Part shown: piece after piece, positions 1-58,149 of the stretch
Position numbering within the stretch: position 1 is the first letter of the stretch
Layout of the letters: the number at the start of each line of letters is the position of its first letter
IMG/VR virus record: IMGVR_UViG_3300034351_000038
Location: 1-58,149 of that record
Strand: one strand, 5' to 3'
DNA length: 58,149 bases
Source of the DNA: a virus
Lineage: Duplodnaviria; Caudoviricetes
Position numbers and translations under genes: made by a program
The notes under the pieces: model-generated
Told to the model about the DNA's origin: nothing
Seen by the model: the letters and a program-made list of their open reading frames with translations, nothing else
Databases searched by the model: none

Positions 1-8809: not shown

Positions 8810-8819
8810 TGGAGGAACT

Positions 8820-9008
8820 ATGGCGGAGAGTAAACAGTCTACTTTCCAGCAATACGTTGCTCCAGTCTTGGTTGGAGTCACTGTTGCTGTCGTATTGGGG
8901 GTTTTTAATTGGGTCATTAACTCTGACCGCATTATTACAGAATTAAAAACTCAATATAAAACAATTGATTATAGATTAATGAACATAGAGAAAAAATTGG
9001 GACCGTAA
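8820..9008 (+). CDS. small single-TM protein with coiled-coil tail
   Basis: GGAGG SD; hydrophobic segment. Confidence 0.65.
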   Translation: MAESKQSTFQQYVAPVLVGVTVAVVLGVFNWVINSDRIITELKTQYKTIDYRLMNIEKKLGP

Positions 9009-9009
9009 T

Positions 9010-9408
9010 ATGAAAAAATTGTTTTTTATCATTTCTTTGTTGGTTGCTGGAGTTGCAAATGCAGCATCTGTTACGTTTACTGTGAATCATCCTGGCACTC
9101 GTACCGATGGGGATGTTATTTCTCTTGACGACATGAGTATCGTTGTTGAGTGTGGAAAATCCGACGATGGTAATTTTGCTGATTGGACTTTCACTGTTGA
9201 TAATTTGACTAAAGTGAATAACACAGAACAGCTTATAGAATCTCCTGAGGCAGTTGATTATTGGTGCAGGGCAATTGCTATTGATAATGTCAATAACTTG
9301 AGAAGTGAGCCTAGTCCTGTGTACAAGGCTGATTTTATTGACCCTCCTACCACGTTGGAATTCACTATCAGATTTTCTCCTGCGCCTGCAGGAGCTGTGG
9401 GTGGTTAA
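9010..9408 (+). CDS. signal-peptide protein with FN3/Ig-like beta domain
   Basis: MKK + hydrophobic + ANA signal; YWCRAIAID...SEPS FN3-like end. Confidence 0.6.
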   Translation: MKKLFFIISLLVAGVANAASVTFTVNHPGTRTDGDVISLDDMSIVVECGKSDDGNFADWTFTVDNLTKVNNTEQLIESPEAVDYWCRAIAIDNVNNLRSEPSPVYKADFIDPPTTLEFTIRFSPAPAGAVGG

Positions 9409-9827
9409 TGGCAACTATCGTTCCCAAAAGTTGGATGTTGGTTTACCTAGGAACAGGTAACGGACCAAAGCAATGGCAGCGTGGTATGGTTATTCACGCT
9501 CAACCAATTGATGTGCCGTATGGTAGGCTTGAGGGACCTCCAGCTTTTGGGATAATTCAGACAGAACTCACTGTTGCTGAACTGGCAGATCTTTTAGAAG
9601 AGTATGTCATTTACTATACAGACGAAAATGGTCAAGATGTATCAAGGGTTTTAGGTTTAAGAAAACTAAGATTGAATATAGATGCAATGCCAGCTTTTAT
9701 AGATGATGGCATTTCACAAAGTGAGGTTTCTGCATTAAAGAAAATGACGGTTGGAGATGTACTAGCTTCTGTTGGCGTAGATAAGGCATTAACAAATGAT
9801 GTTACAAGCAACAAGGCAGCTCTATAA
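9408..9827 (+). CDS. hypothetical virion-associated protein
   Basis: TAATG coupling within the structural operon. Confidence 0.6.
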   Translation: MATIVPKSWMLVYLGTGNGPKQWQRGMVIHAQPIDVPYGRLEGPPAFGIIQTELTVAELADLLEEYVIYYTDENGQDVSRVLGLRKLRLNIDAMPAFIDDGISQSEVSALKKMTVGDVLASVGVDKALTNDVTSNKAAL

Positions 9828-12124
9828 TGACAATAATTGTTGACACAACAGGCGGAGGAGATTATACAACCCTGGCTGCTGCAGTTGCATCACTTGGGTC
9901 TTCTTTGTCTGCAGACACATACATAGAGTGCCGTGGCGGTGCTGATTCTACTGGCACTACCATCACTCTTACTTGCCTACCTTACACCCTTTATATCTAT
10001 TCTGACGCCAGTAATAGAGCTGTTCCGTCTGGATTTGATTCTGGCAAATATTACAGAAATAATCACATAACAATTCAAACACCAGGGGTTGATGTTGATG
10101 GATTACAATGGGCAACTCTTGCTTCAGCAAGCTATTGTCTGCTTGTTGACACTTCTGATTCATCCAATGCTGTTTATATAAAAAATTGTTATTTTAGAGA
10201 ACCAAATTATGGGTATCAAGGTAATAGATATGCAATAAACAATACAAGTGGGTTAGCCAATGTAGAAAATGTTATTTTGTATGATAACAATCAGGCAAGT
10301 AGTTCATCAAAGGGGTTTTATGCTAATGCATCTGGTACATTAAATATAAAAAACGCAACAATATCTGGTTGGGGTTATGGAATTTATTTTTCTTGTAACA
10401 CATGCTATTCTACTGTTTTTTACAATCAGAATAATTCTCCATATAGTGCAACACCTACAACAATTGCTTATTGTGGATCTGATACAGATATAACAGGAGA
10501 TGGTACCGGAAACTTTATTTTGGGTACTGCTTCATCAATTTGGAACAGTCCTACGACTGGCGACTACACATTACTGAATTTTACAGGCACTGGCGCAGTA
10601 ATCAATGCCGGTGATCCTAGCAACTCAACTGCAACAGACATGGAAGGTGTCACTAGGAGTGATCCTGATTGTGGAGCTTCAGAGTATGACCAAGGTGGTG
10701 GTCCTGTTGTATTGGTTGTGAATGACTCTCTTTATTCATTGACATTTGATGGTTTTGCACTAACGCAACAACATGTATTAGCGACAAACGATACTACGTT
10801 TTCATATGCGCTTGAGGGCGATTTTGGTTTGACGCAACAGAACACTATTGCTGTTGATGACGCTAACTACAGTTACTCACTTGAGGGTGATTTGTTGCTT
10901 ACGCAACAAAATACTGTTGCTGTTGATGATAGCCTCTATAGCTACTCACTTGAGGGCGATCTGTTGCTTACGCAACAAAATGTACTTGCTGCAGATGATA
11001 GCCTGTACAGCTATGCACTGGAAGGGAACTTAAATCTTGTGCAACAGAACATCCTAGCTGCTGATGATAGTGCCTACAGCTATTCAATCGACGGAACGAT
11101 TGGGCTTATCCAGCAGAACACGCTGGTGGCCGCAGACAGCGCTTATGCCTACTCTCTTGAGGGAGATTTGACCCTTGACGTCAGCTCGCTTCTTGCTGTG
11201 AATGACGCGGCTTACAGCTACTCTCTGGAGGGTGGTTTTGGGCTCACACAGCAGAACACTGTTGCTGTTGATGATAGCCTTTACAGCTACTCTCTTGAAG
11301 GTGACTTCGGTTTAACGCAGCAAAATACGCTGGTTGCCAATGATAACACATATTCTTATTCTTTGGAAGGTGATATAATATTAGATGTGGGATCTACATT
11401 ATCAGTTAATGATAGTGCCTATGATTATACGTTGGATGGAGACCTTAATTTAATTCAGCAGAATATATTGAATGTAAGTGAAAATCTTTATGATTATTCA
11501 CTAGAGGGGGGAATTGGTCTTATCCAGCAAAATATTTTGTCAGCTGCCGATAGTGCATATGACTATGCGCTTGAAGGGGATTTGACATTAGATGTAGGTT
11601 CTTTCTTGGCAGTTAATAATAGCGCTTACAACTATACTCTTGATGGTGATCTTGGTTTAACACAACAGAATATATTGAATGTGAATGATGCATCCTATTC
11701 TTACATAGCAGACAGTCTAATTTTAGCTGCTGAATATATATTATCTGTAGATGATACAGCTTTTGCTTTGTCGATAGAAAACGTTGATTTGTTGTCTGGG
11801 TATGTGCTGACTATATCAGATTCTATATATTCGTTGTCGATAGACAATATCGTTTTGGCACAAAACAATATATTGGCAATCGATGACACTTTGTTTTCTT
11901 ATACAACTGATGATTTCGGATTATCTGCGCATGAAACCTTGATTGTATCTGATTCTCTGTACAGCTACATAGTTGATAATGTAGCATTACAGTTTGATGT
12001 TTATTGGAATGATTCAAACGCAATTGTCGTTATGAGCAACAACAGGAAGTTTGCTATACTAGACACGAAACATTTAATCAATGTTAGTGGAATAAACAAC
12101 GTTATTAATCTTCATAACGTTTAA
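9827..12124 (+). CDS. putative virion appendage protein: N-terminal beta-helix-like domain plus ~19 tandem 22-23-aa repeats
   Basis: GGGDYTTLAAA start, D.GA.EY motif, repeats of DDSxYSYSLEGDxxLTQQNxLxV. Confidence 0.7.
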   Translation: MTIIVDTTGGGDYTTLAAAVASLGSSLSADTYIECRGGADSTGTTITLTCLPYTLYIYSDASNRAVPSGFDSGKYYRNNHITIQTPGVDVDGLQWATLASASYCLLVDTSDSSNAVYIKNCYFREPNYGYQGNRYAINNTSGLANVENVILYDNNQASSSSKGFYANASGTLNIKNATISGWGYGIYFSCNTCYSTVFYNQNNSPYSATPTTIAYCGSDTDITGDGTGNFILGTASSIWNSPTTGDYTLLNFTGTGAVINAGDPSNSTATDMEGVTRSDPDCGASEYDQGGGPVVLVVNDSLYSLTFDGFALTQQHVLATNDTTFSYALEGDFGLTQQNTIAVDDANYSYSLEGDLLLTQQNTVAVDDSLYSYSLEGDLLLTQQNVLAADDSLYSYALEGNLNLVQQNILAADDSAYSYSIDGTIGLIQQNTLVAADSAYAYSLEGDLTLDVSSLLAVNDAAYSYSLEGGFGLTQQNTVAVDDSLYSYSLEGDFGLTQQNTLVANDNTYSYSLEGDIILDVGSTLSVNDSAYDYTLDGDLNLIQQNILNVSENLYDYSLEGGIGLIQQNILSAADSAYDYALEGDLTLDVGSFLAVNNSAYNYTLDGDLGLTQQNILNVNDASYSYIADSLILAAEYILSVDDTAFALSIENVDLLSGYVLTISDSIYSLSIDNIVLAQNNILAIDDTLFSYTTDDFGLSAHETLIVSDSLYSYIVDNVALQFDVYWNDSNAIVVMSNNRKFAILDTKHLINVSGINNVINLHNV
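10721..11996 (+). repeat. 69-bp (23-aa) tandem coding repeats, ~19 units
   Basis: e.g. CTACAGTTACTCACTTGAGGG at 10867 and CTATAGCTACTCACTTGAGGG at 10936. Confidence 0.9.
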
Positions 12125-12137
12125 TTGGAGAAAATAC

Positions 12138-12392
12138 ATGTCTGAAAAACTTGTTAAGGTAGAAATTCTTAAAAAATTTAAGCATTCTGATCCTGAAACA
12201 AACGTGTTTTATCAGGGTATACCTGGTGAAGTGTGGTTTGTTGGTGAAGAGTTTGCTACTTATGGTTGTAAAATGGGTTGGTTTAGGGATTTGGCCGACG
12301 TTATCCCCACCGGTAAACCGGACAAAAGTGAAGTTGTCCTTGCACCAAACAAAAGCATTTATGGCGCAAAATCGGAGAAAGTAAATGGCTAA
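12138..12392 (+). CDS. hypothetical structural-module protein
   Basis: GGAG SD; operon context. Confidence 0.65.
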   Translation: MSEKLVKVEILKKFKHSDPETNVFYQGIPGEVWFVGEEFATYGCKMGWFRDLADVIPTGKPDKSEVVLAPNKSIYGAKSEKVNG

Positions 12393-12747
12393 ACTTGCAA
12401 CAGACGCAATGATTGATGGTGGATTGGATAAATTCGCTACTTGTACAAAACTTACTGTGTGTGCAGGGCAACCAACCTCATACGCGGATATAGCAGCTAG
12501 GGAACTTGCATCAGTCACAATTGACGGTGCAGACTTCACTAAAGCTAATGGTGACACTTCCGGTAGAAAGGTTACAGTTGCGCAGCAGGCTAGCCTTTCG
12601 ATTACTTCTGACGGGACCGCAGATCACATCGCCATTGATAACGGTGTTGCTGATTATGTAATCACGACCTGTACTGCGCAGGGCCTGACTAGTGGTGGAA
12701 CTGTAACTGTACCTGCTCACGATCACGAAATTTCTGATCCTGCTTAA
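12385..12747 (+). CDS. putative virion structural protein
   Basis: Small beta-rich A/T/G protein; GGAG SD. Confidence 0.65.
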   Translation: MAKLATDAMIDGGLDKFATCTKLTVCAGQPTSYADIAARELASVTIDGADFTKANGDTSGRKVTVAQQASLSITSDGTADHIAIDNGVADYVITTCTAQGLTSGGTVTVPAHDHEISDPA

Positions 12748-12760
12748 GGAGTAATAGAAG

Positions 12761-13294
12761 ATGGCTTTTATATATGATGTAGATCAAACTAAGCCATTGA
12801 AACCTAAAATCGTGCACGATCCCGATGAAAGTGTTTATTACACTCTAAGGTATCGTGCACCAATTTGGGCGTCTGAAACGGAGAAAAAGCAGGCAAGTGC
12901 AATAGATGATGTTGGCGATATCGTCATGCCAACAGTGAGAAATGGCTTTTATGCTGAATGTATTTCATCTGGCATTACAGGAACAACTGAACCGACTTGG
13001 GGTTCAGCAGTCAACGAACAGGTAACAGATGGGACCGTTACATGGAAAATGTTGACTGACTACTTTGAGTTAGAAAGTGGCGATGTTATCAGCTCAAGCT
13101 CTTGGACTGCTGATGATGTTGGTGTCGTTATGGATAACGATGGTACCTCAAACGGAGACGCCTATGTTAGGGTTACGGCAGTTCCAGCTGGAGCAACTTC
13201 GTTTACTCTAACCAATGAATTGACTATTCTAAGGGGCATCGGTACTACAGAGATAATTAATCGGTCGATCACCATTAAAATTAAAGAGAAGTAG
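12761..13294 (+). CDS. putative virion structural protein
   Basis: C..SG.TG.TEPTW...VTDGTVTW module inserted in an HDPDE...SSSW Ig-like frame. Confidence 0.6.
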   Translation: MAFIYDVDQTKPLKPKIVHDPDESVYYTLRYRAPIWASETEKKQASAIDDVGDIVMPTVRNGFYAECISSGITGTTEPTWGSAVNEQVTDGTVTWKMLTDYFELESGDVISSSSWTADDVGVVMDNDGTSNGDAYVRVTAVPAGATSFTLTNELTILRGIGTTEIINRSITIKIKEK

Positions 13295-13297
13295 AAA

Positions 13298-13705
13298 ATG
13301 TCATTAACATTAGCTGTTAACGCATCATACGCTACAATCGACGAAGCAGATATTTATCTGGAGAACAATGCTGCTTGGAATGCTGCGTCTGATGAGACGA
13401 GAGAAGAGGCGTTGCTGTGGGCAAGATACTATATAGATTATCGTTTTAACTGCATAGATGTTCTTGATAGTATTCCAGATGAGCTTATTTTTGCAACTGC
13501 AATTTTGGCTGCAGAATATGTCGTTAGACCAAATGCTTTCAAGCCACAAGCAACAGTTATCAAAAAGGCAGTGCAGGTTGGATCGATTAAAACCTTTAAG
13601 CAATTTTCTTCTGACGATAAAGTAACACCAAGTGTTTCAAGAATGGCAAAAACTATGTTAAGAAGGATTGCAGGCGAAATTTCTAATAATAGGTTTGTAA
13701 GATAA
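13298..13705 (+). CDS. head-tail adaptor (DnaT-like/connector family)
   Basis: SYATIDEADIY...AL..A..YID motif; position. Confidence 0.75.
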   Translation: MSLTLAVNASYATIDEADIYLENNAAWNAASDETREEALLWARYYIDYRFNCIDVLDSIPDELIFATAILAAEYVVRPNAFKPQATVIKKAVQVGSIKTFKQFSSDDKVTPSVSRMAKTMLRRIAGEISNNRFVR

Positions 13706-14076
13706 TGTCTTTGATAGAAGAACTAACTGCAGATGTCGTAGAAGCATTTGATGATTTGGATGATGTAGTGTTTAACTTCACCATCTCATATTCGTCTGGT
13801 GGTACTTTCGTTGCTTCTACGCAAACCGTAACAGGAAGAAATTCAGGATCAGGATCCTGGCGCGGAGTTGAATTGGAATTCACCGAAAAGGATTTAAGAG
13901 ATTTACCTGTAGGTAAAACTGTTATTGGAATCATGGCTATTGCATCCGAAGCACCTTTTGTGATTGACACAAATGTAAACTATAAAATTACTGTTGATGG
14001 GAAGAATTATATTACACACAAGATAAAAAGAGATCCTGCAAAAGTAACATATGCTTTGGTGTGTATAGAAGCATGA
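13705..14076 (+). CDS. head closure protein
   Basis: Position; RDPA..Y C-terminus. Confidence 0.65.
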   Translation: MSLIEELTADVVEAFDDLDDVVFNFTISYSSGGTFVASTQTVTGRNSGSGSWRGVELEFTEKDLRDLPVGKTVIGIMAIASEAPFVIDTNVNYKITVDGKNYITHKIKRDPAKVTYALVCIEA

Positions 14077-14456
14077 GTGGTGTCAAATACAAAGGTAAAA
14101 GTTTGGATGTAATAGCATCAGATATTGAAAATTTTGTTGCAAGAAAACAGAAGAAGTTTTTGATTGGGTTATGGAATAATTTGGTTGATGGTACACCAGT
14201 AGATACCGGTGCAGCAAGGTCAAATTGGACGTTGTCACCAGACAAACCATTGTTGACATTGAACCCAAAAGATGGAACGCAATACCAAAGACCAGATACT
14301 CCTTCTGTTGGTGATTTTCCTTATGTGCACAAAACTTGGTATATCGCTAATATGTCACCGTACATTCTCTATTTGAACGAGGGCCATTCGTGGGCAGCAG
14401 GTTGGATAGACACATCGATACAAAGAAACCTAGTTAAGTTTAGTACAGAGAAATAA
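14073..14456 (+). CDS. HK97 gp10-like neck/tail completion protein
   Basis: TPVDTGAARSNW and N..PY..YLNEGHS motifs. Confidence 0.85.
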   Translation: MSGVKYKGKSLDVIASDIENFVARKQKKFLIGLWNNLVDGTPVDTGAARSNWTLSPDKPLLTLNPKDGTQYQRPDTPSVGDFPYVHKTWYIANMSPYILYLNEGHSWAAGWIDTSIQRNLVKFSTEK

Positions 14457-14468
14457 TAGGGAAAAACA

Positions 14469-14855
14469 ATGCCAAGTTTATATGACATTAAAGTATCATT
14501 TGACACGATGTTACAGGACAACTGGACTGCGACACCGATTGCATTTGACAACACTGATACTTACAAAAAAGGTTCGGTGCCTTGGCTTAACGCTGTGCTT
14601 CTGCCAAGCATCACAACAAATGCCGATCTTAATGGTTTGGAGAGGCATTATGGGATTTATAGAATCTCAGTTTTTGTTCCATTGTTTAGTGGGACAAAAG
14701 ATGCGTATACGTATGCAGAGCAATTGAGAGCACTATTCACTAACCAGCTTTTTGACCAAATAGTATGTTATGCTGCTGAAATTAGAAGAGTTGGGGATAA
14801 TGGAAACGGCTGGTTCATGATGAATGTTTTAGTTAACTTTTGGTCCGATCAATAG
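14469..14855 (+). CDS. tail terminator protein
   Basis: W..TPIAFDN, G.Y.I.VFVP...G..A..LRALF; precedes tail tube. Confidence 0.75.
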   Translation: MPSLYDIKVSFDTMLQDNWTATPIAFDNTDTYKKGSVPWLNAVLLPSITTNADLNGLERHYGIYRISVFVPLFSGTKDAYTYAEQLRALFTNQLFDQIVCYAAEIRRVGDNGNGWFMMNVLVNFWSDQ

Positions 14856-14864
14856 AGGTATAAT

Positions 14865-16052
14865 ATGGCTATTTCAACCACAAATTATGTTCAGTTCTCT
14901 TACATCAAAGAAACTGTCCCTGGGGAAACCCCTGCAACTCCGCAATTTCAGAAGATCCCTGTAAAAAGCGTTGGTCTTTCTGACAATATTACAACTTCCA
15001 CTTCTGAAGTGATTCGCGACGACCGTCAAACTGACGATCTCACTATCGTTGATGCTGAAGTATCTGGTGATTGCAATTATGAGCTTTCGTATAGTCCTTT
15101 CAAACCATTGATTGTGTCTCTCCTTCAGGGTGGCGCGCTTATCTCTGTCAGTGAGGCTGGCAGTGATGTGACGGTGGCTCAAACTGGCAGCACGTATACC
15201 AGTGCCGCTACGATCAATTTTGGTACTTCTGGCTTACTACCTGGCATGAAAGTGCGCGTTGCTGGCTTTACTGATCCGGCCAACAACGGCATCAAGACAG
15301 TTGTCACTGCTACTGCTGGCGTACTTACTGTTGAGGAAACTCTTGCCGATGAGGCAGCTGGAGACTCCGTAACGTTCGATGTGGAATGTGTTCGTAATGG
15401 TGCCGAGACCATGGATACCTACACCTTCAAGAAGAAGATCAATGCCCCTGGAGCAACCAACGCATTCTTCTATTATCGTGGGTGTGCAATCAACAAAATG
15501 TCGTTTGATTTTGCTACTGGTGCGATTCTTACTGGTGCAATGGGTCTTATTGGTCGGACTGCAGAGGCAAGGACTTCTGATCTTACTGGTGAGCAAACGC
15601 CACTTGAGGTTCCTTCCTACAGAATCATGAACTCTGTATCGTCAATCACATCGATAACTGCTACTGGCCTCCCAACCACAGCGGAGTTCTCTAACCTTAA
15701 TCTGACCATCGATAATCAGGCTAAGGCAGCTAAGGCTATTGGTACTCTTGGTGCTGCTGATATTGCCCCACTTAGTTTACAAGTTACTGGTGACATTGAA
15801 CTTTATTTCGAAGACCTTTCGCTTTATAATATCTATAAGGCGGCTACTGAATTTGCGCTCTCGTTTACTTTGGAAGACGCTACTGCCAGTCAAAACATCA
15901 TGGTTATTGATCTTCCAAAATGTAAGTTCAATGAGTTGAGTGAGCCGGTTGATGGCAAAGACGCTTTCTTGATGGAGAGTGGTTCTCTTACCGCACTTCG
16001 TGATGCCACCAACAACTATACTGTACAGTTTAGTTTCTTTGACGCCGTATAG
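14865..16052 (+). CDS. major tail tube protein with internal insertion domain
   Basis: YIKE..GETP, SE.IR.DRQ, VTG.IELYF, IDLP motifs. Confidence 0.85.
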   Translation: MAISTTNYVQFSYIKETVPGETPATPQFQKIPVKSVGLSDNITTSTSEVIRDDRQTDDLTIVDAEVSGDCNYELSYSPFKPLIVSLLQGGALISVSEAGSDVTVAQTGSTYTSAATINFGTSGLLPGMKVRVAGFTDPANNGIKTVVTATAGVLTVEETLADEAAGDSVTFDVECVRNGAETMDTYTFKKKINAPGATNAFFYYRGCAINKMSFDFATGAILTGAMGLIGRTAEARTSDLTGEQTPLEVPSYRIMNSVSSITSITATGLPTTAEFSNLNLTIDNQAKAAKAIGTLGAADIAPLSLQVTGDIELYFEDLSLYNIYKAATEFALSFTLEDATASQNIMVIDLPKCKFNELSEPVDGKDAFLMESGSLTALRDATNNYTVQFSFFDAV

Positions 16053-16053
16053 T

Positions 16054-16139
16054 TTTATAGAATTCTGGTCATTGTGGATACACCGTTTAATATGACACCA
16101 AGCCAGTGGTAACGGGCAGAGTCCACAACTAATTATAAA
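16054..16139 (+). other. structured intergenic RNA (long imperfect hairpin)
   Basis: Nested pairings TTTATA/TATAAA, TTGTGGA/TCCACAA, CCGTT/AACGG, ACCA/TGGT. Confidence 0.5.
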
Positions 16140-16161
16140 GTCATATATTGGAGAAACAAAA

Positions 16162-16545
16162 ATGAGTAAGATTTGTATTACACCTGTCAATGAAGTAGCA
16201 GCAGAAACTGGAGTTTGGGGAAAGTATCGTGGAGTAGATATGCTCATCGCCAGATCTGGAAATCAGAAATTTGAACAGCTTATGCGTGTGTTGACTAAGC
16301 CACACGAAAGGGCTATTGAGAGGGGTAACCTAGATAAAAAGACGAGTGCTGATATTTGGGCTGAAGTGACTGGCAAAACAATCCTGCTTGATTGGAAGAA
16401 TTTTCCAGGTGGTGTTGAGTATTCTAATGAAAATGCCAAGGCACTCATTTTGAACGATAGAGATGCAGCAGAATACATCAAGGAGTTTTCTGAGACTCTT
16501 GAAAACTACCTCTCACAAGAAATTGATGATACGGTGGAAAAGTAA
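16162..16545 (+). CDS. tail assembly chaperone (gpG-like)
   Basis: IAR.GN..F, ILLDW, YS.ENA..L motifs; between tube and tape measure. Confidence 0.85.
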   Translation: MSKICITPVNEVAAETGVWGKYRGVDMLIARSGNQKFEQLMRVLTKPHERAIERGNLDKKTSADIWAEVTGKTILLDWKNFPGGVEYSNENAKALILNDRDAAEYIKEFSETLENYLSQEIDDTVEK

Positions 16546-16856
16546 CAAAACTCTTTAGTTGGTTTTTAGAATATGGCAAAAATATAGAGTTTTTCAAAAA
16601 ATTAGAAAAAGAAGGAAAACCTAGCCCACTAGACGATATACCAAAAGGAGATACAGTAACAGAATGGTATATCGAAATGTTCTACAGACTAAAACACCCA
16701 TGGGACACGGATGTCTCAATCCAAAATCAATTGTTTGTAATTAAAGAGTTTGTATTGATTGGTTCTGCTGACGAATTTCTACAAGTGATGAGATCACTTA
16801 ACAAGACTTACAGGGAGTATCACGAAAGGCACAAAAACAAAGGGCAAAAGCAATGA
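16536..16856 (+). CDS. gpT-like extension reached by -1 frameshift (G-T fusion)
   Basis: GGAAAAG at 16536-16542 just before the stop; -1 frame open ~105 codons (KVTKLFSWFLEYG...KGQKQ) ending in an ATGA overlap with the tape measure. Confidence 0.8.
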   Translation, partial: GKVTKLFSWFLEYGKNIEFFKKLEKEGKPSPLDDIPKGDTVTEWYIEMFYRLKHPWDTDVSIQNQLFVIKEFVLIGSADEFLQVMRSLNKTYREYHERHKNKGQKQ

Positions 16857-19800
16857 GTGAAAACTTTGGTGCTATCGTCAGTATTGATTTTGGTAATAGC
16901 AAGAAAAATACCGACAATTTGGTTGCAGCGCTACATAGCGCTGCGACCGCTATTTTTCAAATAGACAACGCAATAAAGGGGTTTACATCAACCTCTAAAA
17001 CACTGTCGTCTTCAATAAAAGACGTCAATAAGGAATTCAAGGGTATCTTAAGCGTCAATGGGAAATACCTTAGAACATTAGAGAAAAACAATATATTGAA
17101 CAACAAAGTGATCGCGGACAACAATAGTCTCGCGGGCACACTTAGGTCTGTAAATACAGAACTAAATTCTGTAAGTAAAAAGACAGCATCATATGATTCT
17201 AGTAACAGCAAAGTATCAAAGACTATCAGAACTGTTAATGCAGAGAACGAAAAATTGGCCATTAATATGGCTGGCAATGTTGTTGGTGCCTACATAAAGG
17301 CAAACACAGCAGCAAAAAATTATGGCATAAGTTCAAGTAAAATCTCAAGAACGATAAGGGAAGTATCATCTGATAATGCAAAACTTGGTTTAAATATCGC
17401 TGGTAATGTTGTTGGTGCATATACGAAGGCATCAGCAGCAGCAATATCATATGGCACAGCCAATAGTAGAATAGGAAAAACTATCCGCGCTGTTGCTAAA
17501 GAATCCAGGAAGTTAGGTATAACAGTTGCTGGTGATGTCGTTGGCTCATTTAAAAAGGCTGCTGTTGAAGCATATAATAAAAATCGTTCCCTTGAACAAC
17601 TCATAAAAGGATTCAAAAGATTAAATGTAAACATATTAACAAATGTTGCAGCGTTTAATAAATTAAAGAAAGCTGGAAGGATTGAGGGAATGTTTAGGTC
17701 TGCCAAATCATCAATGGGTGACTTTTTTGGAGGCTTAAAGGTTGGCCACGCACTTCTTAGAAGTGTTGCTTTTGGCATCATTGAATTGGGTAGGAGATTT
17801 TTGGCTTGGTCGTTTAATGTGCATAAGATCGCTTCTGATTTTCTAGGATTCAGAAATGCGATACAGGTTGCTACTGGCTCGTTAGAAGGGGCAAACAGTC
17901 AAATGCAATACGCAATAGGTGTTGCAAGAAAATACAAGGTAGATGTAGCAGAGACCACAAGGGCCTATTCAAAGTTTGTTAACGCCGTAACCCTTGCCAA
18001 TATACCATTGAGAGAGGCTAACAAAGAGTTTGCAATACTAGCGCAAGTAGGGCGTGTACTTAATATCTCTACAACCAACATGCGCGGACTATTCCTTGCC
18101 ATTGAACAAATGGCATCGAAGGGTTTTGTTTCACTTGAAGAATTAAGGAGACAGCTTGGTGAGCATTTGCCAGGCGCTGTTTCTATTGCTGCTAAGGCGT
18201 GGGGTAAATATATAAAGAGAACAATCAGTGTTGGCGAGTTCATGAAGATGGTTGAGAATCGCGCTGTTGAAACGACAAAGTTTTTGAAGCCGTTTACCCA
18301 AGAACTCGACAAGATGACAAAACCTCTTCTTGAACAATCTCTGAAGAAATCGTCTGCTGCTTTTGTTGATCTTAACAGCAGTGTTGAATTGCTTGGTGCA
18401 AACATAGGAACTACTTTACAACCAGCATTTACGGCGTTGGCAAATGGTCTCAATTACGTCGTTAAAACGTTTGGTCGCCTTTGGCCAGAGGCAGATCATT
18501 TGAAGGAGGCCTTAGAAGAGCAAATTGAATTGTTTGAATTAGCTGACAATAATACTGGTAAATATTCAGGCGCTATAGAGGAGTTGAAAAAGAAATTATC
18601 TAATTTAAACGAAACAATGGGTGATGTTTCAAAACAAACAGAAAGTTTTGGAGAGAAGATACTAGGTCTATCTATTTCGTTTCTTAGTTTATCGGCAGCA
18701 ACCGGAGGCGGTGGTTTTTCAACTTCTCTTGGCCATATGATAGGTTCTATGATAGGAGTAGAAGATTCATTAGGTTCTGCAACCAAAAAAGCAAAGTCAT
18801 TAGAAGAACAATTGAAATACACCGGCGTAAGTGCATCTGCAACAGCAGAACAAATAGAAGAATATGCATCAGCAATTGATAGTATAAGAAATCTTAATCC
18901 AGTAACTCAGTCTTTTGAAGTGTTGAAATTACAAGAAACAGGTGTTAAGGATGCAATTACTGATCTTGAAAAGACAAAAGCTAAATTCATAGAATTAAAG
19001 AATCAAGCAGAGATAACCTATGAAGAAGGTGGAGCTACAGCTTTAAAATATGCTGCTGCTATTAATTCTATCAACATCCAAATTGACAACCAAACACGGA
19101 AACTAAAGGGGCTTGGTGAACAACAAGATTGGATAAAGAATACATATAGTGGCATTGGTATGTCAAAAGAAGATTTAGACGAAGTAAATTTAATGTCTGA
19201 GAAGTTTGCTGAGATCAATGAAAGGATAGGGTTATTTGGAGAGACATCAACCGTAGCAGCAGTTAAATTTTGGGCATTTAAAAAAGGCCTTAAGATTAGT
19301 GATGGTGAATCTAAGGGGTTTTATAATGCATTGATTAATCGTGCAGCGATGTTCGATGACATAAAACTTGCTGACAAGATAAATAAAAAGATAGACGAGT
19401 TAAAAACAAAACTAAGACAAGGCGGAAACGAAACACAGTATGCTGCTGCAAAAGCTCTAATCTTAGCTGAGAATATTGACAAGAGTAAGCCAAGGGCAAA
19501 TGCATTGGTGAAAGAGTTATTGTCTGTCTCTAAAGCATTGGATAACGAAAAACTTATACAAGAAATGGATGACAGAATGAAGGAGTTTGCAGAAAGCTCA
19601 AAGAATGTTGGTTGGCACATACAAGAAGCAGCAGCTAACGCACTTCTCCTTGCTAACAACATCAAGCTTGGAGAAGATAGAGTTGGTAAAAAAGCTAATT
19701 TGTTTATTGAAGCTGCAAAGGCTAAAGATGAAGAGGAAGCAATAAAGAGGTTGACTGATAAGTTAGAAAGTCTTAATAACAAAACTAGCGAGTATGTAAA

Positions 19801-20782
19801 CAATGCAATAGAAGCAGAGACGAAAACCTGGCTTTTGAAAAATGGTTTTGAAGTTGGTGCAGATGCAGTTGGTAAGATTGCTGAAAAGATAATTAATGTT
19901 ACAAAAGAATTAGACAAGAACGCAATGATGGACGATTTTTCTAAATCTATCAACGGACTCAACGCTAATTTCGGTAGCCTAAGCGAAGAGCAAAACTTTG
20001 CTGCAGCAAAATCTCTTTTATTGGCGCACAACATTGACTTGAGTGATGATGCAGTAAGAGGGATGTCTGGCTCTCTGTCTGGTTTAAATTTAGATCTGGC
20101 TAATTTCTACAGAGGTGCAAATGAGGCTGCAGTCAGGGCTGAGATACTGAGAAGGGGTATAGATCTGAATTCAGAAGGTGCCGGTAAGATGGCAGCAGAA
20201 TATTTAAAGCTTGCCAAGGTTATTGATGACAGACAGACGTTCTTGAGCGCTGCAGAAAGGACGGCTAGATCGATAGAGGGAGCCTTCGCAGATTACTTAT
20301 TTGATCCGTTTGACAAGGGTGTAAAGGGAATGGTCCAGGCTATGAGCGATGCCATGAGAAGGATGGCAGCTGAAATGCTTGCTCACCAAGTTATGAAGAC
20401 GGTGACTAGCTTCATATCTGGTACCAGTTCAGGAGGGTCCGCTGGTGGTGGTGGCGATGCATCTAGTTTATTTGCGGCCATAGCATCTGCTTTTGTATCT
20501 GGTGGTACACCAACCCCAATGGCAACTGGTGGTCCAGTTAGCGCTGGAACCCCATACTGGGTTGGTGAGACAGGTACAAAAGAACTATTTGTTCCAAACC
20601 AAAATGGCGAGATCATAACGAAGAGAAATGTTGAGAAACAAGAAGGTAGAGATTCCAGCGACACATATGTGATTAATATGAACATAACAGGCGTCACAAA
20701 CCCACGCGAGTTCTTGGCTAGTGAAGCACAGTTGACCGGTAGGTTGGTTGAAGCCATAAAGGCGAGAACGAGGAGAAAATAA
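16853..20782 (+). CDS. tail tape measure protein
   Basis: 1309 aa, helical; QMASKG.VS.EELR.QLGE.LPGA tape-measure motif; ATGGPV..G.PYWVGE.G.ELFVP C-terminus. Confidence 0.92.
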   Translation: MSENFGAIVSIDFGNSKKNTDNLVAALHSAATAIFQIDNAIKGFTSTSKTLSSSIKDVNKEFKGILSVNGKYLRTLEKNNILNNKVIADNNSLAGTLRSVNTELNSVSKKTASYDSSNSKVSKTIRTVNAENEKLAINMAGNVVGAYIKANTAAKNYGISSSKISRTIREVSSDNAKLGLNIAGNVVGAYTKASAAAISYGTANSRIGKTIRAVAKESRKLGITVAGDVVGSFKKAAVEAYNKNRSLEQLIKGFKRLNVNILTNVAAFNKLKKAGRIEGMFRSAKSSMGDFFGGLKVGHALLRSVAFGIIELGRRFLAWSFNVHKIASDFLGFRNAIQVATGSLEGANSQMQYAIGVARKYKVDVAETTRAYSKFVNAVTLANIPLREANKEFAILAQVGRVLNISTTNMRGLFLAIEQMASKGFVSLEELRRQLGEHLPGAVSIAAKAWGKYIKRTISVGEFMKMVENRAVETTKFLKPFTQELDKMTKPLLEQSLKKSSAAFVDLNSSVELLGANIGTTLQPAFTALANGLNYVVKTFGRLWPEADHLKEALEEQIELFELADNNTGKYSGAIEELKKKLSNLNETMGDVSKQTESFGEKILGLSISFLSLSAATGGGGFSTSLGHMIGSMIGVEDSLGSATKKAKSLEEQLKYTGVSASATAEQIEEYASAIDSIRNLNPVTQSFEVLKLQETGVKDAITDLEKTKAKFIELKNQAEITYEEGGATALKYAAAINSINIQIDNQTRKLKGLGEQQDWIKNTYSGIGMSKEDLDEVNLMSEKFAEINERIGLFGETSTVAAVKFWAFKKGLKISDGESKGFYNALINRAAMFDDIKLADKINKKIDELKTKLRQGGNETQYAAAKALILAENIDKSKPRANALVKELLSVSKALDNEKLIQEMDDRMKEFAESSKNVGWHIQEAAANALLLANNIKLGEDRVGKKANLFIEAAKAKDEEEAIKRLTDKLESLNNKTSEYVNNAIEAETKTWLLKNGFEVGADAVGKIAEKIINVTKELDKNAMMDDFSKSINGLNANFGSLSEEQNFAAAKSLLLAHNIDLSDDAVRGMSGSLSGLNLDLANFYRGANEAAVRAEILRRGIDLNSEGAGKMAAEYLKLAKVIDDRQTFLSAAERTARSIEGAFADYLFDPFDKGVKGMVQAMSDAMRRMAAEMLAHQVMKTVTSFISGTSSGGSAGGGGDASSLFAAIASAFVSGGTPTPMATGGPVSAGTPYWVGETGTKELFVPNQNGEIITKRNVEKQEGRDSSDTYVINMNITGVTNPREFLASEAQLTGRLVEAIKARTRRK
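17216..17570 (+). repeat. three 129-bp (43-aa) repeats in the tape measure N-terminus
   Basis: AG(N/D)VVG recurring at a 129-bp period (17270, 17399, 17528). Confidence 0.75.
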
Positions 20783-20783
20783 A

Positions 20784-21419
20784 ATGGCGTTTTTAACAGA
20801 GCGTTTCCCAGTCAACATCTCTTATGGCAGTTCTGGTGGGCCAGGCTACAAAACAAAGATTGTTGAAAGCCCTAGTGGATTCGAGTACAGAAACCAGAAC
20901 TGGAGCAAGGCGAGGCATAAATACAACGCAGCAACAGGCATCCAAAAAGCGGACGATCTTGATGCCCTTGTTGCGTTCTTCCATCTTGCTGCTGGGAGGG
21001 CTAACTCGTTTGGTTTCAAGGATTGGGCAGATTACAAAACTTGTGCCACAAGTCAACAGGTTCAGAACGACGATCAGGTTCTTGTGGCTTCTGCTACGGG
21101 TGGCGAACAACAGATACAGCTATTCAAAACATACACTGTGGGGGCAATATCTTCAAACAGGGATATTATCTTGCCCGTAAACGGAACTGTTTTAATAGCC
21201 CTAAATACGGTACAATTGACTGAAACAACAGATTATTCTATCAATTACACCACGGGTTTGTTGTCACTTGTAGTTCCATTAGGAGTGGGCGATCTGCTCA
21301 CTGCTGGTTTTGAATTTGATGTGCTGTGTAGATTTGGAGTAGATGAGCTGTCGCTCTCATTTGATGCCTACAGGGTTAATTCAACTACCGTGCCAATCTT
21401 GGAGGTTCGCGAACAATGA
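20784..21419 (+). CDS. distal tail protein (DUF2460/TIGR02217 family)
   Basis: RFP..ISYGS.GGP...SG.E.RN..W, F.FKDW.D, TAGFEFDV..RF. Confidence 0.9.
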   Translation: MAFLTERFPVNISYGSSGGPGYKTKIVESPSGFEYRNQNWSKARHKYNAATGIQKADDLDALVAFFHLAAGRANSFGFKDWADYKTCATSQQVQNDDQVLVASATGGEQQIQLFKTYTVGAISSNRDIILPVNGTVLIALNTVQLTETTDYSINYTTGLLSLVVPLGVGDLLTAGFEFDVLCRFGVDELSLSFDAYRVNSTTVPILEVREQ

Positions 21420-22189
21420 GTACAGACGCCACATGCTGGAAAATAACCAGAGCAGATTCTACTGTTTTGGGTTTTACAGATCATGATCAGGATTTACTTA
21501 TTGACAGTGTTAATTATTTGGCTTCCGTTGGATATTCTCCTTCGGCTATTGAGCATGACAATATTGGTTCGAGTCATAGTATGGAGGTTTCAGGGGTCGT
21601 TAATTTTTCAGGGATATCAGAAGACGACCTAAGAGCAGGGCTTTTTGATTACGCCACCATTGAGTGTTTCAAGGTAAATTGGTCAACATTGCTTGACAAG
21701 GTGGTATTGGTTAAGGGGTGGCTTGGTCAGGTATCGATAGGTGACGGTGTGTTTAACGCAGATCTGAAGGGTCTGTCACACAAACTCCACAACAACATTG
21801 GTGAGCAATATATGCCAACGTGTGCTGCTCAGCTTGGAGATACTAGGTGTGGCCTAACGATCACACCAGTTAACTTCACCGTCACCGCCAGCGGGACACA
21901 GAGGACTTTCACGGCATCTGGCCTTACACAGCCAGATGACTTTTTTAAGGGTGGTATTGTAACCTTCACTAGTGGAGCCAATGACACATATTCTATGGAT
22001 GTCAAGGAGTTTTCTGCTGGAGTGGTTGAACTCTATGAGCCCCTTCCTAATCAGATTCTTATTGGCGTTACCGGCACCATAACACAGGGATGTGACGGTA
22101 CCATCGGAACATGTGAAACAGTATTTGATAATGTTGTGAATTTTAGAGGATTCCCACATTTACCAGGTATAGGAGAGTTAGTGAGATGA
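21416..22189 (+). CDS. baseplate hub (DUF2163/BR0599 family)
   Basis: CW.I.R.D...LGFTDHD.DL, C.A.LGD.RC, GCD....C...F.N..NFRGFPHLPG. Confidence 0.9.
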   Translation: MSTDATCWKITRADSTVLGFTDHDQDLLIDSVNYLASVGYSPSAIEHDNIGSSHSMEVSGVVNFSGISEDDLRAGLFDYATIECFKVNWSTLLDKVVLVKGWLGQVSIGDGVFNADLKGLSHKLHNNIGEQYMPTCAAQLGDTRCGLTITPVNFTVTASGTQRTFTASGLTQPDDFFKGGIVTFTSGANDTYSMDVKEFSAGVVELYEPLPNQILIGVTGTITQGCDGTIGTCETVFDNVVNFRGFPHLPGIGELVR

Positions 22190-22599
22190 TCACCGCACAA
22201 GAATTCATTGATGAGGCAGAAACCTGGATAGGAACAAAATTCATGCATCAAGGAAGAGTAAAGGGGGTCGGTGTTGATTGTTATGGTCTAGTTATTGAGG
22301 TAGCAAGACATTTTAACCTGACAACCTTCAAATCTGGCGCTTATGGAAGACAACCAAAAGCAGATGTGATGTGGGCTGCCCTAAGAACACACATGGTTGA
22401 AGTAGACAAAGAAAATCTTATACCAGGAACAGTTTTATTTATGGCCTTTGAGAGAGATCCACAGCATCTGGCTATTTTTGATGGCAAGAACATAATTCAT
22501 GCTTACGCATTTGCGAGAAAGGTCGTTAAACACAGATTCGACTCACAATGGAAGGCAAGGGTTCGTGGAGCATTCCAATTTAAAGGAGTGCAGTACTAA
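22186..22599 (+). CDS. NlpC/P60 tail peptidase, copy 1
   Basis: WIGT.F.HQGR.KGVGVDCxGL...H.AI...IIHA. Confidence 0.9.
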   Translation: MITAQEFIDEAETWIGTKFMHQGRVKGVGVDCYGLVIEVARHFNLTTFKSGAYGRQPKADVMWAALRTHMVEVDKENLIPGTVLFMAFERDPQHLAIFDGKNIIHAYAFARKVVKHRFDSQWKARVRGAFQFKGVQY

Positions 22600-23012
22600 T
22601 GATCACTGCACAAGAAATTATCAAAGAAGCAGAGACTTGGTTAGGCACAAAATACATGCGTAAGGGAAGAATAAAGGGAGTTGGTGTTGATTGTTGTGGT
22701 CTCATTATTGAAGTAGCAAGATATTTAAATATTACAAAATCTATTTATGTCGATTATAAAAGACGATCAGATCCAGATATGATATGGGATACACTAAGAA
22801 AACATATGGTTGAAGTAGACAAAGAAAAACTTATGCCTGGAACAGTTTTACTTATGGAGTTTTGTGGAATCCAACACCACTTGGCTATTTTTGATGGCGA
22901 GAATATAATTCATGCCTCAATCACTAGAAAAAAGGTAACCAAACATAAATTCGACTCAGAATGGAAGGCAAGTGTCTGTGGGGCGTTTCAGTTTAGAGGA
23001 GTACAGTACTAA
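22599..23012 (+). CDS. NlpC/P60 tail peptidase, copy 2 (tandem duplicate)
   Basis: Same length (137 aa) and motifs as copy 1; Cys/His/His retained. Confidence 0.9.
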   Translation: MITAQEIIKEAETWLGTKYMRKGRIKGVGVDCCGLIIEVARYLNITKSIYVDYKRRSDPDMIWDTLRKHMVEVDKEKLMPGTVLLMEFCGIQHHLAIFDGENIIHASITRKKVTKHKFDSEWKASVCGAFQFRGVQY

Positions 23013-26000
23013 TGGCCGTTTTAGCTGTCGCTGCTGTTGGCTCTGCTGCGTTTAGCGCCGCAGGCATAGCTTGGTTCGGTATGTCTGCAGCTGCCACAGG
23101 GTGGACTGTGGGCTCGCTCATAGGTGGGTATTTATTCCGCCCGGATGTTCCAGATGTGAACAATGTTGGTCCTAGACTGGATGATTTGCGTGTTACGACG
23201 TCTTCTTATGGCGTAGCCAGACCATTTGGATACGGAACGTATCCTGTAGCAGGTAATATCATAGCCTCATCTGATATACGAGAATCATCGCACACAGACA
23301 TTCAAAGAAGTGGTGGTAAAGGTGGTGGTGGACAGAAAACCAAAACCACAACCTACTCATACTCTGCTGATATTGCGCTTGGTCTTGGGTATGGAGAGAT
23401 AGGCGACGTACTTCTCATATACGCAAACGAAACTTTGATTTATGATGCAGAGTCGTCAGGGGCTACCTTCGCGGATTATTTTTCAATGAAGATTTACAAG
23501 GGAGATGAAACACAGGAGCCAGATCCGACACTTCAGAGTATTTTTGGTACTGCAACACCAGGATATAGGGGTGAAGCCTATATAGTTTTTGTTGATCTAC
23601 AACTTGCGTCTTTTGGTAACAGTATACCTGCATTTAGGGTAGTTGTTGCTAAAAACGTACAAGATGTAGCTGATACTAGTGCCACAGACGAAAAAAGTTA
23701 TTTGTGTGAAACAGATTACAGCTCTAGTAGAACTACTATGGTTAAAGGTGAAACGGGGTTGATATATGTTGCTTATGGGGGAGGTGCATCTGCATATCAT
23801 GATAAACTTATGTGTGCTGTTGATCCAGCCACTATGGAAACAAAATTTGTCGTAGGGCAAACAACTGATAAACCTGGCACTGGTAATCTAAAAAATTGCA
23901 AATGTGTACATTATTGCCATATGAATTTTGGTACATCTTTAATACCAAAATATAAACCTGTAATTGTTACTAAAGTTAACGACAATACACATTCTTATAT
24001 AGCAATTATTAATCCATATAATGGTTCATATTACGGACTTATAGATCTCTCAAGCGTATTACCACCAATATACGAATATCATAGTCTATACAACAGAAGA
24101 GTCTCACTTGCTGGTGGTGAGATAACCATAACTGTAATTGATTGTAACAATCTTTGGGAGGCTTCAAAACATAGTATTGATGTTTCATATCCACTTGATT
24201 GTGGTGTACCACAAGCGATAAAAAAAATGGATTCCTCTGGTGCCATTATTATGGGGATTATTAATGTTCCTGGAGAACCAATATCAAACGGCGTTTCTTG
24301 GGTAAGCGACCCCGGCGGGTTTATGTATGACGCTTACTTACCAAGAGTATACGAGATACAGGGGCTTACATATGATTCTCGTCGTGATTTAGTGTGGGTA
24401 ACACAATATGATACAGTTACAACACACCAGTATCTTTCAGCTTTCGATATGGATGGAAATCTTGTACATGATTTAAACTTGACAGTTGATTATGGTATGC
24501 CTGCAGATGAGAGACTTTTTGACAACATTTCTTACGGTACTTATGAGGGGGAAATGGCATATTATGATGAAATAACATCTACAATCTTGTACCCTGGGAA
24601 AATCCCACAGTATGCAACCGACTCAACTAGATGGATGTTCGATACGATTAAACTTGAACTTACTCAAGTAGAAATGCTTGGAAGGTTATATTATAAAGAT
24701 CTTCTTTATGACGGTACAGTAAACAAGGCATTTGCTCTTGATTATATTTGGAAGGATTCTACGTCAAGTTGGTGGGTCTCACTAAGATACAAAAAAATTC
24801 ATCAAATCGAAAGTCTCCCTGAATCATTAGATGTAGTTGTGTCTGATATATGTCTTAGGGCTGGATATGATGCATCTGAAATAGACGTAACTGATTTAGC
24901 AGGAATCAATGTTGAAGGATATAGAATAGCTCGTCTTGGTACTGCATACGATTTATTACAGCCTTTGACTTCATCGTATTTCTTTGATGTGATCGATGAC
25001 GGCAATAAACTTACCTTTACTCGTCATGGGCAGGGTACACCAGTTGGTATATATGAAAATGAACTTGGATGCGCAGCTGAAGGTGATGTAAACAATAAAG
25101 TTACTATAAATAAGGCGAGTAGAGAGGAGCTTCCGTCTTGTGTTAGTGTAACTTATATGGATAGAGAGAAATTTTATGAGAACAATACACAGTTGGTTTA
25201 CAGAAGAATCAGCTCGCATAAAAATTTACAGGATGTTCAATTAGCACTTGCGTTTACTGCGAATGAAGCAAAGAGAATAGCAGATTCTATTTTGCATGTT
25301 GTTAATGTAGAATCAGAGGTTTACACAATACACTTGCCTCCTCATTACATAAATATCCGCTGTGGTGACATAGTTACGTTTACAAGTGAAAATGTAACAT
25401 ATGTTGGTAGAGTAGTTAATACAACATACGAAAGTGGATTTGTAACTGTAAAGGCTGTGAAGTATGATTCAACTGTTAGAACGTCAACTGCAACTGGAGG
25501 AAGCGCTCTTCCAGGAACATCTGTTATGCAGGTTTCAACCTCAACGGCTCTTGTTATGATGGATCTACCTGCTATAAACAGTGTGACGGCTTGTACGGGT
25601 TTGGTTTTTGCCTCTGGTTCGTATGGTGCAAACTGGCCCGGTGGAACATTATACAAAGCTGCTACTGATGATGATCCAAAACAAATAGACAGCCTTGTGC
25701 ATTCTACTTTTGGTATGGTTGTGACTATCCCAACACAAGTTAGTCATAATGTTTGGGACAACAAAAACATATTGACTGTTAATATGATAAGTGGGACACT
25801 AGAAAGCATAACAGAGACGCAGACTTGTAATAATCTTAATGTTGCAGCTTGGGGTAAAGATGGTAGATGGGAAATCGTAGCTTTCCAAAACGCGGTTCTT
25901 CAGGCTGATGGTAGTTATCAAGTAAGTAAAATGATAAGAGGTCTTAGGTTTACAACCGAATGGATGGATACACACGATGTGAATGATTATTTCGTTTTGC

Positions 26001-26503
26001 TTACTGGGTCGATTGGTTGGCATCAAATGGAAAATTCTGAGATAGGAACAGCTTATGATTTTATTGGTGTTACTTATGGAAAGTTTTTGAATAGCCCAGA
26101 TAATGAGGTAGTAACAGCTACGTCGCAAGGGCTTGGTATTAAACCAGTTCCTCCAATAATTAAAGCTGGGATTATGTATACCAATTATTGGTTAGGGTAT
26201 TTTTTTAAAACAAGTAGATTCACTGCTCCTATGCTTCACGCCCCACTAGTAAGCGACAATGAATACGAGGCAGACATATGGTATAATGGTTCATTAGTAA
26301 GGACGATAACAACAACCGCGACGCCAAATGGAACAAAAATGTATATTAGTTCACCACAATATATTATGTATGACGAAACAGATATGGCTAACGATGGAAT
26401 CCCACTTAATGGCCAATTCTATGTTTATCTTTATCAAATATCTTCAATCATACCTGGGTGGCGTAGTACACCAGATATTCTTCTAACAATGAGGACTCAG
26501 TAA
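23012..26503 (+). CDS. central tail/baseplate protein (GTA megatron-like) with a large variable insertion
   Basis: GPRL.DL.V..S.YG...P..YG, Y.G.E.Q.PDP, PGYRG.AY.VF.DL.L..FGN.IP, WEI..F..A, RG.R.T motifs. Confidence 0.85.
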   Translation: MAVLAVAAVGSAAFSAAGIAWFGMSAAATGWTVGSLIGGYLFRPDVPDVNNVGPRLDDLRVTTSSYGVARPFGYGTYPVAGNIIASSDIRESSHTDIQRSGGKGGGGQKTKTTTYSYSADIALGLGYGEIGDVLLIYANETLIYDAESSGATFADYFSMKIYKGDETQEPDPTLQSIFGTATPGYRGEAYIVFVDLQLASFGNSIPAFRVVVAKNVQDVADTSATDEKSYLCETDYSSSRTTMVKGETGLIYVAYGGGASAYHDKLMCAVDPATMETKFVVGQTTDKPGTGNLKNCKCVHYCHMNFGTSLIPKYKPVIVTKVNDNTHSYIAIINPYNGSYYGLIDLSSVLPPIYEYHSLYNRRVSLAGGEITITVIDCNNLWEASKHSIDVSYPLDCGVPQAIKKMDSSGAIIMGIINVPGEPISNGVSWVSDPGGFMYDAYLPRVYEIQGLTYDSRRDLVWVTQYDTVTTHQYLSAFDMDGNLVHDLNLTVDYGMPADERLFDNISYGTYEGEMAYYDEITSTILYPGKIPQYATDSTRWMFDTIKLELTQVEMLGRLYYKDLLYDGTVNKAFALDYIWKDSTSSWWVSLRYKKIHQIESLPESLDVVVSDICLRAGYDASEIDVTDLAGINVEGYRIARLGTAYDLLQPLTSSYFFDVIDDGNKLTFTRHGQGTPVGIYENELGCAAEGDVNNKVTINKASREELPSCVSVTYMDREKFYENNTQLVYRRISSHKNLQDVQLALAFTANEAKRIADSILHVVNVESEVYTIHLPPHYINIRCGDIVTFTSENVTYVGRVVNTTYESGFVTVKAVKYDSTVRTSTATGGSALPGTSVMQVSTSTALVMMDLPAINSVTACTGLVFASGSYGANWPGGTLYKAATDDDPKQIDSLVHSTFGMVVTIPTQVSHNVWDNKNILTVNMISGTLESITETQTCNNLNVAAWGKDGRWEIVAFQNAVLQADGSYQVSKMIRGLRFTTEWMDTHDVNDYFVLLTGSIGWHQMENSEIGTAYDFIGVTYGKFLNSPDNEVVTATSQGLGIKPVPPIIKAGIMYTNYWLGYFFKTSRFTAPMLHAPLVSDNEYEADIWYNGSLVRTITTTATPNGTKMYISSPQYIMYDETDMANDGIPLNGQFYVYLYQISSIIPGWRSTPDILLTMRTQ

Positions 26504-26850
26504 TGGCACAAGGTTTACAAGCATCACAACAGAATCCTGAGGTCGTAGTTAATAGTATGATCTTTGGTATGGCAACCCTAGATGTGACAGGAGGGTCAGA
26601 TTACACAATATCAGACGATGAGTTCAACAACGCCATTTTTAGATGTACTGGAGCACTAACAGCGGACATAAATATCATTGTACCTGGCGGAATATATGGT
26701 CCTAAGATATATCATTTTTTAAACAAAACAACTGGTGCATATACCATAACTGTAAAACATGCGACAGGAACAGGAGGAACTGTACCACAAGGAGGAACCG
26801 CTATTTTTTTATGTGATGAAGACAGCACAGTAGTTTATAAAATTGTGTAA
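26503..26850 (+). CDS. short tail-fibre-like protein
   Basis: LQASQQNPEVVVN N-terminus resembling DUF2793 adaptors; N.TTG.Y.ITVK motif. Confidence 0.55.
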   Translation: MAQGLQASQQNPEVVVNSMIFGMATLDVTGGSDYTISDDEFNNAIFRCTGALTADINIIVPGGIYGPKIYHFLNKTTGAYTITVKHATGTGGTVPQGGTAIFLCDEDSTVVYKIV

Positions 26851-26884
26851 AAAAGAAGGGGCTCAATAAGAGCCCCTTTTCTTT
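26851..26884. terminator. bidirectional intrinsic terminator
   Basis: AAAAGAAGGGGCTC-AATAA-GAGCCCCTTTTCTTT between convergent operons. Confidence 0.9.
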
Positions 26885-27089
26885 ATGTGCGCATCTCTAT
26901 TGATAGAGAGTTGAATCCAATAGGTGTCAATACAATATCGTTTCCTACTATTTCTATCATCTTCATATGAAGCAAATCATCAAGAAGCCCCTTTGCATTC
27001 CTATCAAAATACATTTCGAAGTCGTCTACATTAGGTGTCTTGCCTGCTTTAATCAAATTAAGTGCAGTTGAGTACCTTGATCTCATCAT
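26883..27089 (-). CDS. hypothetical protein, winged-helix-like
   Basis: L.DL....MIE......LT..G pattern; ATGA overlap. Confidence 0.55.
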   Translation of the reverse strand: MMRSRYSTALNLIKAGKTPNVDDFEMYFDRNAKGLLDDLLHMKMIEIVGNDIVLTPIGFNSLSIEMRT

Positions 27090-27466
27090 ATCTTTTTCCC
27101 CCCTTCCTTAATTCTGTTTTCAATCTTATGATCTGCCCTATTCCTGTTATACTCAACCTTTTCCCTAATAGCACCCGCGAGATCCAGCCCCTCTGCACCA
27201 GCTGTGTCAAAGATCCTAATCACTGCGTCAGCCAGTTCAACCTCTACACCACTCCTGTGCGGCAAATGATCATCCATAGTGTTCTTTCTATATGATTCCA
27301 ATGCCTCTGAAAGTTCAGAATGCATAAGGGCAATGGCTTCTCCAAAGTTGCGATGTTTTCTCTCGCCGGTTTTCAGATCTGTATGCCACCCAGCATCAAC
27401 AGCAGCACCGTGAATTAACCTCTGAACCTCAGTGAGCATCTGCTCGTGTAATTGAGATATCATCAT
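27086..27466 (-). CDS. MazG-like nucleotide pyrophosphohydrolase
   Basis: ALMHSELSEALE...EVELADAVIRIFD...EK..YN..R motifs. Confidence 0.85.
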   Translation of the reverse strand: MMISQLHEQMLTEVQRLIHGAAVDAGWHTDLKTGERKHRNFGEAIALMHSELSEALESYRKNTMDDHLPHRSGVEVELADAVIRIFDTAGAEGLDLAGAIREKVEYNRNRADHKIENRIKEGGKKI

Positions 27467-27663
27467 TATTTGTTACCCCAGTTATCGTCTTTCTTCATGT
27501 CGTGGATATACTTCTCTTCTCGATCTATCTTGATGTGATTTGGTGCTTCAAATCCAAGGCTAGTACCATATTGATTTTCCCCAAGAACAGTTATCACAAC
27601 TTGTTCGTTTTCAGGCAACTGAATAATAACCTTCGTCCCAGCTTTTCTATTTAGTATTAGCAT
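27466..27663 (-). CDS. csrA: CsrA/RsmA family translational regulator
   Basis: MLILNRK.G...I.VL......LGFEAP..IKIDREE matches the CsrA pattern MLILTR..GE...VL...IG..AP..V.HREE. Confidence 0.85.
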   Translation of the reverse strand: MLILNRKAGTKVIIQLPENEQVVITVLGENQYGTSLGFEAPNHIKIDREEKYIHDMKKDDNWGNK

Positions 27664-30526
27664 GCTGTGTCCTCATAAAGTTTTTTAGATTAGTTATTGA
27701 ATCTATAGATATTGACCTCCACCCACCTGAAACCTCGCCACGTATTATATACCATGTTTCACCCTCTACTGCCTCGCTAGCAATCGCGGACCCATTCAAC
27801 TCTTCGAATTGCATAGGAGATATCGAACAGCGTATCACGCCGGTATCATCTTCTATTTGTAAGTTAAGAAAGAATTGATTTTTGTCAACTCTCTTACCCT
27901 TTCTTTTTGCTAATGATGCAGCATCATTTCTATCTCTCAACTCACTTTTAGCGACACACCCAATGATTACGTAGTCGCCAGGCTCGCGAACATCCTTGAT
28001 GAGGGTGGGCGCTTTAGCCAACCCATAATCATTTGGGTTTTCAAAGATGTGGCCAAAGTAGTGTTTCGTCGGAAACAATATGTCAAACGGCGTCACTGGA
28101 TTAGCCATCTTTTCTGCTATCGCCTTCGTAAATGATCCTGTTTCCCTATCCTTGATTATCTTTTGAGCCTTCTTCACACCAATACCATGAAGGTTCGTCA
28201 GACCACCAACCAGCTTACCACCCTTGATTGACCAAAGGACTTCAGACTCTTTGGCGTCAAAAGGGATATACTCTATCCCATCATACGTTACGAAATCACG
28301 CAACAGCCTAGTGGAGACCTCATCACTCTTGGCGTTATTCAGGTTTGCTGCAGCAAACTCCAGCGGATAGTGTGCCTTGCACCACGCCGTCCAATAGCTG
28401 ATCAGGGAATACGCAACTGCGTGTGACTTGTTGAAGCCATATGATCCCATCGAAGACACTGCTTGCCATACCTCTTCTGCCTCCTCCTCCGTGTGACCTT
28501 GCTCTACTGCACCAGAAACGAATCTGTCCTTGTATTTAGCAAAAAACTCATCACCAAGTGATTTCGACATTGCCTTTCTTAATATGTCTACGTCACCCCA
28601 GCTCAGATTACCGAACTCCTTGAGAATCATCATCGTCTGCTCTTGGTACACCACGATCCCATATGTGTTTTTGGTGATCCTTTCGTACACATCCCCATAA
28701 TATTTTGGCTCTGATACACCTGTCCTTTTTTGAACATACATCTCAGCGCCACCAGAGCTTAGGGCCCCAGGCCTGGCAAGTGATGTTATGGCGCATATAT
28801 CATCAAAACTTTCCACCCCCATTTGGCTCGTTATGTTTGCAAGTGTGTCACCCTCAAACTGGAAGACGCCGTAAACCCTTCCATCATTAAATATTTTAAA
28901 CGTATCTACATCATCTAGTGGTAGTTCATAAAAATCATGATAATCAAAACCAGCCAGCCTCGCAGTCTCTTGCAATACAGACAGAGTCCTTACACCAAGA
29001 ACATCAATCTTCAGTAGATTGATCGATTCTGCCTCCTTGCCCTCAAGCATAATTGTTGATTCTCTGGCATCTATCCCTGCGTACTTATACAGTGGCTCGT
29101 TAGATACGATCACCCCTGCAGCGTGTTTCCCGGCGTGCCTTGCATGATCCTCAATATACTTGACAACCTCCATCCCAGGGTACATACCAAGAAATAACTT
29201 CCCAGCTTCTGTAGTGTGTAGGGTGTCTTCTATGCACTTTTTCGCCCTATCGTCGCCAGATCTGCGCTCAATGATGCTGCTTTTTAGGTCACTAGTCTCA
29301 CTCTCAGGGACCCCAAGCGCCTTTGAGAAATCTATGATGGCAGACCTACCTTTGTACCTTGCAATCGTGCATATGGCCCTCACGTTGTCCTGACCATACT
29401 TCTTAGTGAGATACCTTATGACACTTTGCCGGTTCACATCAGGTATGTCAGTGTCGATGTCTGGCAGATTCGACCGATTGACATCTATGAATCTCTCAAA
29501 AAGCAACCCGAACTTAATTGGGTCGATCTCTGTTATGCCAAGCAAGTAACACACTAGCGAGCCACCAGACGATCCGCGTGCAGGACCCACAAGGCAATAC
29601 TTCTTTGCTGCCATGAGCATATCGGCCACTATTAAAAAATAGTCATCGTAGTCACGACTTTTGATCATCTCCAGTTCATATTCAAACCTATCTCCATATA
29701 CTTTGTCTGTCAGATCTATTTTTAGCTTCTTTGCTCTCTTTATACACTCATCTCTTAAATTTTTATCCTCCTTAAACTTCACCATTGGCGCATCTTGGAT
29801 GTCTGCATTACACTGCTCAGCAAGAATATGTGTGTTCTCGATTGCCTCAGCAGACATACCATTTACTACCATCTCATCTTCATTTAGGATCCATTGTGGG
29901 TGTGGAGACAGATCCATCCTTGGGTAAGAAAGAGTCTCATACACCTCCTTGTCCTCAACACGCGGATATTTGTTGTCTAACAGCGCGATTCTTGGCTTTT
30001 CGCTTACCGTTCCGTGCTCCTGTGCGAATCTAAATGATCTATCCAGGATAACTGGCCCTGAAATCAGCTCTCCGAAGAAATCTATCCGGTGATATGCGAG
30101 CAGTTTGTTCTTGGCGATACCATTAGCTATCACAAACACGTTTTTTGAGACAAGTATCACATCGTCATACGTCAGCCTGGGGAAATAGTAGAAGTTCTCA
30201 TATGCAGTGTTAACAAGTTTGTATATTTCTGTCAGCCCATCGTTATTCTTGGCTATGAAAACGAATTCAGCTATGTGGTTGTATGACCCCCTCGCTGAGG
30301 TTTTTTGATTACAGCAGTCCGTTACCTTCAACCTCACCCCGTATATTGGTTTGATGCCATATGTATTACAGTGTTTTCTTAATTTTATGTGAGCGTATGT
30401 ATTTGCATTGTCAGCAATACCAATATGGGATTCTCCCCTGCACGCAGCATCCTTGACCATTTGTTCCAAATGACCATAGCAATCCTTAAAGGTAAATTCT
30501 GAATGTAATGCTATGTGTATCATCAT
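27647..30526 (-). CDS. dnaE: DNA polymerase III alpha subunit (family C)
   Basis: PHP domain, GPARGSSGGSLVCY.LGIT.IDP, LLFERF, PDIDTD, KIDVLG, YGFNKSHA. Confidence 0.95.
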   Translation of the reverse strand: MMIHIALHSEFTFKDCYGHLEQMVKDAACRGESHIGIADNANTYAHIKLRKHCNTYGIKPIYGVRLKVTDCCNQKTSARGSYNHIAEFVFIAKNNDGLTEIYKLVNTAYENFYYFPRLTYDDVILVSKNVFVIANGIAKNKLLAYHRIDFFGELISGPVILDRSFRFAQEHGTVSEKPRIALLDNKYPRVEDKEVYETLSYPRMDLSPHPQWILNEDEMVVNGMSAEAIENTHILAEQCNADIQDAPMVKFKEDKNLRDECIKRAKKLKIDLTDKVYGDRFEYELEMIKSRDYDDYFLIVADMLMAAKKYCLVGPARGSSGGSLVCYLLGITEIDPIKFGLLFERFIDVNRSNLPDIDTDIPDVNRQSVIRYLTKKYGQDNVRAICTIARYKGRSAIIDFSKALGVPESETSDLKSSIIERRSGDDRAKKCIEDTLHTTEAGKLFLGMYPGMEVVKYIEDHARHAGKHAAGVIVSNEPLYKYAGIDARESTIMLEGKEAESINLLKIDVLGVRTLSVLQETARLAGFDYHDFYELPLDDVDTFKIFNDGRVYGVFQFEGDTLANITSQMGVESFDDICAITSLARPGALSSGGAEMYVQKRTGVSEPKYYGDVYERITKNTYGIVVYQEQTMMILKEFGNLSWGDVDILRKAMSKSLGDEFFAKYKDRFVSGAVEQGHTEEEAEEVWQAVSSMGSYGFNKSHAVAYSLISYWTAWCKAHYPLEFAAANLNNAKSDEVSTRLLRDFVTYDGIEYIPFDAKESEVLWSIKGGKLVGGLTNLHGIGVKKAQKIIKDRETGSFTKAIAEKMANPVTPFDILFPTKHYFGHIFENPNDYGLAKAPTLIKDVREPGDYVIIGCVAKSELRDRNDAASLAKRKGKRVDKNQFFLNLQIEDDTGVIRCSISPMQFEELNGSAIASEAVEGETWYIIRGEVSGGWRSISIDSITNLKNFMRTQHANTK

Positions 30527-31083
30527 CCTAATCTTTTAATATCGATATAATTATTATCTACAAGCATTTTGAAAGCGTTGTATAAACCACGCACATCGTT
30601 TCTAGCTCTATGTGCATCTTTCAACGGCTTTCCAGCCAACTCACACAGTTCAGACAGCTTAAGTCTGTGTCCTTTTATTTGTTTACTGGCCTGAACAGTA
30701 CAAATGTGATGCCTTGGCCATGGGAAATTTATAAGTTTATCAATTCTGAGAAGCTCATTAGCGAGCATGCTAGTATCAAAAGATATATTATGCGCAACAA
30801 GGACATCTACTCCAGTCATAAATTTAGAAAATTCCGGATAGCATTTTAAAAACGATGGGCTTGACGAAACCATTTCGTTTGATATGCCAGTGAGCCTTTC
30901 AATCTCACTATCAATTGGAATTAATGGTTTAAAGAAGCTTTCGTATTCGCGCAGAAAATTAAAGTTTTCATCAATAACAGCACAATAGATCTCAATGATT
31001 TCTGGTTGCTCAATAAGACCAGCTGGGCTTGGTTTAAGCAGTCCAGTTGTTTCAGTGTCGAACAGGCAAAATTCCATATCCAT
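30523..31083 (-). CDS. dnaQ: DnaQ-like 3'-5' exonuclease (DEDDh)
   Basis: DTETTG, AHNISFD, HRA.ND motifs. Confidence 0.92.
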   Translation of the reverse strand: MDMEFCLFDTETTGLLKPSPAGLIEQPEIIEIYCAVIDENFNFLREYESFFKPLIPIDSEIERLTGISNEMVSSSPSFLKCYPEFSKFMTGVDVLVAHNISFDTSMLANELLRIDKLINFPWPRHHICTVQASKQIKGHRLKLSELCELAGKPLKDAHRARNDVRGLYNAFKMLVDNNYIDIKRLG

Positions 31084-31094
31084 CTCCTAATTTG

Positions 31095-31126
31095 AAAAAG
31101 TGGGAGGCATATGACAGCCCCCCCAC
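31095..31126 (-). terminator. intrinsic terminator
   Basis: Minus strand GTGGGGGGGC-TGTCATAT-GCCTCCCAC-TTTTT. Confidence 0.75.
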
Positions 31127-31135
31127 AACAGATTG

Positions 31136-31696
31136 TTACTGACTCAGCTTAGCTGCCAAATCATTAACAAGCTTTCTGATCCCCTGGAGACCAATTTCAC
31201 GCTTCAATGTTTTTTCTGTACCATTGGCCACAATAAAATCATGGACTTCCTCTTCGGTCATATTGGGGTTGTCGATGAGCGCGGCATAAAAATTCCTTGT
31301 GAATGAGCGACCAGTTCCGGATACCACTTCCTTCTTATATACTTCCATCCCGGTAGCCTTGGCATATCCACGCACAAGTGCAGCAGCAGATTTTTTACTT
31401 GTCCCATTCAACCTAGATACAAGATCGTCAACCACTGCATTAAATGCTTCAACAGTAGAAAGATCGCGACCAATAACACTTGCTTCTACAATAGAATCCC
31501 TCTTCTGTTTTGGAATAACCAAACCAGCATCAATAGACAGTTTATTGTACATTCGAGCAACATTCTTGAATTTTGCCCCTGCCTCGATCATATCAAGCTT
31601 GATTTCTTCCTCTTCTTTCCCTGCAGCAACACCAGCATTAAACGCATTCTTAATTTCTACAGAAATCTCTTGTTCGTTTTTGTTTTCTTCAGTCAT
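31136..31696 (-). CDS. hypothetical protein
   Basis: 186-aa ORF with GAGGG SD and its own terminator. Confidence 0.7.
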   Translation of the reverse strand: MTEENKNEQEISVEIKNAFNAGVAAGKEEEEIKLDMIEAGAKFKNVARMYNKLSIDAGLVIPKQKRDSIVEASVIGRDLSTVEAFNAVVDDLVSRLNGTSKKSAAALVRGYAKATGMEVYKKEVVSGTGRSFTRNFYAALIDNPNMTEEEVHDFIVANGTEKTLKREIGLQGIRKLVNDLAAKLSQ

Positions 31697-31753
31697 ATTA
31701 TCCCTCGATTAGTCATGTGTGTTTTGGAAAATTATATATTTACCTCCACAAAA

Positions 31754-33310
31754 TTAGTTGAATTTGTAATCGCAAACGGTATTAAACCGTTTCTCTTGTT
31801 TTATCAAAATACCAACTGGCACATCAAGATCTTCTCTAACAGCATATAATTCATCGACTGTGTTTATGCTATTCTTACCAAGTCTAAGTTCAATCCAGCG
31901 CGCTGCCATCAATCTTGCATACCCTGAGTGCTCAAGACACACCCATTCTTTCGCCTCAAGCCCATCTAACGTATGATATGTAACAACCAAACTCGGAGGA
32001 CGCCCAAGCTTACGATAGATCTTGTAATCAACTTTTGAAACCTCAGTCCAAAACGTATCCCTCCTTAATATTTGTACATTGGTTGCATCATCAAGACCAT
32101 GCTTAAATTTAAACTCATGACCACAATGACAATGTGTAACCCTTGGGTGATGAATCGCACCACACGCGGGACACTTCTTAGTTATCGGGGCCCCTCCTGT
32201 CTTTTCCCTCTTTCGCGCAACTACAACATCATTTATTGGCCCAAGCCTTTGTGTGTTACCTGCAAAATCCATCACACCGAAATGGGTTTTCCCTGGGAAG
32301 ATCCTTGTGCCCCTGCCAACCATCTGAACGTGGTAGACAGGAGATTTTGTTGATCTACCACATACAATCAAATCAACCTGCTTTGAGTTATATCCAGTTG
32401 TCAATGCATTGACACTAACAATTGCTTTATAGTAACCCTCTTCGTGCTGCCTCAGAATCTTTTCTCTATCACCATCCATTTTTGAATGAACAACATTGGC
32501 TCTAATACCAGATCGAATTAGATATTCGGCCATATGATCCGCGTGGTTGATGTCTATTGCGAACAATAACCATTTCTTATAATCTTCACCTACCCTTATT
32601 ACCTCATCTATGAGTGCTCTGGTTACTCTATCCCTATCAAAAGCACGAGACAGATCTCCTGATGCGAAATCTCCTGCTACAGTCCTTATCCCTTTTACAT
32701 CAAAATTCATTTTTGTCGCTAGTGTCCTTGGTGGACATAAAAATCCTCTATCTATCAATTCATTGAATTTATCATATGATGTATAATCATAAATCAAATC
32801 ATCAAAGAATGAATCTGACTGTCCGTATATGTACCCCACACCAAGTCTGTATTTTGTAGCAGTAAGACCAACACAAGCAACATTACTAAACTCCTTCAAG
32901 AACGTCCTATACATCCCTTCCTCTTTTGGTGGGATAAGATGTGCCTCATCTATTATAATTAACTTAACATCATTGAACAAGCTAGGGTTCTTATAAATTG
33001 ATTGTATGCCTGCAACAGAAACCTGGTCAGTAGTTCTCGAATTTAATCCTGCAGAATACAGCCCTGGAGAGATATCAGTTAGCTCATTTATCGTGTCGTA
33101 ATCTTGCTGAAGTATCTCTCTAACGTGAGATATAATTAGGACGTTTATCCCCCACCTACTAACTGCCTGCTCGACTATATCTGCTATCACAACGGTTTTG
33201 CCCGTCCCAGTAGGCAACCCTATGACTGGGTTCTTACCCTTGTTCTTCCTCAAATAATTGAACAATGTCTCTGGGATAGGCTCTTGATAGTAATATGGTT
33301 TGATTTTCAT
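31754..33310 (-). CDS. superfamily 2 helicase (RadD/YejH-like) with C-terminal Zn ribbon
   Basis: PTGTGKT, DEAH, TAT, QMVGRG.R, CPAC..CHC. Confidence 0.92.
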   Translation of the reverse strand: MKIKPYYYQEPIPETLFNYLRKNKGKNPVIGLPTGTGKTVVIADIVEQAVSRWGINVLIISHVREILQQDYDTINELTDISPGLYSAGLNSRTTDQVSVAGIQSIYKNPSLFNDVKLIIIDEAHLIPPKEEGMYRTFLKEFSNVACVGLTATKYRLGVGYIYGQSDSFFDDLIYDYTSYDKFNELIDRGFLCPPRTLATKMNFDVKGIRTVAGDFASGDLSRAFDRDRVTRALIDEVIRVGEDYKKWLLFAIDINHADHMAEYLIRSGIRANVVHSKMDGDREKILRQHEEGYYKAIVSVNALTTGYNSKQVDLIVCGRSTKSPVYHVQMVGRGTRIFPGKTHFGVMDFAGNTQRLGPINDVVVARKREKTGGAPITKKCPACGAIHHPRVTHCHCGHEFKFKHGLDDATNVQILRRDTFWTEVSKVDYKIYRKLGRPPSLVVTYHTLDGLEAKEWVCLEHSGYARLMAARWIELRLGKNSINTVDELYAVREDLDVPVGILIKQEKRFNTVCDYKFN

Positions 33311-33337
33311 TTTGTCCTATCCTACGAGTTTTTGTTC

Positions 33338-34177
33338 TTATGTAATAAATAGATCTGAAACAGAATACTTATCACATCCAACAATTTGCTTTTCAAACGG
33401 TATAGAATCAATCTTATTGGCACTGCAAGACCAGCGTCCACCATCTTCTAAATCTGAATATTCGCATGTCCTACAATTCTTATCTACAGGTTCCATTGCA
33501 AAACACTTTTCCCTTGCACCACACATACGACACTCAAACCATGTTTTTTCTCCGTTCCCTATCCTTTCGAATTGGTTTTTCGCAGTCAATATATCAACCT
33601 CTGCGCGGAGAGCCATATCATAGACGCTCTTGTCGAAATTTATAATGAAGTAAAGTCTTTCATCTGTGTTTTTATTTTTAACAACAAACAATGTCTTATT
33701 AAGATTCATTTTCCCCATATATAAATTGATCTGCCATATATATGCTGGCTCATAATCAATAAGGCCCTTATGATTTGTTTCTGGGTCATAAAGATTCTTG
33801 AATGCATTAAACCTTTCGTTATTAGCTGTTTTGCACTCAAGCAAGAACGTCTCTTCTGGATCGTCTATGACACCTAGTACCTTAGCATCAATATGGCCAC
33901 CAGAATGCCCCTGTAGGCCTGGCACTTCTAATTGCTGATCAAATACGGTGCACCCTACATCCTCAAGCTCATTTATGAGGATATCCTCTTCTGCGTGCCC
34001 TACATTTAAAAGTCTTTCCTTTCTTGGATTAATTGGTTTGTAAAAAGCCAATCTGAACGAATACAATACATATCTTTTGCATTTATGTCCTATAATAGAA
34101 TACCCAAGATACTCACGTTTAGAAGGGAAGACATCCATGTCTTCGATTTGTTGTTCTATCAACGTTCTACTTTCCAT
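33338..34177 (-). CDS. Cas4-like PD-(D/E)XK exonuclease
   Basis: C..Y, GH..E, GHID, LECKT, Q..YM, C..C....C cluster. Confidence 0.8.
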   Translation of the reverse strand: MESRTLIEQQIEDMDVFPSKREYLGYSIIGHKCKRYVLYSFRLAFYKPINPRKERLLNVGHAEEDILINELEDVGCTVFDQQLEVPGLQGHSGGHIDAKVLGVIDDPEETFLLECKTANNERFNAFKNLYDPETNHKGLIDYEPAYIWQINLYMGKMNLNKTLFVVKNKNTDERLYFIINFDKSVYDMALRAEVDILTAKNQFERIGNGEKTWFECRMCGAREKCFAMEPVDKNCRTCEYSDLEDGGRWSCSANKIDSIPFEKQIVGCDKYSVSDLFIT

Positions 34178-34183
34178 TTTTGC

Positions 34184-34672
34184 TCAAAACGGAGTATCAT
34201 CATCATCTTCCTGTTCATCGACACTTGTATCAACAGGACCAGACACAGGCATAACACCATCAGCCTTTTTAAATGCAACGATCCTATTACCAGCTGGGTA
34301 TTTACCTTGTGCTTCCTGTTTAACAAGCTTAATAGTCATAGGTTTCCCATGTAATACTTCCGTGACCTCTAAATCTCCTGCGAACCCAACTGCGTCGCAA
34401 ATACTACGCAGTCTTGAGTGGGCACTACGTTCTGCTTCTTTATTTTTGTTTACTATACATAGATTCTCATAAATAACTCGACCTTTACCTTTTGGTCCAA
34501 CAATATCAAAACGCAACGCAAGAATCTTTCCGCTTTGATCTTTTGCATTAGGGCCAGGTGCTTTGATTTCACTCTTTGTTATTTTTGCAAGATACTCTCC
34601 CTCAGGCAGAGGCAAAAAATCACCCATTGGTTCGTGATCACTGGTATTAAATGCTTTTGGTAATGTAGGCAT
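34184..34672 (-). CDS. ssDNA-binding protein (DUF669-like)
   Basis: F.PLP.GEY..I...E; acidic C-tail DDDDTPF. Confidence 0.8.
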   Translation of the reverse strand: MPTLPKAFNTSDHEPMGDFLPLPEGEYLAKITKSEIKAPGPNAKDQSGKILALRFDIVGPKGKGRVIYENLCIVNKNKEAERSAHSRLRSICDAVGFAGDLEVTEVLHGKPMTIKLVKQEAQGKYPAGNRIVAFKKADGVMPVSGPVDTSVDEQEDDDDTPF

Positions 34673-34676
34673 GGTG

Positions 34677-35384
34677 TTATTCCTCTCTCTCTTGTTCTAC
34701 TTCGCTTTTCTGCTCTTTGGTTTTTTTAGCTTGAATTTTTTCAAATATATGAGTTAAGTTTGGTTTCTCGATTTGATTTAATTTCCCACTCCTATCTTTT
34801 GCAGCATATGAAATATCTGGCTGCGTTTGTAAATACCTATACTTCTTTCCTTTTTCTGTAACACCGATCCTCAAACAAAACAGCTCATCGAAATAAAACG
34901 GCAAATTAAGCTGATTTGTTTTTCCTGGCATCATCGGTCTATATGATGTAATACCACTGTAATCATCAGTAAAGACACCTTGTTTGGCTGTGAAGTATAC
35001 ATGCTTATCTTCGATGTTTCTAAATTTTGTAATCCATTTATGCATTAAATCATTTAACTTCCCATACGCTTGCCTCCCATCACTAACATTTTGTTTGTTT
35101 GTCAGTAATATTGATTCTGCTATATCAGAAATTGAATCTAAACAAATTGTACTATAGCTAGATGCAACAGCATAATCAAAACTTTCCTCTAACTCATCAA
35201 CAGTGTTAACAACCACAAACGGCAATCCAAACTCTTGCAAAGACAGCAATCCATTTTCTGTCGATATAATAAGTGGATTTGGAGCAGTTGCACACAATCT
35301 AGTTTTGCCAATTCCAGCATCACTATAGACAATCACTTTGACTGTACCACCCAAGTCAGCGGTATTTTTTACGGTTATCGCCAC
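34677..35384 (-). CDS. AAA_24/Sak4-like ATPase
   Basis: G.GKT, E.GLLS, LDSIS, AKDRSG motifs. Confidence 0.85.
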   Translation of the reverse strand: MAITVKNTADLGGTVKVIVYSDAGIGKTRLCATAPNPLIISTENGLLSLQEFGLPFVVVNTVDELEESFDYAVASSYSTICLDSISDIAESILLTNKQNVSDGRQAYGKLNDLMHKWITKFRNIEDKHVYFTAKQGVFTDDYSGITSYRPMMPGKTNQLNLPFYFDELFCLRIGVTEKGKKYRYLQTQPDISYAAKDRSGKLNQIEKPNLTHIFEKIQAKKTKEQKSEVEQEREE

Positions 35385-35387
35385 TAG

Positions 35388-35771
35388 TTATTCCTCCTCA
35401 AGCACTGGCTTGGTTTTTATAGTTGGGGCACTAGGCTTTGTTTCTACACACTCGTCTAAATTCTTGCGCTCTTCCTCAGAAAGCTTTTTGTACTTGCTTA
35501 GTGACAATTCGTATTTTACAGAAACGCAATCTTTCTCTTTTTCTGTAAACTTATCTTTGTTTTTCTCATAATCCTTGAGTACGATTTTGTAGCTATAATC
35601 TCTTTTTACATCTGCAATATCTCCATTGGTGATAATAGTCTCCTTACCTTTTTTATCATCACCAAGAACCATAGAAGCTATCTCCTTACGCAAACTCATC
35701 TCTCTTTCTTTGTAAAATGATAGTTCAGTACTTGCGAATTTCCACTCTTCGAAAAGCTCTTCTCTATTCAT
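35388..35771 (-). CDS. hypothetical protein of the recombination cluster
   Basis: E..LRKEI; Y..L.......D..V..KP..P.I motif. Confidence 0.65.
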   Translation of the reverse strand: MNREELFEEWKFASTELSFYKEREMSLRKEIASMVLGDDKKGKETIITNGDIADVKRDYSYKIVLKDYEKNKDKFTEKEKDCVSVKYELSLSKYKKLSEEERKNLDECVETKPSAPTIKTKPVLEEE

Positions 35772-35772
35772 A

Positions 35773-36180
35773 TTAAGGCCTAAATGTTTTGATACCAATG
35801 TGGTTTCTCACATCTATATGCAACCACGGTACGTTAAGTTCAAGACCCCTTATCAAATTGTAAGGACTCCTATGTTGATTATTCAATATATCCTCTCTTA
35901 CTTTATCTACAGTAGTCTTTGAAAAAAGACAATCGACAGCTCTACCAAATGAATGCTGACTGTATTTTCTGTAATACTTGCAGCCAGGAACTCTCAACCC
36001 AGACTCTGATCTATTCCCTCCATCATCCCAAGTGTTTATGATAATAGGACCATATATATTCCTAAGTGAGTCGATCAAAGATAACAGTGTTGGATCTAAT
36101 AGTTCCCACGCTTTACGTCCACGATCTGCATACACACTAGGCGGAACCAATTCTTGAATTTTAAAATACCTACACTCCAT
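35773..36180 (-). CDS. peptidase M15-family endolysin
   Basis: SG.R, SQH.FGRAVD, WLHIDVR zinc-peptidase motifs. Confidence 0.8.
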   Translation of the reverse strand: MECRYFKIQELVPPSVYADRGRKAWELLDPTLLSLIDSLRNIYGPIIINTWDDGGNRSESGLRVPGCKYYRKYSQHSFGRAVDCLFSKTTVDKVREDILNNQHRSPYNLIRGLELNVPWLHIDVRNHIGIKTFRP

Positions 36181-36469
36181 TCATAGCCTCTATTAATCTT
36201 CTCAAAGCACTTTCTGTAGCCATCGCTCTAGTTAATGCATCTTTGTATACCTTTTCAATCAATCCTAGAGCGGTTTTATGAAACTCTTTTGATTGGTCAG
36301 CTAACCTCGCGGACCTTTTAAATAAAGACGAAGCAAAAAATAAAACAAATTCCATTTGAATATATATAAAAGAGAATGCAGCAGCAAGTAAAAAACCATA
36401 ATATTTGTACAACATAATAGCAAAAAACGCAGACACTCCAATCCTAATAAAATTAAACAAATATCTCAT
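36170..36469 (-). CDS. membrane protein (2 TM plus coiled coil)
   Basis: Hydrophobic N-half; overlaps neighbours. Confidence 0.6.
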   Translation of the reverse strand: MRYLFNFIRIGVSAFFAIMLYKYYGFLLAAAFSFIYIQMEFVLFFASSLFKRSARLADQSKEFHKTALGLIEKVYKDALTRAMATESALRRLIEAMNGV

Positions 36470-38001
36470 TTTAGTCTCCTCATTATTGGTGACAACTCAC
36501 CTTTTACGATGCTATGCAAACAACATTTTCCATTGTCATATATTATTCCATTTGTTTTCATTGTGGAATCATATCCCTTTACATATGGTGGTGTTGACAT
36601 CGCCCCAACCTGATAGCATCCCTTCTCTATTCCTCCAGCGTGGTCATGTCCACACATAACCTTGTGCCCAGTCCTAGCAAAGGATTTAAGGCTTCCTCTG
36701 GCCCCTCTACCACCTCTGTGACCGTGTTGAGAGCAGTCTATGCCAGCCACCGAGAAGTAATCGTTGTAGTCAACGAACGTCAATTCGTTACTGCAGTATT
36801 TTTGCAAAAACAACCTATACAAATGACCATCACCACCCACAAGAAAGTCACCCCTTGCCATTTCACCGAGTTCGAAATAAAGATCAAGGTTTACCACATC
36901 GTTCTTTGGGTTGAATCTATTGAACCATTGATCTAAATGCTCGTGATGATTTGACCTAATCACTACTGCATTTTTCTTATCTTTCAAAAAATCAACAGAC
37001 AACATTAATTCGTCGCGAATTGAAAACTCACAATCAGTGTTCTTCCACAAATGAAACAATACATCATCTTTATGGTGATGTGATCCAATATGGTGATCGT
37101 GTACATCATTAAAAATTTGATATCTTGGGTTAAACACATCCGCGAGATATCTCATCTTTTCATGTATGTTTTTATCCAAAAATCTTACATGGATGTCTCC
37201 ATACATAAGTCCTGCAACACCATCAATCTTTGTGATCGTGTCTGGGGTGTAGTATTTGTCGAATAAATACGCTCCGGTACCATCGAAGTGAATTTGAGTT
37301 ACCCAAAACTTATCACCTTCCACTTCCACAAACAACGCGGAGATCGAGTGGTGCCTAGATGCTTTGGTTGCCTGCCTTGACATACCATAGTTTTGCTTAC
37401 TGATTGTTCCAGTAGTATGCAACATCTTTGGAAGAAACTCATAGGCAGTAGGCACAAACTTCAAAGCTACCTGCTGATGGCCATATATCTCTGATTGTAT
37501 GCGACCATTGTTATCAAGGCCATTCAACGGGCTTACGCTTGTGTACGGAATTCTCGATGCATCTCCACCACGAACTATTATTGATTCGTTCAAAGAAATG
37601 TCTGTATTACATATATATTTATATATCTCCACAGGCCAACTATAACCAGAAGATACACCCATATGAAACAAATCTGGGTTTTTATACACCGTTGGTATAA
37701 TAGCCAAAGATGCATCGAGATCACCCTTGATGTTTTCAAATGTCATAAGTGCGTCCATTACTACATCAGTGTCGTTTACAGCAGATGTGATTATGAATCT
37801 ATCCTTACTCAATATCTTATCTACTTTTGCCTTTGGCAAAAGACTTGGTTTTTCCTTAAGCGGTCTCGTTGTTCTAAAATTACACAATGGGCAACGATAT
37901 CTTCTCTTACCACTCTCTGCATATGTATCCCAATTATTCATTCCCTTATTACCACACTTTGGACAATATAGATTTTCATCTAATTTTTTTGACTCTGTCA
38001 T
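36466..38001 (-). CDS. T5 A1-like metallophosphoesterase/nuclease with N-terminal Zn finger
   Basis: CPKC..CPLC; FIITSA.N.T; GDIH, SNHH, HGH.G..G.RGS, GH.H motifs. Confidence 0.7.
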   Translation of the reverse strand: MTESKKLDENLYCPKCGNKGMNNWDTYAESGKRRYRCPLCNFRTTRPLKEKPSLLPKAKVDKILSKDRFIITSAVNDTDVVMDALMTFENIKGDLDASLAIIPTVYKNPDLFHMGVSSGYSWPVEIYKYICNTDISLNESIIVRGGDASRIPYTSVSPLNGLDNNGRIQSEIYGHQQVALKFVPTAYEFLPKMLHTTGTISKQNYGMSRQATKASRHHSISALFVEVEGDKFWVTQIHFDGTGAYLFDKYYTPDTITKIDGVAGLMYGDIHVRFLDKNIHEKMRYLADVFNPRYQIFNDVHDHHIGSHHHKDDVLFHLWKNTDCEFSIRDELMLSVDFLKDKKNAVVIRSNHHEHLDQWFNRFNPKNDVVNLDLYFELGEMARGDFLVGGDGHLYRLFLQKYCSNELTFVDYNDYFSVAGIDCSQHGHRGGRGARGSLKSFARTGHKVMCGHDHAGGIEKGCYQVGAMSTPPYVKGYDSTMKTNGIIYDNGKCCLHSIVKGELSPIMRRLK

Positions 38002-38363
38002 TTTATCTGCTCCGCGTGTGTGCCATCATCTACACTTAGGAAATGATAATTAGGATGATTTTTTGTCAGAAAAATAGCCATAGCAAAAGTAGCAATATCG
38101 CGCAGACATTCACCGTTGCCAGTTTTTCGAAATATCTTAGTTCGTCTTATGATCTCCTTTGCTTGATCATAATTCCATTTGTTTTCTGTTTGGAGTCCGT
38201 ATCTAAACCTGGCCATAATACTAGCGTTGCGCATTAACTCAAAAAATTCCTCTGAATACATAGCCTCACATATGTAATCAAAATCTTCTTTCTTATCCCC
38301 AACTGGGGTTACCAATACGTTTGACAAAAGGTGATCTCTGATATGTTCGGTAACGCTTTTCAT
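37998..38363 (-). CDS. hypothetical protein
   Basis: GAGG SD; M.N...M..FRYG...GN.E.L.DIA pattern. Confidence 0.65.
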   Translation of the reverse strand: MKSVTEHIRDHLLSNVLVTPVGDKKEDFDYICEAMYSEEFFELMRNASIMARFRYGLQTENKWNYDQAKEIIRRTKIFRKTGNGECLRDIATFAMAIFLTKNHPNYHFLSVDDGTHAEQIK

Positions 38364-38381
38364 GTTGTATTCCTCTTAGCC

Positions 38382-40178
38382 TTAATCACATTCTTTGCGG
38401 CCAGTTGTTGGATCTATCCTGCACGCCTTACCTTCGTCATTAGATTCAATAATCCCCTTTTTGCTACCTGCATCCCTGTACGTAGTACAACCCTTGGCAC
38501 CACCATCCCATGCTCTAACATATATATCCTTGAAGTCTTCCCAGGTTATATCAGACGGCAGATTACACGTCTTGCTAACTGCAGAATCTACATTAGCGGC
38601 AGCAGTAAACAATACTTTAAGATGTTCATCCACTGTGACATCAGCGCATCTTTTGCCATTGACACCAAGAAACGCATGACCGTAGTCAACTTGATCCACG
38701 ATTCTTGGGCCATTAAAATCAATGATCTGCCTCTTTGTGTTATACGCAAAAACAGGCTCGATGCCAGATGATACGTTATCTGCGCACATCGAAATAGTTC
38801 CGGTTGGGGCTATGGATGTTAGATGTGAATTTCTGATCCCATATTTTGCTATTAGATCCACTGTATCTTCATCAAGTGTTTTAATAAACTTAGACTCAAG
38901 ATATTTATCCTTGTCAAACAGCTTGAATACACCCTTCTTTCTTGCTACCTCTACACTTGTCTTATAAGCTACATTTTTTAGGTGAGATAGGATATGATTC
39001 TCAAAACGACAAAAATTATCTGATCCGTATTCAAATCCAAGAGCTTCACCAGTGTTAGCTAAGCCTGTAACACCAATCCCCATCCTACGCTTTGTATAAG
39101 CCTCTACCCTTTGCTCTTCCAAAGGGAACCTAGACTTCTCTGGTACATTGTCCATTGCCATAACTACTACCCTTACATCATCATCAAATTGATCATAGTC
39201 AAATGAATATCTTCCGAATGTGTCCCTGTACAAATATCTTGTCAAGTTAAAAGAGCCAAGGAGACATGCACCATAAGGAGGAAGAGGTTGTTCCCCACAT
39301 GGGTTTGTTGCGACTATAGTTTCGCAATAATGAAGATTGTTCATCTCATTTATTCTATCAACGAAAAGAACCCCAGGATCGTCCCAGTCCCAAGTGCTAC
39401 GCATAAGCTCATCCCACAACCAGCGGGGATCAACTTCCCTATATATCTTGCCATTGAATTTTAATGGAAATGGCTTATCGTTAATCAAACATTTCATGAA
39501 CCTATCGGTTATTGCTACAGAAATATTGAACGCACTCAAAGCAAGAGTTGATTGCAGAGCAACCTTCATATCATTCTTTCTATCACATTCCTCAAGATCT
39601 TCTACCATATCCCATACATCTTGCATTCCTTGAGATGGATGTTTCGATCTAATGAACTCTTCGATATCTGGATGATCGATCCTGATAACACCCATCTGAG
39701 CCCCGCGTCTGTGGCCTGCTGAAGACACACGACCGCACACAGCATTATAAATATGCATAAAGCTGACTGCACCAGATGAATATGATTGCAGTTTTTTTAT
39801 CAAATCTCCACGTGGCCGAAGGGTACTAAAATCGTACCCAATTCCACCACCCATGCGCATAGTTTGTGCAGCTTGCTTGGCAACCTCCATTATTGAATTT
39901 TCTCCTTCAACAAAAGAGTCTCTGATTGTTCCAGACACAAAGCAGTTGTATGCCGTCACATTTTTTGTTGACCCAATAGCTGATTGCACCCTACCGCCAG
40001 GCATAAACCGCATATTAAGCAAGATTTCTCTTAGCGCAGAATAGTGTTCATCATCATCCTTCAGTGTGCTAGCAACACGTGTTACAACCTCCTCAAAAGT
40101 CTCTCCTTCCCCACAATATTTTTCTTTATATAGCCGTTTAGCAAATGTCGTTTGAGGTCCGATGATATTTTTATTCAA
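38382..40178 (-). CDS. nrdJ: class II (B12-dependent) ribonucleotide reductase
   Basis: NCFV, GGG.GYDFS.LRP, TNPCGEQPL..C.LGS.NL, APTGTIS, KGCT.YR; no nrdB partner seen. Confidence 0.85.
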   Translation of the reverse strand: MNKNIIGPQTTFAKRLYKEKYCGEGETFEEVVTRVASTLKDDDEHYSALREILLNMRFMPGGRVQSAIGSTKNVTAYNCFVSGTIRDSFVEGENSIMEVAKQAAQTMRMGGGIGYDFSTLRPRGDLIKKLQSYSSGAVSFMHIYNAVCGRVSSAGHRRGAQMGVIRIDHPDIEEFIRSKHPSQGMQDVWDMVEDLEECDRKNDMKVALQSTLALSAFNISVAITDRFMKCLINDKPFPLKFNGKIYREVDPRWLWDELMRSTWDWDDPGVLFVDRINEMNNLHYCETIVATNPCGEQPLPPYGACLLGSFNLTRYLYRDTFGRYSFDYDQFDDDVRVVVMAMDNVPEKSRFPLEEQRVEAYTKRRMGIGVTGLANTGEALGFEYGSDNFCRFENHILSHLKNVAYKTSVEVARKKGVFKLFDKDKYLESKFIKTLDEDTVDLIAKYGIRNSHLTSIAPTGTISMCADNVSSGIEPVFAYNTKRQIIDFNGPRIVDQVDYGHAFLGVNGKRCADVTVDEHLKVLFTAAANVDSAVSKTCNLPSDITWEDFKDIYVRAWDGGAKGCTTYRDAGSKKGIIESNDEGKACRIDPTTGRKECD

Positions 40179-40202
40179 ATTGTTACCCTCTATTTTTATG
40201 TT

Positions 40203-40571
40203 TTACGTCTCCTTCAGTGGAAAAGGAGTTTTGTGGGTTGGCGCTTTCCTATTGACAACCCTACGGACGATATTTTCTGGTGTCAAAGGTTGAAGATTCC
40301 TTCCAACCTCAGAGTTTCTAAAGAGATAATAAGCAAATCGTGTATAACCAAGAGTTTCAAGAGCGCGTTTCGCGATACACCACGTTCTTTCATTGACTAA
40401 TGAAGCATAGTTTCCCCAACCATAATAGGTTTCTCTTTCGTCAAGATATTTATTATCAAGTGTAAAAAACTCCCAATTGCCACTTTTACCTTTTGAGATT
40501 TTGGTGACAAGCCTCCTAGCACACTTAATTGCGAATCTAATTTCTTTTTCAGAGAAAGCTTTGGTACTCAT
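40203..40571 (-). CDS. hypothetical protein
   Basis: AGGAG SD. Confidence 0.6.
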   Translation of the reverse strand: MSTKAFSEKEIRFAIKCARRLVTKISKGKSGNWEFFTLDNKYLDERETYYGWGNYASLVNERTWCIAKRALETLGYTRFAYYLFRNSEVGRNLQPLTPENIVRRVVNRKAPTHKTPFPLKET

Positions 40572-40806
40572 AATTTAAACTCCTAAGATAGTTTTCAGCT
40601 GCCTTATACATACAATCGATTAAGTCATCGCTAACAAAATCAATTATATTGACATTTTTGTAGGCTACCTCCCTCAAATATATCTCTTCACAACTACCCG
40701 GTGAAAATGCGCCTTCTACTACACACGGCGCTTCAGCCGGTTCATATTCAAAAACAACCTCAAGCTGTTTGTCACAATAAAGTGTATTGAACCTATATTG
40801 TATCAT
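40549..40806 (-). CDS. hypothetical protein
   Basis: GGAG SD; ATGA overlap. Confidence 0.6.
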   Translation of the reverse strand: MIQYRFNTLYCDKQLEVVFEYEPAEAPCVVEGAFSPGSCEEIYLREVAYKNVNIIDFVSDDLIDCMYKAAENYLRSLNYEYQSFL

Positions 40807-41225
40807 GATAACAACTCCCGTAGTTTAGCTGTTTGACGCTCAGCTTCCCATTTATCTCCGGCGTACCATCTGGTAGCTCTGGCTGCCCGATTGGCCCAGT
40901 CAGCAGCCTCGGAGATTCTATCTGAGTATGGGGTGTGATCATCTGCTAATTCTGAAGCCCTCTCAGCGGCCTCAGTGACCTCATCTACTGGTCCACCTGT
41001 CAGTATAGCTGCTCGTTCAGCGCACCAATGAGCGAACTCTGCAGCAACCCTAGGACATGCTCGCAGGCACCAGATAGTATCATGCAGCCCACGAATATCC
41101 AGGATTGTAACCAACGGAAAAGGATCATTGTCAATCTTGCGCCTACGGAGATGATCAAAAATCTCATCCCATGGCCTTCCATATGGGAAGAAGGTGTGTA
41201 TCTCTTTAAGGGTTGTGTATATCAT
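40803..41225 (-). CDS. hypothetical phage protein, Ala-rich helical C-terminus
   Basis: AGGA SD; TTL..I....P, ILD..G..D..W.L, FA..CA motifs. Confidence 0.65.
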   Translation of the reverse strand: MIYTTLKEIHTFFPYGRPWDEIFDHLRRRKIDNDPFPLVTILDIRGLHDTIWCLRACPRVAAEFAHWCAERAAILTGGPVDEVTEAAERASELADDHTPYSDRISEAADWANRAARATRWYAGDKWEAERQTAKLRELLS

Positions 41226-41359
41226 ACTGTTTTTCCTAAGAAAGAGGTTAAGGTGCCGGTCTTTCCCGGCTGTCAGCCACCGCAACCATTAGGGATATGT
41301 TATGTCCATCTAATTTGGACCTTTATTTCCTAGGTGCTTTCTCATGGCGAACTCGATAA

Positions 41360-41436
41360 TGGTCGGGACGGGAGGATTCGAACCTCCGACAACCAACTCC
41401 CAAGGCTGGGGCTCTACCAGGCTGAGCTACGTCCCG
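41360..41436 (-). tRNA. tRNA-Pro (anticodon TGG)
   Basis: Reverse complement CGGGACG-TAGCTCAGCCTGGTAGAGC-CCCAGC-CTTGGGA-GTTGG...GGAGG-TTCGAAT-CCTCC-CGTCCCG-A-CCA forms a full cloverleaf with encoded CCA. Confidence 0.95.
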
Positions 41437-41451
41437 CGTTTTATGACTTTA

Positions 41452-41480
41452 AGTATAAGCATAATCAAATAAGAATGCAA
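41452..41480 (-). promoter_or_regulatory. sigma70-like promoter (tRNA and replication block)
   Basis: TTGCAT-17-TATACT on the minus strand. Confidence 0.75.
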
Positions 41481-41482
41481 GA

Positions 41483-41511
41483 TTGCATTGCCACCAACAT
41501 GCATATATACT
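41483..41511 (+). promoter_or_regulatory. sigma70-like promoter (primase block)
   Basis: TTGCAT-17-TATACT on the plus strand. Confidence 0.75.
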
Positions 41512-41631
41512 TCTATATTAGGTGGTTATGATGTTTTATCGTAAAAACCACTATGCCAAATAGGAAGGTGGCCAGCCACCATCATATGGATGCAGGATTA
41601 GGAAACAACTCAATTTAAATAAGGTACCAAC

Positions 41632-41802
41632 ATGTGTGAACCAGTTGTAAGATGTCCTTTGTGTGGGAATATTATTCATAATGCAAAACCTGGAGAAGCC
41701 GAAGAATGTGATTATTGCCATGATGAATTTTATGAAGAAGAGCGCAACACAAAAAGGACGTTCAAAAAGACACTGAGAAAGATGAACAAACCAAAAGATT
41801 AG
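41632..41802 (+). CDS. 56-aa Zn-ribbon protein, not in ORF track
   Basis: MCEPVVRCPLCG...CDYC; AAGG SD. Confidence 0.6.
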   Translation: MCEPVVRCPLCGNIIHNAKPGEAEECDYCHDEFYEEERNTKRTFKKTLRKMNKPKD

Positions 41803-41815
41803 CAGGATAATAAAA

Positions 41816-44134
41816 ATGTCTATCAAGACAACCAATTTCGTTGGAAATCAATATAACGTCGATAATGGCGTTGTTCGTGAATACTCTTTTATTCAGTTGG
41901 CAAAGCAATTTAGTAAACCAATACAAGGCGAAAAGCATATTGGTTATTTTGTACGTGGTGAGTTAGTCCCTCTACACAGAGATAATGGGAATCTCTCTTA
42001 CAGTGAACTACTTATCATTGACGGAGACAGCTCGCTAGACAACCCTCATAGTGCCCCCAAGGCGGAAGATGTTCATAATGCGCTGACAAAAATGAACATC
42101 CGTCATTTCCTTTATACATCTCATAGCCATAGCCCAAAAGAAAACATTCACAAATATCGTGTTGTGATACATTGTGTGTTGCCCGAAGAAAAGTATTTGA
42201 AACCGACGGCAATGAAAATCATTTATGATCTAAACAATGCTGGGGTGCCGATAAAATATGTGAAGGAAATGGGAACATGGACGCAGCCGTGGTTTATTCC
42301 TAGTAGAGATGACATAAATGATGGTGCATTCGAGTTTTATTACAATGGAGATGAATGTTACGAAGACGGCCGCAAGACAAAAATGTACGAGGCCGTAAGG
42401 GAAGTTGATATACCAGAGGAAGTGGAGTGTAATGGCGTCAAGTACGACACTCAATTTGACAGCAGTGCTTGGGATGGCAAAATCCTTAAGATGTATGAGG
42501 CTGGCTCTTTTCACAATGAAGTTAGGGATATCCTATACGGGTTTCTGAAAGACGGCGTAGCTGCGCCTATGGCTTTCAAACTGGTAAAGGGGATATTAGA
42601 CGCTGTCCCAGAGAGTAAGAAAAATGAGTCATGGCACAGAGAAACAAAGGACAACTACGCAGAGGTCAGACGTTCATTAGAGGGTGTACTGCAGAAGTTT
42701 GATATTGGTTCTGAAAACTCCGAGATTGGAGAACTAGCAAACCCGTTGCCAAGTGAGCATGTAGATGATATAGACTGGCCTCCTGGGCTCATGGGTGAGT
42801 TAGCTCAAAGCGTCCATGAATACAGCTATCATCAGTATAAGATCGTTAGTATCATCACGGCACTTGCTTTGGTGGCTGGCATAGCAGGAAGAAAATTCAA
42901 TGTGTCTGGAACTGGTTTGAATCTTTACATAACTCTGTTAATGAGAATGGGTGCAGGTAAGAATGTCATTCAAGAATACATCAGCCAGTTTCTAAGTAGA
43001 GATATTTTAAGCATGAACAGGAATTTTCTCGGGCCAAAAAGATTTACATCGCCCAAGGCAATATTGGATACCCTGGCAATGTCTCCAAGTATTGTAAGTG
43101 TGCAAACCGAGGCTGGATTGATGTTTAAGTCTTCCGCTGGTGATCAGCATGGCATTTTGCGCGCTATGCTTGATCTATATAGCAGCTCTGGGAAAAATCA
43201 GTACAGCGGCGCTGAGGCATATAGTTCAAAAGATGCTAGCATACAGGCATTAAGGGCCCCAGCCTTGACCATCGTGAATGAGGCTACACCAAAAACATTC
43301 GAAGATGAACTCGTCAATCGCGGGAGTGTGGAGAGTGGCGAATTGGCCAGGATGCACATTTTCAAATATGATGTCCCGAAGCCATACCGGAACCCGAATG
43401 GTGGCAAGATGGTATTGAGCAAGAGGCTTGATTCTCATATGAACAAACTGATGTCGCACTGCAACAATCAGAAGGCATCTGGAGAGGGAAGTGATCCTAG
43501 GGCGATGGATATCCCATTCCCAGTCGATCTATTTGATGCCTTTAGCCGTGCGTGCGTAGACTGTGAAAACAAATTTGTCAATGAAGACTCGTTAAAATTG
43601 GCCATGATCACCCGGGCCCCCATAAAAGTGTTGAAGGTAGCTGGTCTGCTCGCTGTCATGGACAATCAAGTTATCACAGATGAGCACTGGGCATGGGCAC
43701 TTAAGTTGTTTCACTATGAGTTCTCTATGATGCAAGCTCTAGTCGGTGTGACAAGAAGCTCTGCTAACGAATTAGATTCTGCAATAGACAACACAATGAT
43801 CCCATGTATCGTGAAGTTGCTCAACAACGAATATGATTCGTCCATAAGGAGAGTTAATGAGAATCTAAGGAAACTTGGGATCTTCACGATGAGCGCAATC
43901 AACAATATTGTCAAGGCCAAAAAGGATATCTCAGATCTCTCCACCAGCGGAAAGAGTGGTGTGGTAAGATGCCTTGATCATATGGTTATGTTGGGTTATT
44001 TGGAAAGGGTTTCGAAGGAAAGGATGCAACAGATTTCCTTGAAAAACAAAGATTATAGCGCTGGTTATGAAATCACAAGGAACTTTGCTATTTATTGGAA
44101 GAACATAAACACTAGGAAAACTTTAAAAATATAG
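41816..44134 (+). CDS. primase-helicase (primase-like N-terminus, DUF3987-like P-loop domain)
   Basis: IDGD, YTSHSH, YRVVI primase-type motifs; PPGLMGE, G.GK helicase region. Confidence 0.75.
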   Translation: MSIKTTNFVGNQYNVDNGVVREYSFIQLAKQFSKPIQGEKHIGYFVRGELVPLHRDNGNLSYSELLIIDGDSSLDNPHSAPKAEDVHNALTKMNIRHFLYTSHSHSPKENIHKYRVVIHCVLPEEKYLKPTAMKIIYDLNNAGVPIKYVKEMGTWTQPWFIPSRDDINDGAFEFYYNGDECYEDGRKTKMYEAVREVDIPEEVECNGVKYDTQFDSSAWDGKILKMYEAGSFHNEVRDILYGFLKDGVAAPMAFKLVKGILDAVPESKKNESWHRETKDNYAEVRRSLEGVLQKFDIGSENSEIGELANPLPSEHVDDIDWPPGLMGELAQSVHEYSYHQYKIVSIITALALVAGIAGRKFNVSGTGLNLYITLLMRMGAGKNVIQEYISQFLSRDILSMNRNFLGPKRFTSPKAILDTLAMSPSIVSVQTEAGLMFKSSAGDQHGILRAMLDLYSSSGKNQYSGAEAYSSKDASIQALRAPALTIVNEATPKTFEDELVNRGSVESGELARMHIFKYDVPKPYRNPNGGKMVLSKRLDSHMNKLMSHCNNQKASGEGSDPRAMDIPFPVDLFDAFSRACVDCENKFVNEDSLKLAMITRAPIKVLKVAGLLAVMDNQVITDEHWAWALKLFHYEFSMMQALVGVTRSSANELDSAIDNTMIPCIVKLLNNEYDSSIRRVNENLRKLGIFTMSAINNIVKAKKDISDLSTSGKSGVVRCLDHMVMLGYLERVSKERMQQISLKNKDYSAGYEITRNFAIYWKNINTRKTLKI

Positions 44135-44208
44135 CTATACTACTATATAACGACACTTTTTTGTCGAAGTCACTCCTCTTAGGATAAATTCAATTTATAG
44201 GTGATATT

Positions 44209-44829
44209 ATGAAAGCATGGTGGTTTGAGCCAGCAGATGGCAAACTTGCCTATGGTGATGGTCGCACTCCTGCAGTTGGTGTCATGCACACTGCTGATCT
44301 AAACAGTGAAGTGAAGAGGTTTCATAATGGTATGCATGGTTGTAGTAGTGTATTAAGTGCTTTGGCATTTGCAAAATCAACAACTCTCTGGCGTGTTGAA
44401 TTGGCAGGTGAGATTTTTCAATCACCAGGTGGAGTATTAGTTGCAAGACATAGAAGATATCTATGGAAGATCGATGTTGCTGAAGTGTTAAAAAAATTTG
44501 CAAGAATGTGTGTATTAGACGATATAAACAAAGATAGTGTTGACCCCAAGGTAATTAAGTTTTTAAAGACTGGAGATGTAGATCTTGTAATCCCTACTAT
44601 GATTCACACTGTCGATTGTAATAAAAGAGACGTTTCACGAGCATTTAGTGCTGCCCTAGCATATACCATTTTGGAACTTGGTAAGGAAGAACCGGCGTAT
44701 TTAAGAAGTTTTTTTAATCGTATTAACTACTCAGCTAATATTAATTGTTTTTATCATAGTAATGATGAAAAGCAAAAAAAGCTATCAAAACGGTTAACCA
44801 GACTAGTAATGGAAGAGCACAAAAATTAG
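44209..44829 (+). CDS. hypothetical phage protein
   Basis: L.YGDGR, G.H, LWRVEL.G, FAR.C.LD motifs. Confidence 0.7.
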   Translation: MKAWWFEPADGKLAYGDGRTPAVGVMHTADLNSEVKRFHNGMHGCSSVLSALAFAKSTTLWRVELAGEIFQSPGGVLVARHRRYLWKIDVAEVLKKFARMCVLDDINKDSVDPKVIKFLKTGDVDLVIPTMIHTVDCNKRDVSRAFSAALAYTILELGKEEPAYLRSFFNRINYSANINCFYHSNDEKQKKLSKRLTRLVMEEHKN

Positions 44830-44842
44830 AGGAGATAAATAC

Positions 44843-44959
44843 ATGAACGAAGCAATCGAAGATGTAATAGAAAAAATAGGGTTTGCTGCTTTATTTATTT
44901 TTGCATTTGGTCCGTATGTAGCTTTGATATTTACTTTTATGTATCTTTTATTTCGGTGA
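44843..44959 (+). CDS. 38-aa membrane peptide
   Basis: GAGGAG SD; hydrophobic. Confidence 0.5.
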   Translation: MNEAIEDVIEKIGFAALFIFAFGPYVALIFTFMYLLFR

Positions 44960-44963
44960 AAAA

Positions 44964-45755
44964 ATGGAAATGGATAAAAACAAAACAGAAACAGACAATG
45001 GGCACGAAGGAGAGGGTGCAATTGCGCTAAGCGAAATTTTAACCATTAAGGGTAAGGAAGAAAAACAACAACCTAAAACAAAGCAACGTTCACGTTCACT
45101 TGCTGCAAAAGAGAAACAGAGATGGGCTGATATTGGCGGCAAAGAGATTTACAACAAGGGTGGTGTATATCAATTGCATTTTGATGCCACCAGTTTATTC
45201 AACTCAGTGTTAGATGGAGAACAACTAAATTCAAATGACTCAGTGTTTATTGTGACTAGGGTAAACACGCTATTCGATAGTAAGAGTGATGTCGGTAGAG
45301 TGTGTATAAGAATGGGCAAGGCAGTATTTCATCCATCAGATGATTTTTCAGTGAAATACTCAGAGTTCCCATTGATCGAGAGGTTTTTAAGGAACGCAAC
45401 CAGAACAATAGCAAAACATTCTGCAAACAAATATCTACCTTTGTTCGCCAAGAGAGTAATCGTAAAACTGATAAACGGCAGATACGCAAACATAAAACCT
45501 AAGCCAGATATGGCCAAAAACAAGTTGTTTACCTTCTCTGAATTTTTGCAAGTGATCAGAAACAACTCACAAGTGTTTCAGTTAGGCTACAGCATTTGTG
45601 ATGTGGAAGATTCCCCCGCTGTGATTAGGCGCAAGGGGGCCAAGGCGTGTTTGGATATCTTGTGCAGAGAGGGTGTAGTCAAAAAGATAGAAAAGGATGA
45701 TTTGCCAATTGCGATAAGCGCTAAGGTTTTGGATGTATATCAACTAATTAATTAA
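44964..45755 (+). CDS. protein whose C-terminal domain resembles the primase-helicase C-terminus
   Basis: IVKL.N..Y...FT.S...G...CLD....G shared pattern. Confidence 0.65.
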   Translation: MEMDKNKTETDNGHEGEGAIALSEILTIKGKEEKQQPKTKQRSRSLAAKEKQRWADIGGKEIYNKGGVYQLHFDATSLFNSVLDGEQLNSNDSVFIVTRVNTLFDSKSDVGRVCIRMGKAVFHPSDDFSVKYSEFPLIERFLRNATRTIAKHSANKYLPLFAKRVIVKLINGRYANIKPKPDMAKNKLFTFSEFLQVIRNNSQVFQLGYSICDVEDSPAVIRRKGAKACLDILCREGVVKKIEKDDLPIAISAKVLDVYQLIN

Positions 45756-45772
45756 CTCAATAGGTTTTTCTT

Positions 45773-46261
45773 ATGACAACTATCATAGCTGATGCAAAAA
45801 GCAAGATCATGATATCAGACACAAGCGCAAATGGTGGATATGGAACGTTTGCAAGCAAGAAGGTTTTTAAGGACGACAATGTTGCTGTGGGAATAGCAGG
45901 TGATGCAATTATTGGTAAACGACTTGCAGAATTTATTTTATCTTCTGATTATCTTGATGAAGAAGATCTATTAAATCTAAAAGAGTCAGCAGCTTTTGAC
46001 GAAGATAAAGGTAACGATTCAGAGGCCTTGATTCTAACAAGTGATGGAAGAATATTCTTCATGGAAAATGAATATTTTGAAAAGATTGAGGTGTTTGATG
46101 ATTATTTCGCCATTGGCAGCGGAGCAAAATTCGCCAGGGGAGCAATGCATGCTGCGTCATTGTATAATGACGACCCTGTAGCTGTTATCAAGACGGCTCT
46201 TCAGGTTGCAGCTAAACTAGACCCTTTCACTGGCTCTGAGTTCAAAATTTTTCATTTTTAG
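45773..46261 (+). CDS. HslV/proteasome-beta-like Ntn peptidase
   Basis: MTTI N-terminal Thr, SD, KVF, GIAG, AIGSG..FA.GAM, D.FTG. Confidence 0.85.
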   Translation: MTTIIADAKSKIMISDTSANGGYGTFASKKVFKDDNVAVGIAGDAIIGKRLAEFILSSDYLDEEDLLNLKESAAFDEDKGNDSEALILTSDGRIFFMENEYFEKIEVFDDYFAIGSGAKFARGAMHAASLYNDDPVAVIKTALQVAAKLDPFTGSEFKIFHF

Positions 46262-46353
46262 ATTGAGTTTTAGTAAGATGAGAAGATTTATATACTTGAC
46301 TCTTCTTATGACAGTAGTCATTTATGTATTGCTACAAAGTGTATTAAACCTTA

Positions 46354-46629
46354 TTGATTATGTATTCTGAGGATTCAATTATGCAACTCGTTAAAACAGG
46401 TTCGTCAATCTTCACAATTCCTTTTGAGATCCCAGCTACTTTTGCGTTCCACAAACATGCATTCAAATATATCCCTGGGGTGTGGAAATTCGCCAAGTAC
46501 GGCGGGAACAACCCAGTGATAGGAGTGGTTGATTCATATGAAGCCAGGGCAGAAGCAGTAAAACTCAAAAGGACCTACATCACGCAAAACATCACTGTCC
46601 CAGAATGGCTAGAGGAACTTACAAAATGA
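46354..46629 (+). CDS. hypothetical protein
   Basis: ORF in operon; start uncertain (possibly 46381). Confidence 0.55.
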   Translation: MIMYSEDSIMQLVKTGSSIFTIPFEIPATFAFHKHAFKYIPGVWKFAKYGGNNPVIGVVDSYEARAEAVKLKRTYITQNITVPEWLEELTK

Positions 46630-46811
46630 AACCCTTCATTGTGATCGTGTGTTCGTTGTTTGCTGTGTCTTGTGCAAAAATGCCACATAGACTTGAGATT
46701 GAAGACGCAGGTGTTATTAAGGTGACTCCAATCGAAATACCATACGAGAAGGAACATGATATTGGTTTTTGTACACCACTTGGTTTCACCAAGTGTATCT
46801 ATTCACTTTAA
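46626..46811 (+). CDS. small lipoprotein
   Basis: MKPFIVIVCSLFAVS-C lipobox-like signal; GAGGA SD. Confidence 0.6.
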   Translation: MKPFIVIVCSLFAVSCAKMPHRLEIEDAGVIKVTPIEIPYEKEHDIGFCTPLGFTKCIYSL

Positions 46812-46825
46812 TTTGGAGTTAATAT

Positions 46826-47074
46826 ATGAACGAATCATTAGAAGAGCTTCATGAATTTGCTATGGTGCAAGATAAGTGGCAACTAGCTATCAAACAGCAA
46901 GAGGAAGGAGACTACGGAAGGGAACTTATTCTTTTGTCTCGCTGGCTATCTGGAGGGGCTTATTTTTCAGAGTATGGTACAAATAAATATCATGATCTTC
47001 ATTTGTTGTCTATGATAGCACTAGAAAGAGTTGATGTCGTTAATAGGTGTAATTCCAATATCGATTTACTATGA
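46826..47074 (+). CDS. hypothetical protein
   Basis: GGAG SD. Confidence 0.6.
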   Translation: MNESLEELHEFAMVQDKWQLAIKQQEEGDYGRELILLSRWLSGGAYFSEYGTNKYHDLHLLSMIALERVDVVNRCNSNIDLL

Positions 47075-47271
47075 GTGAGCACACACCACAATTTTCCTTA
47101 TGGCTCTACATCGACTACTGGGATAAAAGAGAGCAAACAATGACAGATTGTCACTATGATAAAAAGACACATATAGATTGTATATTGCAAGCATACATTT
47201 ACGATAAGATATGTTCTTTTAATCTGTCAATCGATAACTTCATAGCCTATAAAAAAACTGCAAATATTTGA
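47071..47271 (+). CDS. hypothetical protein
   Basis: ATGA overlap. Confidence 0.45.
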   Translation: MSEHTPQFSLWLYIDYWDKREQTMTDCHYDKKTHIDCILQAYIYDKICSFNLSIDNFIAYKKTANI

Positions 47272-47339
47272 TATATAGCAACTGGGTTGTTGTTGTCAGT
47301 TGATATCAAACAAACTTAGAGATATGTCAGGGGTACAAA

Positions 47340-47660
47340 ATGAGTAAAAAACAAGATACTATTGGTCCACTTACTTATGAAGGACTTTGTACTGGGTTTA
47401 TAGATGGAGGTGGAAACCAGATTATATGTGGAAGGTTTTTACGGAGACTTGGATATTATCCAAGCTACTATAAGACATATTATGCAAGATGGTCAACTAA
47501 AAAACCAAAACATAATCATTATATTGTTTTTGAATGGCACTCAAATAAAGCTATTGTTAATGATGTAGGGAATGTTGCTACAACCCTTATGTTTGATTAT
47601 ATGATGAAAGATACACCAACAAACATACCACTATATGGTTGGCTTGAAGAAGAGGTATGA
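47340..47660 (+). CDS. hypothetical protein
   Basis: AGGGG SD. Confidence 0.6.
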   Translation: MSKKQDTIGPLTYEGLCTGFIDGGGNQIICGRFLRRLGYYPSYYKTYYARWSTKKPKHNHYIVFEWHSNKAIVNDVGNVATTLMFDYMMKDTPTNIPLYGWLEEEV

Positions 47661-47661
47661 A

Positions 47662-47850
47662 ATGAAAACTGGTGTTCAATCAAGAATGGTTTATTCGTGT
47701 TTAAACGAAGCATATGCATCTGAATTTTCTGAAATGGAAGATTGGAGTGAGAATTTAATGTCGATTGTTGATATGGGTATCCTTGATGCAGTTATACTTG
47801 GTTGGTCAATTAAAGTAAGCACAGAATACCTAGACACATTAAATATATAA
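47662..47850 (+). CDS. hypothetical protein
   Basis: GAGG SD. Confidence 0.55.
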   Translation: MKTGVQSRMVYSCLNEAYASEFSEMEDWSENLMSIVDMGILDAVILGWSIKVSTEYLDTLNI

Positions 47851-47861
47851 TAGACAAGCAC

Positions 47862-48302
47862 ATGAATATTAAATGGTATAAAAGATTTCTTGATTTAGCT
47901 CTGCATATCTCCGAATGGAGCAAAGATCCATCATCGAAGGTTGGTGCGGTTATCACCGAAGGTAACCGTATCGTGTCGCTTGGTTACAATGGGTTTGCTG
48001 CTGGTGTTGAAGACAACGATCATAGACTTAATAACAGGGATATAAAACTCAACCTGACAATCCACGCGGAAGAGAATGCCATGATCTTTGCCAAACAAGA
48101 TATCTCAGGTTGCACCATCTATCTGACTCACCCGCCTTGTCCTAGATGTGCATCAAAACTGATCCAGGAGGGTATCAGACTCATTGTCTACCGTGAACCA
48201 ACTGAAGATTTTCTTTCTAGGTGGGAAAAGGACATTAATTTATCCAAAAAGATTTGTGAGGAAGCTGGCGTAACAATGCTATGTTATCATTTAACGAAAT
48301 AA
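47862..48302 (+). CDS. dCMP deaminase
   Basis: WSKDPS.KVGAVI, GYNG, HAEENA, PC..C. Confidence 0.93.
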   Translation: MNIKWYKRFLDLALHISEWSKDPSSKVGAVITEGNRIVSLGYNGFAAGVEDNDHRLNNRDIKLNLTIHAEENAMIFAKQDISGCTIYLTHPPCPRCASKLIQEGIRLIVYREPTEDFLSRWEKDINLSKKICEEAGVTMLCYHLTK

Positions 48303-48366
48303 TCAAGATAAATCATTTAGTCTAAAACATATTGTTTGTCAATAGTTTTAACTACAAAATTATAGG

Positions 48367-48395
48367 TTGTAATTTTAATCTGGTGGTGCTATAGT
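48367..48395 (+). promoter_or_regulatory. sigma70-like promoter
   Basis: TTGTAA-17-TATAGT with extended -10 TG. Confidence 0.7.
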
Positions 48396-48433
48396 TTTAT
48401 ATATAGACGTGTCTCTCTTAGGAAACAAAATCC

Positions 48434-48901
48434 ATGATCACTTATACAAACTGTACAGGTTTTTCTACATCATTGCAGGAAAGACAAGATTGTGCTGTTA
48501 TTGCCGTTGCAGTTGCAACACAAACACCATATTTAGAAGTGAACAGATTGTTTACGTCATTTGGCAGGCAGTATAGATGGCCTACATCATTTTCCATTAC
48601 ATTAAAAGTATTGAATTACTTGGGGTTCACCACTGAGTTTCCAAGTGGTGATTGGTTTCTTACGAAGAGGGAATTTTATAATAAGCATGGATTTATTGAA
48701 CCGTTCCAAAAGAACCTAAGGAGGTTTACCCCGATATCGCTGGAAAGAGCTGCAGATAAAGAATCTATCTACTTAGTGAAAACCAAAGGCCACATATACA
48801 CCCTTTACAAGGGTAGCACTGAGTGCTATGTTTATGGAACACGAAAGAGAGTACTCTGGTTAACAAAAGTGGTAAAATCACACAATGAGGATATATTATG
48901 A
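48434..48901 (+). CDS. hypothetical phage protein (DC.V.A.A motif)
   Basis: AGGA SD; E..DCAVIAVA...Y..V...GR. Confidence 0.65.
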   Translation: MITYTNCTGFSTSLQERQDCAVIAVAVATQTPYLEVNRLFTSFGRQYRWPTSFSITLKVLNYLGFTTEFPSGDWFLTKREFYNKHGFIEPFQKNLRRFTPISLERAADKESIYLVKTKGHIYTLYKGSTECYVYGTRKRVLWLTKVVKSHNEDIL

Positions 48902-49098
48902 CTACATTCAAACAAACATCTGTTTTGGAATATGACCCAAAGCTTAGGGTGTATAGAGATAAAGCAAAGAGGTTTTATCTTGTGTGGGAAGGAAGAATTG
49001 ATGGAAGCCTCATTCTTAGAAAAGAGCAAATCGAGCCATTTTTAGCAACTAGGCTGATTAAGGATGGTATTGAGTATTCAAACTTCTGCGACGATTGA
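48898..49098 (+). CDS. hypothetical protein
   Basis: GAGGA SD; ATGA overlap. Confidence 0.6.
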   Translation: MTTFKQTSVLEYDPKLRVYRDKAKRFYLVWEGRIDGSLILRKEQIEPFLATRLIKDGIEYSNFCDD

Positions 49099-49367
49099 TG
49101 GAGTATACTTCCATGTTGATGTTTGACGATTTGTTGAAAATGACAGATCAAGAAAGACTTGATTATCTCGATCAAGAAGCAGAAAAGATTTTTGCGAGAG
49201 CGAATCCAAACAATGTGCTTAAGCTCAGGGCTATACATGCACGTCTGTCGCAGAAGAGAAAGAAAATCAAGAACAGATACGTGGCAGCACAGATGATGTA
49301 TCATGATATGCTAATCGCACTCGAATACCTTAACGACGCGCTAAAGGGAACCGTAAAACCAAAGTAG
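49095..49367 (+). CDS. DUF3135-like protein
   Basis: FD.L......L...AE.I...A.....KLR...RL......N pattern. Confidence 0.55.
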   Translation: MMEYTSMLMFDDLLKMTDQERLDYLDQEAEKIFARANPNNVLKLRAIHARLSQKRKKIKNRYVAAQMMYHDMLIALEYLNDALKGTVKPK

Positions 49368-49410
49368 TAACCTATGCTTACTCGTTTGTTGATTTTGAGA
49401 GGATTAATCG

Positions 49411-50205
49411 ATGAAACAATATCTCGAACTAATGAGTTATGTCTTAAGAAATGGAGATGAAAAGAGTGATCGCACAGGTACAGGTACCCGTAGTGTCTTC
49501 GGTTATCAGATGCGTTTCTGTCTTGAAGAAGGATTTCCACTAGTGACAACCAAGAAGATACATCTGCGCTCGATCATCCACGAGCTTCTCTGGTTTCTCA
49601 AGGGTGACACAAACGTGAGATACCTGCAGGAGAACGGTGTCAGGATCTGGAATGAGTGGGCTGATGAAAACGGCGATCTAGGGCCCGTCTACGGTCATCA
49701 GTGGCGTTCCTGGCCTACCCCGGACGGTGGTCATATCGACCAGATCAGCCAGCTGGTGGAACAGATTCGCCGAAATCCAGTCTCGCGGAGGCTCATCGTA
49801 TCCGCCTGGAACCCCGCTGAGGTGGATCAGATGGCATTGCCCCCTTGTCACTGCCTGTTCCAGTTCTACGTGAACGAGGGGCGCCTCTCCTGCCAGCTCT
49901 ACCAGCGCAGCGCTGATGTCTTCCTGGGAGTGCCGTTCAATATTGCCTCATATGCTTTGTTGACGATGATGGTGGCTCAGGTATGTGAGCTTGAAGTTGG
50001 TGATTTCGTGCATACCCTCGGCGACGCCCATTTGTACAAAAACCATATTGGCCAGGCACTGCTGCAGCTGAGCAGAAACCCACGAACTAAGCCTATAATG
50101 CAGATTAACCCTGATGTCAAGAATATTTTTGATTTCAAATTCGATGATTTTCAACTGAGTGAATATGATCCCTACCCCCGCATCTCTGCGCCAGTGTCTG
50201 TGTGA
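49411..50205 (+). CDS. thyA: thymidylate synthase
   Basis: 264 aa; DRTGTGT, ELLWFL.G, LGPVYG.QWR, PPCH, YQRSAD.FLG.PFN; closely resembles bacterial ThyA. Confidence 0.97.
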
Positions 50206-50216
50206 TGGTGGTGATC

Positions 50217-50256
50217 TGGGGATGGCCACCTAGTGTTGATTAGGTGGTTTTCCCCA
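50217..50256 (+). terminator. hairpin/terminator after thyA
   Basis: TGGGGA..CCACCTA-loop-TAGGTGG..TCCCCA. Confidence 0.5.
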
Positions 50257-50336
50257 CAATTTCATATAGTTACGTCGCGCATACAGTGGTGACCTCTACT
50301 TCCTGCCTATATCTCCCCTCCTTAAAAATATAAACT

Positions 50337-50365
50337 TTGCAAAATAATATAGGTTAATCTATAAT
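50337..50365 (+). promoter_or_regulatory. strong sigma70-like promoter for the accessory region
   Basis: TTGCAA-17-TATAAT with AT-rich upstream element. Confidence 0.8.
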
Positions 50366-50404
50366 ATTAGTTACAGCACAATATTTCGTCTTAGGAGTCA
50401 AATC

Positions 50405-50548
50405 ATGAATCACCTTCGCGGGTGGAATGCCTTCGTAACTATTCATCATTTTGCCACTGGATGCTATATCATAGCTGACTGCAATACACTACTGAGTGAC
50501 AAATTATATGCTTGGTATCTTCGTCTTGAAGACGACAAGACTTTTTAG
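50405..50548 (+). CDS. 47-aa hypothetical protein, not in ORF track
   Basis: AGGAG SD; manual translation MNHLRGWNAF... Confidence 0.55.
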   Translation: MNHLRGWNAFVTIHHFATGCYIIADCNTLLSDKLYAWYLRLEDDKTF

Positions 50549-50559
50549 GAGACTAATTC

Positions 50560-51108
50560 ATGTGTGACGACAAGGTCATTCTTTACGATTCACCAGAAGC
50601 AGCACAGTATCGCACAAATATCTCTGGGTGGGTAAATAGCAGAAACCAGTTTTTCGGCGAAAACGAACATGCTGCTCGGTATTCTGGAGCCACTCACACC
50701 AAATGTGCAAAGTGTGGATCCATTATGCCAATCAGGGGCCTGATAATTTGTAACGATTGCTACCACGCAAAGAGAGTTGAGGAATACAATGCTTTCCCCG
50801 CTGTGGAGTGGGATGGTAAAACGCCGTTGTGTTCGTTGACGACTGGCGATTTTATCATGAACGAAGGTCAACTAGAAGAGGCACTGGAAGACTACGTGGT
50901 GTTTGGTGACCTTATGATTGTTATTTGTGAACCAAATTACTATCCAAAGATAGATGATGATTATTTCGAGTCCCCCATCACAGATGAAGAGTTTGACATT
51001 CAATTCATCCCACAAGAGTTGGGTGAGAAGATAGATGAACTCAATGCGCTAATCGACACACTACCCCCTGCATCCTGGTCACCAGGTAAGACGAGGCCTA
51101 TATTATGA
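50560..51108 (+). CDS. conserved phage protein with Zn-binding Cys pairs
   Basis: YDS.EAA...SGWV...F.G..E..ARY.G.TH..C..C...C..C. Confidence 0.7.
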   Translation: MCDDKVILYDSPEAAQYRTNISGWVNSRNQFFGENEHAARYSGATHTKCAKCGSIMPIRGLIICNDCYHAKRVEEYNAFPAVEWDGKTPLCSLTTGDFIMNEGQLEEALEDYVVFGDLMIVICEPNYYPKIDDDYFESPITDEEFDIQFIPQELGEKIDELNALIDTLPPASWSPGKTRPIL

Positions 51109-51422
51109 ACAAATCCGAAACTACAAAAGGCAATGTGATTTTCTCCAAAGATCGCGAGAGGCTCGGCATAGAGTTAGTTAATGTTTACAACAAAGAAAAA
51201 ATTGATATATCTGGATCAACAATTCGTCGATTCGATGCGTCTTCATGGCCAGAAGGTAGTGATAAACCACCGCATTTTCTTTGTATTTTTTCTAGTCCTG
51301 GAGTTACGGAGTATATACCATTCTCGTCCATAGGGTTTCGATACAAAGGAGTAATGATCACAAGCGATTATGCTGAAAAATTAATCGAAAGAGAGGCCCG
51401 TAATGTTCCAAATGAGAACTAA
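51105..51422 (+). CDS. hypothetical protein
   Basis: GAGG SD; ATGA overlap. Confidence 0.6.
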   Translation: MNKSETTKGNVIFSKDRERLGIELVNVYNKEKIDISGSTIRRFDASSWPEGSDKPPHFLCIFSSPGVTEYIPFSSIGFRYKGVMITSDYAEKLIEREARNVPNEN

Positions 51423-51674
51423 ATACGTGTCAGTTGAAAAAGTGCGCGCGTTCGTTAATGGCGTAAGCATCATATCTGGCCTCATCGCGGGGGTCTTTGC
51501 AGTTGTCTGGGGCTTCTGGTATCTGGCGCAGCAATTCTAGCCTAGTGGGAGGATATCATGGAAAAAGTAAAACTCATTATTCATATTGGCATTGTTGTCA
51601 CTATATTTGCTTGGGTTGGTTGTATTTATTACTTTTTTAATTAGATGTGGTTTCTTCTTGGGAGGAATGAAATA

Positions 51675-51905
51675 GTGAAAAAGAATACAGAGCTGTCGAA
51701 AGGAGATACAGTGAGAATGGATCCCGATGGATACGCGCTCATCAATAATGATGAGTCTACATCACCAATTCCCATGTGGATCCCAGGTATTGGAGAAGTC
51801 ATAAGGTGTGAAGAAGGTCAAACCTGGGTAGAGTGGGATAATGGCCTAGAGACCGTTCATCAATCGACACGCACATATTTGATGAGAGTAGAAGATGAGC
51901 AATAG
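51675..51905 (+). CDS. SH3-like (MIB/HERC2- or DUF4314-like) paralog 1, one domain, divergent
   Basis: LSKGD.V....G.V....VEWDNG....L.RV. Confidence 0.7.
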   Translation: MKKNTELSKGDTVRMDPDGYALINNDESTSPIPMWIPGIGEVIRCEEGQTWVEWDNGLETVHQSTRTYLMRVEDEQ

Positions 51906-52314
51906 AGCTGTTGTTAGAGGCGATAGAGTTATTCTGTCTGAGCTTACTGAGTGGGATTATTCTTACGCAAATCCACTTGGTGTTGTGGGGACCGTTGATT
52001 ATATATACCCAGTTGATCAAGATAACTCTGTATGGATTGAGGTTTTGTGGGATAACGGAGAGATAAATCAATACGACAGAGATGAATACGATCTAATAAA
52101 GGTGCAAGAAATCGAAGACAATCGACAATTGTCAAAAGGAGACAGAGTGACGTTGTTAGCTAATGCTAAGTGGCAAAAATTTACTCAAAACAAACTGGGC
52201 ATAGTGGGGTCTGTTGTTCATATTGGGAAATACGTAATCTTGATACATTGGGACAACGGATTTGAAAATTTTAGTAGCACCAAAGACAATGGTATTGTAA
52301 AGGTGATAAAATGA
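51895..52314 (+). CDS. SH3-like paralog 2, two domains
   Basis: GDRV.L..W..N.LG..G.V..WDNG twice. Confidence 0.8.
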   Translation: MSNRAVVRGDRVILSELTEWDYSYANPLGVVGTVDYIYPVDQDNSVWIEVLWDNGEINQYDRDEYDLIKVQEIEDNRQLSKGDRVTLLANAKWQKFTQNKLGIVGSVVHIGKYVILIHWDNGFENFSSTKDNGIVKVIK

Positions 52315-52763
52315 AAAACAAAGATTTGATTAAAGGCGATAGGGTAGTGTTATCAGATGATACAAGATGGAATACAAAACGTGAATCTAATCCTTTGGGG
52401 GTAATGGGAACAGTAATTGATCCAGATGAAAGTTATTGTATGAATCTTTTTTCAGGTCATGTGTTCGTTAGGTGGGACAATGGGGTTGAGAACTCATACG
52501 CCCCATATGAAGATGACTTAGTGAGGGTAAGAAAAACGATCAATAGTGATTTAATGCGTGGTGATAGAGTAATGTTGTTAGCTAATACGAAATGGAACAC
52601 AAACTATGAATCTAATCCTTTGGGTGTAAAAGGAACAGTAATTGATCCAGATGAAAGTGATTATGGTATTGTTTCTTCAAAAAATGTGGTAGTTAAGTGG
52701 GATAATGGGTTTGAGAACACATACAAAGAATATGAATATGACTTGGTGAGGGTAGAAAAATGA
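52311..52763 (+). CDS. SH3-like paralog 3, two domains
   Basis: Same motif twice; near-identical DNA at a 225-bp offset. Confidence 0.8.
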   Translation: MKNKDLIKGDRVVLSDDTRWNTKRESNPLGVMGTVIDPDESYCMNLFSGHVFVRWDNGVENSYAPYEDDLVRVRKTINSDLMRGDRVMLLANTKWNTNYESNPLGVKGTVIDPDESDYGIVSSKNVVVKWDNGFENTYKEYEYDLVRVEK

Positions 52764-52981
52764 TCAATAGTGATTTAGTTCGTGGTGATAGAGTGGTTCT
52801 TTCCATAAATACACGTTGGAATTATGATTATCCATCCAATCCAGCTGGGATTAAAGGAAGAGTCACTAACCCTCGATTCGTAGATTACAGTGGTTATCTG
52901 TGTGTTGAGGTTCGGTGGGATAACGGGGAATTTAATACTTACAAACTAGATGATAATGATTTGATCAAGGTGGCACCATGA
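52760..52981 (+). CDS. SH3-like paralog 4, one domain
   Basis: GDRVVL..W..NPAG.KG.V..VRWDNG..N.Y...DLIKV. Confidence 0.8.
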   Translation: MINSDLVRGDRVVLSINTRWNYDYPSNPAGIKGRVTNPRFVDYSGYLCVEVRWDNGEFNTYKLDDNDLIKVAP

Positions 52982-53382
52982 GCAACCGTGATTTGATTAA
53001 AGACGATAGAGTCATGTTGTCGCATGACAATGTATGGATGATTGGAAATGACAACCCCTTAGGTGTGGTTGGGACTGTTTCTTATGACATATCCATTGGT
53101 TGGATTAGTGTTTATTGGGATAATGGGACACTTAACACCTATTATGAAGGTGATAGTGATCTGGTGAAAGTAAGAGAACTCGAATTCAACGAGGAACTTG
53201 AAGAGGGCGACAGAGTAATGTTGTTGGCTACCACTAAGAATGCTATTGGCCCCACAAACCCTTTGGGTGTTAAAGGAACAGCCACTTACCTTGGGAAACA
53301 TACATTGTCGGTAAGATGGGATACTGGAGAAGAAAACGTTTATTATGGAGAGGACAATGAATTAGTGAAGGTAGAATCATGA
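52978..53382 (+). CDS. SH3-like paralog 5, two domains
   Basis: Motif twice. Confidence 0.8.
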   Translation: MSNRDLIKDDRVMLSHDNVWMIGNDNPLGVVGTVSYDISIGWISVYWDNGTLNTYYEGDSDLVKVRELEFNEELEEGDRVMLLATTKNAIGPTNPLGVKGTATYLGKHTLSVRWDTGEENVYYGEDNELVKVES

Positions 53383-53798
53383 GTAATTCAACCATATCAA
53401 ACGACGATCTAGTCATGTTGTTGGCAGACCATAAATTTGATAGGGTCGAAGACAACATATTAGGAGAGCCAGGATGGGTTACTACTGCTACACCAGATAT
53501 GTTATGGGTAGAATGGGACACCGGAGAAGAAACCGTTTATAACCTTGAAGACCATGACTTGGTAAAGGTGGTTAGACTTAGAAGCAATGAAGACCTATCG
53601 AAAGGAGATAGAGTCATGCTATTGGCTACTACTGATTGGAGTGTTTGTTATGAACACCCACTTGGAGTTATTGGAGAAGTCACTAGTATTGACAGCTATA
53701 CGATGAGAGTCTACTGGGACAACGGAGTTGAGAACGTTTATTTTGTACAAGATAACGATCTGATAAAGGTTGTTAAGGAGTGGGGTAATGCCTATTAG
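53379..53798 (+). CDS. SH3-like paralog 6, two domains
   Basis: Motif twice. Confidence 0.8.
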   Translation: MSNSTISNDDLVMLLADHKFDRVEDNILGEPGWVTTATPDMLWVEWDTGEETVYNLEDHDLVKVVRLRSNEDLSKGDRVMLLATTDWSVCYEHPLGVIGEVTSIDSYTMRVYWDNGVENVYFVQDNDLIKVVKEWGNAY

Positions 53799-54060
53799 TG
53801 AAATCAAAAATATGAATGAGGTCATACGCATTAGTGATATAGAAGGGCGTGTTGTTGGTATTCTGAAGGAACACCCAATATACGGATGCTCTGTGTCTTA
53901 TGTTACTCAGAGATTAAAAATACTTGAGCAGGATACAAGACGTCTATTAAACAAATTGATTACACGCGGGTTTGTATTCCGACAAATCTCCTTTTTCTTT
54001 GAATCGACAACGATGTATAAACTGACAGATCTTGGGGTGTATGAATCACGAAAGTGGTAG
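53788..54060 (+). CDS. winged-helix DNA-binding protein (putative)
   Basis: SV..V...L.I.....R.LNKL..RGFV.R........Y.LT.LG. Confidence 0.6.
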   Translation: MPISEIKNMNEVIRISDIEGRVVGILKEHPIYGCSVSYVTQRLKILEQDTRRLLNKLITRGFVFRQISFFFESTTMYKLTDLGVYESRKW

Positions 54061-54398
54061 GGGTTATGAAGATGATGAAAGACTCAACTCAGTTTGTTAT
54101 AGCCATGGCTCTTTTGGTTGGATGGATAGTGTTCACAGTCTTCCTCGTGTCTGACTCTATTTAACTGGGACAAATCATGTTAGAAAATTTGTTGGTTGTT
54201 GCATCTTCGTGCGTAGCAGAAGGTTATGAGTCTATGATAGAAGGTGCATTGATTTTCTTTGTTGGGGTTTTGTAGGCTACTTATTGTTCTGGTTTGGTTT
54301 TGGTGATTGGTGGGATTTTTAGAGTTCTGCTACTCATTGTGTGCTCCATTTAAATTGAAGAGGTGAATTATGAAAACTATGACTAAACGTGAAAAAAG

Positions 54399-54668
54399 AT
54401 GCTTAACACTATTTTTAGTTATGAAAGAAAGGAAAACGATATCTTTTTGTTCTTAAACACTACTGGTGAGGTAATTCAGCACGACGTTGATGATCTTTAT
54501 GCGCTGTTAGGATTTTACAACACTGATAAGGAACAACTTTTCATTGCCGGTGATGACAATGGTGGAGAAACATTCGGGTTCTGTGTGCCATTGGACGATG
54601 TCAGTTTCCAGTGGAACGATGAGGAAATCTCTCTCAAGGAAGCGCGGAAGATCATCAAGAAAGGTTGA
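54399..54668 (+). CDS. hypothetical protein (true start possibly 54370 across an A6 run)
   Basis: ORF track; the only clear SD lies upstream of out-of-frame ATG 54370. Confidence 0.55.
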   Translation: MLNTIFSYERKENDIFLFLNTTGEVIQHDVDDLYALLGFYNTDKEQLFIAGDDNGGETFGFCVPLDDVSFQWNDEEISLKEARKIIKKG

Positions 54669-54729
54669 CTATACTAAGAGCACTAACAGCTACGTGGGGT
54701 GGGTAACACACCCTATAAGAGGTTGCAAC

Positions 54730-55116
54730 ATGAGCAATATAAATTTGGAAAAATTCAGCAGTGTGATGCTGTTGGCTTCCACTAGGTGGGATGTTGACCA
54801 TACTAACCCATTAGGAGTATTAGGTACTATTATTGGCAAGGGCCTTGGTTTAATTTGTGTCAAATGGGACAATCAAAACAGAAACGATTATATGGGTGAT
54901 GATAGTGATTTGGTGAAGGTAGTTGAAGTCAAGGATAATGGAAATTTATGTAAGGATGATAAGGTGATGATGTTGGCTAATATTGGTTATGGATATCCAC
55001 TTGGAGTCATTGGAAATGTTGTTGATGTTAAAGAAAACGAAATGCGAGTAGAATGGGATAAGGGTTTTGTCAGTAGTTACTTAAAAAAACATAACAACCT
55101 TGTGAGGGTGGCATAA
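54730..55116 (+). CDS. SH3-like paralog 7, two domains
   Basis: GAGG SD; motif twice. Confidence 0.8.
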   Translation: MSNINLEKFSSVMLLASTRWDVDHTNPLGVLGTIIGKGLGLICVKWDNQNRNDYMGDDSDLVKVVEVKDNGNLCKDDKVMMLANIGYGYPLGVIGNVVDVKENEMRVEWDKGFVSSYLKKHNNLVRVA

Positions 55117-55508
55117 TGTACAACAAACATCTTGAATTAGACGATAGAGTAATGCTATTGGCTACCACTAGGTGGGATACAGATGATCATAACAACCCAT
55201 TGGGGGTAGTTGGAACTGTCACTGGCGTTGACTCTGGTTGGGTTTCCGTTAGCTGGGATAGCAAAAACAATAACAGCTATAGGGTAAGAGATGATGATCT
55301 GATTAAGTTGGCAAAAAACAGGAGTCATGAAAGGTTACATAATGGCGATAGAGTAATGATAGTGGCTACACCTGGAAGTCAAAGACAATTGGGGGTGGTT
55401 GGGGCAGTTGCTAATATCAACAAACGTTCTGTAGCGATACGCTGGGACAATTATGTTGATAGCTACTACGTAAATTACTCCAAGCTGGTGGTGGTGGATG
55501 ATGAGTAA
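55116..55508 (+). CDS. SH3-like paralog 8, two domains
   Basis: Motif twice. Confidence 0.8.
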   Translation: MYNKHLELDDRVMLLATTRWDTDDHNNPLGVVGTVTGVDSGWVSVSWDSKNNNSYRVRDDDLIKLAKNRSHERLHNGDRVMIVATPGSQRQLGVVGAVANINKRSVAIRWDNYVDSYYVNYSKLVVVDDE

Positions 55509-55896
55509 CAAAGATCTCGAAAAAGGTGATAGGGTAATGCTGCTGCAGTCTACTAAGTGGCTTATGAATATTCGTAATCCACTTGGGGTAATTGGAACTG
55601 TTAGAGGCGAAGACGATGAAGGTTGGATTTACGTCCGTTGGGATAACAGAGAAAAGAATAATTACGAGGGGATACATAGTGATTTGGTTGAGGTAATAGA
55701 GATTAAATCAAATGAAGATTTGTGGAAGGGCGATCGGGTGATGATGTTATCTTCTCTTAGAAGCTATTATCAATTGGGAATAGTTGGAACGGTTGACGAG
55801 ATTAAGAAAGATACAGTGCTAGTAAAATGGGATAATGGGGTTAACTATAGCTACATCAAAGAGCACAACAACCTGGTAATTGTGGCTGTTGAGTGA
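55498..55896 (+). CDS. SH3-like paralog 9, two domains
   Basis: Motif twice. Confidence 0.8.
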   Translation: MMSNKDLEKGDRVMLLQSTKWLMNIRNPLGVIGTVRGEDDEGWIYVRWDNREKNNYEGIHSDLVEVIEIKSNEDLWKGDRVMMLSSLRSYYQLGIVGTVDEIKKDTVLVKWDNGVNYSYIKEHNNLVIVAVE

Positions 55897-56125
55897 ATGT
55901 CATGACAGATGTACAGGTTAAGAGGTGATAAGATATGAGTTCAGAGGATCTGTTTATAGCCGTATTCTTTTTAGCAGTAATGTTATTGGGTTTATACGTA
56001 AGTGGCTTGGTGGTATGGGCGTTCACTTTGGCGCTCAATTGACGCACCCTCCCCGCGTCGTAAGTTAACCTAATGAATGAATGTCAAGTGCAAATATTCC
56101 ACACAGAACCACTTAAGAGGTATAT

Positions 56126-56467
56126 ATGAGTCACATAGCTCCAGGAACAAAATGCGTAATCGTAGGGTGCGTTCGTGCTAACGAAGGTATGGTCGTAACA
56201 GTCGTCTCTCAGGCAAACGACTGGTCTGAATGTGCTACCTGCGGGCATGATATCGGGTACATGATCGATAAGACCTTGCCAGAGTATGGTAGCAACGTAA
56301 TCAATGGATCGCGCTTGCAGCCTCTCAATGGCGACGAGGAGAGGGACAGTAGCGAGACAGACAGGGAGAGGGATAAGCCAGTGTCTATCAGCCTCTCGGA
56401 CATCATCAAACAAATGAACCCCGCTGATTTTGAGCACGAAGAGACAGGAGAAGAAGTCTATGGATAA
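56126..56467 (+). CDS. hypothetical protein (KOW/SH3-like N-terminus, CxxC, acidic tail)
   Basis: GAGG SD; PG....IV....N.G.VV.V...RL.PL. Confidence 0.6.
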   Translation: MSHIAPGTKCVIVGCVRANEGMVVTVVSQANDWSECATCGHDIGYMIDKTLPEYGSNVINGSRLQPLNGDEERDSSETDRERDKPVSISLSDIIKQMNPADFEHEETGEEVYG

Positions 56468-56660
56468 CAAGCGCAATATGAACTACGAGCAAGCCAAAGC
56501 GGCGGCAAAAGCACTTGAGCAGGAACTGGAATCTAAAAAGTGGCATGTCGTAGTAAAAGAAGAAAAGGATAAACGTGTGATTACCGTGCAGGGTAGGTCA
56601 TATTTATCATACGGGGGGAACCTTCAGCAGAGTTTCCCGTATATCTGGGAGGTGGTTTAG
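56460..56660 (+). CDS. small protein, tandem paralog A
   Basis: AGGAG SD; MDNK..M.YE.A..AA.ALEQ..ES..WHVVV...VQG.SY..YGG.LQ.SFPYI. Confidence 0.7.
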   Translation: MDNKRNMNYEQAKAAAKALEQELESKKWHVVVKEEKDKRVITVQGRSYLSYGGNLQQSFPYIWEVV

Positions 56661-56661
56661 T

Positions 56662-56850
56662 ATGGATAACAAGCACAGTATGACCTATGAAGAAGCCAGG
56701 TTTGCAGCACGTGCACTCGAACAGGATATGGAGTCTAGGGGGTGGCACGTCGTGGTGGGGGATAATAGGGAACGTCGCGAGATCTTTGTCCAGGGTAGCT
56801 CATATTCGCCATACGGTGGGTCACTGCAACGTAGCTTCCCGTACATCTGA
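56662..56850 (+). CDS. small protein, tandem paralog B
   Basis: GGAGG SD; same pattern as paralog A. Confidence 0.7.
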   Translation: MDNKHSMTYEEARFAARALEQDMESRGWHVVVGDNRERREIFVQGSSYSPYGGSLQRSFPYI

Positions 56851-56865
56851 GGAGAGTATTTTAGA

Positions 56866-57069
56866 ATGTCAGATATACATTATTTACTTATGTTTTGTGC
56901 TGTGCTCTCAGTGGTGTGTGCTGCTATCGTGACACTAGTTCACCCGCTTGAGGAAATTTCCAAGTGGAAAGGAGGGTGTGCGATATTGGTTGTTTTGTTC
57001 GAATGTATGTCGGTGGCCATTGCTCTGGTTGTGATTTATATCGTCTACTTGGTATCGACTGGAGGGTGA
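56866..57069 (+). CDS. small membrane protein
   Basis: GAGGAG SD; 2 TM. Confidence 0.6.
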   Translation: MSDIHYLLMFCAVLSVVCAAIVTLVHPLEEISKWKGGCAILVVLFECMSVAIALVVIYIVYLVSTGG

Positions 57070-57073
57070 ATAC

Positions 57074-57337
57074 ATGTCATATCTAGTTTCAACCCCTGTG
57101 TTTGGTTTTGGGATCCTACTAATTTCATGTGGCATTTGGGGATCCCTGAGTTATAGTAAGAATTGGGACACCACAAAGCGACATAAGAGAATCGCCCTCA
57201 TATTCCTATTAGTGGAAGGTGGGTTACTCACAGCGTTCTCGTATCCCTTCTTCTCAGATGCTTTTTTTAATGGAATGTTGGTAGGCCAGATATATGTGGT
57301 TTTGTGGTCTTCATATAAGGAAAGAGTGAATCAATGA
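57074..57337 (+). CDS. small membrane protein
   Basis: GGAGG SD; 3 hydrophobic segments. Confidence 0.6.
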   Translation: MSYLVSTPVFGFGILLISCGIWGSLSYSKNWDTTKRHKRIALIFLLVEGGLLTAFSYPFFSDAFFNGMLVGQIYVVLWSSYKERVNQ

Positions 57338-57513
57338 TTTTAATGTACACATTAGTGTTTTTTATATCAACCCTCACAGAGCTATTCCAACCGATAGCTT
57401 CAGTTGTCCTAGAAAACCTCTCAGCGGAGTGTTACATCTGGCTGGGGATTTCAATCGCAGTAGCCATCGCCCAGGGGTGTGTGGTTTGTTTTTATAACGT
57501 AATTGAAGGATGA
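57334..57513 (+). CDS. small membrane protein, not in ORF track
   Basis: Manual translation MILMYTLVFF...; ATGA overlap. Confidence 0.45.
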   Translation: MILMYTLVFFISTLTELFQPIASVVLENLSAECYIWLGISIAVAIAQGCVVCFYNVIEG

Positions 57514-57727
57514 AATTATGAGAAATATTATGAAAGAAATCATGAAAGATTTTATGTCCGCATTAGTATTTTCTATACTGGTTTTCATGGGGATCGCACA
57601 GATGGTCCTTACCCTTGCGTTTGCTGGAGCAAACGTGTCTGAAGATCCATTTTGGTTGGTGTCTTTTGTTGCGATAGCATTCACGCAAATTTGTGTACTT
57701 GGTTTATATTTATATTGTAGGAAATAG
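57503..57727 (+). CDS. small membrane protein (start uncertain)
   Basis: 2 TM; several in-frame ATGs in a 12-nt periodic stretch. Confidence 0.55.
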   Translation: MKDEIMRNIMKEIMKDFMSALVFSILVFMGIAQMVLTLAFAGANVSEDPFWLVSFVAIAFTQICVLGLYLYCRK

Positions 57728-58065
57728 TTTTTAGTTGTTGGGTAATTATAGTGACAATGGTAAAATGACTGTAGGTTTGGGGGAAAGGTGGTTCATTAGT
57801 AAATGATAAAAGGAATTTATGACGGCATAAAAAAGATCGATGAATGCCAACAGTATAGGTACGGCGTTGGTAGGTTACCTGTAACCCAGCGGACAAAATT
57901 CAACTAGATGAACATGTTATCAGTTAGAATTAAATGTCAAAAATTGAGGTACCCCCCCTCGCGGGGCCCTGGGGGAGAAAAAGCGACCGAGCGAATATCA
58001 GGTAGCTTGATAAAGACCCTTTTTGAGTGAAACAGCGATTTCGAGACAGAATGTGAATACTGTAA

Positions 58066-58095
58066 GTATATGATATATAATATATATATATATAT
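58066..58095. repeat. (TA)n-rich tract
   Basis: TATATGATATATAATATATATATATATT. Confidence 0.75.
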
Positions 58096-58149
58096 TCTTA
58101 CCTATACACTACACTAGCCATACATATGCCATTGGCATTCCTGACTATT

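Follow-up and report, generated by a model that had tools for sequence, protein, structure and literature searches.

Nine intact open frames, all on the plus strand, lie in two clusters (51675-53798 and 54730-55896) of the window, the whole 58,149-nucleotide phage record that we analyzed. They carry 16 copies of a unit of ~62-76 aa, two each in seven genes and one each in g1 and g4 (Table 1). The initial annotation had counted nine genes, 16 domain copies and two clusters, with seven two-unit and two one-unit genes; both the frames and a profile of the units confirmed these numbers. The clusters span a combined 3291 nt, or 5.7% of the 58149-base record. The earlier figure of ~6% of the genome is thus a share of the record, which CheckV rates as 76% complete. 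Within this tailed phage the array occupies the non-structural arm on the plus strand, 3' of the genes for primase, dCMP deaminase and thymidylate synthase (ThyA).

Table 1. Genes of the array, the open frame between the clusters, and candidate promoter sites (window coordinates).
Feature	Position	Strand	Description
g1	51675..51905	+	single, divergent unit (76 aa with the GTG start at 51675; ATG 51645 possible instead)
g2	51895..52314	+	two units, 139 aa
g3	52311..52763	+	two units, 150 aa; most alike pair in array
g4	52760..52981	+	one unit, 73 aa
g5	52978..53382	+	two units, 134 aa
g6	53379..53798	+	two units, 139 aa
g7	54730..55116	+	two units, 128 aa
g8	55116..55508	+	two units, 130 aa
g9	55498..55896	+	two units, 132 aa; above DUF4314 Pfam cut-off
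Spacer ORF between clusters	53770..54060	+	small winged-helix (MarR-like) protein, start uncertain
Candidate sigma-70-like promoter TTGCAA-17-TATAAT	50337..50365	+	10/12 matches, best in 49300-58149
Candidate weaker promoter-like site TTCATA-16-TATATT	51580..51607	+	9/12, directly 5' of g1

Adjacent genes were said to be mostly linked by overlapping start and stop codons, and we found an overlap at all seven junctions within the clusters. Four of these are ATGA overlaps (g2/g3, g3/g4, g4/g5 and g5/g6), while that of g7/g8 is 1 nt and those of g1/g2 and g8/g9 are 11 nt each. The conserved last-strand codons of the preceding gene double as the Shine-Dalgarno-like stretch of the next (AAGGTG, GAGGGT). 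Because stop/start overlaps chain the genes together, their products probably arise jointly from a single transcript. Of the two possible g1 starts, the GTG at 51675 has a GGGAGG stretch 9 nt 5' of it, which the ATG at 51645 lacks. Each of the nine proteins has an acidic pI (4.2-6.05). The spacer ORF matched Pfam MarR_2 with an E-value of 5.2e-5 and 23.8 bits, under the cut-off of 27. The initial annotation had also placed a consensus promoter at 50337. Such a site is indeed present and scores highest in its region, but the 22 promoter-like sites counted in 49300-58149 do not exceed the 23.4 +/- 5.1 seen in shuffles, so that we treat it as a candidate only; moreover, a terminator-like hairpin (50523-50541) separates it from the array.

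Each of the 16 units matched an HMM of the units at E-values from 6e-21 to 8e-32, and a six-frame translation of the window yielded no further copy with the same HMM. Protein identity among fifteen of the units is 26-61%. The g1 unit is divergent (19-34% identity to the other units), and a leave-one-out HMM built without g1 matched it at E 8.8e-7. The two units of g3 form the most similar pair, with 61% protein identity and 76% DNA identity over 225 nt, the best value for any DNA pair; the start region of g4 and the joint between g3a and g3b share 93% identity over 41 nt. In a tree of the units the median terminal branch measured 0.72 changes per site, and g1 and g6a sat on long branches. Core positions are conserved and loops varied among copies with 19-61% identity overall, and the unit alignment thus bore out the earlier description of a constant scaffold with variable loops. 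Three loops had been said to differ in both length and sequence; this holds for loop 1 (12-19 residues) and loop 2 (11-19 residues), whereas the third variable segment has a constant 6 residues and varies in sequence alone.

Sequence comparisons indicate that the unit is homologous to the MIB_HERC2/DUF4314 group. Pfam MIB_HERC2 (PF06701) matched 8/9 proteins at E <= 0.3, none of which reached its cut-off of 33.5 bits (best g3, 31.4 bits, E 1.8e-7). DUF4314 (PF14192), a ~70-aa prokaryotic and viral domain that shares the GTV motif with the units, matched 7/9 proteins (g1 and g7 were without a match). Only g9 passed its cut-off of 27 bits, at 38.3 bits, the other eight proteins remaining under it; g2, g3, g4, g5, g6 and g8 scored 12.4-23.3 bits (g2 = 23.3). 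When the unit profile was run against 1.84 billion proteins, it matched P0008 (E 6.4e-21), P0009 (E 1.2e-20) and P0012 (E 2.6e-15), whose Pfam MIB_HERC2 scores of 327, 433 and 244 bits, respectively, mark them as true MIB_HERC2 repeat proteins; MIB_HERC2 was present at E <= 1e-4 in 26/74 longer matches of the profile. Among PDB sequences the profile found MIB1 (E 0.003) and HECTD1 (E 0.011), aligned on GTV...V.WDNG..N.Y. The g2 protein matches phrog_9469 (E 9e-19), and PHROGs 9469, 11307 and 18715 are all labelled 'unknown function'; a full-text search found no papers mentioning DUF4314. The initial assignment of an SH3-type unit closest to MIB_HERC2 and DUF4314 was therefore largely right, given the profile matches and the predicted fold described below, though the Pfam scores are mostly sub-threshold.

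The units and the MIB_HERC2 domains of MIB1 MZM, HECTD1 and HERC2 have in common the pattern G.RV...W...G..GTV...V.WDNG..N.Y...DL, a five-stranded SH3-like barrel (predicted on the phage side) and frequent tandem occurrence. In contrast to the ubiquitin-ligase architecture of those proteins, the phage units stand alone: none of the nine proteins had a Pfam match to a RING, HECT or ZZ domain, and all consist of units only (73-150 aa). Loop 1 likewise differs, with NPLGV in the phage units and a QDGG-like segment in P0008 and P0009. In MIB1, the MZM (Mib-Herc2-ZZ-Mib-Herc2) and REP domains are reported to recognize short peptides of Notch ligands, the N-box and the C-box (PMC11887331).

Structure prediction describes the unit as a five-stranded SH3-like beta-barrel. 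The AlphaFold model of g3b has five strands at a pLDDT of 82.8, and a Foldseek search with the one-unit model returned a MIB/HERC2-type match, the HECTD1 Mib-herc2 domain, in its top two rows (3dkm, E 3.5e-3; 2dk3, E 8.2e-3; TM 0.57-0.60). Phage DUF4314 proteins were among the best matches of a BFVD fold search. For the same one-unit model, VIA-align Z scores of 6.5-6.8 were matched by those of other small barrels, KOW, Tudor, PsaE and NdhS among them (all at 6-7), so that the predicted structure alone fails to single out MIB_HERC2. The two-unit model of g5 (pLDDT 86.2, pTM 0.82) predicts two barrels packed as one rigid body in the manner of tandem Tudor or Mib-repeat modules. Its best match was the BAHCC1 tandem Tudor 8ye8 (Foldseek E 6.3e-5; VIA Z 8.1, about one Z unit above other rows), with 117 residues aligned at an rmsd of 4.1. 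Tandem Tudor proteins (BAHCC1, UHRF1, 53BP1, SETDB1) have two packed barrels, as predicted here. Sequence identity is just 13-14%, and the likeness may be one of common packing only.

Comparison with other phages set this array apart. Seven other phage records (phiA009, G001, LPML1, SarahDanielle, Vibrio 1.121.O, Asfd_1 and Bitten) carry the module, with 1 or 2 units each at E <= 0.01 versus 16 here; the copy number of this array is exceptional. The module occurs as a single copy among primase, helicase or polymerase genes in phiA009, Vibrio 1.121.O, Asfd_1 and Bitten, with which a replication or transcription role would also fit. It also lies within rIIB-annotated proteins of Felix-O1-like phages (Hafnia phage SarahDanielle and Listeria phage LPML1; E 8e-18 to 1.5e-9), where 1 or 2 unexpanded copies are part of a 475-531-aa protein, in contrast to the free small proteins found here.

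We then considered variation among near relatives. In run X8, 14/25 variant sites were synonymous, among them 7/8 in the g6a/g6b stretch. Loop-focused change appeared in one low-depth contig (2.5x) and in one protein from a 1924-base contig, which may be truncated or chimeric at its end: in run X8, 4/9 variant sites of g5b altered loop-1 residues 84-92 (second unit of g5), and library variant P0003 and g6 differed by 6 residues, confined to 17-27 (loop 1, first unit), the remaining 112 being identical. A g7 variant, N72D, was present in both the library (P0155) and run X8. No joints, indels or copy-number change were found in four metagenome runs. One near relative carries a one-unit hybrid of g3, indicating that copy number does change. 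The term gene accordion, as worded in the initial annotation, was not supported. Virus gene accordions, for example that of poxvirus K3L, are multigene families formed by recent, near-identical tandem amplification of a host-interaction gene. The array resembles them in its tandem paralogs within a virus genome, but its copies are 19-61% identical and were stable in the four runs. Low identity, long terminal branches and a best DNA pair of 76% argue that the copies are old rather than an accordion, and by this reckoning the array reflects a lineage-specific expansion, in tandem and long ago, of a single small domain.

As to how the units diversified, the record (76% complete) gave no match to RVT_1 (reverse transcriptase), Resolvase or Phage_integrase, while the same searches matched control genomes, in agreement with the earlier statement that no reverse transcriptase or invertase is present. 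With none of these enzyme types in the record, duplication and recombination, as originally proposed, are the likely source of unit diversity. A dedicated diversifier, either a diversity-generating retroelement or an invertase shufflon, would account for the concentration of changes within a short stretch of loop seen in two near relatives; we nevertheless regard it as highly improbable, both for want of these enzymes and because the array has no long near-identical template repeat and the changes (D>N, H>Y, F>W, V>D, D>E and I>L in P0003; C>A, C>G, G>A and C>T in X8) are not adenine-restricted. Scarcely more credible is the view that neutral duplication left the genes behind without any function today, or that just one or two copies matter. 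The long branches of g1 and g6a and the sufficiency of one or two units in other phages are compatible with it, but pseudogenization was absent (9/9 frames intact), core positions are kept across the divergent copies, most changes of the strain variant outside loop 1 are silent (7/8 in g6a/g6b), and overlaps with ribosome-binding stretches are retained at all seven joints.

Two further possibilities are unlikely, albeit less so. In one, the barrels would target nucleic acid or the machinery of transcription or replication, like the KOW, Tudor or CarD-type barrels that dock on RNA polymerase or helicases; instead of binding varied host proteins, the many copies would adjust or redirect the polymerases of host and phage. 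Small barrels matched at comparable Z values include Spt5 KOW, RapA, the UvrD/PcrA Tudor on the RNA polymerase lobe, CarD, NusG and RecD2/Pif1 SH3, and many of these Z-tied small barrels bind nucleic acid or RNA polymerase. Sub-threshold Pfam SH3_12 (Xrn1) matches occur in 5/9 proteins and SH3_13 (RecD-like) is found among relatives; the single copies that adjoin primase, helicase and DNA polymerase genes in four other phages, and the position of this array after primase, dCMP deaminase and ThyA, point the same way. However, a pI of 4.2-6.05 in all nine proteins is unusual for direct nucleic-acid binders, the sequence profiles favor MIB_HERC2 and DUF4314 over KOW and Tudor, and one conserved polymerase target poorly explains 16 differently looped copies. 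Comparably doubtful, and speculative, is a narrow anti-defence repertoire in which each paralog neutralizes or decoys another host immune protein or allele, with copy number and loops tracking the defences. The location in an accessory small-gene arm, the acidic proteins, the loop-focused differences between near-identical strains and the one-unit g3 hybrid are consistent with such a role. So is the presence of the module in rIIB-annotated proteins, since T4 rII counters Rex exclusion, although this link is based on depositors' names only. Against it, PADLOC gave no match to a defence or known counter-defence family for any of the nine proteins, and the copies are ancient rather than recently amplified, with a copy number that did not vary in four runs.

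We favor, at a probability of roughly one half, an explanation in which the locus is an old expanded array of acidic SH3-like adaptors, each with its own peptide or protein surface as ligand, most likely one belonging to the host. The array is probably a panel of binding proteins; co-expression, binding and the host target are what we infer beyond the observed genes, repeat, homology and copy number and the predicted fold. The overlapping genes would be expressed together from one transcript. The barrel core is constant, and every copy has its own length and sequence in the loops between strands 1-2 and 2-3; these loops correspond to the RT and n-Src positions of SH3-type domains, which usually flank the ligand site. 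The proposed binding would act during infection, in host takeover or counter-defence.

Nine open frames on the plus strand (g1-g9) encode sixteen copies of an SH3-like barrel unit of 62-76 residues, with seven genes bearing two units (denoted a and b) and two bearing one. We confirmed all nine frames at exactly the positions given in the initial annotation, together with this distribution of units. A model of the unit scored every copy at E values between 6e-21 and 8e-32 and found no further copies in a six-frame translation of the window. Pairwise identity ranged from 26 to 61% among fifteen units, the outlier being g1 (19-34%), which was recognized at E 8.8e-7 by a model made without it. The GTG start proposed for g1 is preceded by a GGGAGG box 9 nt upstream, which an earlier ATG lacks. 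The genes within each cluster overlap at all seven junctions (four ATGA, one 1-nt and two 11-nt overlaps); at five of these, the downstream gene has a Shine-Dalgarno-like stretch formed by the conserved last-strand (K/R)V codons of the upstream gene (AAGGTG, GAGGGT). The products are acidic (pI 4.2-6.05).

Other claims required qualification. Although all three loops vary in sequence, only loop 1 (12-19 residues) and loop 2 (11-19 residues), which lie between strands 1-2 and 2-3 of the barrel, vary in length, the third segment being constant at 6 residues. The estimate that the array takes up ~6% of the genome agrees with the 5.7% measured for the record, but the record is incomplete. Likewise, the consensus promoter placed at 50337 is the top match nearby (10/12), but promoter-like sites were no commoner than in shuffled sequences, and a terminator-like hairpin lies between this match and the array.

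Features of the phage record, and of two loci in other phages that carry the barrel unit
Feature	Position	Strand	Remark
Terminase, portal, major head protein, tape measure, tail protein	up to about 26.5 kb	+	
Block with DNA polymerase, helicase, ribonucleotide reductase		minus	
tRNA-Pro(TGG)	41360-41436	minus	single
Second arm: primase, HslV-like peptidase, dCMP deaminase, thymidylate synthase, then many small genes	from 41.8 kb	+	
HslV-like peptidase	45773-46261	+	same arm as array
dCMP deaminase	47862-48302	+	same arm as array
Thymidylate synthase	49411-50205	+	same arm as array
Cysteine-rich protein, 182 aa	50560-51108	+	directly 5' of array
First cluster, g1-g6	51675-53798	+	
Spacer between clusters, 931 bases			holds the small MarR-like ORF (next row) and short ORFs with no known function
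MarR-like winged-helix ORF	53770-54060	+	spacer ORF
Second cluster, g7-g9	54730-55896	+	
Adjacent small genes, 76 and 62 aa	56430-56660, 56662-56850	+	just downstream of array
Four small hydrophobic ORFs (67, 87, 59, 74 aa)	56866-57727	+	head-to-tail chain
531-aa protein, two copies of barrel unit	L015 2794-4389		after rIIA
475-aa protein, one copy of barrel unit	L016 2734-4161		after rIIA

The window is an entire IMG/VR virus record encoding a tailed phage; it is linear (58149 bases), with a completeness of 76% according to CheckV. Megablast of the array and of positions 1-20000 against the GenBank phage collection returned no DNA-level match, and the nearest head protein from a cultured phage (Serratia phage Eta) shares no more than 56% identity with that of the record. 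GC skew reaches 0.30-0.35 at 52001-56000, the strongest in the record, coinciding with the array. The cysteine-rich protein upstream belongs to phrog_11053 (E 2.3e-39, unknown function), and a pattern scan of IMG/VR yielded no relative of it. The spacer ORF resembles MarR (MarR_2, E 5.2e-5, below the cut-off) and could be a local regulator. The 76-aa and 62-aa proteins are clear mutual paralogs with common N-terminal and C-terminal motifs and no Pfam match, representing a second tandem duplication unrelated to the array; the four hydrophobic ORFs beyond them are membrane-protein-like.

We next consider the identity of the unit, which had been described as MIB/HERC2- or DUF4314-like. Pfam listed DUF4314 for seven of the nine proteins, above the cut-off only for g9 (38.3 bits vs 27), and MIB_HERC2 for eight of nine, with a top score of 31.4 bits against a cut-off of 33.5; weaker Xrn1-type SH3 matches were also returned. 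Eight of the nine proteins fell into PHROGs families 9469, 11307 and 18715, all of unknown function, while NCBIfam gave only weak, far sub-threshold TraA_Ti and YajC rows and PADLOC matched none of the nine. Protein Atlas feature scores of 0.85-0.86 serve as leads only, and among the structure rows of that resource are MIB2 and MIB_HERC2 proteins that fall short of its threshold. When searched against PDB sequences, the unit profile matched MIB1 (E 0.003) and HECTD1 (E 0.011), alignments that rest on the core GTV...V.WDNG..N.Y. Against 1.84 billion representative proteins it gave 431 matches at E <= 0.001, including, after the window's own proteins, P0008, P0009 and P0012 (E 6.4e-21, 1.2e-20 and 2.6e-15), which are multi-repeat MIB_HERC2 proteins by Pfam (327, 433 and 244 bits). 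Among the matches listed that exceed 150 aa (n=74), MIB_HERC2 was present in 26 and DUF4314 in 4 (E <= 1e-4). We conclude that the unit is a true, if distant, relative of both families, with no membership at Pfam thresholds save that of g9 in DUF4314; the earlier description stands as to kinship with true MIB_HERC2 proteins, but the Pfam cut-off is reached only by g9, for DUF4314.

An AlphaFold2 model of g3b, built with the 16-unit alignment, has a pLDDT of 82.8 and shows five strands preceded by a short helical turn at the N-terminus. In a Foldseek search of the PDB, the first two rows were the Mib-herc2 domain of HECTD1, with Spt5 KOW, the prophage protein YorP and MIB1 ranking next, all with modest E values (3.5e-3 to 2e-2). 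Since VIA-align gave Z scores of 6-7 for many unrelated small barrels, structure alone supports the designation SH3-like barrel and nothing narrower. Among predicted viral structures, the top matches were uncharacterized phage proteins, several named DUF4314, and parts of proteins annotated as rIIB. The two-unit protein g5, modeled with a seven-row alignment (pLDDT 86.2, pTM 0.82), is predicted to be a single rigid body of two barrels. The top match over both of its barrels was the tandem Tudor domain of BAHCC1 (Foldseek E 6.3e-5, VIA Z 8.1; 117 residues aligned at 14% identity), approximately one Z unit above the single-barrel rows.

Seven other phage records contain the module (E <= 0.01), each with one or two units, indicating that the 16-unit array is a lineage-specific expansion of an otherwise sparse module. 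In two Felix-O1-like phages the unit lies near the N-terminus of a 475-531-aa protein that follows rIIA; in the Hafnia phage this protein carries the annotation rIIB, and in the Listeria phage, where gene order is the same, it is labelled hypothetical. In phiA009, Vibrio 1.121.O, Asfd_1 and Bitten, the unit instead stands alone as a small gene in the vicinity of genes for primase, helicase or polymerase, and depositors of one Vibrio phage record had already annotated it as InterPro Mib-herc2. Further searches for relatives, in collections that may omit records of this genome or of its very close kin, yielded little. Neither a word-indexed protein search nor a GTDB genome scan with g3 returned a match; in IMG/VR, queries with g3, g9, the 182-aa protein upstream of the array, library proteins P0068 and P0035, and alignment A4 found nothing beyond one distant locus with a single copy (L009); and when the variants P0003 and P0007, discussed below, were used to scan metagenomes, only a weak and unrelated locus (L011) emerged. 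A fragment of 20.5 kb encoding a distant relative of the primase (G002, 32% identity) is without the unit.

The array copies are old. The median terminal branch of the unit tree is 0.72 changes per site, none of its 13 inner branches is well supported, and silent sites are saturated among paralogs with protein identities of 19-61%. The sole fair split (83/94) separates a group with g1, g7b, g8b and g9b from the other 12 units; the second units of g7-g9 are short-loop, and the split is consistent with second-cluster genes having been duplicated as complete two-unit genes. Even the youngest pair, g3a and g3b, shares only 61% protein and 76% DNA identity (over 225 nt). The joint between these units (52530-52570) is 93% identical over 41 nt to that between g3 and g4 (52754-52794), with ACG in the former where the latter has the ATG of an ATGA stop-start overlap, such that one substitution separates a fused two-unit gene from two chained one-unit genes.

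To look at present-day variation, we turned to metagenomes: twelve runs, none of them an RNA run, from three studies, two of which may be one data set, contain the array. Contigs from four of these runs (X8, X9, X11 and X12), assemblies from which rare variants are dropped, contained no joints or indels. A second strain in X8 is distinguished by 25 variant sites, of which 14 are silent and 11 change an amino acid, and which cluster in three short patches. Four of nine changes in the g5b patch alter loop-1 residues (84, 89, 91 and 92), the other five being silent, as are seven of eight changes in the g6a/g6b patch. The protein library added three near variants, from contigs of 1924, 4823 and 9027 bases. 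P0003 is g6 with six substitutions, all in the first unit's loop 1 (residues 17-27), followed by 112 identical residues, and P0155 is g7 with N72D, a change also found in X8. P0007 is a 76-aa single unit with 60 residues identical to g3a and a tail closer to g3b; it is a one-unit hybrid, such as unequal recombination between the g3 units would be expected to yield, or else an ancestral form.

How might such an array function? In SH3-type domains, loops 1 and 2 flank the usual ligand site, and it is on these loops that variation between copies is focused. The MIB_HERC2-type domain of MIB1 recognizes short peptides of its substrates (PMC11887331). We favor, at a probability of roughly 0.5, the view that the array is a panel of binders: the nine proteins, from an operon-like set of genes, would be made together in the non-structural phase of infection, and each would recognize a peptide or protein surface of its own, most likely one belonging to the host. 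That such binding would serve counter-defense is a speculative and, overall, improbable proposal. The main competing explanation holds that the barrels act on polymerases, helicases or nucleic acid, as might be expected from their KOW, Tudor and CarD-like fold neighbors and from the replication-gene neighborhood of the unit in other phages; however, the acidic charge of the products and the affinities of the sequence profile argue against it, and we regard it as improbable.

The variants suggest that the core is constrained, that loop 1 can change and that unit number occasionally does, albeit from few data, two of them from short or low-depth contigs. That the copies are neutral relics is, in our estimation, very unlikely. 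We found no integrase, resolvase or reverse transcriptase in the record, and place least credence of all in a dedicated diversification machine driving the variation. The broadest form of the binder view is a germline repertoire of two-barrel copies, with loops 1 and 2 diversified copy by copy and exchanged between strains by recombination, each neutralizing a different host immune or housekeeping protein, and the whole belonging to one widespread, undescribed class of counter-defense or takeover loci built on the ancestor of the eukaryotic MIB/HERC2 substrate-recognition domain; we consider this doubtful.

Both the domain family and annotated single phage copies are already known, and what is described here is the expansion, to an unusually large size, of a domain that is catalogued but has no assigned function. 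A literature search found no paper on DUF4314 or on phage MIB/HERC2-like domains, apart from an unrelated review of HECT ligases, and nothing relevant on phage paralog arrays and accordions, PMC12028318 included. The array may be an example of a kind of phage locus that recurs but has yet to be described. With sixteen differently looped copies filling 5.7% of the recovered record, versus one or two units in seven other phages, the locus is a natural panel with which the binding partners of this barrel could be sought. Should the proteins be generic replication or transcription adaptors, they would constitute an ordinary accessory gene family. If instead different copies prove to bind different host proteins, phages would be seen to widen their reach by varying the loops of a constant scaffold, and the origin of the MIB/HERC2 substrate-recognition domain would gain a setting among prokaryotic viruses.
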